NCBI GenBank assembly: GCA_003507445.1
Contig: DNVR01000008.1
Location: 29,083-93,082 of the forward strand
Direction of reading: 5' to 3'
From: Candidatus Moraniibacteriota bacterium
GTDB lineage: Bacteria > Patescibacteriota > Minisyncoccia > Moranbacterales > GWC2-37-73
DNA: 64,000 nt
Shown here: piece by piece, positions 1-64,000 of the stretch
Numbering within the stretch: position 1 is the first letter of the stretch
How the letters are laid out: every line of letters starts with the position of its first letter
The notes under the pieces: model-generated
Seen by the model: the letters and a program-made list of their open reading frames with translations, nothing else
Databases searched by the model: none
Told to the model about the DNA's origin: nothing
Translations under genes and position numbers: made by a program

Positions 1-1
1 C

Positions 2-241
2 ATAAGAGAAAGAATGGGAACAGGTGGACACACTTGTTTTGATAGCGCTACGGATGCTGTTGATACTGTGGCCAAAAGAATTACTGCATTAGTAGAAGAA
101 TATGACAGAAATACTCCTGAGGAGATGGTAGTTTGGAAATGCGGATCAAATTGTGCAGTCACAGGCGGTCAAGCATCAGCCAACAAATGGATAAGCGACG
201 TAACGATGTATTTTGATGAATTAAGCACTGATCGCTCATAA
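2..241 (+). CDS. hypothetical protein, 5'-truncated by window edge; paralog of the C-terminal domain of the next gene
   Basis: Open frame continues to window start. The last ~75 aa align with the C-terminus of 457..1206 (WKCG(S/T)xCA, YF(D/N)(E/Q)L). Confidence 0.5.
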   Translation: MRERMGTGGHTCFDSATDAVDTVAKRITALVEEYDRNTPEEMVVWKCGSNCAVTGGQASANKWISDVTMYFDELSTDRS

Positions 242-456
242 CAACACACAAAAGCATAGTGATTTTAAAAAAGGCTCTATCAAGAGCTTTTTTGCTTATC
301 ATTTTTAAAAAATGGCTTAGATAAAGCATTTTAAAGAATAAGGTTCTTAAAAAGTGCATAAAAGTGCTTGACCGCAACGCTTGTTTTTGGTACCATAAGA
401 TCTGCGTCCCAACACCTTGTTTATAACTGGGGCCATTAAATTGTTAAAAATAACTT

Positions 457-1206
457 ATGAGTAAACCCTTGTGGTTTAAAGGAAAAACAGTGCAAAATTG
501 GAAAAGTGATGTTGCACGAATAAAAATTGTCATCAAAAGAAGCAATATTCTTTTTTTTGCTATTGCGCTTGCAGTTTTCGCTGTGTTGACAAGTTTATGG
601 GAAAACCAAACAGTGTCATATGCTAAGAAATATGCTACCAATAATGCAAATATTCAGGTCAAATCTCCCTTGCTTGAAGAACGAGAAGAATTGTTTGGCG
701 AAACTGTCGTTAGTGACAGGCAAGCAATGATTCTTAAAAAAGAACTTTTGAAGCAAACACAAGAAGACGGGAATATAGATTCAGGTCAATTTGCTCAAAA
801 AATATATGAAATAGTCGGAGATGCGCCAATTCGTGAGATGGTGCCATTTATTGCTAAGCGAGATGAAAAAGTGGCAGCATTTTTGGTTGGAATTGCAAAA
901 AAAGAAAGCAGCTTCGGTTTGGCTTCGCCGTCTAAGGATGGGAAGACTTGTTATAATTATTGGGGATATAAGTCATCAGGCGAGCGTGGAACTGCAATGG
1001 GGTATGCTTGTTTCGGTAGCGCTGAAGAAGCCATTAAAGTTGTTGGCGATCGCATTGAAGTTCTGGTTAACAAACAAAGAAACACTCCAGCTCGAATGGT
1101 TGACACTTGGAAATGTGGCACAAGCTGTGCCGGCGACCCCGGAGCACCCAGCTGGACTTCAACCGTAGCATTATATTTTAACCAACTTGTGACTAAAGAA
1201 GGTTAG
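457..1206 (+). CDS. hypothetical membrane-anchored protein (N-terminal TM helix); tandem paralog of upstream partial ORF
   Basis: 249-aa ORF with hydrophobic segment ILFFAIALAVFAVL. C-terminal region homologous to ORF 2..241. Followed by an intrinsic terminator. Confidence 0.55.
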   Translation: MSKPLWFKGKTVQNWKSDVARIKIVIKRSNILFFAIALAVFAVLTSLWENQTVSYAKKYATNNANIQVKSPLLEEREELFGETVVSDRQAMILKKELLKQTQEDGNIDSGQFAQKIYEIVGDAPIREMVPFIAKRDEKVAAFLVGIAKKESSFGLASPSKDGKTCYNYWGYKSSGERGTAMGYACFGSAEEAIKVVGDRIEVLVNKQRNTPARMVDTWKCGTSCAGDPGAPSWTSTVALYFNQLVTKEG

Positions 1207-1226
1207 AAAATACTTTGAATATAAAA

Positions 1227-1257
1227 AACGCTCAACTCTTGTTGAGCGTTTTTTTTG
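1227..1257 (+). terminator. rho-independent terminator (hairpin AACGCTCAAC-TCTT-GTTGAGCGTT plus T-run)
   Basis: Perfect 10-bp stem followed by TTTTTTTT, directly after the stop of 457..1206. Confidence 0.7.
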
Positions 1258-1389
1258 TTTAATCATTGGAGATTCATAAGAAATATGCTATATTTTATTC
1301 ATAAATCAGTAATGGTTGTATTATACTAAAAGTTCGCATAACCTGCAACTTTCAGCACACTATCAAACATTAAGTTCGCATATAAACGA

Positions 1390-1591
1390 GTTCATCTGAA
1401 ATGTCGCTCCGCTACGCTCGCTCCATTTCAGATGAACGCGCGCGCCTGCCGTCGCTGTCATCTGCTGTGTTGCTTCTCCCTACGGTCGTGAGCAAACACA
1501 TCAGATAACAGCGCCTATCCGAAATTTCCCTCGCCCCGACTGCTGTCGGGACTCGTGAAACATCGGATCAGGCGCGCGCGTTCTGCGAAAT
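1390..1591. repeat. GC-rich structured repeat element, copy A (full core ~202 bp)
   Basis: Near-identical to 2791..2992. Contains nested stems: GTTCATCTGAAATG...CATTTCAGATGAAC, CGCGCGCGCCTG...CAGGCGCGCGCG and CCCGAC-TGCT-GTCGGG. GC ~58% in an AT-rich background. Confidence 0.8.
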
Positions 1592-1640
1592 AGCGAAAAA
1601 CATACCTTTATTAATAATTTTTTCAAGCCCTTTTGAAATA

Positions 1641-1676
1641 AAAAAATCCCCCGGTCAATCACCAGGGGACGGCAGT
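1641..1676 (-). terminator. rho-independent terminator for the minus-strand small ORF
   Basis: Hairpin CCCCTGGTGATTGACCGGGG followed by a T-run on the minus strand, immediately after the TGA stop at 1677..1679. Confidence 0.55.
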
Positions 1677-1843
1677 CATCTTTTCAGATTTTTCATCACT
1701 GCGTAGAATGAAGCTGCTGCTCCGCCAACCATTACAAGTGCGAGTAATCCGATTGCAATGGGCTCGTAAATCTTCGGGTAGGATATCGTGGAAACCGTAA
1801 AGAGTGCCGTCCCTACGCCAAAAACAAAAGCATCCCATTTCAT
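1677..1843 (-). CDS. small hydrophobic membrane protein (55 aa), not in supplied ORF track
   Basis: ATG preceded by AAGGAGG with 6-nt spacing. Translation MKWDAFVFGVGTALFTVSTISYPKIYEPIAIGLLALVMVGGAAASFYAVMKNLKR. Terminator downstream. Local GC ~50%. Confidence 0.45.
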
Positions 1844-2077
1844 AAAGAACCTCCTTGAGAGTTGATATTACAACACTTCAATGACTTCCTATCCTACACA
1901 CGAAGTATTGAAATGTCAAGTGGCAATATTTCAAAAGGGCTTGAAAAAATTGGGCTCAAAATAAGGAGTGTATGTTTTTCCGCTACATCGCAGAACAAGC
2001 AATATCTGGCTCAAAAGTCTTGCCTAATATATAATTAAATAAAGGAGTGCAAGATTTTTTCGACCCAAATTTGCCCT

Positions 2078-2192
2078 TCGCTACGCTCGATCAAACTTCA
2101 GATATTGCTAGACGTTCATCTGAAATTTTCCTCGCCCCGACTGCTGTCGGGACTCGTGAAACATCGGATCAGGCGCGCGCGTTAGATGAAAT
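2078..2192. repeat. GC-rich structured repeat element, copy B (internal-deletion derivative)
   Basis: Has the 5' arm (TTCGCTACGCTCGATCAAACTTCAGATATTGCTAGAC), GTTCATCTGAAAT, then jumps to the 3' part TTCCTCGCCCCGACTGCTGTCGGGACTCGTGAAACATCGGATCAGGCGCGCGCGTT. Confidence 0.7.
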
Positions 2193-2255
2193 ACCCAGAA
2201 ATTTCTTTTTTTATTTTAATATTTTTTTGCAATTCATAATTCTTAATACAAACCC

Positions 2256-2630
2256 ATGTTTAATCCAAATCGTCCACCATCAGAACAATTAGAAAATAAA
2301 ATGTTCACTATCGAGCTTAAGGATAATGAGTCCATTGTCGTTAAGGAAATGGAACCAGGTGTATTTAAAATAGTAGATAATAGTATAACAAAAAAAGATG
2401 AGCATCAGATGGCGGGCGAAACATTCATAGGCTTCGGAGAGTGGGATGATGAGGTTGAAGATTTAGATAGTCGTAGTAGCGATGCACGATATTTTGATAT
2501 GTCGGAACATCTCAGATGGGAAGATGTTGAGTTTATTGGTGATGATGAAATAAAGGCGCCATCACTAGATCGGCTGAAGCAAGCGTTGCAACACATAAAA
2601 ATACTTCCTTATAATCCCGAAGATATGTAA
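2256..2630 (+). CDS. hypothetical acidic protein
   Basis: 124-aa ORF between repeat copies. No recognisable motif. Confidence 0.3.
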   Translation: MFNPNRPPSEQLENKMFTIELKDNESIVVKEMEPGVFKIVDNSITKKDEHQMAGETFIGFGEWDDEVEDLDSRSSDARYFDMSEHLRWEDVEFIGDDEIKAPSLDRLKQALQHIKILPYNPEDM

Positions 2631-2748
2631 TTGCAAAATACATTAAGGAAAAAGAAATTTCTGGGTACATCACATAACAAGGCACATGCGGTTCAAAAAT
2701 TTTGCATCTTTTAAAATTAGAGGTGTGCAAAATTTTCTCTCCCAAATT

Positions 2749-2992
2749 TTTTTCGGCTATGCCTTCAGAAAAACTTCAGATATGCCTAACGTTCATCTGA
2801 AATGTCGCTCCGCTACGCTCGCTCCATTTCAGATGAACGCGCGCGCCTGCCGTCGCTGTCATCTGCTGTGTTGCTTCTCCCTACGGTCGTGAGCAAACAC
2901 ATCAGATAACAGCGCCTATCCGAAATTTCCCTCGCCCCGACTGCTGTCGGGACTCGTGAAACATCGGATCAGGCGCGCGCGTTGTGCGAAAT
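2749..2992. repeat. GC-rich structured repeat element, copy C (full, includes 5' arm)
   Basis: 2791..2992 nearly identical to 1390..1591. The 5' arm CCCAAATTTTTTTCGGCTATGCC...CTTCAGATATGCCTAAC is shared with copies B and D. Confidence 0.8.
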
Positions 2993-3443
2993 GCATGTTT
3001 TCCTTTTGGGCTAACGCCCTGGCTCAAAAAAGAATCCGATTTTGTTTTTTCTTTATTTTAAAGAGGGGTTAAAAAGGTGTTTTTCTGCTCTTTGGGGAGC
3101 AGAAAAATTATACAAAAATTATACATATTGATTTTATTTATAAGCCATGTTAACTTATTATTATCAGTTAAGAATTTGTTTGTAGATTATGTTCTTTGTA
3201 TCAATTGATGTTATCCCACAGAAAGGAGGAAACTGCTTATGCGGAAGCTTATTGTGCTGTGCGCAGTTGTAGCTCTGGCTTAGAGACCATACCGATTTGG
3301 CCGGCGTCGTCGCCCGGCCGCCAGAGAAACATTCGCCCCCGATTCAAGAAACGGAAGAACCGTCATGGTGTAACCGTGGATTCTTGAATTGGCATAACCG
3401 ATAAACCGCCAACAAATGGATATACCCCCAAGGAGGTAATACC

Positions 3444-3542
3444 ATGACGACCAGCCGTGGACGACCTGTTTTCGCTCAGATGATCAAGGGAGAAGAAGCT
3501 GCCGGCAAGGTGAAGAAAGCCGAAGGTACAGCACTGGTCTAG
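3444..3542 (+). CDS. micro-ORF (32 aa) with consensus SD inside a GC-rich island
   Basis: AAGGAGG-7nt-ATG. Encodes MTTSRGRPVFAQMIKGEEAAGKVKKAEGTALV. Strong terminator 80 nt downstream. GC ~55%. Confidence 0.25.
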   Translation: MTTSRGRPVFAQMIKGEEAAGKVKKAEGTALV

Positions 3543-3622
3543 GACCGTGAAGTGGCCGGCCTCGTCCTTCCGGCCAAAATGGGGAAAGATAATCGTCAAC
3601 CGGACATCATGTCCATAACCTG

Positions 3623-3658
3623 ACCGCTCTCGGCATTGCTGAGAGCGGGTCTTTTTTT
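3623..3658 (+). terminator. rho-independent terminator
   Basis: ACCGCTCTC-GGCATTGCT-GAGAGCGGGT followed by TTTTTTT. Confidence 0.7.
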
Positions 3659-3863
3659 ATTTGCCACCCCAATAAATACCACGTATAATTACCAATAAGG
3701 AGTATTGGCTCCAGGCCATTCACCCTTAGCCCCTCTTCCCAAAACAAAGACGAAATTCAATTAATTCATTACAGAAATGCTATTCCTCTGCTGAGGAATG
3801 AAAAGAAAAAACAAACATCGCACAACAACGAGTATCCGGTTTCGACTTTTTCGAAAGTCTTCA

Positions 3864-3948
3864 CCCAAATTTTTCTTTCGCTATGCTTGGTCAAACTTCA
3901 GATACTGCTAGACGTTCATCTGAAATGTCGCTCCGCTACGCGCGTTCG
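3864..3948. repeat. GC-rich structured repeat element, copy D (large internal deletion)
   Basis: 5' arm, GTTCATCTGAAATGTCGCTCCGCTACG, then CGCGTT. Shares its 5' arm with copies B and C. Confidence 0.6.
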
Positions 3949-4052
3949 GAAAAAAACTAAAAATTTCCTCTCTATTTTGAAAAGAATTTTTTGGCAATTT
4001 TGTTCGGTCGAACTAATTTTAAACAATTCAAAAAATTAATTTTAAAAACAAA

Positions 4053-4898
4053 ATGATGAGAAATAAAAAAGAAAATATTACCATAATTATAATTATCGTA
4101 ATTTTAACCTTATCCGCAGGAGTTATCGGCTGGATGCTAGCGAAGAACTCGCAAGATGTTTCAAAATCTAAGATAGTTAATAATTCAAAACTAATAAGCA
4201 CAACAGAACAGTCTTCGGAGCCGACAAATAAAATTTCTGAATCGTTACCTCCTGTTGATGAAATCGCTATTAACGATTTTTCCATAGCTATTGTCGCAAA
4301 CAATGATCTGCACTGGTCTAGTCGCGCAAATGTCAAATCAGATACTTCAATTCAATTTCGCTGGACAACAACAGGTGCGGATAGTTGCAATATAAGTGGC
4401 GGAAATTTATTTAATTCGAATACAAATTTAGCAACAAACGAAACAGGAATTAAAAAAGTTGCAGATGATTTTTCGAACGGAATCTACACATTAAAATGTG
4501 TAAGAAAATTAGATAATAAAACAGCAGAGGCAACTCCTATAATACTCAATGTCACACCAGCTAAAAAGTTAGTCATGTGCATGAAAAAATGCGGAAATGG
4601 CGGAATACCCATTCAGCAGAATATGAATCGCTTCTCTGGTGAAACAGTCCAAAAAGTCCGAGCGTGTTTTGGAAATTTTGCGTTGGATTGTCCAACACAG
4701 GATGTTACCAAAAATGCCGAATGGCTAACTAGTAATAATTCGATAATTACTTGGTCAAAGGATTATACGGTCGATGGAGAGAAGATAGTGGATGATGTGT
4801 ATCCCAATAAAACCCTGAAATCAGTCGGTGCAGGCAATGCTGAAGCCAGTGTTACATATTCTGGTTATTCATATGTTGTGAGGGTTGATGTGAAGTAG
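4053..4898 (+). CDS. hypothetical secreted/membrane-anchored Cys-containing protein
   Basis: 281-aa ORF with N-terminal signal-anchor ITIIIIIVILTLSAGVIGWML. No recognised catalytic motif. Confidence 0.5.
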   Translation: MMRNKKENITIIIIIVILTLSAGVIGWMLAKNSQDVSKSKIVNNSKLISTTEQSSEPTNKISESLPPVDEIAINDFSIAIVANNDLHWSSRANVKSDTSIQFRWTTTGADSCNISGGNLFNSNTNLATNETGIKKVADDFSNGIYTLKCVRKLDNKTAEATPIILNVTPAKKLVMCMKKCGNGGIPIQQNMNRFSGETVQKVRACFGNFALDCPTQDVTKNAEWLTSNNSIITWSKDYTVDGEKIVDDVYPNKTLKSVGAGNAEASVTYSGYSYVVRVDVK

Positions 4899-5083
4899 AC
4901 ATATTAAAAATAATTACTAAAAACTCTTTATTTTTAGGAAAGAAAAACTTTAGTTTCATTGCTTGAACCCGGCATATGTGGCTCGAAAAATTGACACTAT
5001 TAAAAAGTTCCAAATCAAGCATCATATTTGACGAAAATGAGTTAATTGGATATAATTGGATGTAGTTAATATATCCAAAAACT

Positions 5084-6172
5084 ATGGCTAATATAAAGCA
5101 AAAAGATATTAATATTGCAGACAAATTTTCAAAAAGGCTTGATAATATACCTGCGGAAATAATTTCAAAAATCGCCAAGATTGATGAATTAAAAGGCAGC
5201 TGGGTTTCTGGCACTCAACTAAGCTCGCAAGCACTGGGTCGTCTCAAGCGGTCTGTTTTGATAACCTCGACTGGAGCATCAACTCGTATTGAGGGTGTGC
5301 AACTTTCTGATGAGGATATTGAAAAAGTGATGCGCGGTATAAATATTCAAAAATTTGCTGACCGCGATAAGCAAGAAGTCAAGGGTTATTACGAACTTTT
5401 GGAAAATGTCTTTAATTCTTGGGGGAGTTTGAAATTCAACGAAAGTTCAATAAAACATTTCCACAAGGAGTTATTGAAATATTCAGAAAAAGACCAGGGT
5501 CATTTGGGTGATTACAAATTTGGAGAAAATAAAGTCGTCGCATACGATCATGAAGGAAAAGAGGTTGGGATAATTTTCAATCCCACTTCGCCATACCTCA
5601 CGCCCAAAGAAATGATTGAGCTTATTGAATCAACCAATTTTTTGCTTGCTGAAAAAAAATACCATCCGTTGCTAGTAATTGCAAATTTCCTGGTTGAATT
5701 TTTGGCAATTCATCCTTTTAAAGATGGAAATGGAAGAGTTTCTAGAGTTTTGACGAATTTATTGTTGCTTCAAAATGGATATCTGTATATGCCGTATGTT
5801 TCACATGAAAAACTAGTGGAAGACAATAAAACAGATTATTATCTTGCACTTAGGAGAAGTCAAAAGACTTTTCATTCAAAAAACGAAGACATTTCTCCAT
5901 GGTTAGAATTTTTCTTTACAATTTTATTACGACAATCACAATTTGCGATTGAATTATTGTCAAAAGAGAATATTGAAAAATTACTATCAGAAAGACAACT
6001 TGCAGTTTGGAAATTTTTTCAACAAGTTGAAATTACTGGAACAGGCGAGATTGTTGCTGGAACAAATATTCCGCGGCCAACCGTCAAGCAATCACTTGAG
6101 GTATTGTTGAAGTTGAAAAAAATAGAGAGAATAGGCCAAGGTAGAAGTGTGAGATATAAAAAGGTTGCTTAA
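5084..6172 (+). CDS. fic: Fic/DOC family protein (putative AMPylator) with N-terminal inhibitory helix and C-terminal winged-helix-like region
   Basis: Canonical Fic motif HPFKDGNGRVSRVL (HxFx(D/E)GNGRxxR). Upstream STRIEG matches the (S/T)xxxE(G/N) inhibitory motif of class II Fic proteins. Confidence 0.85.
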   Translation: MANIKQKDINIADKFSKRLDNIPAEIISKIAKIDELKGSWVSGTQLSSQALGRLKRSVLITSTGASTRIEGVQLSDEDIEKVMRGINIQKFADRDKQEVKGYYELLENVFNSWGSLKFNESSIKHFHKELLKYSEKDQGHLGDYKFGENKVVAYDHEGKEVGIIFNPTSPYLTPKEMIELIESTNFLLAEKKYHPLLVIANFLVEFLAIHPFKDGNGRVSRVLTNLLLLQNGYLYMPYVSHEKLVEDNKTDYYLALRRSQKTFHSKNEDISPWLEFFFTILLRQSQFAIELLSKENIEKLLSERQLAVWKFFQQVEITGTGEIVAGTNIPRPTVKQSLEVLLKLKKIERIGQGRSVRYKKVA

Positions 6173-6416
6173 GATTGAATAATAGAAAGAAAATTAAGAA
6201 GTTAGGTTCGCCAAAATACGTAAAAGTTTATATTTCTAAAAAGCGGAATCAAGGGATTTCGCTTTTTGTTATGGATTTTTTGGTGTATAATGAATGTATA
6301 AAATGATCAATGAGCAGTTTTCAATTTTCATATAAATTAATAATTTTCAATTTGAAAATTAAAAATATTGAAAATTAAATGAAAATTGTGAATTGTAAAT
6401 TGAAAATTGTTAATCT

Positions 6417-7337
6417 ATGTCTTGGATTTTTGTTGCAGTAAGCGCATATTTTTTGGGAGCCTTTGCGGTCCTGATGGACAAGTTTCTTTTGGGCTCCAAA
6501 AGAATTTCTTCTCCGCAAGTGTACACTTTTTACGTGGGAATTTTTGGATTGGGCGCATTTCTTTTTGCGCCGTTTGGTTTTGATGTTCCTTCTGCTTGGC
6601 AGATCACAATAAGTTTTATTTCGGGAGCAATTTATATTGGCGGAATTTTTGCGCTCAATCTTTCAATCAACAAAGCTGAAGCAAGCAGGGTAACACCTGT
6701 TGTTTTTTCGGTTGTGCCGATTGCGACATATTTGATATCCTTTGTTTTTAATGATGAAAAACTGACACTCATTCAGATTGGTGGAGTCGCATTGCTTATA
6801 ATCGGTGGACTGCTCATTTCTTTTGACTTGCCGCTTAAATTGAACAAGAGAAAATTTTTTGTTGGCTTTTATTTTTCTTGTTTGGCTGGAGTGCTTTTGG
6901 CAATTTCATATGTGATGTTTAAGATGGTTTATGTTGAGCAAACATTTTTAAATGGATTTATGTGGACCAGAGTTGGCGGTTTTGCGGCTGCACTTTTGCT
7001 TTTGATTGTTCCGACTTGGCGCAAGGCTATTTTTAAAAGTTTTTCTCATGCTAAAAAACCTTCAAAGGAACATATTGGCACGGGAGGAATATTCATTGCA
7101 AATAAGATCCTGGGCGGAACAAGTTCTATCTTGCTCAATAAGGCTTTTCAGTTGGGAAGTGTGACATTGGTCAATTCGATGGTATCGCTCCAATATGTGT
7201 TTGTGCTTATTCTCGTGGCAATAGCAGCCAAAAAACATCCGAAAGTTTTTGAAGAAAAGTTGTTGTTTTGGGATTGGGCTCAAAAAGTTGTTGCGATATT
7301 AATCATTGCAATAGGGATGGTTTTAATTTCAAGATAG
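6417..7337 (+). CDS. polytopic membrane protein, EamA/DMT-superfamily-like transporter
   Basis: 306 aa with ~10 hydrophobic helices in two halves. No ATP-binding motif. Confidence 0.45.
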   Translation: MSWIFVAVSAYFLGAFAVLMDKFLLGSKRISSPQVYTFYVGIFGLGAFLFAPFGFDVPSAWQITISFISGAIYIGGIFALNLSINKAEASRVTPVVFSVVPIATYLISFVFNDEKLTLIQIGGVALLIIGGLLISFDLPLKLNKRKFFVGFYFSCLAGVLLAISYVMFKMVYVEQTFLNGFMWTRVGGFAAALLLLIVPTWRKAIFKSFSHAKKPSKEHIGTGGIFIANKILGGTSSILLNKAFQLGSVTLVNSMVSLQYVFVLILVAIAAKKHPKVFEEKLLFWDWAQKVVAILIIAIGMVLISR

Positions 7338-7343
7338 AAATTC

Positions 7344-7462
7344 TGTCATTCCGGACTTGATCCGGAATCCAGGTTTTACGCTTAGTGATTTTTATTGCGA
7401 TAATTACAGTTTTTATACGGAATTGCAGAACCTGGATTCCCGCCTTCGCGGGAATGACAAAA
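7344..7462. repeat. MITE-like palindromic element, copy 1 (TIR TGTCATTCC...GGAATGACAA)
   Basis: ATTCCGGACTTGATCCGGAAT and ATTCCCGCCTTCGCGGGAAT palindromes (ATTCCC-N8-GGGAAT form). Second copy at 21297..21382. Confidence 0.75.
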
Positions 7463-7524
7463 GGTTAATTTGTAAAAAATACTCTCGCTCCTAAATTTTA
7501 TAAATTAAATAATATATTATAAAA

Positions 7525-8598
7525 ATGAAAAAAGAAAAAACCAGTTCAAGCAAAATAAGCTCGGCATTGGCTGGGTTGTGGCGCGCTATCTCTTGGACTT
7601 TGGCTGTGATTGTGATTGTGTTTATCCTCTTGTTTATATATGTGAATTTGCCAGTTAAGGCAAACACTGATGATGCAAAAATCGGTGTGACATTTTCATA
7701 TATTTACGCTGAGCAAATCGGGCTTGATTGGAAACAGGCATATTTGGCAATGTTAAATGATCTTAAAATTAAGCATATAAGATTGCCAATATATTGGGAC
7801 AGGGTTGAGGGTAAAGAAGGTGAATATGATTTTTCGCATATTGATTGGCAGTTGGAACAAGCACGAAATGCTGGTGCGGAAATAATTTTGGTTATTGGTC
7901 AAAAGGTTCCACGTTGGCCAGAATGTTATGTGCCAAAATGGGTGGGAGAAGATCCAAGCAATCTTCCTGCGGACAGATTAAAAGAAAAATTGTTAACCTT
8001 TGAAGAAGTTGTTATCAACAGGTATAAGGATAATCATCCCGAAATTGTTCGTTGGCAAGTTGAGAATGAACCGTTTTTGAATTTCGGAATTTGCTCTAAA
8101 GTTGACACTGAACTTTTGGACAGTGAACTTGTTAAGGTGAGAGAACTTGATCCCAGTCGTCCAATTGTGGTTACTGACAGTGGGGAACTTAGTTTGTGGG
8201 TAAATGCTGCCAAAAGAGCTGATGTTTTTGGAACCACAATGTATCGAGAAGTTTATAGTCAAAAAATGGGTCATTGGCGTTATCCAATAGGACCAAATTT
8301 TTTCAAAATAAAACAGTGGATGATTGAGGCTTTTGCTGATCAGGAAAATGCTATTGTGATTGAGCTTCAAGGCGAGCCGTGGGTGGCAGGATGGACAATT
8401 GATGCACCTGTTGAAGTTCAACTTGCTTCAATGAATGCTGAAATTTTGAAGGAAAATATAGAATTTGCCAAAAAAACAGGAATGAACGAAATTTATATTT
8501 GGGGTGTGGAATGGTGGTATTATATGAAAACAGTTCAGAATAATCCAACTCTCTGGGAAACAGTCAAGGCATTTGAAATTCAAAACAATGCAATATAA
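7525..8598 (+). CDS. putative glycoside hydrolase (TIM-barrel clan GH-A-like), membrane-anchored
   Basis: N-terminal TM helix. VENEPF motif typical of the GH5/clan A acid-base catalyst; candidate nucleophile in IELQGEPW. Confidence 0.4.
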   Translation: MKKEKTSSSKISSALAGLWRAISWTLAVIVIVFILLFIYVNLPVKANTDDAKIGVTFSYIYAEQIGLDWKQAYLAMLNDLKIKHIRLPIYWDRVEGKEGEYDFSHIDWQLEQARNAGAEIILVIGQKVPRWPECYVPKWVGEDPSNLPADRLKEKLLTFEEVVINRYKDNHPEIVRWQVENEPFLNFGICSKVDTELLDSELVKVRELDPSRPIVVTDSGELSLWVNAAKRADVFGTTMYREVYSQKMGHWRYPIGPNFFKIKQWMIEAFADQENAIVIELQGEPWVAGWTIDAPVEVQLASMNAEILKENIEFAKKTGMNEIYIWGVEWWYYMKTVQNNPTLWETVKAFEIQNNAI

Positions 8599-8663
8599 TA
8601 ATGGCTGTAAATATTTGAATTAAAATGCTATAATAAGAATATAGTAAAAATAAAAAAAATATT

Positions 8664-9881
8664 ATGAATATAAATTATTCATTGCATAAATACTTCTTGA
8701 TTGTTATGTTTGTTGTTTGTGCAAGCGCAGTTGTGATTTTTGTAAAACAAAGAGCAAATGCTTCTGACAGTATTTCAGTTGCTGTCCCGATAAACGGTGT
8801 TTGTTCGGGAATAAATGAAACAAAGGTTGACAGTAAGCCAACAAGCGGCTTGTGTAGCGTAGGAACAGCCTCTGATGTGATAGAAAATAGTGATGGTTGG
8901 GCTTGGAAATGTCTGGGTATAAATGGAGGAGGAAGTGCTTACTGCAAAGTTATTAAATATATCGCCCCAGTTGCGACAACTGTTTCTCCAGTTGCGACAA
9001 CGACAACGGCACCCACAGTGCTTAATACGGCCCCTGTTACAACTACCGTGGACCGTGTGACGAATGTTGTGGATGAAATTGAACCAAAAATTACAGCGCC
9101 AACAACCAGCTCAGTGTCGACAACTTCTTTGCCAACTACGATTTCAAAAACAACTCAAACAACTTCTGTCTCAGATGATTCTGAAAAAAACACCGAGGAA
9201 GAAAGGCAGCGAGAAAGGCAAATTTCCGAAACAGTGATAAAACCAGAAATCACTGATAATGTTGTCATAGCTCCGCCTGAACAGCAGCAAATTGATGAAA
9301 AACAAGTTGTTCTTCCTCAGGAGGAAAAAGAGATGGTTAGAAGTCAAATAATAAAGCCACCTGTTATTGTTGCAGCAAAAAATCTTGTACAAAAAAATAA
9401 TCCAAAAATTGCAGGCGAGACTAATGCTGTTTTGAAAGTTGAAAAAGTGGCTTTAGTGGAGAAAAATAATGGAGTCAAACAACTTGAATTGTCTGGAAAA
9501 TCAGAGCCTAATGCGATTGTAACTTTGTACATATTTAGTAAGGATCCTATTGTTATTAGTATTAAGGCAGACGTTGATGGTTTGTGGAATTATGAATTGG
9601 ACAAGGAATTGGCAGACGGACAACATGAGGTTTATGTGGCTGTGGCAGATGATGAAGGTAAGATTGTTTCCAAGAGTGAGCCTATTGCTTTCATTAAAAC
9701 TGCTCAAGCTGCGGATATGATTCCATTTTCAGAATTCCAAGAGAATGAGTCGCCTGTAAAAAACTCTGCTCAGCAATTTGTTTTAATAGCTATAATCGTA
9801 ATGTCAGTATGTTTGGCATTGGCATTGGCTGCAATTGGATTTTTAACTCGCAAAGAAAGTTTTAATGAGGGAATTAATTAA
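8664..9881 (+). CDS. surface protein with Thr/Val-rich linker, Ig-like domain and C-terminal TM anchor
   Basis: Signal peptide. Low-complexity PVATTVSPVATTTTAPT region. C-terminal hydrophobic helix FVLIAIIVMSVCLALALAAIGFL. Confidence 0.55.
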   Translation: MNINYSLHKYFLIVMFVVCASAVVIFVKQRANASDSISVAVPINGVCSGINETKVDSKPTSGLCSVGTASDVIENSDGWAWKCLGINGGGSAYCKVIKYIAPVATTVSPVATTTTAPTVLNTAPVTTTVDRVTNVVDEIEPKITAPTTSSVSTTSLPTTISKTTQTTSVSDDSEKNTEEERQRERQISETVIKPEITDNVVIAPPEQQQIDEKQVVLPQEEKEMVRSQIIKPPVIVAAKNLVQKNNPKIAGETNAVLKVEKVALVEKNNGVKQLELSGKSEPNAIVTLYIFSKDPIVISIKADVDGLWNYELDKELADGQHEVYVAVADDEGKIVSKSEPIAFIKTAQAADMIPFSEFQENESPVKNSAQQFVLIAIIVMSVCLALALAAIGFLTRKESFNEGIN

Positions 9882-11259
9882 GCGTGGAATAACTTTTGTT
9901 AAAAATAATCCAACAATAATTTCTTCATTGTTGCTTATTTTTGTTGTGATCGGAGCACTTTTTTTAAACTCCTATTTTATTCTGGCTCGTTTTCAAGAAA
10001 ATTCAGATAAAATTTTAAGAGCAAAAGCGGTGCTTGCAGAGGATGTTATTAGTGTTGTGGCAAAACAACATTTTGAAAACTTGTTGCAAGACAGTGTTTT
10101 GCTTGAAGAAAAAATAATCGATATTCAGGAGAATGATCCTGAAATCGCTGAAATCGCTGTCTATATGCCAACTGCGACAGACAATGTTTATAAGCCGTTT
10201 ATTTCAGCAAGAAATGTTCTCTTGGATGAACCAGAGAGGGTGGAAGTGGAAAAAATTACTCAAAATGCGATAAAATTTTCCTTGTCAGTTGAGGATGCAT
10301 TTGCCTATATAAGTTCTTCAGGAGGAAATCGTTATTGGAATGTTGTTAAGACTGTTCGTGCGAAAGATGGGACTGCGAAAGCTGTTTTGCGTTTGAAATT
10401 ATCGTTGGTTGAAAATGATAGGCTTGTTGGGAAGATAATTTTGCAAGTATATATCTTGTCTGTGGGCGCAATGCTTGTTGTGCTCTTGCTCGTTTTTAAT
10501 CATATACGACTTTTTGCTTTTGAACTTAAGGCCAAAAAGTTAGAGGAAATAGATCAGATGAAAGATGATTTTATTTCAATGGCAAGTCACGAATTAAAGA
10601 GTCCATTAACTGCGATTAGCGGGTATAGTGAATTGCTTGAGGACACTTTGGAGATAAGAGAAAATTTGCCAGACAATAAAATCCATCAGAAAAAGTATTT
10701 AAAAAACATCAACATTTCCGTAAACAGATTGAAAGAGTTGGTGGAGGATTTGTTGGACGTTTCACGCATCGAGCAAAACAGATTGCCGATTGATTTAAAA
10801 GAAATAGATTTGTCAGCGATTGTTTTGGAGCTTGCAGATGAGATGAGTGTGCTGGCTAATGAAAAAGGATTGGAGCTCAAAAGGAATGTCCCAAAAATTT
10901 CCAATGTTTTGGCTGATCCAGAAAGATTAAAACAAATCGTTATTAACCTGCTTAGTAATGCAATCAAATATACACCTGCCGGATCAGTGGAGATTCAAAT
11001 TAGGGAAGATGAGAAAAATGTATTTTTGACAGTGGCTGATACTGGACTGGGAATTTCAGCAGAGGATATGAAAAATTTGTTTTCCAAATTTTATCGAGTC
11101 AAAACGCAATTTACCACTGGAATTTCAGGAACGGGACTTGGTCTCTGGATTGCAAGAGAAATTGCACAAAAAATGGGCGGAGATTTGAAAGTAGAAAGTA
11201 TAGAAGGCGTTGGATCGCATTTCACATTAAGTTTGAAAAAAGCAAAAATAGATAGATAA
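9865..11259 (+). CDS. sensor histidine kinase (two TM helices, periplasmic sensor domain, HisKA + HATPase_c)
   Basis: H-box MASHELKSPLTAISGYSELL, N-box LLSNAIKYT, G1 DTGLGI, G2 GTGLGLWIAREIA. Overlaps the upstream gene by 17 nt. No cognate response regulator adjacent. Confidence 0.85.
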   Translation: MRELIKRGITFVKNNPTIISSLLLIFVVIGALFLNSYFILARFQENSDKILRAKAVLAEDVISVVAKQHFENLLQDSVLLEEKIIDIQENDPEIAEIAVYMPTATDNVYKPFISARNVLLDEPERVEVEKITQNAIKFSLSVEDAFAYISSSGGNRYWNVVKTVRAKDGTAKAVLRLKLSLVENDRLVGKIILQVYILSVGAMLVVLLLVFNHIRLFAFELKAKKLEEIDQMKDDFISMASHELKSPLTAISGYSELLEDTLEIRENLPDNKIHQKKYLKNINISVNRLKELVEDLLDVSRIEQNRLPIDLKEIDLSAIVLELADEMSVLANEKGLELKRNVPKISNVLADPERLKQIVINLLSNAIKYTPAGSVEIQIREDEKNVFLTVADTGLGISAEDMKNLFSKFYRVKTQFTTGISGTGLGLWIAREIAQKMGGDLKVESIEGVGSHFTLSLKKAKIDR

Positions 11260-11277
11260 GAAACTAAAGCAGAAAGA

Positions 11278-12021
11278 ATGAATTTTAAAAAAAATATGGA
11301 TAAAAAACAAAAAATTGCTATTTTTGATATCGACGGAACAATTTTTAGAAAAAATCTTCAGTTCGAATTGATCAACGAACTTTCTTGGATGAATATTTTT
11401 CCTCGCAAAGTGCGTGATCAGATCGTGACGCTTTATACAAATTGGTTGGAACACAAGGGAACATATGAACAGTATCGTCTTGGGCTGGTTGAGTTGTATG
11501 AAAAATATATTCGCGGTTGCAAACTTGCTGATGTTGAGAGAGCAAGTAAGGTTGTGATTTCTTTTCATCAGGACAGAACATATATATTTGCTGAACAAAT
11601 GATTAGAAAACTTCGCAAAGAAAATTATCATTTGATAGCGGTGTCAGGATCGCCCATTGAAATTGTGCGAGAATATGACAAAACACATCTTAAATTTGAT
11701 GCTGTGTTTGGCAGTGTGTATGCTTTTGATAAGAAAGGTGTTTATACTGGAGAATCGCAATATGAGCCGGTGAAAAACAAGGGTAATCTTGTGAAACAAT
11801 ATGTCTATGAACACAATCTGACACTGGAAGATTCATATGGAATGGGAGACACAGAGTCCGATGCGAGTTTTTTGGATATCGTCTCAAATCCGATTGCATT
11901 TAATCCCAATGAAAATCTTAAAGCGATAGCTCAAGAAAAAGGTTGGAGAATTGTGGTTGAAAAGAAAGATGTGGTGTATGATATATCAAGAATCATAAAG
12001 GATTGTGATATTTCTTTTTAA
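11278..12021 (+). CDS. HAD-superfamily hydrolase (subfamily IB, phosphoserine-phosphatase-like)
   Basis: Motif I FDIDGTI, motif II VSGSP, motif IV GMGDTESD. Confidence 0.7.
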   Translation: MNFKKNMDKKQKIAIFDIDGTIFRKNLQFELINELSWMNIFPRKVRDQIVTLYTNWLEHKGTYEQYRLGLVELYEKYIRGCKLADVERASKVVISFHQDRTYIFAEQMIRKLRKENYHLIAVSGSPIEIVREYDKTHLKFDAVFGSVYAFDKKGVYTGESQYEPVKNKGNLVKQYVYEHNLTLEDSYGMGDTESDASFLDIVSNPIAFNPNENLKAIAQEKGWRIVVEKKDVVYDISRIIKDCDISF

Positions 12022-12060
12022 TAAAATAAAAAATATAGGACTTACGCTTTTTCTCAACTA

Positions 12061-12141
12061 TTTCTTTTTTGGCACGCTTTTGGATAAATACTCAATATCC
12101 AAAAGCTCAAAGAGTTGCTGTCGCCAACTATTGGCCAAAAA
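12061..12141 (+). repeat. ~80-bp intergenic repeat (family 3), copy 1
   Basis: TTGGCACGCTTTTGGATAAATACTCAATATCCAAAAGCTCAAAGAGTTGCTGTCGCCAACTATTGGCCAAAAA. ~93% identical to 25725..25805. Contains a 10-bp perfect IR CTTTTGGATA/TATCCAAAAG. Confidence 0.8.
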
Positions 12142-12185
12142 AGAAATGTTTCGAAACGCGTAACTTCTGAAATAATTAAATCATT

Positions 12186-12374
12186 ATGAATACTGTAATC
12201 ATTTCCGTGCTTGTTATTCTCATTATCGTTGTCCTTACTGTGGCAATAGGTTTGATTCGCTTTACGTTCAATGATTTTTTGGAAAAAGTTGTCAAAAAAA
12301 CCTTGTGGCTCTGGCTTCCTTTTCATGCGCTTAAAAGATTGAGCGGAGAGTTTCGAAAAAAATATATGAAATAA
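12186..12374 (+). CDS. small hydrophobic protein (62 aa)
   Basis: Single TM-like segment VIISVLVILIIVVLTVAIGLI. Ends at a bidirectional terminator. Confidence 0.3.
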   Translation: MNTVIISVLVILIIVVLTVAIGLIRFTFNDFLEKVVKKTLWLWLPFHALKRLSGEFRKKYMK

Positions 12375-12435
12375 AATCGCTGATAAAGCGCGGATAATAA
12401 ACGCTGATATACACGCTGATTATATACGGTCATAA

Positions 12436-12466
12436 AAATAAAAACCCTCTTGTTGAGGGTTTTTAT
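12436..12466. terminator. bidirectional rho-independent terminator between convergent genes
   Basis: AAAACCCTC-TTGTT-GAGGGTTTT with A-run upstream and T-run downstream. Flanked by an outer IR CGCTGATATACACGCTGA/TCAGCGTGTATATCAGCG. Confidence 0.7.
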
Positions 12467-12513
12467 GGTTTCTGCGTAAAATCAGCGTATTTTTTTCAGC
12501 GTGTATATCAGCG

Positions 12514-12858
12514 TTATTTCACTTTTTCCATAAACTTTGCAAAGATTGCTGGGTTTTCGGCAGCCATTTGTGAAAGCACTTTGCGGTCAGTTTCAATGTT
12601 TTTTGATTTCAAGATTGCAATAAATTTGCTATATGTAATGTCGAACAATCGAACTGCATTGTTAAGTCGCAAAATCCAAAGAGCTCTGTTTGTTCGCTTT
12701 TTGGCTCGACGATCACGATGAGCGTATTTTCCAGCTTTGATAACCGCTTCTTTGGCAGCAACATAATTTTTGCTACGACGCCATCTGAAACCTTTGGCCA
12801 TTTCTAATACATTTTTTCTACGTTTTGATGCGGCTACACCGCGCTTTACTCTGCTCAT
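12514..12858 (-). CDS. rplT: 50S ribosomal protein L20
   Basis: MSRVKRGVAASKRRKNVLEMAKGFRWRRSKNYVAAKEAVIKAGKYAHRDRRAKKRTNRALWILRLN matches the L20 family. The track ORF start lies upstream, so the start is placed at the MSRVKRG methionine. Confidence 0.9.
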   Translation of the reverse strand: MSRVKRGVAASKRRKNVLEMAKGFRWRRSKNYVAAKEAVIKAGKYAHRDRRAKKRTNRALWILRLNNAVRLFDITYSKFIAILKSKNIETDRKVLSQMAAENPAIFAKFMEKVK

Positions 12859-13024
12859 TTTGTCTATGAGGTACGAGTAGCTACAAAATGAAGCACCCCG
12901 CACCAATTCTCTATTAAATTCTTAAATTATATAAATACTGAGCCGTAGGCGTTTCCGTGCATAAATCCCTCAACTAGTACCGGTAGTTTTTGGAATTTGG
13001 TGCGGGGGTAGGCCTCCTCTCTAA

Positions 13025-13231
13025 TTATTTTCCAATTGAATATGGAAGAGCTGCAACAATATTCTTTTCGTCAGCTCGAAACATACGTTTATCTTTTTTC
13101 TTTGCGCGTCCTTCAGCGCCTGTTTCTTTTGAGTTGTAGTGGTTTTGTCCTGTTGCTCTGCGAATCACTTTACCATTTTTGGTTATTTTAACTTTCTTTA
13201 CTACTGATTTCTTCGTTTTCATCTTAGGCAT
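13025..13231 (-). CDS. rpmI: 50S ribosomal protein L35
   Basis: MPKMKTKKSVVKKVKITKNGKVIRR is the typical L35 N-terminus. The upstream part of the track ORF is encoded by a heptamer repeat and is not protein. Confidence 0.85.
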   Translation of the reverse strand: MPKMKTKKSVVKKVKITKNGKVIRRATGQNHYNSKETGAEGRAKKKDKRMFRADEKNIVAALPYSIGK

Positions 13232-13238
13232 CTCTTTG

Positions 13239-13350
13239 TTGAATTTCGAATTTCGAATTTCGAATTTCGATTGAATTGTGAATTGATTCAAAATTTAATC
13301 ATTGAAATATTGGAAATTGATTCAAAATTTAAAATTTAAAATTTAAAATT
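13239..13350. repeat. heptamer-array element: (TCGAATT)x4 - ~50-bp spacer - (AAAATTT)x4
   Basis: Fills the infC stop to rpmI start interval exactly. Same architecture as the in-frame insertion in recG (50867..50967). Confidence 0.8.
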
Positions 13351-13909
13351 ATTCTGTTATTGTTGTTGGGGCGATGATCACATTGAATCCACCGGGGAAT
13401 CTTTTGATTGGATCTTCAATTTTATATGGAACAGTGATGCCGGTTATAAAATCTTGTAAATTCTTTCTGGCTAAATCTTGATGAGCTTTTTCTCTTCCGC
13501 GCAGCACAATGTCAATTTTTACTTTGTCACCTTGTTTGAGAAATTTTTCTGATTGAGCTCTTTTGAATTCAACATCGTGAGTGTCAGTTCGAAGTCCCAA
13601 TCTGACTCCCTTTATTTCAACTTTCTTTTGCTTGGCTTTTGCAAGTCGCAATTGCTTGGATTGTTGATAAAGGTGTTTGCCATAATCCATTATGCGGCAT
13701 ACCGGCGGTTGTGCCTTTGGAGAAACTTCAACCAAGTCGAGCATTCTTTCTCTGGCAAGCGCCATAGCATCAAGTGTTGACATTTCTCCCAGCTGTTTTC
13801 CTTCGTCATCAATCACAAATACCACGGGAACTCGAATTCCATCATTGATGCGCAATTGCGCCGGCCCAGTCTGCTGCTTTGGTTTAAATCTAAATCGCTT
13901 TCTAATAAT
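13349..13909 (-). CDS. infC: translation initiation factor IF-3, probable non-ATG (ATT/ATA) start
   Basis: RINDGIRVPVVFVIDDEGKQLGEMS and PPVCRIMDYGK match IF-3. The frame stays open upstream of the track's TTG codon to an in-frame stop at 13934..13936, and the conserved N-terminal KRFRFKPKQQ region lies upstream. Confidence 0.8.
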   Translation of the reverse strand: MIRKRFRFKPKQQTGPAQLRINDGIRVPVVFVIDDEGKQLGEMSTLDAMALARERMLDLVEVSPKAQPPVCRIMDYGKHLYQQSKQLRLAKAKQKKVEIKGVRLGLRTDTHDVEFKRAQSEKFLKQGDKVKIDIVLRGREKAHQDLARKNLQDFITGITVPYKIEDPIKRFPGGFNVIIAPTTITE

Positions 13910-14040
13910 CGTGGTGGTCTTGCTTATTCCGCTTTATGTAAAAGTGGAAAAGGACGACATTAACTTTAATTTTTTCATATAACATATAGCATATAACATG
14001 AAACACAAAACAAAAATGTTATATGCTACATGTTACATGT

Positions 14041-14452
14041 TGTATATATGGTGGAGTTGATGGGAATTGCACCCATGTCCAAAATTGACAATCCAAAATC
14101 CTCTACAAGTTTAGTTTATTTTTTCTCACCGAAGCGAGTGCGACTAATTAGAGTAGAGAATAAACAAAACCTCTAAATGCCGTTTTCAGAATTATTTCGC
14201 ATTTTGTGTCCAAAAAACCACAAAACACTATTCTCATGTTTGACACCGAGGTCTGCTTACGAGAAATCAGCAGTTCGATGGCTTCGAGCCTAAGCTAAAG
14301 CAGGTGAAAAACCAGCAAATGCTTGCGCAAATGTAGCTTTCGCCTTTGATATGAAGTTTGCACTTATATCTTCGCCACACTTTTTACGATACAGCAGCGG
14401 TGATCGACTTGCATATTTTGAAAAGTACAACCTGTCGAAACTAAACAACCCC
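14041..14452 (-). ncRNA. ssrA: tmRNA (ssrA)
   Basis: Minus-strand 5' GGGGTTGTTTAGTTTCGACAGG matches the tmRNA 5' consensus. 3' end reads ...GGACATGGGTGCAATTCCCATCAACTCCACCA with encoded CCA. Acceptor pairs 7/7 including the G3-U wobble. Adjacent to smpB. Confidence 0.75.
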
Positions 14453-14629
14453 CGGCCGCAACACTCTGTAAGGGTTGAGTGCGGGGAATGTCAATTTATT
14501 TTCGTGTGCGGAATTTCCAAATCCCAATTTCCAATTTCCAATAAAAATTTAAATTACAAAATGTCCAATAATAAACAATACCTTTGGCATTAAAAGTTGG
14601 AAATTTTGTTAGAAATTAGATATTGGTAA

Positions 14630-15100
14630 TTAGGAATTTTTCATGGCTCTTCCTATTTCTCTCTCACTCTCTCTTTTGGTGATGTCTGAGCGCTTGTCGT
14701 GAGCCTTTTTTCCGCGCGCTACAGCGAATTCCAACTTAACTAGGCGTCTCTTAGTATACACACGAAGAGGTACTAATGTCAAGCCTTTTACGTGTAATTT
14801 TCCAATCAGAGACTTGATTTCTGACTTTTTGACCAAAAGCTTGCGAGAGCGTGTCGGATCGTAGGCTATTTTAAAGCCAGCGAAGGGATAATGTGAGATG
14901 GTGGCGTTAGTAAGGTATAATTCTGAATCGTGAATCGTGACAAAACTGCCCTTGAGGCTTATGTGCCCCATTTTTGTTGATTTTGTTTCCGCCCCAGACA
15001 GCACTAAACCAGCCTCATATTTGTCGAGAAGCTCGTAGTCAAAATGCGCTCTTTTGTTGGTTGCTAATGTTGGCATATTCCTATAATGCCTTAAAATCAA
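14630..15100 (-). CDS. smpB: SsrA-binding protein SmpB
   Basis: 156 aa; LVLSGAETKSTKMGHISLKGSFV and YDPTRSRKLLVKKSEI typical of SmpB. Confidence 0.85.
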   Translation of the reverse strand: MILRHYRNMPTLATNKRAHFDYELLDKYEAGLVLSGAETKSTKMGHISLKGSFVTIHDSELYLTNATISHYPFAGFKIAYDPTRSRKLLVKKSEIKSLIGKLHVKGLTLVPLRVYTKRRLVKLEFAVARGKKAHDKRSDITKRESEREIGRAMKNS

Positions 15101-15196
15101 ACAAAAATCAACAGACTATAGGATAAATTTTTCATTTCTCTTCTTTTATGTTAAAATAATAAAAGAAATATAAAATTTGTTAAATAAAATAAAAAT

Positions 15197-15589
15197 ATGG
15201 AACAAAAAATAAAAACAGTGCTGATAGTTGAAGATGAAGAAGATCTTCGTGAGATATATTCAAGAGCTCTTACGGTAAATGGCTACGAAGTTTTGCAAGC
15301 AACCAATGGCATTGAAGCGCTGGAGTGGCTTGAAAGAAAATCTGAAAAAATAGATTTAATATTGCTGGATATTGTGATGCCTGGTATGGATGGATTTGAG
15401 GCTTTGGAAAAAATCAAGAAAAATGAGAAATATGAAAAAATTCCAGTGTTGGTCTCTACTAATCTGGACAACGATGATGACAGACGACAAGCATTAGGAA
15501 TGGGTGCAAAGGAATATTTTGTGAAATCTCAGCACACTCCTTCTGAGCTTGTGGCTAAGGTAAGTGCGGTTGTGAAAGAAAGAGAATAG
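15197..15589 (+). CDS. single-domain response regulator (CheY-like receiver)
   Basis: VLIVEDEEDLREIY, LLDIVMPGMDG and the conserved K at YFVK. Paralog of 63044..63427. Confidence 0.8.
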   Translation: MEQKIKTVLIVEDEEDLREIYSRALTVNGYEVLQATNGIEALEWLERKSEKIDLILLDIVMPGMDGFEALEKIKKNEKYEKIPVLVSTNLDNDDDRRQALGMGAKEYFVKSQHTPSELVAKVSAVVKERE

Positions 15590-15735
15590 TCGGTCAATGA
15601 AAAGATGAATAAAAGATTTTAACTATCACTAGAATGTTTTTTATAAGAGATGCTCACCGGAGTATCTCTTTTTAGTATTAATTGACCAAAGGGATAAAAA
15701 GATGTAAAGTGTATTATGCTTAATAAACATAAAAT

Positions 15736-17121
15736 ATGACTAAAAAAAGCCAAAAAATTGAATTGCTTGCGCCGGCGGGCTTGTCCGCCAAAGCCATTAA
15801 AAATACTGATAATTTGAAAAGTGTAAAAATTTTGAAAAAAAGAGAAGATAAAATTGAATTACTCGCGCCGGCGGGGAGTCCGGAAAAATTGAAATATGCC
15901 ATCAAATATGGGGCAGATGCTGTTTATTGTGGAGTCCCAGATGTTTCAATGCGCGCTCGCGTGAACACTTTTACTGAAAAGGATCTTTTGGAAGCGGCAA
16001 AATTTGTTCACAGTGAGGGCAAAAAAATATTTGTAACTTTGAATATTTATGCGCATAATTATCATTTGTCAAAAATAGAAGCGCATTTAAAATTTTTGAA
16101 AAAAGTTAATGTCGATGCTGTTATTGTGGCTGATCCGGGAGTGATTATGCTGGTCAAAAAGCATTTGCCAAAAGTTGCCATTCATCTTAGCACTCAAGCC
16201 AACACGACAAACTGGCAAGCAGCAAAATTTTGGTATGACCTTGGCGTGACAAGAATCGTTTTAGCCAGAGAAGTTACACTGGAGGATATTACTGAAATAA
16301 AAAAACATGTACCAAAATTGGAGTTGGAATATTTTGTGCACGGAGCAATGTGTATGAGTTATTCCGGACGTTGCATTTTGAGCAAATGGATGAGCAACAA
16401 AAGTGCAAACCTTGGAGATTGCACGCAACCGTGTAGGTGGGGATACAGGCAAAAGTCGAAAGTCGAAAGTTTAAAGTCTAAAGAAATAGAAGAATATAAA
16501 ACAATGGAGGTTGAGGAAGTTCAGAGTGGGCGGCCGGTTTTGTTGGAGGAGGATTCTCACGGAACATATTTTTTCAACAGCAAGGATTTGAACTTGCTTT
16601 CGCATTTGCAAGAACTTCGTAGCGCGGGCGTGACGTCGTTTAAAATAGAGGGGCGCAATAAGAGTGTGTTTTATGTGTCCAACGTTTGTAGGGCCTATAG
16701 GAGCGTTCTGGATGCAATCGAGACCAAAAAAACAGCTCCGGAGGCCAGAAAAATTCAAAAATGGGCAGCAAAAGAATTGGATAAATTGGCAAATCGTGGC
16801 TATACCAAGGGTTTTTTGCTTGGAAACGAGCCTGAGCACGGTTTTTCCGGTCAACAAGGGGGCAATGAGTTTCAATTTGTGGGAGAAATCCTAGAAGTTA
16901 ATGGCAGCGAACTGACTGCAAAAATTCATAATGTTGTAAAAGCTGGAGACAATTTGGAGATTATAGATAAGAAAAAAAACATTGCCATTAAAATTTTGAA
17001 GATTTACAATCAAGACAGAGAAGAAGTTTCCTCGGCGCACGGCGGTCACGGCAAATTGTATTTTTTGAAAGTAAACAAAAAAAATATCCAGCCGTATTCA
17101 TTGCTGAGAAAAATAATTTAA
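15736..17121 (+). CDS. U32-family peptidase (collagenase-like / RlhA-TrhP family)
   Basis: ELLAPAGSPEKLKYAIKYGADAVY N-terminus and HGAMCMSYSGRC motif. N-terminal 32 aa are an in-frame direct duplication (IELLAPAG twice). Confidence 0.75.
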   Translation: MTKKSQKIELLAPAGLSAKAIKNTDNLKSVKILKKREDKIELLAPAGSPEKLKYAIKYGADAVYCGVPDVSMRARVNTFTEKDLLEAAKFVHSEGKKIFVTLNIYAHNYHLSKIEAHLKFLKKVNVDAVIVADPGVIMLVKKHLPKVAIHLSTQANTTNWQAAKFWYDLGVTRIVLAREVTLEDITEIKKHVPKLELEYFVHGAMCMSYSGRCILSKWMSNKSANLGDCTQPCRWGYRQKSKVESLKSKEIEEYKTMEVEEVQSGRPVLLEEDSHGTYFFNSKDLNLLSHLQELRSAGVTSFKIEGRNKSVFYVSNVCRAYRSVLDAIETKKTAPEARKIQKWAAKELDKLANRGYTKGFLLGNEPEHGFSGQQGGNEFQFVGEILEVNGSELTAKIHNVVKAGDNLEIIDKKKNIAIKILKIYNQDREEVSSAHGGHGKLYFLKVNKKNIQPYSLLRKII

Positions 17122-17135
17122 TAGTATAAAATTTT

Positions 17136-18530
17136 ATGAAAATTTTGTTGAGTGATAAAAAAAATGTTTTTGACAAAAAAATAACTGGTATTTCTTTTAG
17201 TGAGAAAATCTCTGAAAGTAAGTTTGTTATCAAAGATGGTTTACAAATTTTAGAAATAAAAATTCCTAAAAAAGAAAAAATAAATTGGAGACAAGCAGCA
17301 TTAATACCAAGAAGTATTATTGCTACCGCTAAAAAACATCAAATAAAAAAAATAGCCCTAGATTGGCCTGATATTGAAGCAATGAAAATGGGGAATTCTC
17401 AAGACGTGGCAGAGTCTTTCGGAATTAATTTTGAAATGGCAAATTACGAATTTGTTGCTTTTAAAACTAAACCAAAAGAGGGATGGGATTTTATTGATGA
17501 AATTCAAATTTTTGGATATGAAAAAAATGATATAAAAAATGCTTTAAAAAAAGGGCAAATTATAGGGCAAGAAACAAATGCGTGTAGAGAACTTTCAAAT
17601 ATGCCTGGTGGAGAAATGACTCCCGAAATATTGGTTCAAAAAACTGAAAAGGCTATAAAAAATACTAGGATTAAAATGAAAGTCTTGGATGAAAAAGAGA
17701 TGAAAAAAATAAATATGAATGCTGTATTGGCTGTAGCAAAAGGTTCTGTTGAAAAACCAAAATTTATAATACTGGAACATTTTGGGGCTAAGAATAAAGC
17801 GGAAAAACCTGTTGTTTTGATAGGGAAGGGTGTTACATTTGATTCGGGTGGTTTGAATATAAAAACTGGAAATGGAATGGCAGATATGAATATGGATATG
17901 TCTGGTGGTGCTGCCGTGGTGCACACTTTAATTCTGGCTTCCAAGCTTGGAATTAAAAAAAATGTAATAGGCTTAGTGCCTGCAGTAGAAAGTATGCCTT
18001 CTGGCGAAAGTTTGAGACCAGGCGATATAATTAAATCAATGTCTGGTCAAACTATTGAAGTTCAAGATACTGATGCAGAGGGTAGGATTATTCTTGCAGA
18101 TGCAAATACTTATGCTGAAAGATATAATCCAAGTTTAGTTGTAAATGTGGCAACCTTAACTGGTGCGGCTTGCGTTGCTCTCGGAGAAAGAGCGTCAGCT
18201 ATATTTTCTAAAGACGAAAAACTTACTGATTTATTTAAAAAATATGGAGAGGAAAGTGGTGATCATGTTTGGCCGTTGCCTCTTTGGGAAGAATACGAAG
18301 TTGAGGTTAAAGGTATAAATGGAGATGTTTGCAATATAAGAAATAGAGCGAATAGTCGTGATGGCGGAGCAATTCTCGGTGCAATATTTGTGTACCAATT
18401 TGCCAAAAAATTTCCACAATGGATACATATAGATATTGCTCCGCGTATGGTTTCAGTTTTTGATGAATTTTTGTCAAATGGAGCTGCTGGTGCTCCGGTT
18501 AGGTTGTTGATTAAATTATTGGAAAAATAA
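17136..18530 (+). CDS. pepA: leucyl aminopeptidase (M17 family)
   Basis: NACRELSNMPGGEMTP, LIGKGVTFDSGG and DTDAEGRIILADA signature motifs. Confidence 0.85.
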   Translation: MKILLSDKKNVFDKKITGISFSEKISESKFVIKDGLQILEIKIPKKEKINWRQAALIPRSIIATAKKHQIKKIALDWPDIEAMKMGNSQDVAESFGINFEMANYEFVAFKTKPKEGWDFIDEIQIFGYEKNDIKNALKKGQIIGQETNACRELSNMPGGEMTPEILVQKTEKAIKNTRIKMKVLDEKEMKKINMNAVLAVAKGSVEKPKFIILEHFGAKNKAEKPVVLIGKGVTFDSGGLNIKTGNGMADMNMDMSGGAAVVHTLILASKLGIKKNVIGLVPAVESMPSGESLRPGDIIKSMSGQTIEVQDTDAEGRIILADANTYAERYNPSLVVNVATLTGAACVALGERASAIFSKDEKLTDLFKKYGEESGDHVWPLPLWEEYEVEVKGINGDVCNIRNRANSRDGGAILGAIFVYQFAKKFPQWIHIDIAPRMVSVFDEFLSNGAAGAPVRLLIKLLEK

Positions 18531-18536
18531 ACATCT

Positions 18537-19805
18537 ATGAATTATAAAAAAACAACTTTAAAAAATGGGCTGAGGATTTTGACGATTCCGATGAGTGGAA
18601 CTCAAACAGCAACTGTGATGTTGATGGTGGGGGTTGGTTCTCGCTATGAAACTGAAAAACAAGCAGGGCTTTCGCATTTCATTGAGCATATGCTTTTTAA
18701 GGGAACAACAAAGCGTCCAACTGCGCAATCAATTTCTGAGGAACTTGATTCGATTGGTGGAGAATTTAATGCGTTCACTTCCAAGGACAAAACTGCATAT
18801 TATGCCAAAGTTGATTCTCGTCATATTGAAAAAGCTCTTGATGTCGTTTCGGATATTTTCTTGAATTCAAAAATTGAACAAGTTGAAATTGACAGGGAAA
18901 GAGGTCCTATACTTCAAGAACTTAGTATGTATGAAGATGAACCGCGCCGAAGTGTGGGAGATGAATTTGAAAAAATGCTGTACACTGATCAGCCATTGGG
19001 GCGAGGTATTGTTGGGTATAAAAAAACAATTTCTGATTTCAAACGAAAAGATTTTGTTTCGTATATGAAAAAATATTACTCTGCCAATGAAACTGTTGTT
19101 TGTGTGGCTGGAAAGTTTGATGAAAAGGAAATTGTTTCGCAGATAAAATCATATTTTTCTGATTTTCAAGCTGGAGAAAAGGTGGCAATGAAAAAAGTTG
19201 TGGAAAAACAATCTTCTCCCAAGGTTCATATTAAATTTAAAAAAACCGATCAGACGCATTTGATTATCGGAACACGAGCTTATCCTCAAAATCACAAAGA
19301 CCGCTATGTGTTGGCGATGCTTTCAGTTATTCTTGGCGGCAATATGAGCAGTCGTTTGTTTATTAAAATTCGCGAACGTCAGGGGCTGGCATATTTTGTG
19401 CACACTAGTGTGGACACATATCAAGACTGCGGATATATTGCAACTCAAGCCGGCATTGATCACAAAAAAGTTGAGCAAACAATCAAGGCTATTTTGGAGG
19501 AATACAAAAAAATATCACTTGAAAAAGTTGATGCAAAGGAATTGCAGAAAGCCAAAGATTATGTGAAAGGACGAGCTGTGATGGGCTTTGAGGCTTCAGA
19601 TGATATGGCAATGTTTTTTATTGATCAAGAAATGCACAAAGAAAAAATTCTTACGCCGAAAGAAGTTTTTGCAAAAGTTGACGCTGTCACGCTTGAAGAT
19701 ATTTTGCGCGTGAGCAAGGATGTTTTCCAAAATAATAAATTAAATCTAGCAATAGTTGGACCACACAAAAACAGCAAGAAAATTGAGGAAATGTTGAATC
19801 TATAG
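18537..19805 (+). CDS. M16-family zinc peptidase (insulinase-like)
   Basis: Inverted zinc-binding motif HFIEHMLFKGT (HxxEH). Confidence 0.8.
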   Translation: MNYKKTTLKNGLRILTIPMSGTQTATVMLMVGVGSRYETEKQAGLSHFIEHMLFKGTTKRPTAQSISEELDSIGGEFNAFTSKDKTAYYAKVDSRHIEKALDVVSDIFLNSKIEQVEIDRERGPILQELSMYEDEPRRSVGDEFEKMLYTDQPLGRGIVGYKKTISDFKRKDFVSYMKKYYSANETVVCVAGKFDEKEIVSQIKSYFSDFQAGEKVAMKKVVEKQSSPKVHIKFKKTDQTHLIIGTRAYPQNHKDRYVLAMLSVILGGNMSSRLFIKIRERQGLAYFVHTSVDTYQDCGYIATQAGIDHKKVEQTIKAILEEYKKISLEKVDAKELQKAKDYVKGRAVMGFEASDDMAMFFIDQEMHKEKILTPKEVFAKVDAVTLEDILRVSKDVFQNNKLNLAIVGPHKNSKKIEEMLNL

Positions 19806-20006
19806 TTTTGTTCTGTACTGATCGCTCGGATACATTTTTCTTTTTGTCACAGAAAAACAATTGCAACTTTTGAAATTAACACTAAGGAGACTTGTTTTAA
19901 GTGAAAAAAGAAAAAGTATCCTTGCTAATTTGGTGTTATTTTTTAACTTTATACTTTAGGTTTGAATTAGTCTTTAGAAATTAGAATTTATACTTTATGC
20001 AATGTT

Positions 20007-20942
20007 ATGTCTGATAAATTAAATAAAAATATTTTGGCGACAGTCATTTATTATGATGGATTTAATTATCCATTGACTGCTTTTGAGATATGGAAATATT
20101 TAATCAGAACTGATTATTACGCACCAAAAAATGATGTTATCAATATTTCCTTGTCTGAAATTTTTGGGCACCTTCAAGACAAGAGCTTGAATAAATATAT
20201 TGAACACGTAAACGGTTTTTATTTTCTGAAAGGAAAAAAGGAAATAGTTGAATTTCGAATTGCAAATAACAAAACTTCCACTGGAAAAATAAAAAAATTG
20301 CAAAGAATTGTTTGGTGGCTCAGGTTCTTGCCGTTTGTGAGAATGATTGGGATCACGGGTGCACTTTCAATGAAAAACGCAAAAGTTTCCAGCGATTGGG
20401 ATCTGCTTATCGCACTTAAATATGGAAAAATTTGGACAGGCAGAACCATCGTGACAGGCGCACTCCATCTTTTTAAAAAGCGGCGGCACACTTTGAAAGT
20501 GGCTGACCGAGTTTGTTTGAATTTTTTTGTGACTGACGAGTCTCTGGAAGTCATCACGAAAGATTTGTTTTCAGCCAGCGAGTATATGTTTTTCTTCCCG
20601 CTTTATGGTGCTGACGTTTATACAAAATTTCAAATAAAAAATAAATGGATCAGAAAAATAAAACCAAATTACGCCTTGGGGGATATTATGCCGCCCAAAA
20701 CCATGGGCGATTCTTTTTTCTCAAAGCGGATTAGAGAAATTGGGGAATTTGTGTTTGCTCCAAGTTGGATTGAAAATGTCTTGAAAAAAGTTGAAAAAAA
20801 ACGCATTATGAGCAATCCCAAAACTCATCAAGAGGGAAGCTTGGTATATGCCAATGACGACGCTCTGGTTTTTTTGCCAAAACCCCACGGACCAGTTGTT
20901 TTTGAGAAATTTAAGGAAAAAATAGAGCAGCTGAATGGATAG
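20007..20942 (+). CDS. hypothetical protein with possible Pol-beta-type nucleotidyltransferase motif
   Basis: GITGALSMKNAKVSSDWDLL resembles G(S/x)...DxD NTase signature. Weak. Confidence 0.35.
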   Translation: MSDKLNKNILATVIYYDGFNYPLTAFEIWKYLIRTDYYAPKNDVINISLSEIFGHLQDKSLNKYIEHVNGFYFLKGKKEIVEFRIANNKTSTGKIKKLQRIVWWLRFLPFVRMIGITGALSMKNAKVSSDWDLLIALKYGKIWTGRTIVTGALHLFKKRRHTLKVADRVCLNFFVTDESLEVITKDLFSASEYMFFFPLYGADVYTKFQIKNKWIRKIKPNYALGDIMPPKTMGDSFFSKRIREIGEFVFAPSWIENVLKKVEKKRIMSNPKTHQEGSLVYANDDALVFLPKPHGPVVFEKFKEKIEQLNG

Positions 20943-21065
20943 GCATTTAAATAATATATTTTTGCTTTATTGTAGCCAAAAAACGTGAAAATAGCTTGAC
21001 TTGGGGGGTGGTTTTTGCTAGATTTATAAATGTATACAAGGTTTGTAATCATTCAAAATATATAG

Positions 21066-21287
21066 ATGAAATTAATTACTATCGCTCAGCTTGTCGTGGC
21101 AATTCTGCTTACTGTTTCAATTTTGCTTCAAAATAGGGGTAGCGGTCTTTCTAGTGCTTTTGGGGGAGACTTTGGGGGTTATTACACAAAAAGAGGGATG
21201 GAAAAGTTCCTTTTTTATCTTTCAATGTCACTGGGCGCAATCTTTATTATTCTTGCAATTGCAACCATCGTAATTGCAAATCGCTAG
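21066..21287 (+). CDS. secG: preprotein translocase subunit SecG
   Basis: Two TM helices and LLQNRGSGLSSAFGG motif, similar to SecG LQQGKG...FG. Confidence 0.6.
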   Translation: MKLITIAQLVVAILLTVSILLQNRGSGLSSAFGGDFGGYYTKRGMEKFLFYLSMSLGAIFIILAIATIVIANR

Positions 21288-21296
21288 AAAAAATAA

Positions 21297-21382
21297 TGTC
21301 ATTCCGGACTTGATCCGGAATCTCGTCACGTACGCAAGTCCGGCTCCGTCCTGGATTCCCGTTTTCACGGGAATGACAAAAA
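21297..21382. repeat. MITE-like palindromic element, copy 2
   Basis: TGTCATTCCGGACTTGATCCGGAATC...CTGGATTCCCGTTTTCACGGGAATGACAAAA. Same termini as 7344..7462 but lacks a central segment. Confidence 0.75.
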
Positions 21383-21447
21383 CGTAACTATAACAATTTA
21401 TATTAAAATTTATTAGTAACTATTCGAACGATAAAATTAAATATCTT

Positions 21448-23124
21448 TTGCCAAAAAATTGGAAAACAATTGGTAAAATGCTGACATTTAAGGAAAAGGT
21501 TGTGGTCACATCTTTGCTTTTGGTTATCGCGGTTTCTTTTGTGGTGTGGGCTGGCTCTTTTTATTTTAATCTTACCAAAGCCATTCCAAAGGCAGGTGGG
21601 GAATATATTGAGGGAATCGTTGGTCAACCTTTGTATATTAATCCTCTTCTTTCTCAAACAAGCGAGGCTGATTTAGATTTGGTGCAATTGATTTTCAGTG
21701 GACTTTTCAAATATGACAAAGATGGAAAAGTCGTTGCTGATTTGGCTGAAGGTTATGATGTTTCTGATGATCAGCGAGAGTATACTGTCTATTTGAAAAA
21801 AAATGTTCTTTGGCAAGATGGCCAACCGCTTAATGCGAATGATGCATTCTTCACTTTCAATGTTTTGCAGGATTCTTCATATAAAAGTCCGCTTCGTCAA
21901 AGTATGCAAGGTGTTGAAGTGAACTTGGTTGATGATTATACTGTAAAATTTGTGCTTAAAAATCCTTACATTGGGTTTTTGGAAAATCTTACAGTAGGAC
22001 TTTTGCCAAAACACATTTGGGAAAACATTGCTCCGGAGAAATTTGCATTGGCTGATAATAATCTGCATCCTGTTGGATCAGGACCATATTCTTTCGGCAG
22101 TTTTCAGAAAGATTCAAGTGGAAACATTTTGACTTTGCAACTTGTTTCTAATAAATCTTATTACAACAACGTTCCATATATTTCGAAAGTTACTTTCAAT
22201 TTTTATCCCGATGACGAGCAGCTTGTTGCAGCGTATAACAAGAAAGAAATTATGGGGATGGGGAGTCTGCCACCAGATAATATTAAAGATCTCAAAAATG
22301 CTAAAAGCACAAATATTCACGAGTTGGTAATGCCTAGTTATTTTGCGGTGTTTTTTAATCAAACAAAAAGTGTTGCGCTGGCTGATGATGAGGTGCGAAA
22401 AGCTCTGAGCTTGAGTGTTGATAGACAGGAGATTATTGATAAGATTTTGTATGGCAAGGGTCGTGCGATCAGTTCTCCGTTTTTACCTCAAATGCAGGGA
22501 TATAAAAATGATGATAATGTTAAGATTGATTTGGAGGCTGCCAAGAAAGTGTTGGACGAAGCCGGTTGGGTTTTGGATGAAAATGAAAACGTGCGTAAAA
22601 AAAATTCACAGACTTTGTCTTTTGAATTGGTAACAGCTGATTATCCCGAATTGAATCAGACAGCAGAAATATTGAAACAACAATGGGCAAAAATAGGCGT
22701 GAATGTTGATGTTAAGGTTCTGACAATTTCTGATTTGTTGCAAAACTATATCCGCACAAGGGAATATGACAGTATGCTGAATGGTCAAACAATCAGGTTT
22801 AGACCCGAGCTGTATGATTTCTGGCATTCTTCGCAAAAAAGTGATCCAGGACTAAATCTTTCTTTGTTTGACAATAAAGATGCTGATGGATTGTTGGATG
22901 ATTTGCGACAACAAACAGATCAGGATAAGCGCGTTGAAGGTTATCAGAAATTTCAAGATATTTTAACCAAGGAAACTCCTGCTGTTTTTCTGTATTCAAG
23001 ATATTATCTTTATCCTGCCAATACTAATGTGCAAGGAATGGCTGTGGAGAATATCAATAATCCCGCACAACGATTTGTTGATGTAAATGATTGGTATGTC
23101 AAAACAAAGAGAATTCTTAAATAA
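21448..23124 (+). CDS. ABC transporter substrate-binding protein, family 5 (oligopeptide/nickel type), orphan
   Basis: 558 aa with N-terminal signal anchor. YTVYLKKNVLWQDGQPLNANDAFFTF typical of the SBP_bac_5 family. No permease/ATPase genes adjacent. Confidence 0.7.
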   Translation: MPKNWKTIGKMLTFKEKVVVTSLLLVIAVSFVVWAGSFYFNLTKAIPKAGGEYIEGIVGQPLYINPLLSQTSEADLDLVQLIFSGLFKYDKDGKVVADLAEGYDVSDDQREYTVYLKKNVLWQDGQPLNANDAFFTFNVLQDSSYKSPLRQSMQGVEVNLVDDYTVKFVLKNPYIGFLENLTVGLLPKHIWENIAPEKFALADNNLHPVGSGPYSFGSFQKDSSGNILTLQLVSNKSYYNNVPYISKVTFNFYPDDEQLVAAYNKKEIMGMGSLPPDNIKDLKNAKSTNIHELVMPSYFAVFFNQTKSVALADDEVRKALSLSVDRQEIIDKILYGKGRAISSPFLPQMQGYKNDDNVKIDLEAAKKVLDEAGWVLDENENVRKKNSQTLSFELVTADYPELNQTAEILKQQWAKIGVNVDVKVLTISDLLQNYIRTREYDSMLNGQTIRFRPELYDFWHSSQKSDPGLNLSLFDNKDADGLLDDLRQQTDQDKRVEGYQKFQDILTKETPAVFLYSRYYLYPANTNVQGMAVENINNPAQRFVDVNDWYVKTKRILK

Positions 23125-23215
23125 AACAAATACTCACGAATGTAAAACAAATAGTCACTGATCACGAATTTTCGTGCTTCGTGAAAATTCGTTAGATATT
23201 CGTGAAAATTAGTGT

Positions 23216-23821
23216 ATGATGGATTTTACAAATGTTCCAAAGCATTATGCGGCGCGAACGCAAGAAAAAATGCAAGATGTTTTAATGGATCCAAATGGGG
23301 TTGGGCCAGTAATTCATTACTATATGATTCGCGGCGGGGTGGATCAAAAAAATACAACAGTTTGGGAACCAGGGACAATTTCTGGGGAATATATAAAAAC
23401 ATATGGGCATTATCACGTTGGAAAATTAAGCGAGGATTATTTTATTGCCTATGGCGAAGGTGTGGTATTGCTTCAAAAATTGGTTGAAAATGAAAATGGC
23501 GAAATGATTGCTGATCAAGTTGAAGATTTTAAAGCTGTCATCGTGAAAACAGGTGATAAGGTTTTTATGCCTGAAAAATATGGACATCTTTTGGTTAATA
23601 CTGGAAAAACATATCTTGTTACTATTGATGATAGTCCTGTTGATTTTGAAGATCGTGATCCTTCCAGCTTTCCTGGGCATGCTGATTATGAACCTGTGAA
23701 AAAGATGAGAGGATTTGCTTATTATGTTGTTGAAAAAAATGGCAAGCCAGCACTCAAAAAAAATCCTTTGTATAAAAATATTGAAAAAGAGGATTTGGGC
23801 GGTCTTCAAGTGATTAACTAA
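23216..23821 (+). CDS. cupin-type glucose-6-phosphate isomerase (archaeal cPGI-like)
   Basis: TYGHYH (TxGHxH) and PEKYGHLLVN (PPx3Hx3N-like) motifs characteristic of cupin PGI. Confidence 0.55.
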   Translation: MMDFTNVPKHYAARTQEKMQDVLMDPNGVGPVIHYYMIRGGVDQKNTTVWEPGTISGEYIKTYGHYHVGKLSEDYFIAYGEGVVLLQKLVENENGEMIADQVEDFKAVIVKTGDKVFMPEKYGHLLVNTGKTYLVTIDDSPVDFEDRDPSSFPGHADYEPVKKMRGFAYYVVEKNGKPALKKNPLYKNIEKEDLGGLQVIN

Positions 23822-23837
23822 TATTAATATTAAAATT

Positions 23838-24317
23838 ATGCCAATCAAGAAAAAAAAGAAAATTGTCGTTGCCGTTAGTGGCGGTTTTGATCCGATTCAT
23901 GTCGGACACGTTAGATTGTTTAATGAGGCCAAGGCGTTGGGAGATGAGTTGGTGGTGATATTAAACAACGACAATTGGTTTGATATCAAGGGGAGAGCTC
24001 TTTTTATGCCAGGAAAAGAACGCAAAGAAGTGATTGAAGCGCTCAGGTCTGTGGATCGCGTTATTTTGAGCAAGCATAAAGCTTCCAAGATAAAATACGA
24101 TAGGAGCAGTGTTGAATATAGCGTGTGTCGCGAGTTGGAAGAATTAAAACCAGATATTTTTGCTAATGGTGGTGATCGTTTTAGCGATGATGTGCCAGAG
24201 GTTGGAGTTTGCAAAAAAATCGGCTGTAAAACAGTTTTTAATATAGGGAAAGGCGGTAAGGCCCAATCCAGCTCTTGGCTCTTGGAAAAATATTTAAAGA
24301 AAGTATGTAAAAAATAA
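23838..24317 (+). CDS. cytidylyltransferase-like nucleotidyltransferase (HxGH family)
   Basis: VAVSGGFDPIHVGHVRLF contains the (T/H)xGH motif of class I-like nucleotidylyltransferases. 159 aa. Confidence 0.6.
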   Translation: MPIKKKKKIVVAVSGGFDPIHVGHVRLFNEAKALGDELVVILNNDNWFDIKGRALFMPGKERKEVIEALRSVDRVILSKHKASKIKYDRSSVEYSVCRELEELKPDIFANGGDRFSDDVPEVGVCKKIGCKTVFNIGKGGKAQSSSWLLEKYLKKVCKK

Positions 24318-24318
24318 T

Positions 24319-25341
24319 ATGAAACAAAATTTAAATCCGATAGACAAGTCTAATATGAGACAGGTCATTCTTGATGGGCCTAGTCAATTTGAACTCGGTC
24401 TTTCTTTGGCGAGTGATATTAAGGTTGAAGGTAAATTTAGCTCCGTTATGATTTCGGGAATGGGCGGATCATCTCTGCCAGCCAATGTTCTCAGAACTTA
24501 TGTCAATGATTTGGCTAAAGGAAAGACGGAACATGCCAAGTATTTTAGTATATATCAAAATAGATTTTATACGCTTCCGCCAGAATCTTATTCGAACTGT
24601 TTGAATATAATTTCTTCCTATTCTGGAAATACCGAAGAAACAATAGCTTCGCTTGAGGAAGCACTTTTAAATGATTTACCTTGCGTTGCCATCTCAAGTG
24701 GCGGAAAAATAGAAAAAATATGCAAGAAAAAAAATGTTCCTTTTGTTAAGATTCCAGCTGGCATTGAGCCGAGAATGGCTACAGGATATTTTTTTGGAGC
24801 TATGTTCAAGATATTGGCAAATGTGGGTTTGGTAAATGATATGACGGAGAATATAGTGTCTATGTCTAATGCGCTTGCCAAAAATAGCTTCAATTTGGAG
24901 AAAAAAGCCATGGGCATTGCCGAAAAAATCAAGGGTAATATTCCCGTGGTTTATGCCAATACCAAATACAAATCTTTGGCTATGATATGGAAAATAAAGC
25001 TTAATGAGAATGGTAAAGTGCCAGCTTTCTGGAATTATTTTCCCGAGTTTAATCATAATGAAATGAATGGTTTTGCAAATACAAAGGGTGGATTTTTTGC
25101 TATTATGCTTAGGGATAAAGATGATCATCTTCAGAATTTAAAAAGGTACAATGCTGCTCAAAAAATACTTGAGACAAAAGGAATAAGCTCGGAGATAATT
25201 GATTTGGAAGGCTTTTCTGTTATTGAAAAAATATTCACCAGTTTGCATTTGGGAGATTGGGTTTCCTATTATTTGGCGCTGGCTAATAATCAGGATCCTA
25301 CACCAGTAGATATGGTTGAGGAATTTAAAAAATTGCTCTAG
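24319..25341 (+). CDS. SIS-domain bifunctional phosphoglucose/phosphomannose isomerase (archaeal type)
   Basis: ISGMGGSSLPANVL SIS P-loop-like motif. 340 aa, with size and layout of the PGI/PMI family. Confidence 0.5.
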   Translation: MKQNLNPIDKSNMRQVILDGPSQFELGLSLASDIKVEGKFSSVMISGMGGSSLPANVLRTYVNDLAKGKTEHAKYFSIYQNRFYTLPPESYSNCLNIISSYSGNTEETIASLEEALLNDLPCVAISSGGKIEKICKKKNVPFVKIPAGIEPRMATGYFFGAMFKILANVGLVNDMTENIVSMSNALAKNSFNLEKKAMGIAEKIKGNIPVVYANTKYKSLAMIWKIKLNENGKVPAFWNYFPEFNHNEMNGFANTKGGFFAIMLRDKDDHLQNLKRYNAAQKILETKGISSEIIDLEGFSVIEKIFTSLHLGDWVSYYLALANNQDPTPVDMVEEFKKLL

Positions 25342-25502
25342 CTTGCATTTCTTGTATCAACTTTTAAACTTAGGAAGACAAATTTGGAGATAATTGAAGT
25401 ACAGACTGGTAGTTACTTAGGCGAAGACGATATTGTACGCTACGAAGATAAATATGGTCGTAAAACGGGTGTGGCAGCCTAGCGTATATTTATAGTGCGG
25501 GG

Positions 25503-25531
25503 TTGACAAAAATACTTGTTGGGTGTATAAT
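25503..25531 (+). promoter_or_regulatory. consensus sigma70-type promoter (TTGACA-17-TATAAT)
   Basis: TTGACA at 25503..25508, 17-nt spacer, TATAAT at 25526..25531. No ORF for ~550 bp downstream until rnj. Confidence 0.6.
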
Positions 25532-25724
25532 TAATCTAATAAGTAATACTTCTTGAATTTTACCTTGTTTAAAGCTTTTTTTCTTCGAAACAAACAAACA
25601 AGTGCTCAAATTGACAAAAAGTCTCTTTATTAAGGGGTTTTTACTATTGTATTTAAAAATCAAATCTTTATATAAGTAAGTTATCGTTTCTTTAAATTTG
25701 GAACTTTTGCAATTGCTCGAATAT

Positions 25725-25805
25725 TTTCTTTTTGGCACGCTTTTGGATAAATACTCATTATCCAAAAGCTCAAAGAGTCGCTGTCGCCGACTATTGGCCA
25801 AAAAT
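25725..25805 (+). repeat. ~80-bp intergenic repeat (family 3), copy 2
   Basis: ~93% identical to 12061..12141, same orientation. Confidence 0.8.
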
Positions 25806-26081
25806 AAAATATTCTCACATTGCGAAAGTGAATGTTTAAACTCTGAATTTGTAATAATTGTGTAACGTGCTTTTGTAAGTTCACCCAGTCAAATTGCTTA
25901 CGCACCGCCTTTGGCGGATTTGACGGGGTAAACCCTGTTAAATAATTTTAATTTTTTTAAGAAAATTAAAATTAAGATTTGAGTCCTAAATTGAATTTAC
26001 GGGGTGTACTAAATTAAAAAATTAATATAATAAGTTTGTTTCTCTTATTTGTAGAGACTCAAATCTTATTTAATAGGGTAA

Positions 26082-27884
26082 ATGTTTAAAAAACAGTCAG
26101 AAGGCAGCAAGCCTTCAGTTGCGACTTCGGCGCATACAAAAAAACCGATGAAAAGAACAGGGAAGCAGATGGGGAAATCCCACAAAACCCAAACACCTTT
26201 GGGCAATGCACCAAGCAAAAACTTGCGCATCACGCCGATGGGTGGAAATGAAGAAGTGGGACGTAATATGACTATGTTTGAATATGATGGAGACATCATT
26301 ATCTTGGATATGGGAATTCAATTTCCAGAGGAAGATATGCCGGGGATTGATTATATCATTCCAAACATAAGTTATCTGAAAGGCAAGGAGAAAAATGTTA
26401 GAGGTGTGATTTTGAGTCACGGACATTTGGATCATATTGGAGCCGCTCCAATTTTGCTCAAAGAACTTGGTTATCCTCCAATTGTTGGACGTGATTTAAC
26501 CTTGGCTTTGGTCAAGAAAAAAATGGAAGACTATGACACTAATTCTGCTCAAAATCTGAAAATAATCAGAGTTAATGCTATCACTGACAAAGTTAGACTT
26601 GGAAAATTTGAAATTGAATTTTTTGATGTTGAACACAGCGTGATGGATGCGGTTGGTGTTATTATTAAAACTCCAGATGGCACAGTGATTCATCCTGGGG
26701 ATTGGACAATGGACAAAAATCCAACCGATCACAAAATGGTTACATATGACCATCTTTCTAAATTGCCTTCACCAAAAATCTTGATGTTGGAAAGTTTGGG
26801 AGCAACTGACACGCGCCCTACTCAAAAGTCAGAAGTTGAGATGTATAAAAATCTTGATGATTTGGTGGGTAGTGCTAAAGGAATGGTTATTATCGGAACA
26901 TTTTCTTCGCAAATTAAGCGTATTGGAAAAATAATCGAATATGCTGAATCTATTGGAAAAAAAGTGGCTCTTGATGGTTATAGTATGAAAATGAACATTG
27001 AAATTGCCAAGGAATTGGGATATATCAAAGCTCACAAGCAAACACTGATAACAGTAAATGAAATTCAAAAGCATCCAAGAAACAAGGTGGTGGTGATTTG
27101 TACAGGAGCGCAAGGCGAGGGAAATGCTGTGCTTTCAAGAATTGTTAATGATGAACATCGCTTTATTCATATTATGCGTGAGGATACGATTGTGTTTTCA
27201 TCTTCGATTATTCCTGGAAATGAAAGAACGATTCAACGTCTTAAAGATGATTTGTATCGAAAATGTGACAATGTTATTCATTCTGACATTTTGGATGTGC
27301 ATACTAGTGGTCACAGCAATGCGCGCGACATTCAAGATATTATTGGTCAAATTAAACCTGATTATTTCTTGCCGGTATATGCTAATCACTATTTTCTCAA
27401 AGAAGCTGCGAAGCTTGGGGAAAAAGTTGGTGTGCATCGAGACAATATCTTTGTGTTGGATAATGGTAACCAGCTTGAATTTGCTGGTGGAAAGGCTAAA
27501 ATGCTTCCACAGAAAATTGATACTAGCTATGTGATGGTTGATGGGCTTGGAATTGGCGACATCGGCGAAATCGTCCTCAGAGACAGGCAACTTTTGGCGA
27601 AGGACGGGATGTTTATGATCGTGGTTGTTATTGATTCAAAAACCAAAAAAATCATCGGAACTCCCCAAATCACATCGCGAGGCTTTATTTTCGTCAAAGA
27701 AAATTTTGACTTGGTAAACGCTACCAAGCGTGTGGTGGAAAAGGTGGTAAAAGAAAAGACTTCTCCAGATGTTTCAGTTAATTGGGACTATGTGAAAAAC
27801 AATATTCGCGAAGCAGTTGGATCATTTCTGTTTACTAAAACAGAGCGAAGACCGATGGTTTTGCCTGTTGTTATTGAAGTCTAA
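26082..27884 (+). CDS. rnj: ribonuclease J (metallo-beta-lactamase / beta-CASP) with basic N-terminal extension
   Basis: HGHLDHIG zinc motif and beta-CASP region. 600 aa, with a ~50-aa Lys/Ser-rich N-terminal tail. Confidence 0.85.
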   Translation: MFKKQSEGSKPSVATSAHTKKPMKRTGKQMGKSHKTQTPLGNAPSKNLRITPMGGNEEVGRNMTMFEYDGDIIILDMGIQFPEEDMPGIDYIIPNISYLKGKEKNVRGVILSHGHLDHIGAAPILLKELGYPPIVGRDLTLALVKKKMEDYDTNSAQNLKIIRVNAITDKVRLGKFEIEFFDVEHSVMDAVGVIIKTPDGTVIHPGDWTMDKNPTDHKMVTYDHLSKLPSPKILMLESLGATDTRPTQKSEVEMYKNLDDLVGSAKGMVIIGTFSSQIKRIGKIIEYAESIGKKVALDGYSMKMNIEIAKELGYIKAHKQTLITVNEIQKHPRNKVVVICTGAQGEGNAVLSRIVNDEHRFIHIMREDTIVFSSSIIPGNERTIQRLKDDLYRKCDNVIHSDILDVHTSGHSNARDIQDIIGQIKPDYFLPVYANHYFLKEAAKLGEKVGVHRDNIFVLDNGNQLEFAGGKAKMLPQKIDTSYVMVDGLGIGDIGEIVLRDRQLLAKDGMFMIVVVIDSKTKKIIGTPQITSRGFIFVKENFDLVNATKRVVEKVVKEKTSPDVSVNWDYVKNNIREAVGSFLFTKTERRPMVLPVVIEV

Positions 27885-27933
27885 AAAGTTTAAAAAGTTG
27901 AAAGTTCATAAGGTTCATAAAGCCTATGAGATA

Positions 27934-27963
27934 AAAAACCAGTCAGTTTGACTGGTTTTTTTG
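27934..27963 (+). terminator. rho-independent terminator
   Basis: AAAAACCAGTCA-GTT-TGACTGGTTTTT. Confidence 0.7.
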
Positions 27964-27970
27964 TTAGTGC

Positions 27971-28090
27971 TTTTTTTGTTTTGCCTGCTTCCTTTCTCGG
28001 CACGCTTCGCAATCGAAGAACTATGATTGCTCGCTAAGAGTTCGCTGTCGCTCTCTGCTACCCTCAAAAGAAAACAGGCAAAACAAAAAA
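27971..28090. repeat. long hairpin element related to repeat family 3
   Basis: Outer 15-bp IR TTTTGTTTTGCCTG/CAGGCAAAACAAAA enclosing GGCACGCTT + palindrome CTTCGCAATCGAAG + AGAGTTCGCTGTCGC. Shares the GGCACGCTT and GCTGTCGC blocks with family 3. Confidence 0.55.
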
Positions 28091-28288
28091 CAAATCTTTA
28101 TTTTTTTGAACCACAATCTTGGTATAACCAGATTTTTTTGAATAGATAAAAACATCTTGATTGATATAGGAAACACTGATAATATCTATCTTTTTGGGGT
28201 TGGCAAGATATTTGAAAATATGCTATAATTTGATAAGTTAACAGATGATGTTTTTAGTGAAAAAAATTATTCAGTCATTGCTTTTATT

Positions 28289-28882
28289 ATGCAAGAAAAG
28301 AAAAAAATAAAAATGTTATCTTCGTGGTTTGTTGACCACTTTCATTTGATTTTTAAGTCTGCGGCAGACAATCATTTGCGTATTCAAAATGCGCTTAAAA
28401 ATCCGGACGGAACTTTTCAATTGACGCTGCGATTTAAATCGTATAGTGAACTAAAAAAATATCAAAAGAAAATAAGAACCATTTCTGTCAGTCTTTCTTC
28501 TGCTGTTGCGATGGTGGCAGTGGCGTTTATTGTTGCGCCGTATATTATGAACCCTAGTCGTTCGAGCGCTGCTAGTTTTCAATGGACACAAAATAGTTGG
28601 GCGGCAGGCGCAGGTGCAGAATCAGCAACAAAAACTGGTTGGACAAAATATGCTTCAAAAGATGAAAATATCACAGCAGCGGAAGCGGGTATTTCCCTCA
28701 CACTCCCAACTCCTCAAAGTGTCGCGGAGAATGCAGATGCTGATTTTACTGGCGCGCAGACAGGCGATGGGTTCTATACTAATGGATCTGGACAGCTGCT
28801 ACTCAAAAAACCAACGGGCGCAACTTGCGGCGTTGGCGGAGAATGCGCAAGCGGGACCTGCACTTCGACGCTGTGTACGTGA
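28289..28882 (+). CDS. small secreted Cys-rich protein, paralog of the N-terminal part of 41687..42835
   Basis: Shared blocks HLRI, YQKKIR, TM helix, WTQNSWAAGAGAE, KTGWTKYASKDENI. C-terminal Cys cluster CGVGGECASGTCTSTLC. Confidence 0.6.
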   Translation: MQEKKKIKMLSSWFVDHFHLIFKSAADNHLRIQNALKNPDGTFQLTLRFKSYSELKKYQKKIRTISVSLSSAVAMVAVAFIVAPYIMNPSRSSAASFQWTQNSWAAGAGAESATKTGWTKYASKDENITAAEAGISLTLPTPQSVAENADADFTGAQTGDGFYTNGSGQLLLKKPTGATCGVGGECASGTCTSTLCT

Positions 28883-29031
28883 GAACTGCAACCCCAGTTA
28901 AATACTGCGGAGTACCGCAATTTAACGGGGTAAACATACAACATACAACAAAATACAGAATACAAAACATATAACATATAGCATGTAACAAATAGATACT
29001 AAATACTAAATACTAAATACTAAAAAAACTT

Positions 29032-29736
29032 ATGGATATGATAAAAAGGGAACAAAAGAAAACAGAGGGAGTTAATTTGGAAAAACAAACAGTAAGCTCA
29101 AAAAGAAAGTATGTGAAAATGATTGTGTTGGCTTTGGTTGTTGCGGCCATTGTCGCAGCCGGTTTTTTTGCTTGGCCCAAGATTGCAGAAAAATTAAACC
29201 AACCAAAACCTGCAGCAACAAATGCGATTGATCAGTATAAACAAGATTTGAAAGACTTGAAAAAACAAGCAGCAACTTCTGGCAGCAAAGAAGATTTGCA
29301 AGCGCTTGGCATTGCTCAATATGCAACAGGCGATCAGGCAGGAGCAATTGAGACGTATAAAAAACAAATTGAAAAAGAGCCAAACAGCATTGTTGCTCAC
29401 AGTGGTCTTGCTAATGCACTTCGCGATCAGAAAAATTTTGACGGAGCAATCGAGGAGTACAAAAAAGTTATTGAAATTTCCCCAATCGACATTTCTGCCT
29501 ATGTGAACTTGGCTAGTGTTTATCAGTATCAGCTTAAGCAAATGGACAAGGCTATCGAGGCTTATAAACAAGGAATTGAAAAAAATCCAAAATCAGATGA
29601 TTTGTATGTGCTTTTGGGATTGGCTTATGAACAAAACGGGGACAATGAAAGTGCAAAGACATCTTATGAAAAAGCTTTAGAATTGGATGAAAACAACGCA
29701 GCTGCCAAGCCAGCCTTGGAAAGACTTAATCAATAG
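29032..29736 (+). CDS. TPR-repeat protein with N-terminal membrane anchor
   Basis: TM helix MIVLALVVAAIVAAGFFAW followed by ~34-aa repeats (AxxxYxxAL...P). Confidence 0.7.
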   Translation: MDMIKREQKKTEGVNLEKQTVSSKRKYVKMIVLALVVAAIVAAGFFAWPKIAEKLNQPKPAATNAIDQYKQDLKDLKKQAATSGSKEDLQALGIAQYATGDQAGAIETYKKQIEKEPNSIVAHSGLANALRDQKNFDGAIEEYKKVIEISPIDISAYVNLASVYQYQLKQMDKAIEAYKQGIEKNPKSDDLYVLLGLAYEQNGDNESAKTSYEKALELDENNAAAKPALERLNQ

Positions 29737-29785
29737 GGGTTAATAATTTCTAATTTCCAATTTCTAATTTCCAACAAAAAATCAA

Positions 29786-30166
29786 ATGTCAAATGATAAA
29801 AGGATATATGATTTGGAGGAACGTACGGAAGTATTTGGTGAGAATATTATTGAATTTTGCAAAATAATTCCAAAAACAGCATTAACAACCGTATTGACGA
29901 ATCAACTTTTGCGATCAGGGACTAGCGTGGGAGCAAATTATTGCGAAGCGGATTGTGCTGAATCAAGAAAAGATTTTGAACATAAATTGGGAATTTGTAA
30001 AAAGGAAGCCAAGGAAACAAAACATTGGCTTAGGATGATTGCAAAAGCTGCACCTGAAATTAAAAGTGAAGCGCAAATATTATGGAAAGAATCAAATGAG
30101 CTGCAGTTAATATTTATTGCGATTATTAATAAGTCAAAAATAAATGAAGCAGAGAAGAAAAGATAA
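29786..30166 (+). CDS. four-helix-bundle protein (23S rRNA intervening-sequence protein family)
   Basis: LRSGTSVGANYCEA ... KDFEHKLGICKKEAKETKHWL matches the conserved core of the family. Confidence 0.65.
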   Translation: MSNDKRIYDLEERTEVFGENIIEFCKIIPKTALTTVLTNQLLRSGTSVGANYCEADCAESRKDFEHKLGICKKEAKETKHWLRMIAKAAPEIKSEAQILWKESNELQLIFIAIINKSKINEAEKKR

Positions 30167-30241
30167 GTTTGGAAATTATATATTGAAAATTTTGTTAGAA
30201 ATTGGATATTAGAAATTAGTAATTAAACGAAGTATTCTCTG

Positions 30242-33200
30242 ATGGGTGTAATCGGAATAAGGAAAAATATAAAAAGCAAAAATTGGGGACTGAAAATTAT
30301 TTCAGCGTTTTTTGCTTTGAGTTTCTTTTTTGTGGCTGTCGCTTCAGCTGAAGTCGCTCCAACAATCTCTGAAATTTCTCCAAATAATGGGTTGCCAGAG
30401 GGTGGAACAAGTGTGACGATAACTGGAACAAATTTTTCTCAAAGTACAATAGATGCAAACACGAAATTGTTGATTCAAGGTAACGGCACAGGTGCAAGCT
30501 TCGTTGATTCTGAAATAACCCCAAAGACAGTTACCGCTGTTGGAAATGTCACCCAATCTTCTGCGCAGTCAAAATTTGGAGGATCAAGTGTTTATCTTGA
30601 TGGAAATGGCGATTATTTGTCTTTAGCGGACAGCGAGGATTGGGCTTTTGGCACAGGAGATTTCACAATGGATATGTGGGTTAAAACAACCGAATCTGAT
30701 GGTTTCTTGCTTTCTCAGATGCCTTCAAATGGTGCAGCGGGAGTTGCTAGTTTTTATTCAGTTGTGAGTGTGGATGGAAAAGTTATTTTTGTTCCTGATT
30801 ATGTTTCCTACCCAAGTCATCACACTATAACATCAACAGTTTCTGTTAATGATGATGCTTGGCATCACATCGCATTTGTTAGGAACGGCGCATATATAAG
30901 AATGTATATTGATGGAACAGAAAGTGGCACAGCTTTAAATATGGGCGCTGGTTTTACTATGACAAATTCTGCTGAACTTTTGAAAATAGGTAGCATTGGG
31001 CTTCCAGAAAATTACAGTCCTTATGGTGGGTATATTGATGAAATCCGTGTTTCCAAGGGGATTGCTCGCTGGACCAGCAATTTTACACCTCCATCTTCTG
31101 AAAATCATTTGCAATCAACATTAACAATCGGTGGAACTTCTGCCACAAATATTGCAGTTACAAGCCCAACTACAATTACCGCCACAACTCCTGCTCACGC
31201 TGCGGGTGCAGCTGATGTAGTGGTTACAAATTACGACGGTCAATCTGCAACACTGACAAGCGGATATACTTTCAATGCTGCTCCAACCATTTCTGCAGGA
31301 GCTGTTACTCCAGCGAGTGCAAAACTTACGGGTGGCGACACAATTACAATTACAGGATCTGGTTTTTATGGAACTCCAAGTGTAACTCTTGGTGGAACAG
31401 CTGCGACTGCTGTTACAGTAGTAAATCCAACCACAATCACCGCGACAACCCCAGCACATTCTGTTGGTGCTGTTGATGTTGTGATTACAAATGAAGATTC
31501 GCAAAGCGCGACACTTGCAAACGGATTTACATTCACGGAACTTCCACCGACAGTTTCAGGAATTTCTCCAAGTGCTGGTTCACCTGCTGGCGGAACAAGT
31601 GTGACGATAAGTGGAACTAATTTTTTGGTTGGAGATGTTGATACATACACTAAAGTGTTGCTGCATGGTGATGGCACGGGAGCAAGCTTTGTTGATTCTG
31701 AATTAATCCCAAAAGTAGTTACAGCAGTTGGCAATGCTACTCAATCTGCTGCGCAATCTAAATTTGGAGGGAAAAGTATGTATTTTGATGGGAGTGGTGA
31801 TTATCTTGATTTGGCAACCTCTGCTGATTTTGGTCTCGGCACAGGTGATTTTACTGTGGATTGTTGGGTAAATTTCTCCACTGTAACTAATGCAATATTT
31901 GTGAATACCACTAGTTCAGCAAATGGATTCTTTTTTCAATACTATAATAATGCTTTTACTTTTGGTCAAAATAATGTAGGTTTTGTAATTAATACACCTT
32001 GGACGCCTTCTATAAACACTTGGTATCACATAGCAGTGACAAGGGCGAGTGGCACAACCAAAGGCTTTATTAATGGAACGCAAATAGCATCTGTTAGTGA
32101 TAATTATAATTACGCTAACAATATATTGCGCGTAGGTGAAAGCGTTAATGGTTATCTAGATGAAGTCCGTGTTTCAAAAGGGATTGCTCGTTGGACTAGT
32201 AATTTTACACCGCCGTCTGCTGAATATCACTCACAACCAATGTTAACTTTTGGCGGAATCTATGCTACAAATGTCGCAGTCACAAACCCAACTACAATTA
32301 CCGCTACAACTCCTGCTCACACTGCAGGTGCAACTGATGTTGTCGTCACAAATTACGATGGACAAAGTGCAACACTAACAAGTGGTTACACTTTCAATCC
32401 TGCGCCAACAATTTCTGCTGGAGCAGTTTCTCCAGCCAGTGCCTTGAAGACAGGAGGCGACACAATTACAATCACGGGAACAGGATTTTATGGCACACCT
32501 ACCGTAACTTTGGGAGGAACAGCTGCGACTGCTGTTACAGTAGTAAATCCAACCACAATCACCGCGACAACCCCAGCACATTCTGTTGGTGCTGTTGATG
32601 TTGTGATTACAAATGAAGATTCGCAAAGCGCGACACTTGCAAACGGATTTACATTTACAGAACTTCCATCAACAGTTGGATCAATTTCTCCAAATAATGG
32701 AACTGTTGCAGGTGGAACCAATGTGACGATTACGGGGACGAATTTTATTGAAAACAGCGCAACAGGTGGAACGATTACAACCTCTGGAGAATATACAGTG
32801 CATACATTTACAGGAAGTGGAACGTTTGTGCCGAATAATGAGATGGATGTTGAGGTTTTGGTTGTTGCTGGCGGAGGTGGAGGTGGAGGTGGAGAACCTA
32901 GTGCTGGCGATTCTGGTGGTGGTGGAGGAGCTGGAGGATACAGAACTGCAAATCTTACAATATCATCAGAATCTCATAATGTGACTGTGGGTGCTGGAGG
33001 CGCAGGTGCAGCAGGAACATCTTTACCAGGAAATAAAGGGAATGATTCAATTTTTGATTCCATAACTGCAGCAGGTGGAGGTGCTGGTGGAATAGAGGGC
33101 GGAAGTGGTGGAGCTGGAGGATCTGGAGGTGGAGCTGGAGGTCTCTGTTCAGTTCCAGTTTCAGGAGGAGCAGGTAATACGCCAGCAACGACACCAAGTC

Positions 33201-36200
33201 AAGGAAATAATGGAGGATTTACACCCGGGACAACTTGTTCTGGGCGAGCTGGTTCTGGCGGTGGTGGTGCTGGCGGTGTTGGAGGTGCAGGAACCACTGT
33301 TAGTGGCGCTGGTGGTGCGGGCGTAGCAAGTGATATTACCGGAACTTCTATAACAAGAGCTGTTGGTGGTGCTGGCGGACAAAGCGGCAGTGGAACAGGT
33401 ACAGCAGGAGCTGCAAACACTGGAAATGGTGGAAAAGGAGGAGGAATAAGTTCTGCTGGTGGTGCAGGAGGAAGCGGTGTTGTTATTGTTAGATATTTGA
33501 CCCATAAACCAGTAGTTACCATCGGTGGAACTTCTGCTACAAATGTCGCAGTCACAAGCCCAACCACCATCACTGCCACAACTCCCGCACATACCGCAGG
33601 CACAGCTGATGTGGTGGTTACGAATTATGACGGACAATCTGCAACGCTGACAAATGGATACACTTTCAATCCTGCGCCAACAATTTCTGCAGGAGCAGTT
33701 TCTCCAGCCAGTGCAAAACTTACTGGAGGCGATACAATCACAATCACTGGAACGGGATTTTATGGCACACCTACCGTAACTCTTGGAGGCACAGCTGCGA
33801 CTGCTGTTACAGTAGTAAATCCAACAACAATCACTGCGACAACTCCCGCACATTCTGTTGGCGCTGTTGATGTTGTTATTACAAATGAAGATTCTCAATC
33901 CGCAACTCTTACCAATGGATTCACTTTCACAGAACTTCCACCAACACTAAGTTCAATTTCTCCTGATAACGGTCCAGTAGCAGGGGGAACTAATGTGACG
34001 ATAAGTGGTACGAATTTTGTCGCTGGGTCTGTAAGTGCAATTGGCGGAACAATAACAACTGATGGTGATTATACGGTACACACATTTACAGGTAGTGGAA
34101 CATTTACAGCTGATAGTGATATGCCTGTGGAGGTTCTGGTTGTTGCTGGTGGTGGAGGTGGCGCAGGAATGGCTGAATCTGGTGGAGGTGGAGGAGGTGG
34201 AGTGCAACATCATACTTCATGGCCAATAAATGCTGGTGCAAATTATAGTGTTGTAGTTGGAAATGGTGGTTTAGGTGCTACAAGTGTTTCAAATGGTGCA
34301 AATGGTGCAAATTCATCTTTTGGCGAATTGATTGCTAATGGAGGTGGTGGAGGAGGTGGATTTATCGGTTTAACTCCAGGATCTGGAGGTTCAGGCGGTG
34401 GATCTACGCGAGGAGTTGCTGCAGGATTGAGTAATCAAATTTCAATTAATGGTTCAAATTCTTACGGAAATCCTGGAGGTGTTGGATGGCCAAGTGGATA
34501 TACGGCTGGAGGTGGTGGAGGTGCTGGTTCTGCGGGAGGAAATGCTACTAGTGGAGTGTATCCAGATGGAGGTGTTGGAGGTGCTGGAAGAGCATTTGAT
34601 ATTTCAGGAACATCAACATATTATGCTGGAGGTGGTGGAGGAATTTATGCTTATGGTGGTATTGGTGGTGGAGGCAATGGTAATATGGGAACAGTTGAAT
34701 CTTATAATGGTGTGGCTAATACTGGAGGTGGAGGAGGTGGAGGAGCTAATGTAGTTGGAGGAGATGGTGGTTCTGGAATTGTAATAGTGAGATATTTGAC
34801 AAAGGCTAAATTGCCAACCGTAATAATCGATGGAATTGCAGCTACAAATGTTTCACTTGTGAACCCAACCACAATAACAGCAACCACTCCTGCTCACACT
34901 GCAGGTGCAACTGATGTTGTCGTCACAAATTACGATGGACAAAGTGCAACACTAACAAGTGCGTTTGAATATCACAATTGGATTACGGCAGGAACGTATA
35001 CCTCAACAGTTAAACCTCTGGCTAATGTTGGATTTGGAAACATTGATTGGGTTGCTGGCACGCCTGCTAATACTAATTTGACAATGCGAGTAAAATCTTG
35101 CACCTCTGCTGATTGCAGCGACAAACCAAGTTGGTCTGGATGCGACTTGGCTGCGCTGGACAATGGTACCGATATTTCCGGTAAGGGTTGTGTGGTGGAT
35201 GGCCAAGGTTATGTTCAATATCAAGCATATCTTTCAACTGATTCAAATTCTGCTCAGCCATATCTCGACAGCGTCACAATTTCAACTCAACCAGAATATT
35301 CCAAAACATTTTTAAGTCTCATTTCTTCTCCTTTTGATACGGGAAATGAAAGCAACAGTGTTCAAAAAATTTCTTGGACTGCAACAAATGACAACTTGGC
35401 AACTCAGGGACAAGTGGCAATACAAATTCGAACTGCACCGGATAATGGCGGAATTCCTGATTTTACAAATTCAGTTTGGTGTGGGCCGACTGATTGCAGC
35501 GGCACAACAAATTCAACAACAGCTTTTGCAATCAGTTATTACACTGACAAAACAGGGGCTCTTGCGATAAATGCAATTAACAAGGATCTTAGTGATGATC
35601 GTTGGATTCAATATGCAACATTCTTGAAATCAGCTGATGGAACTTTGACTCCGACATTGACTGATGTGACGATGCAATATGCATATAACACTCCACCAGC
35701 AATTACAATTGACAGCAACCCAATATTTTTAAAGCAAAATGCAGATGGAACTTTCTCTGTTCCATACACCTTAAGTGAAACTTATGATGATTTTGGTAAC
35801 ATTCCTCACGGAACAGCTGGTTCTCCGATTAAAGCACTTCTTTTTTATCAACCGAAAAATGACATCACAATTGAAGAACTTACAAATGTTCGAACAGGAA
35901 TTGTCACCCTCAATAATCCAAGCAATCTTCCAATTCCATCGCAAGGTTCAATGCTGATTGGCGATGAGTTGATGACTTTTGATTCAGTTGGAGCAACTGG
36001 AAATCAAAGAAACATCACAGCGCGTGGAATTGCTTTTGCAACTTCATATCCAACCACGGCTGCTGCACACTTGGCAAATTCCGCAGTATTTTTTGCAACT
36101 TCAGCTTCGATTCAAACAATCGATACGCTTGTTGAGACGGGCATAGTTGGCGCTGAGGCATCCGTATCAAATATGTTCTCTTGGAATCCAAGAACTGATG

Positions 36201-39200
36201 TCAATACAAATTTGAATGGTAACAAACTTTCAGACGTGGTTTTCAAAGTTGCTGCCAACGACGCTGATTCAACCAACATTAATAATATCGGACAAAGCAG
36301 TGCGACCACTTCGCAAGTTCTGGATTTGGAATCTCCTTTGATTAAAAATGTCACTTCATCTTCGGCTGATGGGAAATATAACGCTGGAAAAAATGTGGAC
36401 GTCACGATTAATTTTGCTGACAGTCTTGGCAACGCAAAGAATGTGACTTCAACAGGCGCTGTCACGATAGTTTTGGAAACTGGCGTTAATGATTATGAAT
36501 GCTTGATCCCATCTATCACAAACGCATCAAGCGCATCTTGCACATATCAAGTCCAAACAGGCGATGTTAGCGAAGATCTAACTGCAATTTCTGTAAGCGG
36601 AACAATTAAAGATCAATTCCAAAACACTCTTTCAAACTTTGCGATTCCAGCAGGACAAAACATTGCTGATTCAAAAGCTATTGTTATCGATACAATTTCT
36701 CCAATCATTTCAGGTGTGTCGCCAGCAGCAAGTGCGTTTGTAAATTCAATCACTAGCGCTAATGGTGGCTCTGATATTTCGTATGAAGCGACAGAACTTT
36801 TAAAAACAGGATCATATGTTAAATTCACTTCAACTTCGGGAACAGATTTGAACACCGAATATCTTTGCACTTTGCAGGGAACAGCACTTGAGGTTGGCGT
36901 GCACAGTGGTTTTGAAATCAAACAAGATGCAAACAACTGCACTGAAGTTCAAAGCGCGCTTCAAAGTGGTTCTGTTTATACAATGACAATTCACGCCATT
37001 GACGAAGCTGACAATGCCAGTGACCAAACAATTGCAAATATTAATTTTGACACAACCAATCCGACAGCTAGCGTAACTTCCCCATCAAACGATGCCTTTT
37101 TCAACAGCATTACAACTGGCTCAGATGTTTCATATAATCTTGATGAACAGTTGCAAGCAGGCAGTTATCTTAAATTCACTAGAACTGCTGGTAGCGCTGA
37201 TGGATCTTCTCCGCGAACTTGTAATTTGACAGGGACTGAGCTTGAAGAAGGTGATCATAATAATGTGGACTTGAACGCTGTCTGTGGAGGATTTGCTTTA
37301 GTAGATGGTGCAGTTTATTCAATTGATCTTTTCGCTAAGGACTTGGCTGGAAATGAGGCAAATGCAACACAAAAAACAAATGTTACTTTTGACCAAACTG
37401 CTCCAACACTCAACTCATTTACTTCAGACAAGGCCAACAACACGCCAGCTACAGCTTATGGCGCAGGGGAAGTGATTGATATTAAGGCGGTTTACAGCGA
37501 ATCATTGGCAGTTGGCTCAACAATGACAGTTAGATTGGAAAACACAGCAACGCCCGCTGTTGATGTTGTGCTCGATCAAATTGCTGGAAATGTGCTTTCG
37601 GGAACATTTGTTGTGGACGGTCCGCGTAAGGGATATGACACGGCTGATTTGACTTTGCGATCAATTGTTTCTCAAAATGCTATCGATCAAGCTGGCAATG
37701 TTAAAACTGATTCGGCGATACCGTTTGGACAAAACTTAGGAGACAACAAAGACATTGCGATTGATACAGGAACTCCAATTCTGGAAAGTTTTGCTGCTCA
37801 AAAACTTCCTGAGAATTCAACAAGCGGTTCTTACAAAGCAGGAACGGAAATAAAAATAACCGCGACATATTCCAAACCAATTGCCTCTGGCGAAATCACG
37901 CTGCATCTTAATACTCAAAATGGAGCTGAAGACATTGAAAACATTGTATTGTCAACAATTTCAGGTTCTACAATTTTCGGCACACACACTGTGCAAAATC
38001 TGGACAACGCTGAAGACTTGAAAGTTTTTGCCATCACTGCTCAAAGCGTTACTGACTTTAAAGGTAATGTGCTTGATAGAACAGGAACAATGACTGAATA
38101 TGACGCATATTTCACTTCGCTTGTTGGCGAAAACATTTCTGCTGTTACAAATATTTCCAATTTCAAAATTGACACAACTGCGCCAACACTTGGAGCAACG
38201 CCAATTGCCATTGCAAATGTCGCAGGAAAAACTAGCAGTGCAACCCCAGTGATAACATTGTCTGCAACTGATAATGATATTTCTAAAGCAATCTTCTCAT
38301 TGGATGGGGGAACTTCTTGGTGTGCTCCAATTGATTATGGTGCAACAATAAACACATTTGACATTACATCTAGTGCTTGCGGTGGTTCTGCTTCCAACGA
38401 AGTAAAAACTGTCACAGTCAAGTTCAGCGATGTTGCTGGCAATGAGAGTGCAACTTCCAGCGCTTCAGTTGAATATGATAATTTGAAACCACAGTTGCAA
38501 ACAATTACTGCTGATGTGGTCGGCGGAATCTATGGACCAAATTCAGTTATTAAAATCACTGCAACATATGACGAAGACATTGCCAGTGGAACATTAGTTG
38601 TCAATCTTAACAATGGAAAGCAGCTTACGATTAATACTGTCGAAACGGCCAGAACACTGGTGGCAAATTATACTGTTGGCGCAACTATTAGTGGCGAAGA
38701 CACAAGCGCGCTTCGTGTAGCTGCAATTGTTTCGCAAGCTGTTTCTGATTCAGCTGCCAACACGCAAGACGGAACCAGTCTGGCTGGAATAACTGCCAAC
38801 ATCGACACTGATAAAACAATTATAATTGATACTACTGCGCCAAGCGCTGCTGCGCCAGACGGCTCGATTGTTGCTGACAGGGCAAGCGAAGAAAACAAAA
38901 TAAAAATTACAATTTCTCCTGATGATTGGGGTGTGGCAAAGGATGAAATGACCGCTCAAATTGCGCTGATGGACACGGTGGTTGCTTGCAACTTTACTGG
39001 CGCAAATGCAGCAGTCTTCAACAGTGAATTTCCAAAAACATTTACATATGATGACCTTGCAGGCGCAGTGAAAAAAGTTTGTGTTAAATTGACTGACAAG
39101 GCGGGGAACATTTCTTCTGATTTCAGTGTGGTCACTCCAAACACTCCTGAAAATTTCGTGTATACTGATCTTACCAGCGCGACGTTTACAGGTGCGATTT

Positions 39201-47348: not shown

Positions 47349-48338
47349 ATGAACTTGCGTAAGCGTATTTTTTCAGGTGTTCAGCCAAGCGGAAATTTGC
47401 ATATTGGAAATTATCTGGGAGCCATTGCTAATTGGGTCAAACTTCAAGACGAGTTCGAATCTATTTTTTGCGTTGTTGATATGCATGCCATCACAGTCCC
47501 GCAAGACCCTGAAATGCTTCGTAAAAAAACCATTGAAATTGCCAAGATATATTTGGCTGCCGGAATCGATCCGAAAAAATCTTCAATTTTCATCCAGTCT
47601 CAAGTTTCCGAGCATGCTGAATTGATGTGGATTTTGAATACGATTGCAAAAATGCCAGAATTGGAAAAAATGACCCAATTTAAAGATAAAACTCAAAAAG
47701 GAGGAAGTGAAAGTGCCGCTGTTGGTCTTTTTGATTATCCTGTTTTGATGGCAGCTGATATTTTGCTATATGGAACTGAAGTTGTGCCCGTGGGAGAGGA
47801 TCAAAAGCAGCACGTTGAACTTGCGCGAGATTTGGCCAAGAGATTTAACCAGAAATTTGGAGAAACTTTTATTGTTCCAAAAGCTTTTATTAAGGAAGAG
47901 GGAATGAGAGTAATGGGACTGGATAACCCAGAGAAAAAAATGAGCAAGTCTGCAGCTTCAGAATATAATTATATTTCACTTCTTGACGATGAAGAAACTG
48001 TGAAAAGAAAAATCAAAAAAGCCGTGACCGACTCTGGCTCAGAAATTATTTATAGCGATGAAAAACCTGCACTTAAAAATTTGATTAATATCTATTCTTC
48101 ATTTTCAAATCTTTCTCCCAAAGAAATTGAAAAAAAGTACACTGGAAAAGGTTACGGAGATTTTAAAACTGAATTGGCTGAAGTTATCATCGGATTTTTG
48201 AAACCATTCCAAGAAAAATTCAATGCACTTTCAGATGAAGAAGTTTTGAAAATTCTTGCCGATGGAGCCACCAAAGTTCGTCCAATCGCCAAAGCAAAAC
48301 TTGATGAAGTTAAAAATAAGGTAGGATTTATAATATAG
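47349..48338 (+). CDS. trpS: tryptophanyl-tRNA synthetase
   Basis: GVQPSGNLHIGNYLGAI (HIGH region) and KMSKS motif. 329 aa typical of TrpRS. Confidence 0.85.
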   Translation: MNLRKRIFSGVQPSGNLHIGNYLGAIANWVKLQDEFESIFCVVDMHAITVPQDPEMLRKKTIEIAKIYLAAGIDPKKSSIFIQSQVSEHAELMWILNTIAKMPELEKMTQFKDKTQKGGSESAAVGLFDYPVLMAADILLYGTEVVPVGEDQKQHVELARDLAKRFNQKFGETFIVPKAFIKEEGMRVMGLDNPEKKMSKSAASEYNYISLLDDEETVKRKIKKAVTDSGSEIIYSDEKPALKNLINIYSSFSNLSPKEIEKKYTGKGYGDFKTELAEVIIGFLKPFQEKFNALSDEEVLKILADGATKVRPIAKAKLDEVKNKVGFII

Positions 48339-48378
48339 CTTGTTAGGCTTTAGCTTGTTAGCTTGAAAAATACAAATA

Positions 48379-48406
48379 AAAAAGTCCCATTAATTGGGAC
48401 TTTTTT
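48379..48406. terminator. bidirectional rho-independent terminator between trpS and the convergent phosphohexomutase gene
   Basis: AAAAAGTCCCA-TTAA-TTGGGACTTTTT. Confidence 0.7.
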
Positions 48407-48423
48407 ATTTGGGATAATGCTTG

Positions 48424-49761
48424 TTAGTTTCGGATAATGTTTAGCAGTTCGTCGCGTTTTTGCTCCATTAATTCCTTGGTATTTGCTTCGAGATTAAGTC
48501 TAAGCACTGGTTCGGTGTTGGAAGGTCTAACATTAAACCACCAGTCAGTAAAATCAATACGGATGCCATCCAGTGTATCTAAATTGCCGTCTTTGTATTT
48601 TTCCTTTAGTGTATTTATCACTGCATCTTTGTCTGTGACTTCTGAATTTATTTCTCCACTGTGATAATATTTGTTTAAATCAGTAGTTAATTCGGATATT
48701 TTTTTGCCCGTTTCATTTAGTAGGTTTAATAATATTATAACGGCAAGAGCAGTCATTTCTGCTTTGGAATTTTCTTCAAAATAATAATGACCAGAAAGTT
48801 CTCCAGCAAATATTGCACCTTCTTTCCTCATCTGCTTTTTAATTAAAGAATGTCCTACTCTTGAGCGAAGAACTTTTCCACCAGCTGCTTCAATGTTTTC
48901 TTTGATGGAATTTGAGGCTCTAAGGTCTGAAAGTATTGTGCTGCCAGGATGATTTTTGAGAACTTCTTTTGCAATTAGCGCGGTAATGTAATCCATTGGA
49001 ATAATTTCTCCTTTTTCATTCACGAAACCAACTCTGTCCGCGTCACCATCATATGAAATCCCTAAATCTGCATTCTCTGCCAATACTTTTTCTTGCAAAG
49101 CTTTAAGAGTTTCGAGCTTTAGTGGATTTGCTTCGTGATTTGGAAATGTTCCGTCTAGATCTTCAAAAAGATATACTGCATCAATATCTGTTTTGAATTT
49201 CTCATATAATTCCTTGTCTAAACTGCCTACTGAGTTTGCAAAATCAATTACGATCTTTTTTTTGCCGAGTCCTTGTTTGAAGAAATTTGCTACATATTCT
49301 AAATAAATAGTCTTTAGCTGTTTGTTTTCAGTAACTTTTCCTGTGTATTCGCTAGGAGAAAAGCTGTTACTTATTGAGAGATTTTTAATTTCCTCCATGC
49401 CCTCTCCTTCGCCGATTGGCACTGCATTTTTTTTACAAAGCTTGAGACCATTCCACTCGGCAGTATTGTGCGAAGCTGTGATCATAACTCCAGCATCAAC
49501 ATTCAGTTTCCATGTGGAAAAGTATAACATAGGTGTTGAAACAAGTCCGATATTTATAACGTCAACACCTTGTTCCGTGAGACCCTTTATGAGTCCAGCT
49601 TCAATTTCTGGAGATGATGTTCTCATATCCATTCCAATTGTGATAGTTTTTGCTTGTGTGTAAGTTGCTATAGACCTTCCGATTATTTCAGCAATTTCAC
49701 CATTAAGTTGTTCTGGATAAAGTCCTCGAATATCATAGGCTTTAAATATTTTTTCGTTCAT
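48424..49761 (-). CDS. alpha-D-phosphohexomutase family enzyme (phosphoglucosamine mutase / phosphomannomutase-like)
   Basis: Active-site TASHNTAEWNGLK (T/SASHNP-type serine loop). 445 aa with four-domain layout. Confidence 0.75.
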   Translation of the reverse strand: MNEKIFKAYDIRGLYPEQLNGEIAEIIGRSIATYTQAKTITIGMDMRTSSPEIEAGLIKGLTEQGVDVINIGLVSTPMLYFSTWKLNVDAGVMITASHNTAEWNGLKLCKKNAVPIGEGEGMEEIKNLSISNSFSPSEYTGKVTENKQLKTIYLEYVANFFKQGLGKKKIVIDFANSVGSLDKELYEKFKTDIDAVYLFEDLDGTFPNHEANPLKLETLKALQEKVLAENADLGISYDGDADRVGFVNEKGEIIPMDYITALIAKEVLKNHPGSTILSDLRASNSIKENIEAAGGKVLRSRVGHSLIKKQMRKEGAIFAGELSGHYYFEENSKAEMTALAVIILLNLLNETGKKISELTTDLNKYYHSGEINSEVTDKDAVINTLKEKYKDGNLDTLDGIRIDFTDWWFNVRPSNTEPVLRLNLEANTKELMEQKRDELLNIIRN

Positions 49762-49815
49762 TTTTTTTATGATTAATTATTTAGGCACCTTTAAATTCTA
49801 GCAAAAATAAGCTTT

Positions 49816-52038
49816 TTATTCAAGGTGGATATTTTGTTGGAATTTGTTGAGCTCTTTTTGTAGGAGTGGGTAGTCTTTCAAGTCGGGGCTGTTTTGCAAA
49901 GTTTGCTCGGCGTAGTCGTGGGCGATTTCAATCAGTTTTACGTTCGACAAATGCTCCATTGCGATGTCGGGAAGACCTGATTGGCGCGTGCCGAGAAATT
50001 CGCCGGGACCACGGAGTTTCAAATCTTCTTCTGCAATTGCAAAACCGCTGGATGTTTTCTCCATTGCACTAAGACGTGATTTTGCTTTGACGGTTTTGCT
50101 GCCAGTGAAAAGAAAACAATATGATTGCTTGTCTGATCTGCCGACTCGTCCACGAAACTGATGAAGTTGAGAAAGGCCAAATCTTTCCGTATCCTCGATC
50201 ATAATCACAGTGGCATTTGGAATATCAATACCAACTTCTACCACGCTGGTGGCAACCAAAATGTCATATTTTTTATCTTTAAAATCGGCCATCACTTGCT
50301 CTTTTTCGCCAGCTTTCAATTTGCCGTGCAGAAGTCCCAATTTTAAATCTGGAAAAATTTCCCGTGACAGTCGTGTATGCTCTTGGGTGGCAGCTTTAAG
50401 TTCTGTTAATTTTTCTGATTCTTCCACTAGAGGGAAAATGATGAAAGCCTGATGGCCCTTGGAAATTTCTTTGCGCACAAAATCATACACATCTTTTCTT
50501 TTGCTTGGCAAAATAATTTCAGTGAGAATAGGCTTTCGATTTTTGGGCATTTCATCCAACACTGAAATATCCAGATTTCCAAAAAAAGCTAAGGTCAATG
50601 TTCGGGGAATCGGAGTTGCTGTCATCGTGAGCAGGTGGGGAATTTTTCCTGGCAAGCCGTCATTAATATCAGCAATCTGCTGTTGCAAAAAAGCACGTTG
50701 AGCCACGCCAAAGCGATGTTGCTCATCGATGATTATTAAAGCTAAATTTTTAAATTTTATATCTTTCTGAATAAGCGCGTGAGTACCTATTACAATGTTA
50801 ATATTGCCAGACACTAGTTCCGATAGTAATTTTTTTCTAGAAATATCCTCTTTTTTTTCTGCTGATAATTTTGAATTTTGAATTTTGAATTTTGATTGAA
50901 TTTTTAATGTTTTAATTTTTAAACATTCATCATTAAGATTTGATTCGAAATTCGAAATTCGAAATTCTGATTTATTAATCAAATGATAGGAATTCGTTAA
51001 AAGTCCTACAGTTATGTCTTGCTTTGAAAATATTTTTGATATACTTTCAAAATGTTGCTTGGCCAAAACTTCTGTTGGAGCCATAATGGAAACCTGAAAA
51101 CCAGCATTAATGGCTGACAAGCTCGCCATTGCAGCCACAATTGTTTTGCCACTTCCCACATCGCCATTAAGCAGACGATTCATTGGAAGAGGTTTTTCCA
51201 AATCTTTCAAAATTTGAAATGCAGCTTTGCGTTGAGCATCAGTGAGTGTAAAAGGAAGTGACTCGACGAAATATTTGGTCAGTGTTTCATTGAAAGCAAT
51301 TGAAACAGCATTTTGTTTGTCCCATGAAATTTTGACTCGCTGAGTTGCAAGTTGTACCAAAAACATTTGCTGAAAAGCAAAACGTTTTTGCGCAAGTTCA
51401 AATTCTTTGAGCGTTTTTGGGAAGTGTAAAGATTTTACAGCTTCACTCAAGATTGGCAGATGCAAACCCTTCAAAATATTTTCTGGAATTGGGTCAACAA
51501 GCGCATCGGCATATTTGATCATATTTTGCATTTGCCAGCGAATCCATTTTGAAGTGAGGCCTTCTGTTTCTGGATATATTGGAACAAGCCGTCCTGTGTT
51601 GGTTGGGGTGCGCGAAGAAAGTTCCCAAGCGGGATTGGAAAAAAACATTCCTTTTGCATCTTGCGAGATTTTTCCAGCTAGTCTCACGCCTTTGCCGGCA
51701 GTGAGCGAATCACTGACATATGGTTGGTTAAACCACACAGCTCTCACAGTGCCAGTTTCATCACTCACAAAGCACTCTGTGATCATCATCTTCTTTTTCC
51801 AAGTGCGCACCAATTTGCTTTGTACAACTTCTCCCATCACAGTGGCCGTTTCTCCTTCTTGAAGATTTTCAATCAAAACCCGCTCGGAATAATCTTCATA
51901 GCGAAAAGGGAAGTGCAGCAAAAAATCCTCCACAGTTTCAATGTTGAGTTTTTTTAAAATCGCGCCATATTTCATCCCGATACGCGGCAGTTTTTCCAAT
52001 TTCATCTTCAAAAAATCCATACCTAAATTATAACTCAA
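49816..52038 (-). CDS. recG: ATP-dependent DNA helicase RecG, carrying an in-frame repeat insertion
   Basis: Walker A GDVGSGKT, DEQH box IIDEQHRFGV, motif VI QFRGRVGR, N-terminal wedge/OB region. Inserted segment NFESNLNDECLKIKTLKIQSKFKIQNSKL encoded by 50867..50967. Confidence 0.85.
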   Translation of the reverse strand: MSYNLGMDFLKMKLEKLPRIGMKYGAILKKLNIETVEDFLLHFPFRYEDYSERVLIENLQEGETATVMGEVVQSKLVRTWKKKMMITECFVSDETGTVRAVWFNQPYVSDSLTAGKGVRLAGKISQDAKGMFFSNPAWELSSRTPTNTGRLVPIYPETEGLTSKWIRWQMQNMIKYADALVDPIPENILKGLHLPILSEAVKSLHFPKTLKEFELAQKRFAFQQMFLVQLATQRVKISWDKQNAVSIAFNETLTKYFVESLPFTLTDAQRKAAFQILKDLEKPLPMNRLLNGDVGSGKTIVAAMASLSAINAGFQVSIMAPTEVLAKQHFESISKIFSKQDITVGLLTNSYHLINKSEFRISNFESNLNDECLKIKTLKIQSKFKIQNSKLSAEKKEDISRKKLLSELVSGNINIVIGTHALIQKDIKFKNLALIIIDEQHRFGVAQRAFLQQQIADINDGLPGKIPHLLTMTATPIPRTLTLAFFGNLDISVLDEMPKNRKPILTEIILPSKRKDVYDFVRKEISKGHQAFIIFPLVEESEKLTELKAATQEHTRLSREIFPDLKLGLLHGKLKAGEKEQVMADFKDKKYDILVATSVVEVGIDIPNATVIMIEDTERFGLSQLHQFRGRVGRSDKQSYCFLFTGSKTVKAKSRLSAMEKTSSGFAIAEEDLKLRGPGEFLGTRQSGLPDIAMEHLSNVKLIEIAHDYAEQTLQNSPDLKDYPLLQKELNKFQQNIHLE
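50867..50967. repeat. heptamer-array element inserted in-frame within recG
   Basis: (AATTTTG)x4 - spacer - (CGAAATT)x3 on the + strand. On the coding strand, same architecture as 13239..13350. Confidence 0.75.
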
Positions 52039-52144
52039 TGCATATTTTGTATCTAGTGATAAATTTTGGAATAAAAAAATCCCCCGAAGTTCGAATCTTC
52101 AGGGGCGGTCACATTTGGACCAGGGGGTAAGCGTTGTTATTTCT

Positions 52145-52561
52145 CTATGCCATTCCTGGCGACATTATGTAGGTTTGTTCTCGCAAACCTCCAACACGAG
52201 GAAGCACATAGCGTGGTTTTTCGGTTGTGCATTTAAAACAAAAAGGCGCTGTCGGCATTGCTTTTAAGCGAGCAATGGGAATGTCTTCCTTACATTTGCA
52301 ACATATCCCGTACGTCTCATTATCAAGACGTCGCAGTGCTGCAGTGCAAGCCGCTATCGTTTCTCTGCATCTCGGGTTATTTACTGCTTGAAGAGACCGC
52401 TCATTGTGATCTGGTCCCTCCGACTCTATGCCACTGTTGCCCTTATATGAAAAAACAGGTTCATCAGGGCAAACGTCACAAATTATACCCCTCGTTGCTT
52501 CTTCGAGCATTCTCATTATAACTTCTCGTGCAGACTGTAATTCCTCGTTGTTTAATGACAA
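52145..52561 (-). CDS. DksA/TraR-family C4 zinc-finger protein, TTG start
   Basis: C-x2-C-x17-C-x2-C zinc finger at the C-terminus with upstream coiled-coil-like region. AAGGAG-6nt-TTG start. The longer track ORF is an upstream extension. Confidence 0.6.
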   Translation of the reverse strand: MSLNNEELQSAREVIMRMLEEATRGIICDVCPDEPVFSYKGNSGIESEGPDHNERSLQAVNNPRCRETIAACTAALRRLDNETYGICCKCKEDIPIARLKAMPTAPFCFKCTTEKPRYVLPRVGGLREQTYIMSPGMA

Positions 52562-52778
52562 AGCGATTCTCCTTTTTAAAAAAAGATAAGATTTTTCCCC
52601 TTTAATAAAGCAAAAATACGAGCACTTACCACCAAAACATAATTTCATTGAAAAAGAACAACAATTAAGCACTAATCTATTATTATACTCCTTTTATCGA
52701 AAAATGTCAAGACTTTTAAATTCCTGACATTTTCCGACAATAATGCTGTGCCACGTGATGAGCGTAGCGAATTTTACG

Positions 52779-52854
52779 TGGTGCTCTCGGCAGGAATCGA
52801 ACCTGCGACCTTCTGGACCGCAACCAGACGCTCTATCCACTGAGCTACGAAAGC
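52779..52854 (-). tRNA. tRNA-Arg (anticodon read as GCG)
   Basis: Cloverleaf: acceptor GCTTTCG/CGAGAGC, D-arm GCTC-AGTGGATA-GAGC, anticodon stem TCTGG/CCAGA with loop TTGCGGT, T-arm GCAGG-TTCGATT-CCTGC, encoded CCA. Confidence 0.75.
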
Positions 52855-52863
52855 AAATTTTTG

Positions 52864-52895
52864 TACGGGGTCCACTGAGCTACAAGGACAACTTC
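52864..52895 (-). pseudogene. partial tRNA-like fragment (acceptor + D-arm only) adjacent to tRNA-Arg
   Basis: Minus strand reads GTCCTTGTAGCTCAGTGGACCCCGTAC. Shares TAGCTCAGTGGA with the neighbouring tRNA D-arm and then breaks off. Confidence 0.3.
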
Positions 52896-52992
52896 ACATA
52901 ACACGTATCATAGAACATGGAACAAAAAAAATCAATAGATTACGCACTTATTACATTTATGCTCTATGTTTTATGCTATATGCTATATGACC

Positions 52993-53700
52993 TTAGATAT
53001 GTAAAACACGTTCAATTGCATCAATAAGTCCGGGATCCTGTTTGATTTCTGGAATATTGCGCATCAAAATTTCTCGCATTTTCACTGGGTCTTCGTTGGC
53101 GATGGGGATGTGAACAAAGGGAAGCATAGAAGCCTTGGTATGAAGGCTGATAGTTTTGGTGTGATTTGGATCATAAAAAATCCAAAAGGAATGAATATTT
53201 TCATATAAATACATTTCCTTGTCAGCAGTCACACCTTTGGATGTTATCGAGAATGTGATCACGCGCGGATCTTTTTGCAAATAAATATAACCGACAATGC
53301 CAAGCAAAATGAAGGTAATTGCCATAATTGGACTGTTTGTAGCCAGCGCATATCCAATCATTGCAACAATAAAAAGCCCAAAAATAATATACCAACGGGC
53401 AGATTTTTCGTATACTTCAAATTCCGGAGCTTTCCACTGATGGAAAATTTCATCCAAATTGCTTTCTTGGTCGGAATCATTTTGCTGTCTTGTTGGCGCT
53501 TCTTCTGTCTGTCTGCGCGTAGCAAAATTCTGTGATTCCACTGGCGTGTTCGCCGAATTAAGCAGCTTGGAATTTCTAAGATCAAATGACATATTTCTTG
53601 CCCCGTGAAATTCTGCTAGCAGGCAGACATATTTCACTGGGGTGTATTTCTTTATTAAATAGTCCTGGCTCAATTCTAGCATATTTACCCACACACTCAA
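52993..53700 (-). CDS. membrane protein with two TM helices and C-terminal PH-like (YdbS/YdbT, DUF304-like) domain
   Basis: Hairpin-like TM pair WYIIFGLFIVAMIGYALATNSPIMAITFILLGIVGYIYL followed by a ~110-aa soluble domain. Confidence 0.35.
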   Translation of the reverse strand: MSVWVNMLELSQDYLIKKYTPVKYVCLLAEFHGARNMSFDLRNSKLLNSANTPVESQNFATRRQTEEAPTRQQNDSDQESNLDEIFHQWKAPEFEVYEKSARWYIIFGLFIVAMIGYALATNSPIMAITFILLGIVGYIYLQKDPRVITFSITSKGVTADKEMYLYENIHSFWIFYDPNHTKTISLHTKASMLPFVHIPIANEDPVKMREILMRNIPEIKQDPGLIDAIERVLHI

Positions 53701-53808
53701 AGTGTTGTATATTATAAATAGTAGCTATTATTTAATGTGGTTATGTTATTGAAACTATTGAGTGTGTGGGTTTACAAATATGTTTCTAGCTGTTACTATA
53801 TGCTTTAT

Positions 53809-53831
53809 GGAAGCGTGGCCGAGCGGTTCAA
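53809..53831 (+). pseudogene. duplicated 5' fragment of tRNA-Ser (23 nt)
   Basis: GGAAGCGTGGCCGAGCGGTTCAA matches the first 23 nt of the tRNA-Ser(TGA) gene at 53920 (1 mismatch), then diverges with no cloverleaf. Confidence 0.35.
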
Positions 53832-53919
53832 ATGCGATATAGGAGCATTTGAAGGTTTTCAAAAGAAAACCAGGGCAACCGTGAGGCATCAGTTTTTTAT
53901 GTTTTTGGAAAAACAATTT

Positions 53920-54004
53920 GGAAGCGTGGCCGAGCGGTTGAAGGCAACAGTCTTGAAAACTGTCATGGGGCGACCCATCAAGAGTTCGAATCTCTTCGCT
54001 TCCT
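53920..54004 (+). tRNA. tRNA-Ser (anticodon TGA), type II with long variable arm
   Basis: Acceptor GGAAGCG/CGCTTCC, anticodon stem ACAGT/ACTGT with loop CTTGAAA, variable arm CATGGGGCGACCCATC, T-arm AAGAG-TTCGAAT-CTCTT. Confidence 0.75.
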
Positions 54005-54046
54005 CAAGAATCTAATAAAAGAGATTTCTTAAAATTGAATAATTCC

Positions 54047-54133
54047 GGAGAGGTGGCTGAGAGGCCGAAAGCACCTCACTGCTAACGAGGCAGGGGGTAA
54101 AACCCCTCGAGGGTTCGAATCCCTCCTTCTCCG
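54047..54133 (+). tRNA. tRNA-Ser (anticodon GCT), type II
   Basis: Acceptor GGAGAGG/CTTCTCC, anticodon loop CTGCTAA, long variable arm CAGGGGGTAAAACCCCTCG, T-arm GAGGG-TTCGAAT-CCCTC. Confidence 0.7.
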
Positions 54134-54141
54134 CAAATTTT

Positions 54142-54169
54142 TTAAAGACCCATTTTTATGGGTCTTTAA
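54142..54169. terminator. perfect palindrome TTAAAGACCCATTTTTATGGGTCTTTAA (bidirectional terminator-like)
   Basis: 10-bp perfect stem flanked by A/T runs on both sides, immediately 3' of tRNA-Ser(GCT). Confidence 0.55.
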
Positions 54170-54350
54170 AAATATACAGAAGGAGGGATTCGAACGGGCA
54201 GAAGCTAAACAAATTTTCATTTAGCAAAATGAAAATGCAGTGTGCGTCGATGGATGCGACCATAGGAGCATTCAGCGCTGCCCAGGGCAAGGAGCGAGCG
54301 AGTGTCGACGAGCGAGCGACGCGGAAATCCCTCCCTTTCCGCATTAATAC

Positions 54351-54380
54351 AAAAAAGAGTTCATCGCGAACTCTTTTTTG
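54351..54380. terminator. hairpin AAGAGTTC-ATCGC-GAACTCTT flanked by A- and T-runs
   Basis: Perfect 8-bp stem with A6 upstream and T6 downstream. Confidence 0.5.
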
Positions 54381-54431
54381 TGTATTTTGCTGAGTAGAGT
54401 ATAATGAAGAAAGACAAATAAACAAAAACAT

Positions 54432-54734
54432 ATGAACGAATCTTCATTTGAAAATCCATTTTTGAAAAAAGAAACTTCTAATCGAGAGTGTTTTTTTCGG
54501 AAGATGTTTGAAAAATGTTCTTTGGAAGAAAATTGCGCAAAATGCAGTAGAAAAGGTTTGGAGTTTGACGGCGATGGTGCAGTTGCAACAATACGCAGAA
54601 AATCGGAAGCAGAAAAAGAATATTATTCAATAATACAAGCCAAGGGCGACGCTGATTTTGTTTTAGATGAAAGATTGATTACTGATGATTATTACGTTTT
54701 CTTTCAAAGAGATGAATTTAAAGAAGCAGCTTAA
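54432..54734 (+). CDS. hypothetical small protein (100 aa) with Cys cluster
   Basis: ORF with CFFRKMFEKCSLEENCAKC. No recognised family. Confidence 0.35.
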   Translation: MNESSFENPFLKKETSNRECFFRKMFEKCSLEENCAKCSRKGLEFDGDGAVATIRRKSEAEKEYYSIIQAKGDADFVLDERLITDDYYVFFQRDEFKEAA

Positions 54735-54758
54735 GTATATAACAATACAATAAATATT

Positions 54759-55268
54759 ATGACTGATGTAATTTTTGAATCAAGCCTCGAAATAAAAGCA
54801 GCCCAGGCAAGCAACATTCCGCAAATAGTTGGCGATTGGTGGAAGGAAATTTCGAAACAATCAAACTCTCCAGCAACTCCGGGAAAGTTATATGCTGTGG
54901 GAAATTATCTTGTTCAATTGGTAAAAAATTCGTTGAGCGATGGAAAAAGCAATGGGAAAGTGACCGCTATTTTTGACGAGGAAAAAATAAAAATTGTGAT
55001 TGATGATCTTGGCAGTGAAGAAAAAGATATTAATTTGAATGTGAAAGGAGAATATGGAATGAAAGAAGCGATTGAATATTTTGATGTTTTCAACATTGAA
55101 TCCAAGGGTAAGTTGTATGAAAAAGATAATCGCAATATGATTGAAGAAGTTGATGAGAGCGACGTGTATGCCGGCTCGAAAGTTACTATTATTAAATATC
55201 ATATAACACCAGTTGAAGAAGCGGAGGAAACTTGGCAATCCAGCAGAAATTTCGGACAAAGGATGTAA
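54759..55268 (+). CDS. hypothetical protein, possible GHKL/HATPase_c-like fold
   Basis: LVQLVKNSLSDG (N-box-like) and IVIDDLGSEE (G1-like DxGxG). Weak resemblance to small anti-sigma serine kinases. Confidence 0.3.
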   Translation: MTDVIFESSLEIKAAQASNIPQIVGDWWKEISKQSNSPATPGKLYAVGNYLVQLVKNSLSDGKSNGKVTAIFDEEKIKIVIDDLGSEEKDINLNVKGEYGMKEAIEYFDVFNIESKGKLYEKDNRNMIEEVDESDVYAGSKVTIIKYHITPVEEAEETWQSSRNFGQRM

Positions 55269-55286
55269 TAAACAAAAAGAAATTTA

Positions 55287-56483
55287 ATGAAATTTGAAAA
55301 AATAAAAATTATTATTCTGCTGACTGTTTTGGTTGATGTGATTGGGCTGGGGATTATTATTCCTGTGCTGCCTTTTTATGTGGAAAGTTTTGGCGTTTCT
55401 TCTTTTGTGGTAACTCTGCTTTTTTCAGTTTTTGCATTCTTTTCTTTTGTTAGCAGTCCATTTTTGGGAGCACTTTCTGATAAGATTGGACGTAGGCCAA
55501 TTTTGATTATCAGCATTGCAAGCACAGCTTTTGGTTGGTTTGTTTTCGCTTCAGCAAATTCTGTCTGGCTTTTGTTTTTGGGGCGCATTATTGATGGAGC
55601 AGCTGCGGGAAATTTTCCAATTGCACAAAGCTATTTGTTGGACATTGCGAAAAACGACAAAGAACGAACCATGAATCTTGGGTTGATTGGTGCGGTTTTC
55701 GGAATTGGTTTTATGGTGGGTCCTGCTATTGGCGCAACTCTTGGAGGAATTTCACCGGCGCTTCCATTTTGGTTTGTGGGATTTTTGGCGATGTTTAATG
55801 CAATCGGTGCATATTTCTTTTTGCCAGAAACAAATCGCAACAAAAATGCTGTCAAAAAAATTCCGATAAATCCCTTCATTCCACTTTTTAGTGCAATGAA
55901 AGACGGGATGCTTAGGTCTCGATACTTAGCTTGGTTTCTATTCGGCATTGCTTTTGCGGGAATGCAATCAATCTTTGCGCTTTTTGTGAAATCAGTTTTT
56001 GGTTTCTCAGCTTCCGTCACAGGATATCTCTTCACAGCTATGGGGGTTATTCTTGTTATCAATCAAGGTTTTGCGCTCAAAAGAATATGGCTTAAATATT
56101 TTAAAGAAGCTGATTTGGAGATCTGGTTTTTCGTGGTTATGATTTTGGGTTTTGTTTTTCTGGATTTGAAAATCTTCGCTTTTTTTGCTGCCGGTCTTTT
56201 ATTGACCACCGTTGGTCAATCAACACTGCGCGTTGTGATGTCCAGTGGAATTGCAAGTGTGGCAGGTGCTCAAAAAAGAGGAGAGGTTATGGGGATTATG
56301 GCCTCGATAATGTCTGTCTCTATGATTGTCGGACCACTGGTGGCAGGCGCACTATTCGTCAAAAATGTGCAATGGCCCTTTCTGCTTAATATCCTATTAT
56401 TATCAGCAGCTTTTTTCATTATGAAAAAATGCTGTATAAATGAAAAAATTGTAACACAGGAAGATATTGAAGTGCTTGGATAA
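55287..56483 (+). CDS. MFS transporter
   Basis: 12 predicted TM helices. MFS loop 2-3 motif GALSDKIGRRPIL. Confidence 0.8.
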   Translation: MKFEKIKIIILLTVLVDVIGLGIIIPVLPFYVESFGVSSFVVTLLFSVFAFFSFVSSPFLGALSDKIGRRPILIISIASTAFGWFVFASANSVWLLFLGRIIDGAAAGNFPIAQSYLLDIAKNDKERTMNLGLIGAVFGIGFMVGPAIGATLGGISPALPFWFVGFLAMFNAIGAYFFLPETNRNKNAVKKIPINPFIPLFSAMKDGMLRSRYLAWFLFGIAFAGMQSIFALFVKSVFGFSASVTGYLFTAMGVILVINQGFALKRIWLKYFKEADLEIWFFVVMILGFVFLDLKIFAFFAAGLLLTTVGQSTLRVVMSSGIASVAGAQKRGEVMGIMASIMSVSMIVGPLVAGALFVKNVQWPFLLNILLLSAAFFIMKKCCINEKIVTQEDIEVLG

Positions 56484-56524
56484 TTTTTAGAATGACAAAT
56501 TCTAGAACCTAGAACCTAGCAATT

Positions 56525-57127
56525 ATGTTTGAAGTAGAGAAAAAATTTATACTTTCTGAAAGTGATGCTAAAAAGCTTGTTGAGGGAGCTGATTTTGTTG
56601 GCGAAAAAACTTTTACAGATGTGTATTATGACACTGATGAGTTTGCGCTGACAAAAAATGACATTTGGCTGAGAAAAAGAGGGGGGTATTTTGAATTGAA
56701 ATTACCGATGCATTTGGGTGATAAAAATTTTTCGCAGCAATATCAAGAAATTGAAGGGGAGGAAAAAATAAGGGAAATTTTTGCGATTGCAAAAATAAAT
56801 GATTTTGAAAGTGATATTGAAGCGTTCGGTTATAAGCTTTTTTGCAATTGCATCACAACAAGAAAAAAATTCAAAAAAGAGGGATTTGTTATTGATCTGG
56901 ACAGCGTGGTTTATGATGACAAAAGCACTTATAATATTGGTAAGATAGAACTTTTGGTGGAAGAAAAAAAACAGATGGCTGAAGCGCTGGAAAAAATTGA
57001 AAAATTTGCACAAAAAAACGGACTGAAAAGTTCGCCCGTCAAAGAAAGGGTTATTGAATATTTGTCACGTAGCAAACCCGATCATTATCGCGCACTTGTT
57101 GAAGCAGGAGTTATTGATCTTTCATGA
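56525..57127 (+). CDS. CYTH-domain protein (CyaB/thiamine-triphosphatase-like)
   Basis: N-terminal EVEKKFIL matches the CYTH ExExK signature. 200 aa. Confidence 0.55.
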   Translation: MFEVEKKFILSESDAKKLVEGADFVGEKTFTDVYYDTDEFALTKNDIWLRKRGGYFELKLPMHLGDKNFSQQYQEIEGEEKIREIFAIAKINDFESDIEAFGYKLFCNCITTRKKFKKEGFVIDLDSVVYDDKSTYNIGKIELLVEEKKQMAEALEKIEKFAQKNGLKSSPVKERVIEYLSRSKPDHYRALVEAGVIDLS

Positions 57128-57160
57128 CTTTTGTGCTTGGCTGGATGTTATTCTTTGAAA

Positions 57161-57763
57161 TTATTTCAACATACCTTTGCCAAAAGGGAAGTCGTTGCCT
57201 CTTTTTTCGTCGAGAGTTTTTTTGGAAATTGGTTTTAAATGTAGATCTAATTCTGGCTCTACCTCTGGGTGTTTCAGTTCAGTTTCTATTTCTTTTTTTG
57301 GCATCTCCCTAGGTGGAATTACTATTGTAAACTCTACGGGATCTTCCTGATCGTCTATATCTCCAGTGGGTAAGCTTTTTTCAATGTGTTCATCTCCATG
57401 AAGTCCAGCAAGAGAGGATGTGCGGTGTTTGTTTGTTGTTTGCATTATTTCTTTTGGTTGCAAATCTTTGTTTTCATTATTGAATAAAAAGGTCTTTTGT
57501 TCCATTGTTAAACTTTCCAATCTCGCATTCTCGCTTATTTCTCGCAAAAAAACAGACATATTTTTTTTAAGATATGCCAGCCAAAAACTTTTGTCTTCAT
57601 AATAAACATCTCCAAATTCTTTGTTGAGCGTTGAAAAAAGCTCCTCGGCAGTTATTTTTGGTTGATTTGTTAATCTTTTTTTGCATGACAATTTGACACC
57701 TTCAATAACGTGCTTGTTTTTGTGTAGAAATTCTTGATATTTCGAATGCGTATTTTGAGGCAT
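57161..57763 (-). CDS. hypothetical protein
   Basis: 200-aa ORF, charged and low-complexity C-terminus. No motif recognised. Confidence 0.4.
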   Translation of the reverse strand: MPQNTHSKYQEFLHKNKHVIEGVKLSCKKRLTNQPKITAEELFSTLNKEFGDVYYEDKSFWLAYLKKNMSVFLREISENARLESLTMEQKTFLFNNENKDLQPKEIMQTTNKHRTSSLAGLHGDEHIEKSLPTGDIDDQEDPVEFTIVIPPREMPKKEIETELKHPEVEPELDLHLKPISKKTLDEKRGNDFPFGKGMLK

Positions 57764-57849
57764 AATGTTTATCTTTAGTTATGATTCATTGCTATCGTGT
57801 TTCAAATATAGCAAAAAAAAGTTGATTTGGCGATTAAGTAGCTCGTTTG

Positions 57850-58578
57850 CTATTTCGTTTCCTGCCTGGCAATTACGATTGCGAAAACCTCGCTTGCCCC
57901 CGCTTCTTTTAATATTTTGGCGCATTCAAAGAGGGTGGAGCCAGTGGTGGCAATGTCGTCAACCAACAAAACAGTTTTGTTTTTGATTTCCGCATTAGGA
58001 GAGAGTGAAAATGCTCCGGCAATATTTTGCTTGCGCGAAATGTGATCTTTTATTTTCATTTGTGGCGACGTGTAGCGATTGCGAATAAGAATGTTTTCGT
58101 CAAATGATATTTTGTTTTGAGGCAATAAATTGTCGGCAAGATGTTTTGCGAGCAGCGCTGATTGATTGAATCCTCGCCAGCGGAGTCTTCTTTTGTGAAG
58201 CGGCACTGGTGTTATGATGTTTGGCAGTGGAAGTTCTGTTTTTCTTAAGACATTCACAAATAAATTTCCCAAAGGAACGTGCAAATCATCCACGAAGCGA
58301 TATTTGAAAAGATGAACTGCTTTTGAAATTTGAAATTGGGAATAGGAAGCTGCAACAACCATTCCATCAAGAGAACTTTTTTTCTTGCAAGCAAGACAAG
58401 TTTGTCCATCCGGAGTAATCATTTTTTCGCATATTGGGCACAAATGTTCCTCATTAATGTGAATGTTATTTTGACATTTGTTACAAAGCCAAGAACTCTC
58501 TTTTTTGCAGTTTATGCAAGAAATAGGAAATAAAGTGTCCAATAATATGAAATGCGTTTTTTTAAGAAAGTTTTTCAA
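57850..58578 (-). CDS. comFC: ComF-family protein (double zinc ribbon + phosphoribosyltransferase domain)
   Basis: CINCKK...CNKCQ / CPICEK...CLAC zinc ribbons and PRPP-binding VLLVDDIATTGSTL. Confidence 0.8.
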   Translation of the reverse strand: MKNFLKKTHFILLDTLFPISCINCKKESSWLCNKCQNNIHINEEHLCPICEKMITPDGQTCLACKKKSSLDGMVVAASYSQFQISKAVHLFKYRFVDDLHVPLGNLFVNVLRKTELPLPNIITPVPLHKRRLRWRGFNQSALLAKHLADNLLPQNKISFDENILIRNRYTSPQMKIKDHISRKQNIAGAFSLSPNAEIKNKTVLLVDDIATTGSTLFECAKILKEAGASEVFAIVIARQETK

Positions 58579-58700
58579 AATTATGATATGATAATAGTGT
58601 CATTGTAGGGAAATAATAAAAAAGAGTTGTTGTTTGTTTTTCAAAATTATGTTATTATGATAACATAATTTTCGAGTTGTAGTATAAAACAAATATAAAA

Positions 58701-59804
58701 ATGTTTGAATTTTTAAAGAAAGTAGACAATCACTTTGTCGGAATAGATTTTGGAACATCCTCAATTAAAGTTGTGGAGCTTTCCTTTGAAAATCAAAAAA
58801 CCAAATTGGAAAATTATGGTGTTGTTGATTTGAACTGGAATGGGCAAGGCGATCAAACAAAGGGTGCAAGTGTTTCTTCTTATGAGCAAAAATTGAACAG
58901 CGCACTCAAGAGCTTAATTGCAAAAATGAAATTGAAACGAGGCTCAAAAGCGTTTGTTTCCATTCCTGGATTCAGCGGGCTTATAACAATCATTGAATTA
59001 CCTGAGATGCAGCAGGACGAGCTTGCCAGGGCTATTCAATTTGAGGCTCACAAATATATTCCAAGCTCTCTGGATGAGGTTGCAATGAGTTGGGAGATTA
59101 TTGAACATCTTGAAGCGGACAAGGTGCCGCAGCAAAATTTGGAGAAAAATAATGCCAAAAGAATAAGGGTTCTTCTTGTTGCTGCACCAAAAAAAGACAT
59201 TGAACACTACGACAGACTTGTTTCTGGAATGAATATGGAAGTTAGAGCCATCGAATTGGAAACTTTTTCAATCGCACGCTCTTTGGTGGGAGAGGATGTT
59301 GGCAACTTTTTTATTATCGATATTGGTTCTCGAGCAGCTAATATGATTTTAGTAGAAAAAGGAGTTGTGACAGTTAATCGAAATATTGATGCTGGTGGAA
59401 ATGAAATTACAACTGCTATTGTTGATAGTATGGCTGTTTCAAGACAACGGGCAGAAAGTTTTAAAAAGGGAGATAAGGATTTGATAAACAGCAGGGAATC
59501 AGCACTTGTTATTCCAGTGCTGGAATTGATTGCAAGCGAATCAAAAAGAATATTGAACGCTTGTAGAGAGAAAAATAAAAACTTGCGCATCGATGGGATT
59601 TTTATTTCAGGCGGCACATCAAAAATGAAAGGCCTTGAAGAATATCTCACTAGCTCGCTTGGAATGCCTGTTACAGTGGGAGATCCTTGGAAAAGAATTT
59701 TAGTTGATGAAAATGCTAAACCGTTAGTGTCTCAACTAGGGGCTTCTTTTTCTGTCGCAATCGGTCTTGCTCTGCGAGGAATAGAAGAGTATAAACGTAA
59801 ATAA
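58701..59804 (+). CDS. pilM: type IV pilus assembly protein PilM (actin-like ATPase fold)
   Basis: FVGIDFGTSSIKVVEL N-terminal phosphate-1 motif, 367 aa. Followed by PilN/PilO-like genes. Confidence 0.75.
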   Translation: MFEFLKKVDNHFVGIDFGTSSIKVVELSFENQKTKLENYGVVDLNWNGQGDQTKGASVSSYEQKLNSALKSLIAKMKLKRGSKAFVSIPGFSGLITIIELPEMQQDELARAIQFEAHKYIPSSLDEVAMSWEIIEHLEADKVPQQNLEKNNAKRIRVLLVAAPKKDIEHYDRLVSGMNMEVRAIELETFSIARSLVGEDVGNFFIIDIGSRAANMILVEKGVVTVNRNIDAGGNEITTAIVDSMAVSRQRAESFKKGDKDLINSRESALVIPVLELIASESKRILNACREKNKNLRIDGIFISGGTSKMKGLEEYLTSSLGMPVTVGDPWKRILVDENAKPLVSQLGASFSVAIGLALRGIEEYKRK

Positions 59805-59886
59805 AAAATAAAAACATAATAAAAGAAATTAATATAATACCTCAGTTGAATAGTCGCCAAAGGCGAATTCAAAGGGGCAAGAAAAA

Positions 59887-60423
59887 ATGACCACTATAAA
59901 TTTGCATCAATCCCAGCAGGAGGACAATTCTTTTTTGAAAAGCGGGAACAAAGGAATGTTTTTTTCATTGGGAATTTTAGCTGTTATTGTATTGTTGTTT
60001 GCAGCATTGAAATTTTATGTTCCAGTTGTGGAAGGAAAAGACAACGCTTTGGCAGAGACTATCTTGGTTGAAAAAGGAAAAATTGTCAATTTGAAAAGTC
60101 TTGAAATGTCTATGGATACGCAAAATCGTCTAACTGAAATTAAAAAAAATCTTGAAATTGAAAATGAAAACGTAACACGTCTGGAAATTACCAAGGTACT
60201 TGATTATCTTGGCGAAGATATGAGCTCAGGAATGCTTGTTTCTGAATTTGAATATGATCAAGAAAAAGTGGTCGTTTCTTTTAAGGCTGATAATTTTAAT
60301 AACTTGGCTTTGCAAATTTTCAATCTTAAAAATTCCAAATATTTTGATGAAATAAACATTATGGACGTTGCTCGTAGTGAAGAAGGTGTAGAATGTAACA
60401 TTGAAATGAAAATTAAAAAATAA
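59887..60423 (+). CDS. pilN: PilN-like bitopic pilus assembly protein
   Basis: TINLHQ N-terminus (INLLP-like), single TM helix, coiled-coil periplasmic region. Gene order after pilM. Confidence 0.45.
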   Translation: MTTINLHQSQQEDNSFLKSGNKGMFFSLGILAVIVLLFAALKFYVPVVEGKDNALAETILVEKGKIVNLKSLEMSMDTQNRLTEIKKNLEIENENVTRLEITKVLDYLGEDMSSGMLVSEFEYDQEKVVVSFKADNFNNLALQIFNLKNSKYFDEINIMDVARSEEGVECNIEMKIKK

Positions 60424-60488
60424 AAGATAAAAATATATATTGTTCTCGTTTTTGCTTAGAAACAAGCAATAACCTGGATTTAAAAAAA

Positions 60489-61265
60489 ATGAAATTAAAA
60501 TTCCTTTTCTTTCCCATTATGCTTTCTGTCTCGGTCGTTATTTTTATTAGTTTTGTGTGGCCGGAAATAAATAATATCAAAAAAATAAATGAGGATATTA
60601 TTGCAAAAAAAGAGGAATTAAAAGAGATTAATAACAGAAATGCAGCAATTGAAGCGCTTGGGAAAGAACTTGTTGATAACGCTGACATACAAAATGTTGT
60701 AAAAAGATATTTGCCAAGCAATAAAACTGAGGAGCGAATTATTAGTGAAATAAATTTTTTGGCCAACGACGCGAATGTCTCCTTGTTGGACATTTCCTTG
60801 AAAAGTGGCGAAAAGGCTGCTGCTCCAACAACTAAAAATGTTACATCTCCTGATGGTCAAGAAACTTTAAATGAAATTAATTCATTGCAAACAATTCCCG
60901 CTGAGATTTCAATCGCTGGCGAATATGAAAAAATAAGGATATTTCTCAACAACTTGCAAAGAATGCCGGTTTTTAATGTTGTTAAATCTGTGAAAATTGC
61001 AAAGCAAACAAATGAAACAGATGGGGAGCAGGAGGCAGAGGGAGAGCCTGTTGTTAACAACAGTAATTTGTTGTTGGCCGATGTCGAAATAAATTTTGGG
61101 TATTTGGATACTATAAAAATAAATAATCAGAAAGTTGAAAATTTTAATGCCATTTTGGATAACGAAACAATTGTCGCCTTGAAGAAATATATTCCTCAAA
61201 AGGCTCAATTAATCGGGGATTATATTGCTCCTGAAGGAAAGCAAAATCCGTTTGTCGTTAATTAA
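60489..61265 (+). CDS. pilO: PilO-like bitopic pilus assembly protein
   Basis: N-terminal TM helix, coiled coil, periplasmic domain. Position between pilN and pilB. Confidence 0.4.
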   Translation: MKLKFLFFPIMLSVSVVIFISFVWPEINNIKKINEDIIAKKEELKEINNRNAAIEALGKELVDNADIQNVVKRYLPSNKTEERIISEINFLANDANVSLLDISLKSGEKAAAPTTKNVTSPDGQETLNEINSLQTIPAEISIAGEYEKIRIFLNNLQRMPVFNVVKSVKIAKQTNETDGEQEAEGEPVVNNSNLLLADVEINFGYLDTIKINNQKVENFNAILDNETIVALKKYIPQKAQLIGDYIAPEGKQNPFVVN

Positions 61266-61307
61266 TTTTTGCTACCCGAATTCCTGATTTAAGGTTCCTT
61301 ATTTATT

Positions 61308-63026
61308 ATGGAGAAAAAAAATACATCGAAAAAAAATGTCGCATCAAATGCAAGCAAATCAAACTTGGCGCATTCTGATTCTGATGAAATAGCAAAAAAA
61401 GCCAAGGAATTGGGAATTCCGTATCTTCAAGATGCTCCAATCATCAATTCCGAAACGTTGAATATTATTTCTGAAGACATTGCAAAGCAAAATAAAATCG
61501 TTGCTTTTGAAGCAAGTGGAGCCAATGTTAAAATAGCAATAATTGATCCGCAAAATACAAATGCCCTTAACATCCTGCGCTTTATTTCTGAAAAAAGAAG
61601 ATTAGAGTTTGATTTGTACTTGGTTTCGGAGGTGATTTTTCAGAAAATGATAGAGCAATATGAAGGTGGCGCAGAGAAAGCTATTGAAGAAGCAATGGAT
61701 TCTTTGCAGATGGAAAGTGTTAAGGATATGAATTTGACGGCAGAAGAAGATGATGACTCAAAAGCTAATGATAGTTTGCAATCAGCGCCTGTAACAAAAC
61801 TTTTAAGTGTCGTTATTAGGCACGCAATTGACGGAAAAGCGAGTGATATTCATATTGAGCCGTATGGAGCAAAAGAATATCGCGTTCGTTTTAGAGTTGA
61901 TGGTGTTCTGTATGCTTCTCTTTCTATTCCAAAAGAAGTTGGCAGGGCTGTTGTATCAAGAATAAAAATTCTTTCTAATTTGAAAATAGACGAAAAAAGG
62001 AAACCTCAGGATGGAAGATTTAAGATTAAAGAAGATGGACATTCGGTTGATTTTCGCGTGTCGACTTTGCCTGTGATTGATGGTGAAAAAGTCGTGTTGC
62101 GTCTTTTGGACACGGGTAGCAAGGTCATCGACCTTGAAAGTATGGGGCTTATGGGAAGCGGGCGGGAAATTCTTACTCGAAATATCAAGGAACCATTCGG
62201 TATTATTTTAATGACGGGTCCAACAGGAAGTGGAAAATCAACAACACTGTATGCTTGTTTGGATATTCTTAACAAAGAAGAACGAAACATAATAACACTT
62301 GAAGATCCTGTGGAATATTCAATCTCCGGAATCAATCAAAGTCAAATAAACCCAGAAATAGGATATACTTTTGCCAGTGGACTTCGCAGTATTTTGCGTC
62401 AAGATCCTAATGTTATTATGGTTGGGGAAATTCGTGACAACGAAACGGCTGAGCTTACCATTCACGCAGCACTCACGGGGCATTTGGTTGTTTCTACTTT
62501 GCATACAAACAGTTCTATCGGTGCAGTTCCGCGACTTATTGATATGGGAATCGAAGCTTTTTTGTTGGCCTCATCTCTTCGAGTTGTGGGAGCGCAGAGA
62601 CTTGTACGAAGAATTTGCAGCGATTGCAAAGAAGAAGTGAAAATTTCTCCGGCAGTTTCAGAATATATTCATGAACAAATAGACAAAATGTCAAAAGAGG
62701 AAATTGAAAAGTATAAATTAAATTTGGAAGACGGAGTGCATATGTATAAAGGCAAGGGATGCGAATCTTGTGGGAATAGCGGATATAAGGGTCGCGTAGC
62801 AATTTTTGAAGCACTTGAAATTGATAAGGAAATGAAAGAAATAATTTCTGAGCACAATGGTTCAGAGACCGCTGTTCAAGAATATGCCAACAAGCAAGGA
62901 ATGGTAACAATCAAACAAGACGGTGTGCTCAAAGTTTTGCTTGGACTGACAACGCTTGAAGAGGTTGAAAGAGTAACCGAGGGAAGCAAAAATGTTGGAG
63001 GCGAGATGGAGGATGATAAAGGCTAA
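61308..63026 (+). CDS. pilB: type IV pilus assembly ATPase PilB (GspE family)
   Basis: Walker A GPTGSGKSTT, Asp box, His box, tetracysteine CSDC...CESCGNSGY zinc motif, N-terminal GspE_N-like domain. Confidence 0.85.
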   Translation: MEKKNTSKKNVASNASKSNLAHSDSDEIAKKAKELGIPYLQDAPIINSETLNIISEDIAKQNKIVAFEASGANVKIAIIDPQNTNALNILRFISEKRRLEFDLYLVSEVIFQKMIEQYEGGAEKAIEEAMDSLQMESVKDMNLTAEEDDDSKANDSLQSAPVTKLLSVVIRHAIDGKASDIHIEPYGAKEYRVRFRVDGVLYASLSIPKEVGRAVVSRIKILSNLKIDEKRKPQDGRFKIKEDGHSVDFRVSTLPVIDGEKVVLRLLDTGSKVIDLESMGLMGSGREILTRNIKEPFGIILMTGPTGSGKSTTLYACLDILNKEERNIITLEDPVEYSISGINQSQINPEIGYTFASGLRSILRQDPNVIMVGEIRDNETAELTIHAALTGHLVVSTLHTNSSIGAVPRLIDMGIEAFLLASSLRVVGAQRLVRRICSDCKEEVKISPAVSEYIHEQIDKMSKEEIEKYKLNLEDGVHMYKGKGCESCGNSGYKGRVAIFEALEIDKEMKEIISEHNGSETAVQEYANKQGMVTIKQDGVLKVLLGLTTLEEVERVTEGSKNVGGEMEDDKG

Positions 63027-63043
63027 ATTTAAAAAATATAAAT

Positions 63044-63427
63044 ATGGCTATGAAGGCTAAGAGAATATTGATTGCTGAAGATGATGCGTTTATTAGGGAT
63101 ATTTATGAAATGAAATTTTCTCAGGAAGGTTTTGATGTTATTGTTGCTGAAGACGGAGTTGATGCTATGGAAAAATTGAAAAAAGAAATTCCTGACATTA
63201 TTTTGCTTGATATAATTATGCCGAATATGGATGGTATTCAAGTTTTTAAAAAAATAAAAAGTATTGATGCTTTAAAGGAAATTCCAGTTATAATGCTTAC
63301 AAATATTTCAAAAGATAATGAAAATATTGTTAATAGTGTTGAAAATGGAGCTGATGGATATTTAATAAAATCGCATTTCACGCCGTCGGAAGTTGTGCTC
63401 AAAGTAAAAACTTTGCTGAAGATGTAA
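63044..63427 (+). CDS. single-domain response regulator (CheY-like), paralog of 15197..15589
   Basis: ILIAEDDAFIRDIY, LLDIIMPNMDG, YLIKSHFTPSEVV closely parallels the other receiver. Confidence 0.8.
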   Translation: MAMKAKRILIAEDDAFIRDIYEMKFSQEGFDVIVAEDGVDAMEKLKKEIPDIILLDIIMPNMDGIQVFKKIKSIDALKEIPVIMLTNISKDNENIVNSVENGADGYLIKSHFTPSEVVLKVKTLLKM

Positions 63428-63471
63428 AAATTGGTATAATATAAACACAGTGTTTTTAAAATAAAAACAAA

Positions 63472-64000
63472 ATGACAACATTGCATAGTGAACAAAGAAT
63501 AAAAAATCTTTTAAGATTGGTGGCTCAGCAAAATGCTTCTGATTTGCATTTGGTCGTGGGTCGTTATCCAACGCTTAGGCTTGATGGAAAACTGTATCCC
63601 TTAACTCAGGAAACTATTTTATCTGCTGATGACACGCAAGCACTCAGTGATGCCTTGATGAGTGAAGACAACAAGAAAAAGCTGATTGCAGATGGTCAGG
63701 TCGATTTTTCATATAATTTTGAAGACAAAGCTCGATTTCGAACTAATATTTTTCATCAGCAGGGAAACACAAGTGTGACTATGCGTATGGTTTCTGGAAA
63801 TGTTCGCACTTTGGAAGAATTGAACATACCGCCGATATTATATGATTTTACCAAAAATGCCCAGGGGTTGCTCTTGGTGACAGGGCCTGTTGGACACGGA
63901 AAATCAACAACACTTTCCGCTTTGGTTGATTTTGTTAATCATAATGAAGACAAGCACATAATCACGATTGAAGATCCTATCGAATATATTTACGAGCAGG
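63472..64000 (+). CDS. pilT: twitching-motility ATPase PilT (3' end beyond window)
   Basis: ATG at 63472. [19 protein letters not shown]-terminal motif and Walker [11 protein letters not shown]. Open to window end. Confidence 0.8.

Follow-up and report, generated by a model that had tools for sequence, protein, structure and literature searches.

GC-rich repeats in a foreign island of a Moranbacteria-like CPR genome as possible recombination sites of a decaying integron-like cassette array

The DNA analyzed, referred to here as the window, is a 64,000-nucleotide stretch of the ~1-Mb genome of a groundwater Moranbacteria-like bacterium of the Candidate Phyla Radiation (CPR). It carries an inserted island of ~5 kb (1263..6240, plus strand, edges approximate), which is flanked by a 249-aa gene and an EamA gene and comprises a repeat array, a 281-aa orphan gene, and a SoFic-like Fic gene. 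The latter is the last gene of the island (5084..6172, plus strand) and was assigned to the SoFic anti-phage defence family by a Pfam Fic score of 55.5 bits and a full-length PADLOC SoFic score of 138.8 bits. Foreign origin, one of the candidates named in the initial annotation, was supported by relatives in which the block of ~1263-6240 is missing between the same flanking genes. In L022, a 246-aa homolog (68% identical) is followed directly by a terminator, the EamA promoter, and EamA without any island, and positions 6243-6300 of the window aligned to the L022 intergenic region between the homolog and EamA. A pilin gene replaces the island in L028 (85%), and a recombinase was found at the island position in L027 (81%), called the closest relative. 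Among 12 independent contigs from several samples, no structural variation and no mobility were seen.

All copies of the repeat lay in one 2.6-kb cluster within 1330-3950; neither the rest of the 64-kb window nor the preceding 10 kb contained a further copy, and no related element was found in any collection searched. Four copies, described earlier as two near-identical full cores and two internal-deletion derivatives, were confirmed. The full copies (1390-1591 and 2791-2992) are direct repeats of 202 nt with 201/202 identical positions, and their sole mismatch (1584/2985, A/C) is the first base after GTT. Their composition, put at ~58% GC in an AT-rich genome, was likewise reproduced, with 55-59% GC in 100-nt windows of the repeats versus ~36% across the window. 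All four stems named previously were present in the minimum-free-energy fold, and folding z-scores of the core were -8.6 for the plus strand and -9.4 for the minus strand, with none of 200 shuffles folding as well. Both derivatives retain the 5' arm. In copy B (2063-2192) it is followed by 13 nt from the start of the core and by the final 67 nt, the segment lost in between being flanked by the direct repeats ATCTGAAAT and ATCCGAAAT; in copy D (3863-3948), 28 nt from the core start and the final ~6 nt remain. In both derivatives the site ends are kept and the internal structure is lost. The earlier view of them as decaying was right, and they are microhomology deletions. Each inter-repeat segment has its own inverted repeats, and these begin exactly at the core 3' end.

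Homology among the four copies extends from the G of GTTCATC to GTT, and that of copy A to copies B, C, and D starts exactly at G1390. The motif G|TT cuts the DNA into units at eight boundaries (1390, 1580, 2114, 2181, 2791, 2981, 3914, and 3944). Each segment starts with TTnnnn..., which is the complement of an ...nnnnAAC site (R'') close to the 3' end of that segment, and a second arm pair (L''/L') base-pairs just inside the R'' site. If a unit is circularized, its 3' part folds into one long imperfect hairpin consisting of the R box, a small unpaired spacer, the L box, and a variable terminal structure. This arm layout is the R''-L''...L'-R' geometry of integron attC sites. The 5' arm attributed to copies B, C, and D was confirmed as common to them; it corresponds to the L'-R' half, which is conserved, of three AT-rich sites (101-131 nt) that are homologous to one another.

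The array, read on the plus strand, begins with a putative attI-like entry site (1319..1390), in which the direct repeats AAGTTCGCATA at 1330-1340 and 1372-1382, 42 nt apart, end 7 nt before the first G|TT (G at 1390) and adjoin the intact core A. A promoter scan detected weak promoter-like sites at 1267-1294 and 1298-1327 directed into the array. Core cassette A (1391..1580) is non-coding and GC-rich, and it is composed of its own start TTCATCTGAAAT, R'' ATTTCAGATGAAC (1425-1437), L'' GCGCGCGCCTG (1438-1448), a variable terminal structure of two hairpins (1449-1568), L' CAGGCGCGCGC (1569-1579), and G at 1580. The core is a 190-bp non-coding cassette, nearly all of it a 156-nt site, which is present intact twice and as a deletion remnant twice; it behaves like a duplicated non-coding cassette. 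Core cassette C (2792..2981, plus strand) is identical to A. Remnant B (2115..2181, plus strand) has lost R'', L'', and the first hairpins and kept L' and the terminal G|TT, and in remnant D (3915..3944, plus strand) the core is reduced to its initial 28 nt and final ~6 nt.

Between the cores lie units of 534-933 bp with small orphan ORFs and one GC-rich foreign piece, and the SoFic defence gene is located downstream; integron cassettes are known stores of anti-phage genes (bioRxiv 10.1101/2024.07.02.601686). Gene cassette c1 (1581..2114, plus strand) carries R'' ACATCGCAGAAC (1985-1996), L'' AGCAATATCTG (1998-2008), L' CAGATATTGCT (2099-2109), the spacer AGAC, and G at 2114; its 55-aa membrane ORF is reversed (1676-1843, minus strand) and has its own promoter-like site and terminator. 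Gene cassette c2 (2182..2791, plus strand) carries R'' ACATCACATAAC (2667-2678), L'' AGGCACATGCG (2680-2690), L' CAGATATGCCT (2777-2787), the spacer AAC, and G at 2791, and encodes a 124-aa ORF (2256-2630) with homologs solely in other contexts. Cassette c3 (2982..3914, plus strand) carries R'' ACATCGCACAAC (3815-3826), L'' ACGAGTATCCG (3828-3838), L' CAGATACTGCT (3899-3909), the spacer AGAC, and G at 3914. It also contains a remnant R''-L''-like piece at 3008-3035 and the GC-rich insert (3240-3660), within which lie a 32-aa ORF (3444-3542) and a terminator (3624-3658). Folding z-scores were -6.1 for c1 (circularized bottom strand), -6.5 for c2, and -2.65 for c3. A possible degenerate cassette, c4 (3945..5036, plus strand), was tentatively delimited by a weak R''-L''-like stretch (4957-4980) and a possible decayed L'-R' (~5015-5036). 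It contains the 281-aa orphan ORF (4053-4898), for whose protein the homology search returned only itself; its start had no good inverted partner (best 12/21), and an nhmmer match at 4966-4999 was not significant (E = 9.4).

Pairing between the start of each cassette and its own R'' region reached 18/21 for c1, 17/21 (26/30) for c2, and 15/21 for c3, values attained by 0.17%, 0.4%, and 3.8% of random 21-mers of the window, respectively. All three R'' partners end in AAC, which is followed by A and then L''. Over the first 7 bases, pairing was 7/7 in c1, 5/7 in c2, 7/7 in c3, and 7/7 in the core, and each start matched its own site but not the others' (0/500 shuffles). In the core site, the R box pairs at 14/14 bp with the core's own start. 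L-box pairing was 11/11 in c1 and in the core and 8/11 in both c2 and c3, and three compensated L-box pairs were found among c1-c3, namely two in c2 (relative to c1) and one in c3. When the three gene cassettes were compared, 85.6% of cells paired and 11 of the 30 pairs had changed on both sides; none of 500 shuffles reached the observed values, and slid controls were 30-49% paired. Compensatory changes, which had been proposed as a check on a conserved RNA structure, were therefore present, but they connect the beginning of each cassette with a site lying 400-850 nt further downstream and do not lie within a 200-nt RNA, which fits a circularly permuted DNA site rather than such an RNA. The L-box geometry alone is not specific, because AAC...GTT-bounded hairpins also occur outside the array (seven matches in the window at ≥10/11 pairs), and the whole geometry is readable almost equally on the opposite strand, since everything is built of abutting palindromes.

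These sites were compared with the properties of attC. The triplets AAC and GTT are the only part of the sequence that attC sites have in common (PMC5027507), and the crossover is at G|TT; here AAC occurred at 1435-1437, 1994-1996, 2676-2678, 2836-2838, and 3824-3826, and GTT at 8/8 boundaries. The circular permutation of attC, in which the cassette start is complementary to its own R'', was observed, as was an L''/L' box inside the R box, though similar hairpins occur outside the array. Of the R' sequences GTTCTGC, GTTAGAT, GTTGTGC, GTTCGGA, and GTTCATC, only GTTAGAT fits the extended consensus RYYYAAC/GTTRRRY. Canonical attC sites have a 5-6-nt unpaired central spacer per arm and two to three extrahelical bases on the L'' arm, opposite the bottom-strand AAC (PMC5027507). 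The array lacks the 5-6-nt spacer and has 1 nt on the R''-L'' arm versus 3-4 nt on the L'-R' arm; its extra unpaired bases are on the L'-R' arm, opposite to the canonical side, and the core site has none. The R box is extended, with a conserved 2-nt mismatch and a pairing of 21-30 bp (about 60 bp in c1) versus the canonical 7 bp. Site lengths of 131, 126, and 101 nt in c1, c2, and c3 fall within the 57-141 bp reported for attC (PMC5027507), and the core at 156 nt is slightly above. The bottom strand was more stable than the top strand at 4/4 sites (-32.4/-26.2, -35.1/-31.9, -21.7/-18.4, and -72.6/-62.1 kcal/mol), and top-strand GC skew was -0.07 to -0.26 in the site windows versus positive in the surrounding genome; both the strand asymmetry and the negative skew agree with those reported for attC. 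Clusters of attC sites lacking integrases (CALINs) are defined as two or more attC sites that share a strand, are separated by <4 kb, and have no intI in the vicinity (PMC4889954), and the array has five candidate sites, called by hand rather than by the reference attC covariance model, on the plus strand within 2.5 kb and without intI.

Consistent with the previous statement that no transposase or reverse transcriptase (RT) is nearby, no transposase, RT, or recombinase domain, PF00589-type included, was recorded from 10 kb upstream to the window end, and tblastn with an Xer/IntI fragment gave no match in the window. In the relative L027, a tyrosine recombinase gene lies right after the flanking gene on the minus strand, and this place and orientation are those expected for intI. 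It scored 109.1 bits with TIGR02249 (integron integrase) and 108.6 bits with XerD, and equally with XerA; the contig ends inside the gene, so that only an Xer/IntI-family C terminus is visible and the IntI-specific domain and any adjoining array are off the contig. In the mechanism that we propose, an Xer/IntI-family tyrosine recombinase, encoded elsewhere or lost, would recognize the folded single strand and exchange one strand at G|TT. Units would be excised as circles and inserted at the entry site, and a new cassette would land beside the attI-like direct repeats, where one intact core now sits.

Taken together, the GC-rich "repeat family" most likely represents folded-DNA recombination sites between small gene cassettes in a foreign island. 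We put at about even odds (probability roughly 0.5) the more specific reading that the array is of the integron type, integrase-less, CALIN-like, and decaying, and lies in an island that the Moranbacteria-like CPR genome acquired horizontally. Decay is probable, given that two sites are deleted, the distal sites are degenerate, and no variation is seen in the population. Weighing against this reading are the lack of an integrase in the window and in the 10 kb upstream, the departures from the attC consensus, spacer, and R-box length, the uniform structure across the 12 contigs, the lack of related elements in any collection searched, the strict alternation of core, gene, core, and gene, which random cassette insertion does not explain, and the reversed ORF of c1. 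The term non-autonomous mobile element used in the initial annotation holds in a broad sense, in that the geometry fits site-specific, structure-specific sites delimiting cassettes, but not in the sense of MITE anatomy, given boundaries at G|TT and the absence of target-site duplications, dispersal, and terminal inverted repeats of the whole repeat.

Like CALINs and chromosomal integrons, the array consists of tandem 0.5-1 kb units with small orphan ORFs and G|TT bounds, and, as in CALINs, an integrase is not nearby (PMC4889954, PMC5027507). As in integrons, the bottom strand is more stable, each unit start is complementary to the R'' of its own 3' site, the order is R''-L''-variable structure-L'-R', and only AAC/GTT is conserved. 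The sites are also similar to each other within the array and have long variable structures, resembling the Vibrio cholerae repeats (VCRs) of a sedentary chromosomal integron with homogeneous attC. The VCRs were likewise first noticed as a repeat family. Unlike integrons, the array lacks the extended consensus together with the 5-6-nt spacer, places unpaired bases on the opposite arm, has an R-box complementarity of 21-60 bp, contains one site type of 156 nt and 58% GC in a 36% GC genome, and alternates a non-coding cassette with gene cassettes; its host has a ~1-Mb CPR genome, whereas integrons were reported to be absent from very small genomes (PMC4889954). The attP of CTX phage is a folded single-strand Xer substrate, in which inverted recombinase arms pair in single-stranded DNA to build the site. 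The array arms are similarly inverted and would pair in single-stranded DNA, with one-strand exchange as the likely chemistry, but there is no phage here, and the array has several units and a different arm layout.

A cluster of MITE- or REP-like palindromic non-autonomous elements is unlikely, though it deserves some weight, and is weaker than the integron-like array. The core would then be a terminal inverted repeat-bounded GC-rich unit (1424-1594, with ~25-bp inverted ends), and c1-c3 would be similarly bounded passenger carriers (GTT...AAC), each of which had entered a short tandem repeat at the same position. The region can indeed be described as abutting palindromes (1390-1437, 1438-1579, 1580-1996, and 1998-2109), deletion derivatives are typical of decaying miniature elements, and other long hairpins are present in the same genome; MITEs and REP/BIME elements are also short, GC-rich, highly structured intergenic repeats. 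Against this, the search for target-site duplications proposed earlier found none at any boundary, no transposase was present, and the copies were not dispersed over the 74 kb covered. Apart from GTT/AAC and GAAAT/ACATC, c1, c2, and c3 have different inverted ends, so one transposase would not recognize all of them, whereas structure-specific recognition would. All three cassettes also have one polarity (left ends GAAAT versus right ends ACATC, spacers of 1 versus 3-4 nt), and the cores are identical although the adjacent AT-rich segments are only ~78% alike, which argues against simple tandem duplication. Unlike MITEs and REP/BIME elements, the array is undispersed, lacks common terminal inverted repeats, and has G|TT bounds with genes between the copies. 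Of the MITE hallmarks (terminal inverted repeats, target-site duplication, and multiple dispersed copies), duplications were lacking at every boundary and dispersal was lacking as well, with all copies in one 2.6-kb cluster. Distinctly unlikely is the reading of the region as inert debris, a scrambled foreign remnant whose repeats are rearrangement scars with no site-specific function past or present. In its favor, no recombinase is present, no mobility or variation was detected, two copies are deleted, and nothing related was found elsewhere. Random scars would nevertheless not yield eight G|TT boundaries, nor three complementary arm pairs, each specific to its cassette, that agree in polarity and in a 2-nt mismatch, nor 11 compensated pairs.

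Shuffling of modules by a chromosome-dimer resolvase, as for Acinetobacter pdif modules, appears quite improbable. The arms A(T/C)(T/A)TCGCAnAA resemble XerC/XerD arms and flank the segments in inverted orientation, and AGTTCGCATAA, ATTTCGCAGAA, and ATTTCGCACAA are close to dif XerC arms such as ATTTCGCATAA. Both systems have short gene modules; as with the C and D modules (PMC13141974, PMC6449649), successive segments have alternately one and the other of two types of inward-facing arm, and the L027 recombinase scores with XerD/XerA as well as with IntI. However, the defining 11-6-11 layout was at no boundary, the position 6 bp beyond the arm having no inverted copy (3/11 at c1), and the only inverted arm pairs are at least 14 nt apart. 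A cassette has unlike central regions at its two ends (CGCGCG versus CAAGCA), and hence classical two-strand Xer exchange would be blocked. The array is also chromosomal in a CPR genome and built on structured elements of 100-156 nt, not 28 bp. The boundaries differ in this from pdif/dif sites, which are 28 bp with two inverted 11-bp arms and a 6-bp center. Finally, it is very improbable that the core encodes a structured ncRNA family or the processing stems of a long transcript, and this reading is also weaker than the integron-like array, despite the very strong folding (z = -8.6 and -9.4), the promoter-like sites upstream (1267-1327), and a core free of internal terminators. The repeats had no Rfam 15 match at the gathering threshold or at E <= 5, the other genomes searched yielded no homolog, folding is equally strong on both strands, as expected of DNA palindromes, and the two identical full copies offer no covariation. 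Furthermore, B and D still have the boundary motifs although almost all of the structure is gone, and the covarying positions are separated by 400-850 nt and by genes, one of them encoded on the opposite strand and equipped with a promoter and terminator of its own. The ncRNA family suggested in the initial annotation was therefore not upheld.

It is also conceivable, but unlikely, that CPR bacteria have their own lineage of structure-specific cassette recombination. In such an integron analogue, the recombinase would be Xer/XerA-like and lack the IntI domain, the folded sites would be unusually long, with an extended R box and a branched, GC-rich core, and every gene cassette would be preceded by a non-coding cassette serving as a dedicated "adapter". 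The system could be an independent invention or a relative of the integron ancestor. Integrons are the classic bacterial platform for gene capture and shuffling. They are reported chiefly from Proteobacteria, with a few other phyla also represented, and very small genomes are reported to be without them (PMC4889954); no integron in the CPR was described in the literature searched. If the integron-like reading is true, a cassette array adjoins an anti-phage gene in a ~1-Mb Moranbacteria-like genome, and reduced episymbionts would also gain accessory and defence genes via folded-DNA site-specific recombination. It would further mean that such recombinases accept a wider range of sequences and structures, and the array would provide a concrete, testable site set for a new structure-specific recombination tool. 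Even a merely dead remnant would still record cassette traffic into CPR genomes.

As proposed in the initial annotation, two full copies of the GC-rich repeat were found as direct repeats at 1390-1591 and 2791-2992; they are identical at 201 of 202 positions, and the sole mismatch (1584/2985) is the first base following a GTT. Their GC content is 55-59%, versus approximately 36% for the window. Copies B (2063-2192) and D (3863-3948) lack the interior and retain both ends, as that annotation had also described; the deletions break at short direct repeats, ATCTGAAAT/ATCCGAAAT in copy B and CGCTACGC/GCGCG in copy D. The fold of the core was reproduced exactly, with folding z-scores of -8.6 on the plus strand and -9.4 on the minus strand. 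The repeat family is confined to 1330-3950, and no further copies were detected in the rest of the 64-kb window or within 10 kb upstream of it. Over the 64-kb window and the 10 kb upstream, no gene is recorded as a transposase or reverse transcriptase, in agreement with the earlier reading, and neither the gene records nor tblastn revealed a recombinase.

Each segment between the repeats carries inverted repeats of its own, which start exactly at the core end. With unit boundaries set at G|TT (1390, 1580, 2114, 2181, 2791, 2981, 3914, and 3944), the region divides into alternating units, namely intact GC-rich cores at 1391-1580 and 2792-2981, core remnants at 2115-2181 and 3915-3944, and the gene cassettes c1 (1581-2114), c2 (2182-2791), and c3 (2982-3914). 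In each unit the start, TTnnnn..., is complementary to an ...nnnnAAC site close to the 3′ end of the same unit: ACATCGCAGAAC in c1 (1985-1996), ACATCACATAAC in c2 (2667-2678), ACATCGCACAAC in c3 (3815-3826), and ATTTCAGATGAAC in the core (1425-1437). Directly inside the AAC site, an 11-nt arm pairs with another 11-nt arm located 0-4 nt before the final G of the unit, at 11 of 11 positions in c1 (AGCAATATCTG/CAGATATTGCT) and the core (GCGCGCGCCTG/CAGGCGCGCGC) and at 8 of 11 in c2 (AGGCACATGCG/CAGATATGCCT) and c3 (ACGAGTATCCG/CAGATACTGCT). The sites, 131, 126, 101, and 156 nt long in c1, c2, c3, and the core, respectively, resemble attC, the cassette site of integrons, in their order of R''-L''-variable structure-L'-R'. 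The three AT-rich gene-cassette sites are homologous over their whole length with 78% column identity, and the element that the initial annotation called a 5′ arm is their conserved L'-spacer-R' half; the core is a 190-bp unit composed of a 34-nt leader and the 156-nt site. No attC-like site was found 5′ of the first G|TT, where two direct repeats AAGTTCGCATA (1330-1340 and 1372-1382) occur instead; homology between copy A and the other copies begins exactly at G1390. The entry sites of integrons, attI, have a direct-repeat layout, which these two repeats appear to resemble.

Inverted partners equal in quality to those of c1, c2, and c3 turned up for only 0.17%, 0.4%, and 3.8% of random 21-mers of the window, respectively. 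To examine covariation, the site of each gene cassette was joined to the start of that cassette and the three were aligned; 85.6% of the cells were paired and both sides had changed in 11 of 30 pairs; none of 500 shuffles matched this, and sliding the partner gave 30-49% pairing. Compensatory base changes, which the initial annotation had named as the sign of a conserved structure, are therefore present, and they connect the first bases of a cassette with a site 400-850 nt downstream. The circularized sites folded at z-scores of -6.1 (c1), -6.5 (c2), and -2.65 (c3). In all four sites the bottom strand was stabler than the top strand, and the GC skew of the top strand was negative in every site and positive in the surrounding genome; both a stabler bottom strand and a negative top-strand GC skew have been reported for attC sites (PMC5027507). 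A control scan found seven further AAC-arm...arm-GTT hairpins with at least 10 of 11 pairs elsewhere in the window, compared with 0.25 per strand in shuffles, indicating that the L-box geometry alone is not diagnostic. The case rests on the combination of this geometry with serial G|TT boundaries, complementarity to the unit's own start, and a common polarity. One of the seven hairpins, at 12395-12525, is an approximately 20-bp perfect inverted repeat (AACGCTGATATACACGCTGA/TCAGCGTGTATATCAGCGTT) with a bidirectional terminator inside it, located between a small ORF and rplT; the repeat is AAC/GTT-bounded like the array sites and unrelated to them in sequence.

A structured RNA, one of the identities initially considered for the repeats, is a rival reading, but an ncRNA family is not supported: Rfam gave no match on the repeats at the gathering threshold or at E ≤ 5, the derivatives lack the structure, and the covarying pairs reach across genes. 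The same palindromes could be described as MITE- or REP-like units in a chain that carries nested inserts, yet this weaker reading leaves unexplained why the complementary arms vary in sequence, why the units share one polarity and are bounded by G|TT, and why they are not dispersed; a MITE with target-site duplications was rejected, as no such duplication was seen at any boundary. Likewise rejected were pdif-type Xer (dif) modules, because, although the arms of the array look Xer-like, there is no 11-6-11 site and the second arm is absent at the required spacing. That the units are inert scars is unlikely given the regularities of the array in pairing, boundaries, and polarity. An orientation of the array on the opposite strand is possible, since the geometry allows it and the side of the unpaired spacer favors it; against it stand the orientation of the ORFs (c2, c4, and the Fic gene), the GC skew and strand stability, and the positions of the attI-like repeats and of a recombinase gene in a relative (L027). 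Judged on the sequence, CRISPR, retron, IS200/IS605 ends, and plasmid single-strand origins were dropped because cas, RT, and TnpA/TnpB genes are absent and the repeat spacing is wrong.

Among known arrangements, the nearest are CALINs, the integron cassette arrays that lack an integrase, and the long, homogeneous attC sites that chromosomal integrons carry (PMC4889954, PMC5027507). The region has the AAC/GTT triplets, the circular permutation, both the R and the L boxes, the site length, and the strand asymmetry of attC sites; the extended consensus and the usual position of the unpaired bases are missing, as is the integrase of a complete integron. The RYYYAAC/GTTRRRY consensus is matched only once among the array sites, and, unlike in canonical attC, the unpaired spacer is short and lies on the arm opposite to the usual extrahelical bases; the core site has zero unpaired bases. 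Other features also do not fit an integron. The R-box pairing is 21-30 bp long and reaches about 60 bp in c1, cores and gene cassettes alternate strictly, and the c1 ORF runs in the reverse direction, with a promoter-like site and a terminator of its own. The possible degenerate cassette c4 (3945-5036, 281-aa ORF) yielded no convincing site by inverted-partner search or nhmmer, and no rearrangement was seen among 12 independent contigs from several samples of the Rifle groundwater site, which are colinear and identical across the array. The region would thus work like an integron array and is at most a candidate for strict membership. No description of integrons in bacteria of the Candidate Phyla Radiation (CPR) was found in the searchable literature; one groundwater survey ran IntegronFinder on bins including CPR, with details not given (PMC12259885).

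For such an array, a tyrosine recombinase of the Xer/IntI family would bind the folded single strand at its R and L boxes and exchange one of the strands at G|TT; two sites recombining with each other would release a circular unit, and recombination with the entry site at 1390 would insert one. The intact core beside the entry site, identical to that at 2792-2981, would then be the latest insertion. The deletions in cores B and D, a remnant at 3008-3035, and the degeneracy of the distal sites point to decay once the recombinase had been lost or while it was absent.

The window comes from a Patescibacteria genome from groundwater (Rifle, Colorado), and its protein homologs are named Candidatus Moranbacteria. 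In L022, a relative whose gene order is conserved (flanking protein 68% identical), the homolog of the 249-aa gene and its terminator are followed directly by the EamA gene; with no insert there, approximately 1263-6240 of the window represents an inserted island. It contains the array, the 281-aa orphan gene, and, as its last gene, a Fic gene (5084-6172, plus strand) matching the SoFic anti-phage family; the 362-aa Fic-domain protein gave a full-length PADLOC SoFic match (138.8 bits) and a weak winged-helix match at its C terminus. At the same locus, L028 (85%) has a pilin gene, L024 and L026 a very large ORF (>1100 aa), and the closest relative, L027 on contig SRR22388067_139230 (81%), the C terminus of a tyrosine recombinase on the minus strand, immediately past the flanking gene's terminator. 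This recombinase scored equally as integron integrase (109.1 bits), XerD (108.6), and XerA (107.3). No array was seen at the locus in L024-L028, where the genes differ. The intergenic spot 3′ of the 249-aa gene is an insertion hot spot: it is empty in L022, and the other relatives have the >1100-aa ORF, the tyrosine recombinase, or the pilin gene there. Directly upstream of the island lie the 344-aa and 249-aa genes (14-241 and 457-1206, plus strand), tandem paralogs with a common C-terminal domain (WKCG..C motif); they lack a Pfam match and belong to a large Patescibacteria family (568 matches).

A blastn search of phage and plasmid collections with the repeat gave no match, and exact and gapped repeat patterns had no true match in genome (two scans), metagenome (one), or viral contigs (three); five 18-mer matches in GC-rich phage contigs had no extended similarity and were therefore taken as chance. 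Short-read assemblies of the population (L010-L014, L005, and L006) break within the 190-nt cores, so that the array will tend to be missing or fragmented in MAGs from this lineage. Protein-guided searches of metagenome and viral contigs found no more contexts for the 124-aa and 281-aa cassette genes. Another contig (L019) encodes a homolog of the c2 protein (59% identical), and on visual inspection the flanking sequences seemed alike (CGCCTATCCGAA(A)TTTC, AAAGTTCGCA, TGTCGCTCCGC); this similarity was not significant (blastn E = 0.9, no nhmmer match, folding z-scores of -0.5 and +0.2) and was excluded as evidence.

The inverted ends of c1 are unusually long, approximately 60-70 nt (1580-1640 and 1927-1996) with a perfect 25-nt pair (1616-1640/1927-1951), and flank a reversed 55-aa hydrophobic ORF; c1 could be an invertible or toxin-like module. 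Within c3, a GC-rich stretch (3225-3665, plus strand, 45-57%) holds a 32-aa ORF (3444-3542) with a strong GGAGG ribosome-binding site before it and a clean terminator after it (3624-3658); searches of plasmids, Rfam, Pfam, PADLOC, and PHROGs gave no match. Elsewhere in the window, a tmRNA gene (130 bits) adjoins smpB (14049-14452 and 14630-15100, both minus strand), an ordinary arrangement and a useful anchor. A giant 3703-aa ORF (L016; 30242-41353, plus strand) has Laminin_G, TIG, and Gly-rich domains and a GC content of 0.42-0.50, above the rest of the window; a second assembly has it at 4092 aa, suggesting that the strain or the start site varies. In the intergenic region that follows this surface-protein gene, heptamer tandem repeats (ACAACTT/ATCAACTT-like, period 7) occupy 41465-41580, with an inverted copy approximately 70 nt downstream.

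Follow-up and report, generated by a model that had tools for sequence, protein, structure and literature searches.

A GC-rich block carried by a repeat/cassette array in a Candidatus Moraniibacteriota genome is probably a recently acquired small transcription unit

We analyzed a 64-kb window (the whole stretch of 64,000 nucleotides from a Candidatus Moraniibacteriota bacterium, with positions counted from its first letter) and found that its GC-rich block lies within an architecture of repeats and inverted repeats (Table 1). The block is probably a recently acquired, self-contained small transcription unit, carried as the cargo of module c3 in a recombining cassette array. This array is the decisive context for the block, which is foreign to the host in both its composition and its translation signals.

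Table 1 Coordinates of the features in the window (a slash within a repeat end marks the unit boundary).
Feature	Position	Strand	Details
Strain-specific stretch, 5 kb	1206..6260		array, 281-aa ORF (4053-4898) and SoFic-type Fic gene (5084-6172)
Repeat unit A	1380..1582		three tandem imperfect hairpins H1-H3, 56% GC, end GCGCGCG/TT
Module c1	1580..1996		61/70-nt terminal inverted repeats 1580-1640 / 1927-1996
Linker and repeat unit B	1997..2182		H1-left/H3 hybrid, end GCGCGCG/TT
Module c2	2181..2678		roughly 60-nt terminal inverted repeats 2181-2244 / 2620-2678
Linker and repeat unit C	2679..2982		H1-H3, end GCGCGCG/TT
Module c3	2981..3826		GC-rich block is its cargo; starts GTTGTGCG, ends CGCACAAC, 8/8 complementary
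Perfect 11-bp hairpin TTTTTCTGCTC/GAGCAGAAAAA	3080..3107		terminator-like on minus strand
Alternative promoter-like site TTTATA-16-TATTAT, 9/12	3137-3164	+	promoter scan
Weak promoter-like site TTGTTT-17-TATCAA	3177..3205	+	read by eye
GC-rich core	3215..3651	+	54.0% GC, GC skew +0.03; composition table and GC profile
SD1 AGGAGG	3224-3229	+	direct reading; 9-nt spacer to ATG at 3239
ORF1 (14 codons)	3239-3283	+	MRKLIVLCAVVALA, TAG at 3281-3283
Predicted stem 3273-3279 : 3320-3326	3268..3331	+	overlaps last codons of ORF1; single-sequence prediction
12-bp stem CCGATTCAAGAA / TTCTTGAATTGG	3339..3392	+	two small hairpins on top; predicted
SD2 AAGGAGG	3430-3436	+	7-nt spacer to ATG at 3444
ORF2 (32 aa)	3444-3542	+	MTTSRGRPVFAQMIKGEEAAGKVKKAEGTALV, TAG at 3540-3542
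Second TGGCCGGCnTCGTC...CCGGCC hairpin	3553..3578	+	direct repeat of 3298-3325, 255-nt spacing
Intrinsic terminator	3624..3658	+	stem 3624-3648, 11 pairs (8 G-C), 3-nt loop, T7 at 3652-3658
Strong promoter-like site TTGCCA-17-TATAAT, 11/12	3661..3689	+	scan; right after terminator
Linker and repeat unit D	3827..3944		truncated H1, end GCGCG/TT

Composition, translation signals and contiguity of the block

Maximal-scoring segment analysis placed the GC-rich core, a block of 440 bp, at 3215-3651 (54.0% GC, against 38.0% for the window), with neighbours at 28% GC (2990-3214) and 37% GC (3652-3826). A sequence-only reading had described an island of about 55% GC at 3196-3660; this figure is right for the core and slightly high for that interval, which has 51.6% GC. 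Only 0.85% of 465-nt windows within the 64 kb were equally GC-rich (z = 3.2), and the GC skew was about 0 in the block vs +0.17 to +0.24 in the chromosome on either side. The two Shine-Dalgarno (SD)-led micro-ORFs claimed by the same reading are both present, one of 14 codons behind SD1 and one of 32 codons behind SD2; ORF1 is hydrophobic and ORF2, which gene callers also predicted in six contigs, is hydrophilic. The arrangement AGGAGG-N4-10-ATG occurred at four sites in total on both strands of the 64 kb (128 kb of strand), namely two in the GC-rich block, one in cassette c1 and one inside a gene, placing three of the four within the array. Among 44 host-type genes, one carried an SD-like motif (GGAG, GAGG or AGGA at -20 to -3 of the start). 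The GC ranking, together with the scarcity of AGGAGG-ATG sites and of host SDs, therefore confirms quantitatively that the block departs from its AT-rich surroundings in both composition and SD use.

At least 10 independent assemblies of metagenomes from Rifle groundwater (including IDBA scaffolds, megahit k141 and k127 contigs, three JGI assemblies and Logan contigs, from different samples) carry the block and both of its junctions, and the 100% identity among them extends from 2843-2954 across the island to the genes downstream. The block is genuine, joined to both flanks, and not an assembly error. Contamination or chimerism had been offered as an option, and the abrupt composition change is all that favors such an admixture from a higher-GC organism; at the level of assemblies, the identical junctions, obtained with several assemblers and samples, refute it, and the block furthermore sits inside a module whose two ends are mutually complementary, leaving this explanation with next to no credibility.

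In the nearest relative, Parcubacteria GW2011_GWC1_36_108 (L026), 42 bp replace 1206-6260 between flanks that are 88-94% identical; the stretch is absent there. Since the array is missing from this close relative, the block is most likely recently imported DNA, although the 5-kb difference could also reflect a deletion in the relative rather than an insertion here.

Organization of the array

The 2.8-kb array (about 1380-3944) comprises three modules of 417-846 bp with GC-rich palindromic repeat units between them (inter-module units of 186, 304 and 118 nt), and within the 64-kb window its repeats are confined to the array. Every module begins G/TTNNNN, finishes NNNNAAC and is bounded by its own inverted repeats, and the repeat units end GCGCGCG/TT (A, B, C) or GCGCG/TT (D). 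Units A (1390-1591) and C (2791-2992) share 99.5% identity over 202 nt; unit C, folded as ssDNA, gave z = -7.8, and many assemblies break at it. The two ends of each module are complementary at 7/7 positions in c1 (GTTCTGC/GCAGAAC), 5/7 in c2 (GTTAGAT/ACATAAC) and 8/8 in c3. The longer inverted repeats of c1 and c2 scored far above shuffled sequences; those of c3 were the weakest of the three (score 31 vs a shuffle maximum of 27), with further arms at 2981-3006/3801-3826 (73%) and 3037-3054/3802-3820. The first 12 nt (GTTNNNNGAWWT) of the terminal repeats are common to the modules, and beyond them the repeats diverge.

Modules c1 and c3 are alike in design, each having a promoter-like site, AGGAGG, a small ORF and a terminator; in c1 the cargo lies on the minus strand, where a promoter and AGGAGG precede a 55-aa ORF with two predicted TM segments (1676-1843), with a terminator at 1670-1646. 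The cargo of c2 is a 124-aa ORF (2256-2630, plus strand) without an SD; its AlphaFold model is of low quality (pLDDT 57). Homologues of its protein (P0002, 59%; P0003, 50%) occur in other contexts: the gene at 59% amino-acid identity, in an unrelated context, is again accompanied by a flanking 24-nt inverted repeat, and contigs carrying a c2 homologue end in related repeat-like sequence. A profile of the c2 protein found no relatives in metagenome_contigs.

Module c1 occurs inverted in another assembly. Contig L066 has the order c2, unit C, c1, with the c1 interior (1641-1926) inverted between perfect 25-nt repeats and the crossover falling inside the repeat. This order is a possible repeat-induced misjoin, because the shared repeat of 202 nt exceeds the assembler's largest k of 141; the objection applies to the order, and only the inversion of the c1 interior is safe. 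We found no recombinase gene among the 30 ORFs checked in the window, nor in the 6 kb upstream.

Expression signals and competing explanations

The GC-rich core coincides with the predicted transcript body, extending from a promoter-like AT-rich region to the terminator; the strong terminator that had been claimed at 3623-3658 was borne out, with its 11-bp stem, eight G-C pairs and T7. Either of the left promoter-like sites would start an RNA just 5' of the core. On the right, the site at 3661-3689 faces out of the cassette, toward repeat unit D and the 281-aa gene, and the minus-strand promoter-like site in the block is weak (3615-3586, 9/12). The hairpin at 3080-3107, next to which Logan contigs from two samples start (at 3078), is predicted to insulate the island on its left side. 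Within the predicted RNA, the stem 3273-3279 : 3320-3326 encloses a GGCCGG/CCGGCC hairpin (3299-3319), and 3361-3375 may alternatively pair with 3435-3449 in the SD2/AUG2 region (15 nt, 87% complementary); the mean paired probability of SD2 in the predicted ensemble was 0.57, which corresponds to no strong sequestration, a rival local hairpin winning. The z-score of the block fold was modest (-2.6 by single-sequence prediction) and equal on both strands.

The block is probably a compact plus-strand transcription unit imported recently from a higher-GC organism with SD-dependent translation. Its AT-rich promoter region would drive a GC-rich RNA of about 445 nt (3213-3658) up to the strong intrinsic terminator, and this RNA would contain, in order, the AGGAGG-led 14-codon ORF, two stable hairpins and the AAGGAGG-led 32-codon ORF. 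Its role would most likely be that of a small accessory RNA or a micro-peptide gene, not that of a regulator of a host gene, and it may have arrived and been reshuffled via recombination at the GTT.../...AAC module ends. We infer transcription of the block, translation of the micro-ORFs, the mode of mobility and any function from the DNA sequence.

No search returned a homologue of the block. The 32-aa ORF2 matched only itself and one spurious repeat protein in a phmmer search against 1.84 billion representatives, and a search of 5.8 billion proteins gave no candidate homologue for a frameshift-merged 54-aa ORF. No frame, nor a 78-aa antisense ORF or a 140-aa TGA read-through ORF, matched an entry in Pfam, PHROGs, PADLOC or NCBIfam. 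Plasmids and phages yielded no match to the 32-aa ORF (tblastn) or to 3000-3870 (blastn), exact 21-22-mers from the block and the H1 palindrome were absent from IMG/VR, no paralogue of the block was present in the window or among 73 loci compared, and tRNA and tmRNA scans gave nothing in the block. These block searches worked at the protein level, through Rfam, or by exact words in collections not holding this organism. The H3 repeat word had 0 matches in genome_contigs and metagenome_contigs, both evidently without this organism; since these collections miss even the organism's own repeat, such negatives carry little weight. Because none of the searches found a homologue, a foreign source of the island cannot be demonstrated, nor can purifying selection on its RNA or peptides. 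All six frames of the block are interrupted repeatedly; with TGA read as a sense codon, four of the six contain ORFs of 116-141 codons, as expected because TAA and TAG are scarce in GC-rich DNA. The block is probably non-coding, orphan cargo.

A native structured non-coding RNA of a class not yet described, possibly itself cassette-borne, would account for the GC richness through RNA structure, with the AGGAGG motifs having a role in structure or ligand binding and not in ribosome binding. The GC-rich segment 3215-3651 matches the predicted promoter-to-terminator interval between flanks of 28-37% GC, and GC-rich DNA that marks the extent of a transcript is typical of structured RNA genes in an AT-rich genome, the tRNAs of this genome being likewise GC-rich through structure. 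Several stable hairpins are predicted, including the duplicated GGCCGG...CCGGCC, and no frame has a protein homologue. Rfam, however, gave nothing at gathering threshold in the block (whole window scanned), and at E <= 10 (1100-4200; 3190-3670) only a sub-threshold GA-cis match (RF02987; 18.4 bits, where the family's gathering score is 34.7; E = 0.25 on 481 nt; several of the pairs non-canonical), a motif on which we found nothing relevant in the literature. The fold z-score of only -2.6, the same on the opposite strand, also speaks against such an RNA, as does the absence of the block from the relative between well-conserved flanks, so that it is not a core RNA; we consider this explanation rather unlikely. 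Two specific RNA roles were rejected. The trinucleotide GGA is neither enriched (12 observed vs 8.9 expected, P = 0.14) nor located in predicted loops, so the block is no Csr/Rsm-type sponge; nor does it look like a guide RNA for the array, because a T-run is all that it has in common, at word lengths of at least 9 nt, with the repeat units and module ends (the lone shared 10-mer, AATAAGGAGT, lies at 3694, just outside the block).

The sequence-only reading had also proposed a horizontally acquired remnant, a lipoprotein-type signal peptide cut short by a stop, and a leader-peptide/attenuator cassette. A decayed foreign operon of two genes, in which an SD-led gene for a lipoprotein or secreted protein, truncated by a stop or frameshift, precedes a second SD-led gene and the original terminator, would explain why ORF1 resembles signal-peptide n- and h-regions (ending ...VALA), why removing one base at its TAG yields the 54-aa ORF (MRKLIVLCAVVALA-RDHTDL...NWHNR, frame +1), and why both SDs and the terminator are intact. 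The merged ORF and ORF2 nevertheless lack homologues in the protein collections searched, and no frame matches a Pfam, PHROG, NCBIfam or PADLOC entry. Frames that are all broken would imply long decay, whereas 54% GC and perfect expression signals would imply recent arrival; these two implications fit together poorly, and we judge a remnant improbable. Acquisition itself is favored by the relative without the stretch, the cassette setting and the foreign GC, skew and SD signals; "remnant" is not, there being no homologue in any frame, and the truncated signal peptide likewise found no homologue or family match, the frameshift-merged frame included.

An attenuator acting by transcription or translation on the downstream 281-aa gene (4053-4898) or on ORF2 would accord with a short SD-led ORF upstream of hairpins and a terminator, with the overlap between the 3' end of ORF1 and the predicted stem 3273-3279 : 3320-3326, and with the potential pairing of 3361-3375 to the SD2/AUG2 region. 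In leader attenuators, an ORF with regulatory codons ends a few tens of nt from mutually exclusive antiterminator and terminator hairpins, directly upstream of the regulated gene. Here the ORF1 stop lies 340 nt before the terminator, neither peptide contains regulatory-codon runs, and beyond the terminator come a separate promoter-like site (3661-3689), repeat unit D and 395 nt to the next gene. Against it, too, are a host without SD-led initiation (1/44 genes), the competing local hairpin that wins over SD2 pairing in the predicted ensemble, and the lack of any Rfam leader or riboswitch match. The proposal thus finds no support, and we regard it as very improbable.

Relation to known systems and significance

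Among known systems, the array resembles integron arrays without a nearby integrase (CALIN), in which tandem short modules likewise have related structured palindromic repeats between them. The units end G/TT, and the first 7 nt of a module (GTTNNNN) are complementary to its own far-end NNNNAAC (7/7, 5/7 and 8/8), just as integron cassettes begin with sequence complementary to the inverse core site of their own attC. Similarly, the cargo consists of orphan ORFs or no real ORF, its composition differs from that of the host, and the array varies between close relatives. In Vibrio integron arrays, 6-49% of the cassettes lack a real ORF, and for such non-coding cassettes there are typically either close homologues or no homologues (PMC1382264). 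Complete integrons have an adjacent intI tyrosine recombinase gene with attI and Pc, which a CALIN lacks. The array differs from integrons in having no intI or Phage_integrase-type domain, either in the 30 window ORFs or among the genes of the upstream 6 kb. In integrons, attC sites are bounded by R'' RYYYAAC and R' GTTRRRY. One of the four R' candidates here (GTTCTGC, GTTAGAT, GTTGTGC, GTTCGGA) fits, namely GTTAGAT, and an A at position 3 keeps all three R'' candidates (GCAGAAC, ACATAAC, GCACAAC) from a strict fit; the invariant GTT and AAC triplets are present in all. The array units measure 118-304 nt with one to three hairpins, vs the usual 55-141 nt of attC, which folds into one imperfect hairpin that has L''/L' boxes and extrahelical bases; read by eye, units B and C, but not D, contain a possible L''/L' pair (ATCCGG / CGGAT). 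The module-end complementarity runs outward for 20-70 nt, and we know of no such extension in integron cassettes. Most integron cassettes consist of a single ORF without a promoter and share one orientation, whereas c1 and c3 each carry a promoter-like site and a terminator, and the ORF of c1 is encoded on the other strand. From its sequence, the array is integron-like in boundary logic, with membership unproven. The host is a CPR bacterium (Parcubacteria), and our literature search found no title or abstract that describes integrons or cassette arrays from CPR genomes.

Xer/dif module sites are 28 bp long, with an 11-bp XerC arm, a 6-bp spacer and a conserved 11-bp XerD arm, and lie in inverted arrangement at the two ends of a module (PMC6449649). 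The array shares with Acinetobacter pdif modules/IMEX small modules and inverted sites that are shuffled without an adjacent dedicated recombinase, and its H2/H3 junction is an 11-6-11 partial palindrome (ATTTCGGATAG-GCGCTG-TTATCTGATGT). Most of the other junctions lack this geometry, however, and the repeats at the module ends far exceed 28 bp and differ from module to module. The best array site reached 16/22 arm matches, equal to background, with arms from E. coli, B. subtilis and Acinetobacter that may not be those of the host; there is also no GC-skew switch at the locus, which is therefore not the chromosomal dif site or terminus. As in invertons and shufflons, cargo lies between inverted repeats, and the c1 interior occurs in both orientations across assemblies. 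The array departs from them in that no invertase gene is near it, inversion is seen for c1 only, the island's c3 has imperfect repeats, and the segments hold whole small transcription units, not promoter or gene fragments.

Short non-autonomous modules with terminal inverted repeats of about 60-70 nt (c1, c2) recall MITE and foldback elements. MITE copies all share their terminal inverted repeats and are flanked by a target-site duplication. Here only 12 nt are shared, no target-site duplication is present (GCGCGC vs AAG/AAC flanks), and the modules do not match a MITE/DDE-transposon derivative; they, moreover, occur in one array only, always beside the same repeat unit, and are not dispersed. 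Type I toxin-antitoxin loci encode a hydrophobic toxin peptide (about 19-60 aa) and an antisense RNA that overlaps it. ORF1 has only 14 aa and the block only the weak minus-strand promoter-like site; the c1 ORF (55 aa, two predicted TM) matches the description better than ORF1 or ORF2. PADLOC returned no match for this comparison.

The GC-rich island is not an artefact, nor is it a known RNA. The genomes of CPR bacteria are tiny, and how these bacteria take up foreign DNA is poorly understood. Tentatively, the locus may be an undescribed CPR cassette platform that, with no adjacent integrase, captures, reorders and inverts small self-contained foreign transcription units, combining integron-like G/TT...AAC boundaries with long module-specific inverted repeats; on this doubtful but possible view, the block would be a new structured RNA or micro-peptide gene, a captured gene functioning in a host otherwise without SD initiation. 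Pointers to such a platform are an array unlike that of the close relative, one module in two orientations, and cargo with foreign GC and ribosome-binding signals. If it works, it would provide a concrete, sequence-defined case of gene capture and shuffling in CPR bacteria, and would raise the question of what role SD-led micro-ORFs play where host genes do without an SD.

Composition and signals of the GC-rich block

Every element that the sequence-only reading had described in the GC-rich block (3196-3660) was present where it had been placed (see table). The GC content of ~55% given there was slightly high for the block as delimited (51.6%) and close to that of the maximal GC segment (3215-3651, the core; 54.0%). 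The core contrasts with 38.0% GC in the window, in which only 0.85% of 465-nt windows are equally GC-rich. The window's most GC-rich stretch lies in a giant 3703-aa ORF (30242-41353), with up to 53.8% GC over 465 nt, especially at 32688-34594.

Across the two strands of the 64 kb, we found AGGAGG-N4-10-ATG four times (two in the block, one in the neighbouring cassette, one intragenic), well beyond chance expectation. The leaders of host genes throughout the window are A/T-rich, and GGAG, GAGG or AGGA occurs within 20 nt of the start in only 1 of 44 host-type genes; host translation initiation appears to proceed without Shine-Dalgarno (SD) pairing. Since the host makes essentially no use of SD motifs, those of the block are foreign to their surroundings, and the earlier view that both composition and SD use are atypical was borne out. 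Elsewhere in the window, a tmRNA gene (14049-14452, minus strand; Rfam 130 bits, 40% GC) adjoins smpB and was not reported by ARAGORN, which is meant to find tmRNAs.

Coordinates of the block signals, repeat units, modules and c2 protein family
Feature	Position	Strand	Detail
SD1 (AGGAGG)	3224-3229	+	9 nt before ATG 3239
ORF1	ATG 3239, TAG 3281-3283	+	encodes MRKLIVLCAVVALA
SD2 (AAGGAGG)	3430-3436	+	7 nt before ATG 3444
ORF2	3444 to 3542	+	32 codons, SD2-led
Intrinsic terminator	3624-3648	+	11-bp stem, 8 G-C pairs, 3-nt loop, then seven T
Repeat unit A	1380-1582		
Repeat unit B	ends at 2182		
Repeat unit C	ends at 2982		
Repeat unit D	ends at 3944		
Module c1	1580-1996	cargo on -	promoter-like site, AGGAGG, 55-aa two-TM ORF, terminator
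Module c2	2181-2678		cargo 124-aa ORF
Module c3	2981-3826		cargo GC-rich block
c2 protein, window	2256-2630		
c2 protein, contig L015	3255-3635		
c2 protein, contig L017	5334-5735		

The GC-rich stretch begins just past an AT-rich promoter-like region and ends at the terminator; given these bounds, the description that suits the block best is that of a compact transcription unit of ~445 nt on the plus strand, with predicted transcription. All six of its frames are interrupted. The 32-aa ORF had zero homologues among 1.84 billion representative proteins, and a frameshift-merged 54-aa ORF (signal peptide plus mature part) found no candidate among 5.8 billion. Similarly, no frame, including a 140-aa TGA read-through frame, matched Pfam, PHROGs, NCBIfam or PADLOC, and the block matched neither plasmids and phages (blastn, tblastn) nor IMG/VR in exact-word scans. 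The c1 ORF is an orphan too. The lack of homologues in the collections searched is the weak point of the whole interpretation, and such negatives count for little, because the large DNA collections lack even the organism's own repeats. A Csr-type sponge was ruled out for the block, and it is no obvious candidate for a guide RNA of the array, as it shares no common words with the module ends.

The cassette-like array and its relation to known systems

The block lies within a gene-poor stretch (1207-4052) that forms an array of three modules (c1-c3) lying between four related, GC-rich repeat units (A-D). Each unit is made up of one to three imperfect hairpins and terminates in GCGCGCG|TT; units A and C are 99.5% identical over 202 nt, unit C has a single-stranded DNA fold z of -7.8, and the repeats recur neither in the rest of the window nor in the 21-kb locus of the nearest relative. 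Every module starts with GTTNNNN and ends with NNNNAAC, the four variable bases being complementary (end complementarity 7/7 in c1, 5/7 in c2 and 8/8 in c3). Longer inverted repeats were found in c1 (61/70 nt, score 69 vs a shuffle maximum of 27) and c2 (~60 nt, 50 vs 32), and a weaker, interrupted one in c3 (31 vs 27). Just before the array's first GTT, AAGTTCGCATA stands in two direct copies (1330-1342 and 1372-1384, 42 nt apart), an arrangement that recalls the integrase-binding direct repeats of attI; the L015 cassette is preceded by a similar sequence, AGTTCGCAA. Immediately 3' of the island terminator, a near-consensus promoter-like site (3661-3689, TTGCCA-17-TATAAT, 11/12) is directed through unit D to a 281-aa gene and could be an outward, cassette-borne promoter.

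In a 994-nt contig from another Rifle sample (L066), c2 differs by one SNP and is followed by unit C and then by c1 in place of c3, with the c1 interior (1641-1926), which holds the cargo listed in the table, in opposite orientation at about 880-994. This module order may reflect misjoining at the repeat, whose shared 202 nt exceed the largest k of 141. The inversion is not explicable in this way, because the perfect inverted repeats that bracket the c1 interior (1616-1640 and 1927-1951) measure 25 nt, far less than k. The c1 interior is thus invertible, and the neighbourhood has no invertase gene. Two relatives of the c2 protein, at 59% and 50% identity, are encoded on metagenome contigs of unrelated genomic context, and the contigs terminate in sequence resembling the repeat units; in L015, a 24-nt inverted repeat again brackets the c2-type gene. 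This 124-aa protein defines a small family of orphans in which the motifs FKIVDNS-T, WDEEVEDLD and APSLD-LK-AL-H are conserved; its AlphaFold model is poor (pLDDT 57).

The array shares its boundary logic with integron cassettes, namely a crossover-like G|TT and the complementarity of a module's first seven bases to the AAC-ending box at its far end; cassettes without an ORF are also common in integron arrays (PMC1382264). In contrast, the strict R-box consensus, the length and single-hairpin form of attC, the presence of intI, and promoterless, co-oriented cargo failed or were unproven here, and the long outward inverted repeats of the modules are no integron feature. When tested against dif modules (architecture from PMC6449649), the array matched no better than background. 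MITEs were excluded by the absent target duplication and the module-specific repeats, and invertons and shufflons have inversion in common with c1, but no invertase is present here. We therefore class the locus as a variant of cassette arrays, outside all of these families.

The accessory stretch and the nearest relative

Among the genome collection's 185,579 species representatives, the closest genome was that of Parcubacteria group bacterium GW2011_GWC1_36_108, with flanking genes at 88-94% nucleotide identity. In place of 5 kb of the window (1206-6260) that hold the array, a Fic gene and a membrane-anchored ORF of 281 aa, the relative has 42 bp (L026 13727-13768), and its upstream 249-aa gene nearly abuts the promoter region of an EamA gene. 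The Fic protein (5084-6172) hits PADLOC's SoFic model for anti-phage defence at 7e-41, so that these 5 kb resemble a small accessory or defence islet. The flanks on either side have a GC skew of +0.17 to +0.24, and the array and block one of ~0, which argues against long residence; by the same profile, the locus is not the replication terminus.

One further contig (L006) carries window 2843-6571 at 100% identity, followed by sequence 98.7% identical to the relative's locus, and is either a real recombinant, with the accessory stretch in the other species' background, or a megahit chimera over a 310-nt identical region. Upstream, ORFs 14-241 and 457-1206 and a 344-aa gene (L018 4751-5785) form a local paralogous family with a common C-terminal segment (TWKCG...C; repeat D14, 133-156 and 1107-1130); the family has no Pfam match.

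Origin of the block

We gathered contigs from many Rifle groundwater metagenome assemblies (ENA 'ANAN16' scaffolds of 105-131 kb, megahit k141 and k127 contigs, three JGI assemblies and Logan contigs) by exact-sequence look-up of the 32-aa ORF and of the proteins encoded next to the block. Many contigs end inside the repeats (2843-2954, 3078 and 3980), as they would if repeats occur in several copies or the population is variable. Every retrieved contig was 100% identical to the window over the block and its two junctions, so that misassembly and contamination, which had been raised earlier, are excluded as far as assemblies show; a chimera is extremely improbable, and the finding is real.

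Horizontal acquisition, also proposed earlier, was judged the correct option. The block is probably a recent import, borne as cargo in a cassette-like module, and would be a putative stand-alone gene for a small RNA or a micro-peptide. A structured RNA that is native or of a novel kind, a rather unlikely alternative, is compatible with the cassette-borne location; the predicted fold is moderately stable (z = -2.6) with the opposite strand equal, the named stems are single-sequence predictions, and Rfam returned no family at threshold (sole match GA-cis, 18.4 bits vs a gathering score of 34.7). A pseudogene remnant is quite unlikely; the chief argument against a decayed gene, an inference, is that DNA which still has 54% GC inside a genome of 38% GC, and whose two SDs and terminator are still perfect, would not have been resident long enough for a long reading frame to disappear from all six frames. 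The attenuator suggested by the sequence-only reading is very unlikely, the architecture of the block being unlike that of an attenuator. The surroundings, a cassette array within a CPR genome, hold more interest than the block alone.

Follow-up and report, generated by a model that had tools for sequence, protein, structure and literature searches.

The two repeats that follow membrane-protein genes in this part of a Candidatus Moranbacteria (Patescibacteria) chromosome are probably inverted doublets of Ssn-type hairpins, the SRM/NTS kind that contains the neisserial dRS3 sequence, and we propose that an Ssn nuclease acting in trans nicks them and promotes their turnover. The hairpins themselves are of a known kind. 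What is new is the Patescibacteria host, the evidence for insertion, replacement and loss, and a left-hand unit, here called the A unit, that falls outside the published search string.

In Neisseria, dRS3 (ATTCCC-N8-GGGAAT) sits at the center of the NTS, an oriented hairpin of 28 nt with the sequence CGTCATTCCCGCGMAVGCGGGAATCYRG (Chenal et al., Nat Commun 2025, PMC11893778). This hairpin is bound, as single-stranded DNA only, by SsnA, a 94-aa single-domain GIY-YIG nuclease of the CDD family cd10448, which cuts a few nucleotides 5' of it; binding depends critically on the C directly 3' of the palindrome, and cleavage on the three bases ahead of it (PMC11893778). Related SRM motifs are found on either side of ssn genes in several phyla, and NTS-ssnA-NTS reminded the authors of an insertion sequence; what Ssn has been shown to do is to cut single-stranded DNA and to modulate transformation, not to transpose (PMC11893778). 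An earlier note, made from the sequence alone, had regarded the dRS3 form as unexpected in this DNA. Since a 2025 paper described SRM hairpins and Ssn nucleases from several phyla, that surprise no longer holds in general, even if Patescibacteria go without mention there (PMC11893778).

Architecture of the two doublets

The window, that is, the whole 64-kb stretch of DNA that was analyzed, contains two such elements and no further doublets. The 26-mer TGTCATTCCGGACTTGATCCGGAATC is the left end of both (7344-7369 and 21297-21322, both on the + strand) and has exactly these two matches in the window, with a chance expectation of 0.00 in shuffled sequences; the dRS3-like core ATTCCCGNNTTCNCGGGAAT lies at 7436-7455 and 21355-21374, where shuffles give 0.08. 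The features are as follows.

Doublet 1, 7344..7459, 116 nt: two convergent hairpin units flanking a 56-57-nt AT-rich core
Left unit of doublet 1, A type, 7344..7373, + strand: TGTCAT TCCGGA-CTTGA-TCCGGA ATCCAGG
Right unit of doublet 1, B type, 7431..7459, - strand: minus-strand reading TGTCATTCCCGCGAAGGCGGGAATCCAGG, containing ATTCCC-N8-GGGAAT at 7436-7455
Doublet 2, 21297..21378, 82 nt: unit types as in doublet 1, around an unrelated 27-nt core
Left unit of doublet 2, A type, 21297..21322, + strand: identical to the left unit of doublet 1
Right unit of doublet 2, B type, 21350..21378, - strand: TGTCATTCCCGTGAAAACGGGAATCCAGG, with the dRS3-form core at 21355-21374
Third doublet (L234 4498-4621), on the same scaffold, some 5.4 kb before the start of the window: TGTCATTCCTGCGGAGGCAGGAATCCAGG ... 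CCTGGATTCCGGGTCAAGCCCGGAATGACA
Mechanical ORF of 45 aa across doublet 1, 7357..7494, + strand: includes LDSRLRGNDK, which is the right unit in translation

Each unit is oriented and 25-28 bases long, and consists of (T)GTCAT, an 8-bp stem, a 4-5-nt loop, a C and then YRG; the A-type left unit has the 8-bp stem with a CTTGA loop. Left units read on the + strand and right ones on the - strand, so that the pair converges with GTCAT outermost. The elements extend from TGTCA to TGACA, with the right edge, ATGACA, at 7459 and 21378; the AAA(A) that follows is present at all copies and belongs to the flank. The units have a G+C content of about 55-60% (counted from the sequence) vs 38% for the window. 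As single-stranded DNA they are predicted to fold into hairpins of -7.6 to -8.9 kcal/mol (z -3.2 to -4.3), with -8.9 kcal/mol for both units of doublet 1 (z -3.95 for the left one) and -7.6 and -8.3 kcal/mol for the left and right units of doublet 2.

The earlier note had placed the two copies and their shared termini correctly. The left 26 nt are identical, and the near-identical right ends differ by one compensatory stem pair, C-G to T-A, and one loop base, the loop being GAAG in doublet 1 and GAAA in doublet 2. The ATTCCC-N8-GGGAAT form that the note gives applies strictly to the right ends only, since the left ends read ATTCC-N11-GGAAT. Of the extra central segment of about 35 bp that it ascribed to copy 1, the length difference (34 nt) is real, but the two AT-rich cores are unrelated and do not align, so that copy 1 cannot be derived from copy 2 by a 35-bp insertion.

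Both doublets begin shortly after the stop codon of a membrane-protein gene, as had been noticed before, and both lie between co-directional genes. Doublet 1 starts 6 nt past the TAG (7335-7337) of an EamA (PF00892) gene, the next ATG (7525) being 65 nt beyond its end, and doublet 2 starts 9 nt past the TAG (21285-21287) of a SecG (PF03840) gene. The third doublet, which combines one GGAG-loop unit with one CTTGA-loop unit, is flanked by a 156-aa gene and a VTT-domain gene; it lies 12 nt past a stop codon and 14 nt ahead of the next start codon, and ends directly before a GGAGG ribosome-binding site. All three doublets of the source genome thus start 6-13 nt past a stop codon. They amount to six units in the approximately 77 kb that formed our sample of this genome, against an expectation of about 0.06 SRM matches per 64 kb. 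The 45-aa ORF is a by-product of the repeat and not a gene, and none of 10 assemblies has a gene call at its site; peptides like LDSRLRGNDK recur as 'hypothetical proteins' in many annotations.

Elsewhere in the window, Rfam places a full-length tmRNA (130 bits) at 14049-14452 (-), adjoining smpB; ARAGORN reported three tRNAs and no tmRNA. A 3703-aa ORF (30242-41353, +) occupies a stretch of 43% G+C vs about 37%, and a 1406-aa ORF (42888-47108, +) carries fn3 and purple-acid-phosphatase N-terminal repeats; both likely encode giant surface proteins. A DNA-uptake-type cluster, encoding ComFC-like (Pribosyltran plus double zinc ribbon), PilM, PilO-like and PilB/T2SSE ATPase proteins and a response regulator, spans 57850-63427 and beyond, and beside it, just past the window edge (L232), is a second T2SSE ATPase.

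Relationship of the units to the SRM/NTS motif

When the published SRM string, HGTCWYN(0-2)YYVSBRHN(0-5)WNVSBRGN(0-2)RNCYNB (quoted from PMC11893778), was run on the window, it gave three matches vs 0.06 in shuffles. Two of them are the right units, at 7432-7459(-) and 21351-21378(-), and the right unit of doublet 1 is the NTS consensus save for base 1. The neisserial link drawn in the earlier note is therefore borne out at the right ends, which match the 28-nt NTS/SRM motif containing dRS3. The third match, 43266-43292(-), was treated as a chance hit because it lies inside the 1406-aa ORF and has no hairpin.

The A-type left unit fails the string at one position, where it has G and the string requires W, and its sequence was not found in print in the literature searched. 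Left-unit relatives with the identical loop and other stems match the SRM string and flank GIY-YIG genes. The units, moreover, keep the positions that matter to SsnA, namely the GTC that precedes the palindrome and the C that directly follows it, and they display the design of the family: oriented single-stranded DNA hairpins with conserved, non-palindromic flanks, in which the flanks are invariant and the stems covary. The NIME of Neisseria are defined by arrays in which dRS3 units lie on both sides of members of repeated RS families (PMC1797815); the doublets of the window are isolated, and their cores are mutually unrelated.

Distribution of the A unit and of doublets

A scan for TGTCATTCCGGA-N5-TCCGGAATC, with one genome per species, revealed the exact 25-mer A unit in at least 119 genome loci from at least 17 phyla. 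These include many candidate Patescibacteria groups, Chloroflexota (Dehalococcoidia), Bacteroidota, Ignavibacteriota, Desulfobacterota, the Alpha-, Beta- and Gammaproteobacteria (Pseudomonadota), Spirochaetota (Treponema), Planctomycetota, Melainabacteria, Nitrospirota, Elusimicrobiota, Actinomycetota and others, and among the loci are megabase contigs and cultured isolates. The A unit also lies, unannotated, on Sphingomonadaceae megaplasmids (e.g. NZ_CP076395.1 270768-270794) and Treponema plasmids. Four IMG/VR contigs (L019-L022) carry it, and cultured-phage records are essentially without it.

At loop positions left free by the search, CTTGA occurs in 88 of 130 units (68%) among the matches listed. 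Where the search did not fix the inner stem, 59 of 63 neighboring units keep at least three complementary inner pairs, vs 2.4% in shuffles, and 15 stem triplet types occur among them. This covariation indicates that the hairpin is maintained by compensatory change, with flanks and loop conserved.

The usual form of the A unit among the matches listed is the convergent doublet, of which these matches (at least 119 loci) contain 69 with lengths of 51-180 nt; units also occur singly or in tandem orientation. Several doublets elsewhere have the A+B make-up of those in the window, consisting of an A unit, a short spacer and CCCGCTTTCGCGGG or CCCGTTTTCACGGG. Taking the 69 together with the two of the window, the ends read (T)TGTCAY...RTGACA(A), 66 of the 71 doublets are intergenic, gene 3' ends are faced more often than 5' ends (64 vs 39), and the distance from a stop codon is frequently <20 nt. 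The target-site duplication that the earlier note suggested looking for was found in none of the 71, at two offsets and lengths of 2-8 nt. In some genomes the whole doublet, core included, is the repeated unit, unlike in the window: doublets of about 105 nt with similar cores recur at L046 6367-6473 and 7433-7540, and L094 5259-5363 equals L140 4490-4594 (Rickettsiales MAG CAZNNM01).

Filled, empty and replaced sites in relatives

Exact protein matches assign the window to groundwater metagenomes from Rifle and to Candidatus Moranbacteria MAGs. Orthologous sites were compared in relatives anchored on SmpB. Site 1, between the EamA and GH5 genes, is empty in L143, L144 and L145 (about 75-78% identity), where a plain spacer of a few tens of nucleotides or less is present. 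In L142 (Ca. Moranbacteria GW2011_GWC2_37_73), at about 90% nucleotide identity, the same site is occupied by a different element, 17060-17200. Its right junction is identical, ATGACA|AAA-GTTAATTTG, and the doublet itself has the unit types in reverse order, several compensated stem-pair differences and a different core. The first end is followed after 9 nt by another, incomplete one, GCGGTGCTGGGAATGACA, which looks like the footprint of a nested insertion or of recombination. In L164, a distant relative whose EamA protein shares 45% amino acid identity, the EamA-GH5 spacer holds a decayed doublet (16840-16975, e.g. CCGGATTCGCGCTTTCATGGAAATAATAC), either an old element lost elsewhere or the mark of a recurrent target.

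Site 2, between the SecG and SBP genes, is empty in L144. In L012 (10230-10337) and L018 (521-628), at about 89% identity, it is filled by a different insert of 108 nt, which folds at -43 kcal/mol as RNA, contains the perfect 14-bp palindrome ATCTGGGCCCAGAT and has only the TGTCAT...ATGACA termini in common with the element of the window; no other copies of it were seen among the loci examined. Doublets occur at non-orthologous places in other relatives. Near this site, between a 311-aa gene and SecG, L012 (GCA_028715745.1, 6500-9800) has extra genes, including a reverse transcriptase (RVT_1, 341 aa), and the gene content of L142 in this interval also differs.

The elements are therefore not at the same loci in all relatives, and copies exist elsewhere: sites are empty at about 75-78% identity and replaced at about 90%, and an extra copy lies 5.4 kb off the window. 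This agrees with the mobility suspected in the earlier note. Its description of the elements as MITE-like holds in part, with sharp inverted termini and site polymorphism on one side and neither target-site duplication nor a common core on the other. A classical MITE derived from an insertion sequence with a DDE transposase would be small, with terminal inverted repeats and presence/absence polymorphism, as observed here. Against it, 0 of 71 doublets have a target-site duplication, the cores of the copies are unrelated, the supposed terminal repeats are hairpins in their own right, found singly or in tandem as well, and no DDE transposase is associated with them among the matches listed. Based on the lack of duplications and the unrelated cores, the elements do not form a classical DDE-type MITE family, an origin that we consider hardly tenable.

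Association with a single-domain GIY-YIG gene

All unit pairs 200-2500 nt apart, convergent or otherwise, were collected from 8-kb loci, and the longest ORFs enclosed by them were clustered. Among the matches listed, the sole family recurrently enclosed across taxa was a single-domain GIY-YIG protein (PF01541) of 95-111 aa. In L099, L139, L086 and L179, units with GTCAT on the outside directly adjoin the GIY-YIG gene on both sides, which is the geometry of the gene-less doublet; in L167, it has a downstream GTCAT unit only. L099 is Parcubacteria GW2011_GWC1_45_14, also labelled Moranbacteria, and a homologue search with its GIY-YIG protein, P0001, gave at least 8000 relatives, many of them in Patescibacteria. 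P0001 has a single genomic context in 21 contigs and thus shows no sign of recent cassette movement; in a PDB comparison, the Ssn-like protein had only a weak match to UPF0213. The Patescibacteria GIY-YIG proteins are putative homologues of SsnA (cd10448). In L139 ('bacterium C24_metabat.bin.173'), more than 15 units, mostly in doublets of 59-61 nt, are crowded into 8 kb; this NIME-like array extends over 600-7760 and surrounds a 99-aa GIY-YIG gene at 3042-3338.

No transposase recurs near the units, 111 ORFs at ≤60 nt from a unit belonging to 119 unrelated Pfam families. The window and about 13 kb of extra source DNA (about 77 kb together) contain no GIY-YIG, transposase or recombinase gene, and a search of loci L001-L018 and L232-L236 gave no ssn gene either.

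These results bear on two other mobile-element readings. One is that the units are hotspots of recombination or integration in the sense of the NIME, serving, independently of Ssn, as substrates of homologous exchange or as targets of a site-specific recombinase, for example of the IS110/Piv type, as for the neisserial filamentous phage at dRS3. The dRS3-RS-dRS3 form, with GC-rich units around an AT-rich spacer, speaks for this reading, as do the wholly different alleles at the same junction in strains about 90% identical, the partial duplicated end in L142, and the ComFC-like and type IV pilus genes in the window. Against it, no recombinase or transposase is present in the window and none is enriched beside the units among the matches listed, where the sole recurrent enclosed gene encodes GIY-YIG. 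As a full replacement for the preferred reading it seems unlikely, and it is compatible with that reading rather than exclusive of it.

The other is a REP/REPIN system mobilized by a RAYT, an IS200/IS605-like Y1 transposase. Inverted doublets of short hairpins, the absence of target-site duplications, intergenic position and turnover within a site are all features of such systems. Classical REPs carry a GTAG head. The head here is GTCAT, the recurrent genes enclosed by or adjacent to the units in the 8-kb loci are GIY-YIG only, with no Y1_Tnp among the matches listed, and the motif that the units match has been linked to Ssn by experiment (PMC11893778). We therefore regard a RAYT-driven system as very unlikely, and retain the Ssn-type hairpin as the identity of the units.

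Folding and possible effects on the transcript

The whole doublets fold strongly on either strand, at -32 to -43 kcal/mol as RNA (z -3 to -5). Doublet 1 reaches -42.5 kcal/mol as RNA (z -3.9) and -23 kcal/mol as single-stranded DNA (z -4.7). A role as terminators had been suggested in the earlier note; the RNA folds are indeed strong, but at neither doublet are the hairpins followed by a T-run on the transcribed strand, and the sole terminator-like match, in copy 2, is on the strand that is not transcribed. Elsewhere in the window, canonical hairpin-plus-T sites do exist, at 27 vs 15.2 +/- 3.9 expected. An intrinsic terminator is ruled out by the missing T-run. No Rfam family matched the elements at the gathering threshold, the only sub-threshold matches being FtrB (23 bits, with 66 needed) and a flavivirus CRE.

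A primary function at the RNA level would make the doublets 3'-UTR stem-loops selected in place, acting by termination, by protection of the upstream mRNA, or by an effect on translation termination at <15 nt from the stop codon, as E. coli REPs do. Such a function would fit the start of 3 of 3 source doublets at 6-13 nt past a stop codon, the preference across taxa for gene 3' ends (64 vs 39, often <20 nt from the stop) and the strength of the RNA folds. It fits poorly with transcribed strands that have no T-run in a window that has canonical terminators, with the same 25-mer and its conserved unpaired flanks in more than 15 phyla among the matches listed, with orthologous spacers that are empty in relatives, and with the absence of an Rfam family match; moreover, RNA is not acted on by SsnA (PMC11893778). 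RNA as the primary level of function is thus improbable. An mRNA-stabilizing or translation-coupled effect near the stop codon is possible but secondary, and an RNA effect is more likely a side-consequence of the repeats' position.

A model for nicking and turnover

Given that the units converge, each strand bears, at the 5' edge of the element, a single unit oriented for cleavage. During replication, repair or DNA uptake, when DNA becomes single-stranded, the hairpins would extrude, and a small GIY-YIG nuclease of the Ssn family, putative here, could bind them in trans and nick a few nucleotides 5' of GTCAT, that is, at the element boundaries, with one cut per strand. Nicking combined with recombination between copies may then allow doublets to spread, to be replaced and to be removed without target-site duplication, and would explain why the ends are sharp, how one doublet can take the place of another at a given junction, and where the incomplete second end in L142 came from. 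The doublet, which has no gene, might stand to the unit-ssn-unit cassette as a REPIN stands to a RAYT gene. With one cleavable site per strand, a simple excision of the IS200/IS605 kind is not obvious, and we offer Ssn-driven transposition as a hypothesis. More speculatively, doublets may be tolerated only between genes and so end up just past stop codons, where a stem-loop in the transcript might stabilize the 3' end, without being a canonical terminator.

Several observations count against our preferred explanation: there is no GIY-YIG gene in the approximately 77 kb read, the A unit is one base off the SRM string, the cassette of P0001 gives no sign of having moved recently, and three doublets in about 77 kb is a low density. 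On the biological side, the ComFC-like and type IV pilus proteins encoded in the window make a role in the handling of incoming single-stranded DNA conceivable, by analogy with Neisseria.

A broader claim, which we put forward tentatively and which is perhaps less likely to be right than wrong, is that a pan-bacterial mobile element exists in two forms, the doublets being the non-autonomous one. The autonomous form would be hairpin-ssn-hairpin, driven by a GIY-YIG nuclease of about 95 aa and inserting without target duplication, and horizontal spread would have carried the element across more than 15 phyla, including the ultra-small Patescibacteria. If this is true, the conservation of the 25-nt A unit, loop included, reflects both spread and recognition.

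Our findings place the Ssn/SRM system, and with it the old puzzle of dRS3 in Neisseria, in Ca. Moranbacteria, a groundwater lineage with a reduced genome and DNA-uptake genes. The filled, empty and replaced orthologous sites, together with the absence of target duplications, are added here to a picture in which the 2025 paper only hypothesized such insertion, and the gene-less doublets prove to have the inverted architecture of the unit-nuclease-unit cassettes. On the practical side, a 25-mer this widespread yields spurious ORFs and noise in assembly and annotation, and it can serve as a pointer to further Ssn enzymes, possibly with new specificities for single-stranded DNA.

Comparison with known systems

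Correia elements and other bacterial MITEs resemble the present elements in their small size, inverted termini, intergenic position and insertion polymorphism. The differences are that target-site duplications and a conserved body are absent here and that the termini are self-folding hairpins. The resemblance to REP/BIME/REPIN-RAYT systems extends from the inverted hairpin doublets, intergenic and without target-site duplication, to a small 'domesticated' single-gene nuclease flanked by the same repeats; the enzyme is a GIY-YIG protein here and an HUH-Y1 transposase there, and the conserved head here is GTCAT.

With the dRS3/NIME of Neisseria (Parkhill 2000; Bentley 2007, PMC1797815), the elements share right ends that fit ATTCCC-N8-GGGAAT, the succession of unit, 27-57-nt AT-rich spacer and unit, which corresponds to the 'isolated dRS3-RS-dRS3 units' (PMC1797815), and the variation of syntenic copies between strains. 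They differ in that long arrays are absent, the spacers fall outside the repeated RS families, the left ends depart from strict dRS3, and the host is not Neisseria.

Compared with the SRM/NTS system, the published string narrowly misses the left unit (stem CCGGA, loop CTTGA), the doublets are isolated, gene-less, convergent and of low density, whereas SRM/NTS occur in hundreds of copies, and the approximately 77 kb of source DNA examined holds no ssn gene. The design of the units is nevertheless the same, with GTC 5' and C 3' of the palindrome in a single-stranded DNA hairpin that is intergenic and, in the approximately 77 kb sampled, present more than once, and the right ends have almost the same sequence. 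Moreover, other Patescibacteria and other phyla have the unit-gene-unit arrangement around a single-domain GIY-YIG gene of about 95-100 aa.

Follow-up and report, generated by a model that had tools for sequence, protein, structure and literature searches.

Is a conserved intergenic element of about 80 bp, found in several copies in a Moranbacteria genome, a regulatory site, a small RNA or something else? The question was raised by a 64,000-nucleotide stretch of contig DNVR01000008.1 (in the following, the window). A preliminary description of its sequence had noted two near-identical copies of such an element and a diverged relative embedded in a hairpin, and had proposed an operator with a dyad, or a small RNA. 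The window had a GC content of 36% and contained compact genes, mostly on the plus strand. Parts of it showed synteny with contigs of Candidatus Moranbacteria GW2011_GWE2_36_40 and of Parcubacteria GW2011_GWD2_38_11, the nucleotide identity being 76-89%.

The element was indeed repeated and structured at the sites where it had been described, and the third, hairpin-embedded copy turned out to be a true relative. We refer to the three copies as A, B and C. The identity between A and B, previously estimated at about 93%, amounted to about 94% (5 differences over 81 nt), and their similarity reached about 120 nt at 85%. The sequence reported for copy B was right, but its interval, 25725..25805, was off by one base and should read 25724-25804; GGCACGC starts at 12071 in copy A and at 25734 in copy B, an offset of 13663. 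The perfect dyad GCTTTTGGATA/TATCCAAAAGC was present and comprised 10-11 bp. Copy C contained, as had been claimed, GGCACGCTT, another small palindrome (GCAATC/GATTGC) and AGAGTTCGCTGTCGC within an outer stem, which measured 16-17 bp (15 bp in that description), and it had GGCACGCTT and (A)AGAGTT(C)GCTGTCGC in common with A and B. Four occurrences of GCTGTCGC were counted in the window where 0.71 were expected, three of them in copies A, B and C. A covariance model run over the whole window with filters off found exactly these three copies, with the scores listed in Table 1, whereas the best unrelated match reached 17 bits. Folding z scores against shuffled sequences were −6.8 for A, −8.0 for B and −3.0 for C. 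The likeness of the three copies is far beyond chance.

The extent of about 80 bp corresponded to a real conserved block, which was, however, only the core of a unit of about 134 nt. The sequences TTTCTTTTTTGGC and GCCAAAAAAGAAA flanking A and B are inverted repeats that had gone unnoticed; A and B therefore lie within a long hairpin, as C does. The positions of all features are collected in Table 1.

Table 1. Features of the three copies in the window (positions counted from the first nucleotide of the window).
Feature	Position	Strand	Sequence or basis
Left target-site duplication, copy A	12031..12035	.	AAATA; identical 5-mer at both element ends
Copy A, full-length type-1 element, 134 nt, TAGGACTTACGC...GCGTAACTTCTG	12036..12169	+	alignment of ~20 copies; L024/L021 pair; 123.8 bits
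Copy A, left terminal inverted repeat, 5' arm of P1, 38 nt	12036..12073	+	fold; pairs with 12134-12169
Copy A, helix P2, GCTTTTGGATA - 9-nt loop - TATCCAAAAGC (the dyad first described)	12076..12106	+	fold
Copy A, helix P3, AGTTGC-TGTC-G(C)CAACT, conserved TGTC loop closed by C-G	12113..12129	+	fold
Copy A, right terminal inverted repeat, 3' arm of P1	12134..12169	+	fold; copy and arm alignments
Right target-site duplication, copy A	12170..12174	.	AAATA
Left candidate target-site duplication, copy B	25692..25696	.	TTAAA, or TTTAAA from 25691
Copy B, type-1 core with a different compensated outer stem, TTTGGAACTTTTGCAATTGCTCGAATATTTTC... / ...AAAATATTCTCACATTGCGAAAGTGAATG	25697..25835 (boundaries good to about 1 nt)	+	111.5 bits; fold
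Copy B, parts	GGC 25734-25736; P2 25739-25769; P3 25776-25792	+	fold; alignment
Right candidate target-site duplication, copy B	25836..25840	.	TTAAA
Copy C, type-2 relative	27972..28090	+	fold; 66.4 bits
Copy C, outer stem	27972-27987 / 28074-28090	+	fold
Copy C, parts	GGCA 27999-28002; P2 28009-28014 / 28025-28030; P3 28037-28056, loop TGTC	+	fold
Decayed outer right terminus of a type-2 element, TTTTTTGAACCACAATCTTGGTATAACC	28101..28131	+	compared with TTTTTGAAACCATGTATTGCGTATGATCC in intact type-2 copies

Copy A came after a gene for a HAD hydrolase, and the gene for RNase J (rnj) was flanked by copies B and C. Copy C had no left terminus; the terminator hairpin of rnj (about 27934-27965) occupied that place. 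A composite transposon carrying rnj between B and C was considered and rejected, since B is bracketed by a duplication of its own and C has decayed. A link of copy A to the small ORF at 12186-12374, in the manner of a type I toxin system, was likewise rejected, since this ORF was conserved in loci L007 and L018 without an adjoining element.

A full type-1 unit comprised 127-134 nt and had at its ends inverted repeats, imperfect and about 36-38 bp long. Its layout can be written as TAGGACTTACGCATTTTCTCAACTATTTCTTTTTT-GGC-AC-(P2: GCTTTTGGATA..loop..TATCCAAAAGC)-TCAAAG-(P3: AGTYGC-TGTC-G(C)CRACT)-ATTG-GCC-AAAAAAGAAATGTTTCGAAACGCGTAACTTCTG. A single strand of the core is predicted to fold as a three-way junction. 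In this fold, both terminal repeat arms pair to form the outer stem P1, P2 is a hairpin whose stem is closed by GC/GC and whose purine-rich loop ends in ...CUAU, and P3 is a hairpin of 6 bp, its loop being UGUC or UCUC. The outer boundaries were set by an alignment of about 20 full-length copies with their flanks and by a filled and empty site pair, L024/L021. Arm-against-arm alignment yielded 27-40 Watson-Crick pairs per copy (in copy A, 30 Watson-Crick pairs, 2 G·T pairs and 4 other mismatches), with sharp ends common to the copies. No ORF was conserved across copies, and the units are non-coding.

The same architecture, its pairing preserved in all cases, was realized with very different sequences. 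Outer stems were of type-1(i), as in copy A, of the type TTGCAATTGCTCGAATA.../...TATTCTCACATTGC, as in copy B, or of the type TTTGCCTGTTTCC, as in copy C. In P2, the variants GCTTTTGGATA, GCTTTTGGAAA, GCTTTTGAAT, GCTCTTGATTA, TTGGCC, TTGATC, GCAATC and GCAGTC were observed. In P3, they were AGTTGC/GCCAACT, AGCCGC/GCCGGCT, AGCCCC/GGCGGCT, AGCTGC/GCATGCT, AGCTGC/GCCAGCT, AGAAAC/GTTTCT, AGCTAC/GTAGCT, TTGATTGC/GCAATCAA, AATTGC/GCAATT and AGTTTGC/GCAAACT. P3 exhibited at least nine differently compensated stems across copies, with five of its six pairs changed on both sides, and the top of P1 read GAC/GTC instead of GGC/GCC in one copy. Conserved unpaired positions were GGC-AC-GC, GCU after P2, the ...CUAU with which the P2 loop ends and, in P3, the UGUC/UCUC loop closed by C-G. 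Folding z scores ranged from −3 to −11 across subfamilies, all of them for a three-way junction.

The type-2 copies of GWE2_36_40 measured about 215 nt and carried further outer termini, GG(G)TCACACGCAAYACATGGTT.../...AACCATRTATTGCGTATGATCC, which can also be written GG(G)TCACACGC and GG(G)TCACACGCAAYACATGG...; their flanking repeats looked longer, 6-8 bp. Type-2 copies nearly identical to copy C were present in GW2011_GWE2_36_40 and GWC1_36_108. Chimeric combinations of core and arms occurred as well, L020 for instance joining a type-1 core to type-2-like arms. Small GC-rich hairpins of other kinds were nested in the P2 loop (L020, 714-877), at the junction of P3 and P1 (L024, L033, L034) or in a P1 arm (L034).

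A count of the motif beyond the window, one of the checks named in the preliminary description, gave many further copies, about 85 by pattern and covariance-model searches. A strict pattern, applied to one genome per species, matched 36 loci, all of them in Moranbacteria/Parcubacteria MAGs, with minimum copy numbers of 14 in GW2011_GWE2_36_40, 13 in GWC1_36_108 and 6 in GWD2_38_11. The covariance model found 44 copies in the 334 kb made up by the fetched loci and the window. With a looser pattern on metagenome contigs, it recognized about 50 true copies among the 116 matches listed; these include some duplicates of genome loci, and the other listed loci are chance matches. The only match in a viral contig was discarded as a chance match in a GC-rich coding region without hairpin. 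All copies were intergenic and often filled the entire spacer, the median gap including the element being about 258 nt. As far as sampled, the family is specific to Moranbacteria and related Parcubacteria (CPR). At least three other families of hairpin repeats were noticed in intergenic spacers.

The flanks of the copies carried the signature of insertion. When the 5 nt preceding TAGGAC were compared with the 5 nt following ...TTCTG in type-1 copies, 78% matched, compared with 47% in shuffled pairings (z = 7.2). Perfect duplications (5/5) were seen in 9 of the 22 distinct type-1 copies and 4/5 matches in 8 of the 22, for a null mean of 0.8 perfect ones, and none of 2000 shuffles reached the observed value. 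In copy B, the TT(T)AAA word was found at symmetric distances on both sides of the covariance-model match. The clearest case was the site pair used for the boundaries: L024 has the element, L021 only TTTATAT (7 nt) between the stop codon and the next start codon, and AATTT occurs once in the empty L021 site and on both sides of the element in L024. Other orthologous sites differed in the same manner. The copy A site was empty in L007 and the L036 site was without element in L008. The site of the L007 element was occupied in the window by a hairpin element of another kind and was vacant in L018. At the L035 site, too, the ortholog L001 had another kind of hairpin element, with flanks about 95% identical up to the junctions. 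The only clear orthologous insertion, common to two species, was L009/L016, situated within a tract of 95-98% identity. The preliminary description had looked to further copies and to a conserved placement relative to genes as the test of its candidate site; the further copies were found, whereas placement relative to genes was not conserved between related genomes and no particular gene recurred as a neighbor.

Short non-coding units, terminal inverted repeats, a duplication of fixed length (in type-1) and dispersed copies with insertion polymorphism are four of the five features by which MITEs are defined, and all four were seen here; the fifth is a cognate autonomous element whose transposase recognizes the same ends. 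We consider it likely from these sequence comparisons that a non-autonomous DNA transposon is at hand, with the motif as its core, a possibility that the preliminary description had not raised. It would constitute a new family of MITEs, found in Moranbacteria and built around a three-way junction. The element inserts into short AT-rich intergenic spacers and duplicates 5 bp of the target. It would be moved in trans by a transposase, presumably of the DDE type and making 5-bp staggered cuts. Its nested palindromes may be kept at the DNA level, a folded or cruciform form being needed in cis for mobilization; alternatively, they may be kept by template-switch repair of quasi-palindromes. Effects on neighboring genes, for instance through a long hairpin in read-through transcripts, would be a by-product.

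A search for the rest of such a system was negative within the sequence that it covered. Among the fetched loci (1.19 Mb), no ORF-bearing element had the same termini; there was no multi-copy ORF near the copies and no transposase domain in ten ORFs of the window. Apart from one interrupted copy, the fetched loci contained no orphan termini, and pairs of inverted termini 0.4-6 kb apart were only separate MITEs flanking a gene. Two properties of the units argue against a plain MITE: across subfamilies the core was better conserved than the termini, the reverse of what is expected when a transposase recognizes the ends, and the internal helices P2 and P3 showed compensatory changes, which would not be expected for a neutral interior.

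A further point concerned the similarity of copies across species. Type-1 copies were 94.4% identical between species and 94.5% within, whereas four-fold degenerate sites of the flanking genes were only 58-69% identical between GWD2_38_11 and GWC1_36_108. To account for this discrepancy, a recent horizontal spread, recombination or selection must be invoked. The high-identity tract around L009/L016 indicates that recent exchange between co-occurring species is a sufficient explanation, and selection may contribute besides. The L009/L016 pair itself could not serve as evidence for purifying selection, since its local tract of high identity suggests recombination.

How do the regulatory readings fare in the light of these data? 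The resemblance of TGGCAC-N5-TTGG to the sigma-54 consensus had been pointed out together with the mismatch, and the mismatch indeed stood; the resemblance itself was no better than background. Copies matched TGGCAC-N5-TTGCW only with two mismatches, as did about 60 other sites in the window, GC was absent at −12, and the −12 position falls within the P2 stem, whose sequence is not conserved between subfamilies. TGGCACG was invariant in nearly all copies and is followed by the dyad, as one would expect for a sigma-54-type promoter or a dyad operator of a DNA-binding regulator. The sequence of this dyad, however, was wholly different between subfamilies, only its pairing being kept, which speaks against a regulator site. 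In only about half of the cases did the downstream gene have the same strand as the element, and many copies adjoined gene 3' ends or occupied operon spacers. With a dyad so variable in sequence and with copies in mixed orientation, the promoter and operator readings are effectively refuted, and we assign them a negligible probability.

The case of RNA was less simple. Covariation analysis, another check named at the outset, gave a positive answer: 21 of the 31 pairs changed on both sides, in all three helices. There were 131 cells with compensatory changes versus 45 ± 8 in shuffles, and slid controls were much lower. None of 500 shuffles reached the observed value on any of five measures, all counted on a pooled, model-based alignment fitted to the structure under test. 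These covarying helices would favor a structured non-coding RNA, whether an sRNA in multiple copies, an RNA element acting in cis or a self-cleaving ribozyme of a new kind; the three-way junction would then be its functional unit, and the mobile features would only reflect the spread of an RNA gene. So would the conserved unpaired blocks, the folding z scores, the stronger conservation of the core compared with the arms and the P3 stems UUG/CAA, UUG/CGA and UCG/CGA, which are all paired on the minus strand via a G·U intermediate. In a strand-specific RNA, however, G·U juxtapositions should be frequent and A·C ones scarce. The modeled helices contained 76 G·U and 82 A·C cells, favoring neither strand, and the two were likewise equal in arm-against-arm alignments. 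This balance indicates that pairing is kept as nested inverted repeats at the DNA level and not as a strand-specific RNA. Correction of quasi-palindromes by template switching is an established non-selective process that could maintain such palindromes.

Other observations pointed in the same direction. With respect to the flanking genes, 15 copies were oriented same/same, 10 opposite/opposite and 8 mixed; in an enlarged set including some duplicates, the numbers were 28 versus 15 (p = 0.07). No conserved promoter or intrinsic terminator was found in or beside the element, where, on either strand, a U-rich arm precedes the core and an A-rich arm follows it, the wrong order for an intrinsic terminator. 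Rfam 15 (4227 families) gave no real match for the whole window at gathering thresholds or for three regions at E <= 5-10, the latter yielding only hairpin-type matches far below threshold (miRNA precursors, Phe_leader). RNAalifold, run on a plain MAFFT alignment, had paired GGCACGC with GCUGUCGCC; this pairing was rejected because L027b, L097, L095, L073 and others cannot form it and because the local P3 hairpin is kept in copies with other P3 sequences. Adding the target-site duplications and the insertion polymorphism, we regard the RNA explanation, and with it the small RNA of the preliminary description, as unlikely.

Three other explanations take up the same peculiarities from different sides. 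The repeat could be maintained by the host for its structure in the manner of REP/BIME, ERIC or BOX, be under selection and nowadays spread mainly by recombination; roles in mRNA processing or stability, transcriptional insulation or nucleoid organization might then be supposed. The 94% identity across species with near-saturated synonymous sites would fit, as would the high-identity tract around the orthologous L009/L016 insertion, which suggests recombinational exchange, the chimeric cores and arms such as L020 and the filling of whole intergenic spacers, those of operons included. Yet the precise 5-bp duplications and the clean filled and empty pair point to transposition as the origin of the insertions, and the lack of conserved placement, with different element families at the same site, argues against a site-specific host function, so that this explanation appears quite improbable to us. 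Clearly less probable still is a hairpin element mobilized as a single strand by an enzyme of the HUH or tyrosine type, as in REP/REPIN-RAYT, IS200/IS605-derived or integron attC-like systems. Conservation of structure rather than sequence, long imperfect hairpins with conserved mismatched blocks (TCTCA opposite TTCGA) and the ability of either strand to fold are reminiscent of these. Such systems, however, make no target duplication, whereas here it is fixed at 5 bp, and no RAYT- or TnpA-like multi-copy ORF was seen near the copies. The arrangement of attC is RYYYAAC...GTTRRRY, and the end motifs of the element, 5'-CTTACGC...GCGTAAC-3', have the opposite order; furthermore, the copies lie among housekeeping genes and not in cassette arrays. 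Finally, the junction GGC-AC-(P2)-GCU..-(P3, UGUC loop)-..UUG-GCC might, with all its helices covarying, be a functional single-stranded nucleic-acid machine and not passive MITE filler: a new self-cleaving ribozyme, another catalytic or recognition RNA, or a folded-DNA recognition structure for an undescribed transposase or recombinase. This idea, speculative and of low probability, would, if true, mean that CPR bacteria harbor a mobile element of a new kind and would explain both the conservation of the core above the termini and the 94% identity despite saturated synonymous sites.

If the MITE reading is taken as the working explanation, the finding bears on how CPR genomes are seen. These genomes of about 1 Mb have tiny intergenic spacers and are usually called poor in mobile DNA. 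The MITE family and at least three other hairpin-repeat families nevertheless colonize such spacers, in one case splitting a 7-nt gap between stop and start codon within an operon. The element can further serve as a marker of recent DNA exchange among co-occurring Moranbacteria species. For annotation it holds a warning, since conserved intergenic motifs in such genomes may be mobile repeats and not regulatory sites. The small structured core, unusually conserved, could be examined for a role in transposition or as RNA; should the element be only an ordinary MITE, it would be useful for annotation but unsurprising. We found nothing relevant in the literature searched on MITEs or repeats in CPR bacteria or Moranbacteria, and the family itself appears to be undescribed.

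Several known systems share part of these characteristics. Bacterial MITEs such as Correia/NEMIS of Neisseria, RUP of Streptococcus pneumoniae and MITEAba12 are likewise about 100-200 bp long, without ORF and bounded by terminal inverted repeats. They, too, make a duplication of fixed length, occur in dozens of intergenic copies in either orientation with insertion polymorphism and can form a long hairpin when transcribed. The target duplication of Correia and RUP is TA, whereas the Moranbacteria element duplicates 5 bp. It further differs from the known MITEs in that the 1.19 Mb of loci yielded no cognate IS or transposase, in that its termini diverge between subfamilies while the compensated internal three-way junction is the best conserved part, and in its host, which belongs to the CPR bacteria and has a genome of about 1 Mb.

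The hallmarks of the Tn3 repeat are a terminal GGGG and an inner ...ACGCTAAG (...TAAG), and its outer 12 nt read GGGGTCTGACGC. The type-2 termini GGGTCACACGC resemble these outer 12 nt, whereas type-1 copies end in TAGGAC/CAGAAG (TAGG/CAGA) with the inner ends TTTTTTGGC and show none of the hallmarks. Membership in the Tn3 family was rejected, since the ends are alike only in type-2 copies, over ~11 outer nt, and the hallmarks are absent. A likeness in lifestyle exists to the TIMEs, non-autonomous derivatives of this family with 38-bp terminal repeats and AT-rich duplications of 5 bp (sometimes 6 bp), which measure 262 bp and above (PMC4133298). The Moranbacteria element has similar repeats (about 36-38 bp), a similar AT-rich 5-bp duplication and is non-autonomous as well, but it is about half as long, and no Tn3-family transposase was found in the loci and window ORFs inspected.

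ERIC/IRU and REP/REPIN sequences of proteobacteria also are imperfect palindromic intergenic repeats of about 100-130 nt that occur in both orientations, show a high similarity across species and have a structure conserved better than expected. REP/REPIN sequences depend on RAYT and are not known to make target-site duplications, in contrast to the 5-bp duplication described here, and no RAYT was found near the copies. Unlike the ERIC and REP sequences, which are simple palindromes, the Moranbacteria element has as its core an asymmetric three-way junction.

The MITE-like element was not the only hairpin repeat in the window (coordinates are collected in the table). A second family was built from two inverted modules of the form GTCATTCC-[GC-rich hairpin]-GGAATC(CAGG), and its modules numbered 4 in the window versus 0.02 expected. 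Members were also observed in the flanks of the compared loci L004 and L029 and in locus L001, where the repeat occupied the exact site that is filled by the MITE-like element in the ortholog L035.

Copy B of the MITE-like element was followed, after about 50 nt, by another GC-rich hairpin, GTCAAATTGC...GGATTTGAC(GGGG), and a related module, CCCCGTCAAAT...ATTTGACGGGG, was inserted in the loop of the internal hairpin P2 in the L020 copy. Together they look like a third family of small mobile hairpins. Further upstream, about 550 nt before the RNase J start, we found a perfect sigma-70 consensus, TTGACA-17-TATAAT. Both copy B and the GC-rich hairpin are located between this consensus and the RNase J start, so that the rnj leader, if transcribed from there, would be long and would consist mostly of inserted repeats.

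Copies of the MITE-like element were also found clustered: two stood head-to-head in L129, separated by about 40 nt, and L141 held three inside 1 kb, with one gene bracketed by two of them.

Other repetition in the window took different forms. Clustered GC-rich repeats with nested hairpins, in an otherwise AT-rich surrounding, comprised a 202-nt block present twice at 100% identity, an 84-nt unit (ATCCGAAATTTCCCTCGCCCCGACTGCTGTCGGGACTCG...GGCGCGCGCG) present three times and a 71-nt unit present twice; ORFs of this region had no match in Pfam. For short tandem repeats of the GAATTTC/GAAATTC type (GAATTTCGAATTTCGAATTTCGAAT), a 25-nt copy with perfect complementarity lay at a distance of 37 kb. 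Within the giant ORF of 3703 aa, stretches of about 1.1-1.3 kb were repeated and Gly-rich tracts of the GGTGGAGG type occurred; the large ORF that follows ends in a copy of the giant ORF's 3' end that is 84% identical to it. The tmRNA gene, which adjoins smpB, matched Rfam with 130 bits and was absent from the ARAGORN output.

Coordinates of repeats and neighboring features in the window and in compared loci
Feature	Locus	Position (strand)
GC-rich repeat cluster	window	1380-3950
202-nt block	window	1390-1591; 2791-2992
Second hairpin family	window	7345-7458; 21298-21377
Second hairpin family	L001	about 7110-7250
GAATTTCGAATTTCGAATTTCGAAT repeats	window	13241-13342; 50932-50967
34-nt units, two in tandem	window	13275-13342
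tmRNA gene and smpB	window	14049-14452 (-); 14630-15100 (-)
28-nt repeat, direct copy	window	14589-14638
Sigma-70 consensus	window	25503-25531
GC-rich hairpin	window	25888-25924
RNase J start	window	26082
28-nt inverted repeats	window	29740-29767; 30195-30222
126-aa ORF	window	29786-30166
Large ORFs	window	30242-41353 (+); 42888-47108 (+)
Recurring ORF 3' end	window	41168-41458; 46923-47213
MITE-like copy with inserted module	L020	714-877
MITE-like copies, head-to-head	L129	2198-2306 (+); 2345-2452 (-)
MITE-like copies, three	L141	8816-9796

Finally, 28-nt inverted repeats (TTAATAATTTCTAATTTCCAATTTCTAA), 93% complementary and also represented by a direct copy elsewhere in the window, enclosed an ORF of 126 aa. 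The ORF and its flanking repeats may constitute another small mobile cassette; on a near-identical contig, the ORF carries the annotation PF05635 (23S_rRNA_IVP).

Follow-up and report, generated by a model that had tools for sequence, protein, structure and literature searches.

The window, that is, the whole 64,000-nucleotide stretch of DNA from Candidatus Moraniibacteriota bacterium analyzed here (GCA_003507445.1 DNVR01000008.1:29083-93082), has about 37% G+C, and its only Rfam matches at gathering thresholds are a tmRNA (14049-14452) and three tRNAs; no rRNA was found in it by Rfam. On the minus strand, infC (13349..13855), encoding IF-3 with the Pfam domains IF3_N and IF3_C, lies upstream of rpmI (13025..13231), whose product L35 begins MPKMKTKK. 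Between these genes, a repeat element at 13239..13353, to which no strand is assigned, consists of (GAATTTC)x4, a core, and (AAAATTT)x4. Sequence reading and Tandem Repeats Finder place the 5' array, (GAATTTC)x4.3, at 13241-13270 with 100% matches, and Tandem Repeats Finder places the 3' array, (ATTTAAA)x4.4 or (AAAATTT)x4, at 13320-13350 with 95% matches, leaving a core of 49 nt, GATTGAATTG...GAAATTGATTC. The infC stop codon is found at 13349-13351 (minus strand). With the rpmI start codon at 13229-13231, the array coordinates mean that the element fills the spacer: its last unit overlaps the infC stop, and only the AAAGAG ribosome-binding site remains outside it. A preliminary description of this DNA had reported two heptamer arrays around an AT-rich middle in the infC-rpmI spacer, and Tandem Repeats Finder bears out the arrays.

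This spacer copy has stop codons in all six frames, and its folding does not differ significantly from that of shuffled sequences on either strand (z about 0). A scan of 12300-15200 found no promoter or terminator in it on the sense strand, and in the same scan its stems, which are A/U-only, did not qualify as an intrinsic terminator. The next spacer, between rpmI and rplT (12856-13024), is 166 nt long; its fold, at -40 kcal/mol, includes a G+C-rich stem formed over a long range. This spacer gave no Rfam match and may be a regulatory leader for L20.

The same architecture recurs within recG (49816..52038, minus strand; 740-aa ORF, or 734 aa and 49816..52020 from the annotated start). The RecG product contains the Pfam domains RecG_wedge, DEAD, Helicase_C, and RecG_dom3_C, matches the structure 1GM5 with an E value of 7e-152, and is 100% identical to P0001, “DNA helicase RecG [Candidatus Moranbacteria bacterium]”. 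The recG copy lies at 50864..50969 on the minus strand, in frame, at about residues 357-392. Read on the mRNA strand it comprises (GAATTTC)x3, a 52-nt core, GAATCAAATCTTAATGATGAATGTTTAAAAATTAAAACATTAAAAATTCAATC, and (AAAATTC)x4, and sequence reading with Tandem Repeats Finder resolved its arrays at 50867-50967 as (AATTTTG)x4 and (ATTCGAA)x3.6. It is translated without a stop as ...SEFRISNFESNLNDECLKIKTLKIQSKFKIQNSKLS..., the window recG encoding the peptide ISNFESNLNDECLK, and exactly one of its six frames is open; the unbroken frame agrees with what had been noticed before. This copy folds at -35 kcal/mol on the plus strand (z -6.6) and at -17.3 kcal/mol on the mRNA strand (z -2.7), and inspection of flanks showed ATCAG on both sides of it, a feature of that copy only.

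An alignment of RecG with orthologs, which the preliminary description had called for, revealed a 35-residue loop where 1GM5 has 7 residues: residues 349-400 of the window protein correspond to only 7 residues (453-459) of T. maritima RecG, and the insert site comes after the strand that follows helicase motif Ia and before the next helix. An AlphaFold2 model built with 33 homologues gave residues 357-395 a pLDDT of about 24 and no secondary structure, with flanking blocks at pLDDT 87-88, and the insert is accordingly predicted by the model to be an unstructured loop.

That the infC-rpmI and recG elements are homologous, as had been proposed, is supported by their shared arrays, by their cores, and by copies elsewhere that bridge the two (z 6.6-8.5). 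With the arrays left out, the recG and infC-rpmI cores align with a z score of 4.7 over shuffles, the recG core reaches z 8.5 against an intergenic copy in locus L090, and the infC-rpmI core z 7.1 against a copy in L011, values based on mononucleotide shuffles and hence somewhat generous for low-complexity DNA. The first copy at a non-orthologous locus was detected by blastn of L011 against the window, where the smpB-ssrA spacer of L011 matched the recG element, and a pattern search added copies in the recG-pgm spacers of L090 and L007, in two spacers of L010, and in two of L013. The window's own recG-pgm spacer, 54 nt long, has no copy.

Ten copies of 100-115 nt, found at non-orthologous loci in 7 genomes, share a single architecture and a mean column identity of 72%. 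Each starts with a 5' (AATTTYR)x3-4 array, continues with an inner inverted repeat (GAWTSAAATC..AATGA / TCATT..GATTTGATTC) that encloses a small central hairpin, and ends with a 3' (RAAATTN)x3-4 array. Between the arms, (AATTTYR)n and (RAAATTN)n, 5-7 of the 7 positions of a unit are complementary, and the family consensus folds weakly (-1.2 kcal/mol). An nhmmer profile of the ten copies matched the infC-rpmI copy with an E value of 2e-19 and the recG copy with 8e-19. The search for further heptamer elements suggested earlier returned about 20 loci, non-orthologous, in 495 kb of related Moranbacteria/CPR DNA, including full-length matches outside the training set at L011 9776-9883, L008 17491-17603, and L011 4852-4957 and 5948-6064. 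Non-CPR DNA amounting to 1.31 Mb, which likewise contains heptamer arrays, gave no match to the profile. At L010 6208-6376, the core of a family copy is split by two tandem 30-nt repeats (CATTTTTGCTYCARGCTTATCCCTTGGGGA), giving a nested arrangement.

The flanks of the window, L011, L006, and L090 copies showed no consistent target-site duplication, and a scan of window ORFs turned up no transposase, RAYT, or other gene for mobility. Four independent assemblies (L001-L004) match the window at 100% over 10-22 kb, arrays included, so the arrays are not an assembly accident, and an assembly artefact as their origin was rejected. The exact RecG protein is present in 12 contigs, and the four retrieved loci come from four different samples; aquifer samples in which this genome occurs include 3300025010 and 3300001242. 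As all same-species contigs (L001-L004) are identical, no ongoing activity is seen.

The RecG insert site is hypervariable among Moranbacteria RecGs, and all of its occupants are in frame. RecGs from L006 and L008 (83% and 61% identity to the window protein) have the same element as the window, so the recG copy did not arise by recent insertion in a single strain. The site holds a minimal palindrome and is 27 aa shorter in L005 (92% identity; GAATTTCGAAATTCGAAATT), a degenerate array in L007 (90%), a single array of unrelated units (ACAACTG...) with no partner in L090 (89%), a different array hairpin in L091 (76%; CAGTCATCGGTAAT... / ...TGATGACAGATCTC), and a palindrome of another family in L092 (76%; GTCATTCCGGGCTTGACCC...GGGAATGACA), which is also found at 7335-7465 in the window. 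Several more distant RecGs (62-74% identity) are without an insert. As to the earlier question whether other strains lack the recG insertion, distant Moranbacteria RecGs do, and the same-species contigs are all identical to the window. The preliminary description had also reckoned with convergent low complexity, in which close relatives would encode the same RecG residues with non-repetitive DNA; in fact, wherever a relative shares the residues, it shares the repetitive DNA too.

Another family of palindromic repeats, GTCATTCCGGACTTGATCCGGAATCC...GGATTCCCGCCTTCGCGGGAATGAC, was observed at window 7335-7465 and at about 11050-11140 in L092, where it is read in frame as CHSGLDPES...HFHGNDK at the same RecG site; the RecGs P0071 and P0091 have similar CHSE(R/H)S inserts.

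Conservation of the insert exceeds that of its host gene. The recG genes of the window and L006 share 77% identity over their whole length and 55% at third codon positions, and the 106-nt insert (L006 5419-5528) is 87% identical, with 95% identity over its central 41 nt, yet the loop it encodes is predicted to be disordered and varies in other relatives. The element may be under constraint as DNA or as RNA; otherwise the site would have to be refreshed from a conserved pool of elements.

RecG is not the only protein affected. The window has an in-frame array (AAAGTCG/AAAGTTT/AAAGTCT; 16441..16485, plus strand) in the gene of a U32 peptidase (ORF 15736..17121), read as QKSKVESLKSK. The site follows CRWGYR, and its content differs in all four close genomes: (AAAGTCG)n in the window, (AATTTCC)x4 in L010 (peptidase locus at 6417-7838; TNFQFPISNFQT), a full family element in L011 (FQFPISNFQTSPNDS...QIQNSKP), and (GAAACGY)n in L013. 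With an in-frame full copy in this second protein in L011, the in-frame behavior likened earlier to that of Rickettsia palindromic elements (RPEs) is extended beyond RecG. Of the six frames, exactly one is open in coding copies and none in intergenic copies. A heptamer-like stretch at 58321-58349, in a ComF-like gene, was considered as a further array member and dismissed as a chance match, since the residues it encodes are conserved in relatives.

Orthologous spacers show the same rapid replacement of units. The infC-rpmI spacer is built of AATTTYN units in the window, of (CAACTAA/CAACAAA)...(GTTGTAG/GTTGTAT) in L010 (InfC 96% identical), where the 5' array enters the end of infC, of AGCTAAT-like units in L011 (90%), and of octamer arrays in L013 (79%). 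It measures only 19 nt, without arrays, in L012 and L014 (65% and 55%). The smpB-ssrA and ssrA-infC spacers likewise keep the architecture with the sequence replaced. An ORF-less hairpin of the same super-family occupies the window's smpB-ssrA spacer (14510..14638, minus strand; arms CTAATTTCTAACAAAATTTCCAA / TTGGAAATTGGAAATT), folds at -34.8 kcal/mol (z -3.9), and matches the family profile over its full length (E 9e-5). Directly 3' of the tmRNA lies another heptamer hairpin (CATATAA/ATGTTAC; 13971..14047, minus strand; -29.8 kcal/mol, z -5.7), and this spacer holds an AATTTYN-family copy in L011 (9776-9883) and L013 (9765-9869).

Further heptamer structures are spread over the window. A hairpin of AACCTAC/AACTATC ... 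GTTGATA units at 41464..41575 (plus strand; -40.5 kcal/mol, z -7.8) follows a 3703-aa ORF, and its unit family is also found in the infC-rpmI spacer of L010. An inverted repeat (TTTTCAA ... AATTGAA/AATTGTG; 6302..6418, plus strand; z -3.2) lies upstream of an EamA gene, a run of AACATAC, AACATAT, and ATACTAAx4 without an inverted partner (28932..29030, plus strand) lies upstream of a TPR gene, and a TTTATGC/TATATGC array (52956..52993, no strand assigned) lies between tRNA-Arg and the ORF 52993..53700. Inverted arrays with a 12-13-nt unit (ACGCTGATATA...) surround a canonical bidirectional terminator between convergent genes at 12378-12520, which indicates that array-armed hairpins are not restricted to period 7.

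Repeats of other kinds were also seen in the window. In the 2.8-kb region 1207-4050, no ORF exceeds 124 aa and the G+C content is higher than background. The region contains direct repeats of 84-202 nt spaced 600-1400 nt apart (1390-1591 equals 2791-2992), among them a unit of 84 nt, with the hairpin CCCGACTGCTGTCGGG, at 1517, 2118, and 2918. The wider 5-kb segment, 1206-6260, which includes a Fic gene, is absent from L010, where the junction has a hairpin-family copy. Two giant surface-protein ORFs (3703 and 1406 aa) are 80% identical over their C-terminal 470 nt, and about 115 nt after their stops (41345-41460 and 47100-47215) are nearly identical.

Period 7 stands out in the window, where 9 arrays reach at least 18/21 self-matches as compared with 0-1 at each of the other periods from 4 to 14; block shuffles gave none at this threshold. 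A looser threshold put 12 of 17 arrays in the non-coding 16% of the window. The excess is shared with unrelated bacteria, since the control loci L018-L089, fetched with InfC and mostly from Acidobacteria/Terriglobia, have 60 period-7 arrays in 1.31 Mb, at most 2 arrays at other periods from 4 to 13, and 16 at period 14, the double of 7. Heptamer hairpins with units AGTTTCN, GTCGNNN, and CAGCANT were observed in infC-rpmI-rplT spacers of high-G+C control loci, for example at L021 10506-10586 and in the rpmI-rplT spacers of L019, L037, and L039. Mrazek 2007, in the account given by PMC4679880 and PMC4692102, describes heptanucleotides as the most abundant class of long simple sequence repeats (SSRs) in most prokaryotes and attributes them to slippage. 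Heptamer repeats are also reported to differ among close relatives and, in some cases, to form inverted pairs or to lie within ORFs (PMC4679880, PMC4692102). There is thus nothing new in heptamer arrays by themselves, which are a known repeat class and present in unrelated control loci, and as they are common in bacteria, including the Acidobacteria controls, part of the resemblance between loci may reflect a shared AT-rich mutational process.

One heptamer structure in the window encloses a gene. At 29738..30232 (plus strand), an ORF of 126 aa (29786..30166) with the Pfam domain 23S_rRNA_IVP (PF05635; E 1.6e-14) lies between inverted heptamer arrays, (AATTTCT/AATTTCC)x4 at 29744-29771 and TTAGAAA/TTGGATA at 30195-30225. 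The cassette folds at -104.6 kcal/mol with its termini paired in a terminal stem of about 34 bp. Compared by eye, its arms share CTAATTTCTAACAAAATTTYCAA / TTGGAAATTNGAAATT with the hairpin at 14510-14638, and the arms of the heptamer elements resemble those of PF05635 cassettes. Metagenome loci with homologues at 62-79% identity were collected, 80 in all, 77 of them with analyzable flanks. A period-7 array was present in the flank of 49 of the 77, as opposed to none for periods 5, 6, 8, and 9, and in 57 of the 77 the pairing of the two flanks is stronger by more than 8 kcal/mol than that of shuffled flanks. The cassettes occupy 23-25 neighborhoods among the 31 loci with complete flanks, as judged by blastn and tblastx. 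Among 54 PF05635 stems there was no sense-strand stability bias (25 vs 28, p 0.46), so maintenance at the RNA level is not supported; strand asymmetries of the window hairpins have mixed signs. The preliminary description was right about the element and overlooked the heptamer arrays that pervade the window, their membership of a repeat class already known from bacteria, and the link to PF05635 arms. Full-text literature searches returned no report linking PF05635 genes to heptamer arrays in CPR genomes.

RPEs are palindromes of about 100-150 bp which occur between genes and in frame in unrelated housekeeping genes, at positions tolerated by the fold, and for which no transposase is known (PMC10969869). 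The Moranbacteria element resembles them as a dispersed palindrome of 100-115 nt with many copies, in frame in RecG and the U32 peptidase. It differs in its host, a free-living or episymbiotic member of the CPR and not Rickettsia, in having tandem heptamer arrays with rapid turnover as arms, in the different element types that occupy one protein site across relatives, and in its link to PF05635 cassettes. We therefore call it RPE-like in behavior and do not file it as an RPE, the likeness being one of size, dispersal, and in-frame insertion.

Intervening sequences (IVSs) of rRNA, which are known with S23p/PF05635 ORFs from Coxiella and Leptospira, offer a second comparison. In 23S rRNA they sit in helix 25 or helix 45. 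The window cassette (29738-30232) resembles them in that its termini are complementary and its loop contains a PF05635 ORF, but the cassettes lie between protein genes and not in 23S rRNA, and family copies lie between or within protein genes. The PF05635 ORF is present at 29786..30166 and lacking from the infC-rpmI and recG copies, and the terminal stem of about 20-30 bp expected of an IVS is found in the cassette, the two focal copies pairing weakly on the mRNA strand. The IVS of Coxiella burnetii contains an S23p ORF, RNase III cuts its terminal stem of 28 bp, and the stem region has tandem heptamers (GACAGAT) whose number varies between strains (PMC4990558).

With heptanucleotide SSRs (Mrazek 2007; cyanobacterial STRR; Xanthomonas GGGAATC; Beggiatoaceae TAACTGA), as described in PMC4692102 and PMC4679880, the arrays have in common the tandem 7-nt units and the mostly intergenic location, and the period-7 excess, mainly intergenic, is indeed present here. 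Unlike free-standing microsatellites, the arrays form two arms of a discrete element with a conserved core and a constant length. MITEs and REPINs are similarly short, non-coding, hairpin-forming, mostly intergenic, and numerous, and they share terminal inverted repeats with the family. The family differs from them in that no consistent target-site duplication and no cognate transposase or RAYT was found, and the only ORF-bearing relative is the PF05635 cassette. Under strict definitions, the element is neither a MITE nor an rRNA IVS.

Three other explanations have to be weighed against dispersal. The arrays might be microsatellites that arise in situ by local heptamer slippage, acquire inverted partners by template switching, and resemble each other through convergent low complexity, with nothing moving. 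The abundance of heptanucleotides among long SSRs in most prokaryotes (PMC4679880, PMC4692102) fits this explanation, as do the many inverted pairs among the 60 control arrays, the unrelated units at orthologous sites of close relatives, and the partnerless arrays at 28932-29030 and in recG of L090. It does not account for non-array cores that are similar across loci and genomes, for full copies, uniform in length, at many loci unrelated to one another and at none in the controls, for a central 41 nt that is 95% identical though synonymous sites are near saturation, or for one arm family of PF05635 cassettes in 23-25 neighborhoods. Microsatellites alone are an unlikely source. A similarly doubtful explanation is selection by the host for cis-acting hairpins, whereby the smpB-ssrA-infC-rpmI-rplT spacers would need stem-loops for processing, 3'-end protection, or cistron insulation, the recG copy being a by-product. 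Hairpins with heptamer arrays of any sequence would serve, so that units could drift under a fixed architecture. The window, L010, L011, and L013 all have an array hairpin of differing units in the smpB-ssrA, ssrA-infC, and infC-rpmI spacers, several of the hairpins form stable folds (z -3.9 to -7.8), variable positions in the units covary to some extent, and the arms are perfectly mirrored in many PF05635 loci, such as L099 and L116. Yet more distant relatives manage with infC-rpmI spacers of 19 nt and no hairpin, the window's own infC-rpmI copy folds no better than shuffles and is neither an intrinsic terminator nor a promoter, the sense strand has no stability bias, and copies lie within coding sequence, where an mRNA-cleaving stem would be harmful.

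The heptamer tracts of recG could also be a contingency locus, i.e., a frameshifting switch for phase-variable recombination and repair, since a gain or loss of 7 nt would truncate RecG. The 7-nt units are not multiples of three and the arrays vary between species, which fits such a switch. The exact RecG in 12 contigs, the 100% identity of the four retrieved loci over 10-22 kb, the frame kept in all relatives, and arrays of three to four units, which are short for efficient slippage, make a switch highly improbable.

The reading we prefer, with a probability of about 0.6, is that the infC-rpmI and recG sequences are both copies of a dispersed Moranbacteria palindrome, the ORF-less counterpart of PF05635 cassettes, which persists where the DNA is unconstrained. 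Copies of this palindrome would last only in intergenic spacers and in surface loops of proteins, where those free of stops and compatible in length would survive and be translated as a disordered excursion. The arms would change rapidly as 7-nt units are gained or lost and as each arm is homogenized, which may be why orthologous sites hold different units in close relatives. The comparisons establish that the copies form a dispersed family, lie in frame in proteins, replace their units rapidly, and have arms similar to those of PF05635 cassettes. Mobility of the element is something we infer: it may spread by copying or conversion at the DNA level onto hairpins or arrays that already exist, and such a preference could explain why the same sites are re-occupied. 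By analogy with IVSs, well-paired transcripts might be cut by RNase III, or the hairpins might act in processing or stability.

A bolder and rather improbable extension of the dispersed-palindrome reading is that the PF05635 protein recognizes 7-nt arrays and promotes their copying or conversion into existing hairpins, across a broad class of heptamer hairpins. PF05635 proteins are not known to move DNA, and no DNA-processing activity is known for this S23p/Avd-like four-helix-bundle protein. If true, such a partnership would account for rRNA IVSs and part of the bacterial heptamer-repeat excess, as well as for the re-occupation of loops and a recG copy that outlasts synonymous sites.

Unexplained insertions in proteins and rRNAs are a recognized peculiarity of the CPR. 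Full-text literature searches found no description of a heptamer-armed element with a conserved core, in frame in proteins, in the CPR, in keeping with the earlier expectation that the element would be new for this lineage. The phenomenon known from RPEs, selfish palindromes that end up as protein loops, would thereby extend from obligate intracellular Rickettsia to the Candidate Phyla Radiation. In practice, CPR proteins look more divergent than they are because of such inserts, which also give rise to spurious small ORFs and can mislead annotation and alignment. PF05635 genes gain a defined DNA context, inverted heptamer arrays, which makes their role testable, and the family offers a structured case for why bacteria favor 7-nt tandem repeats.
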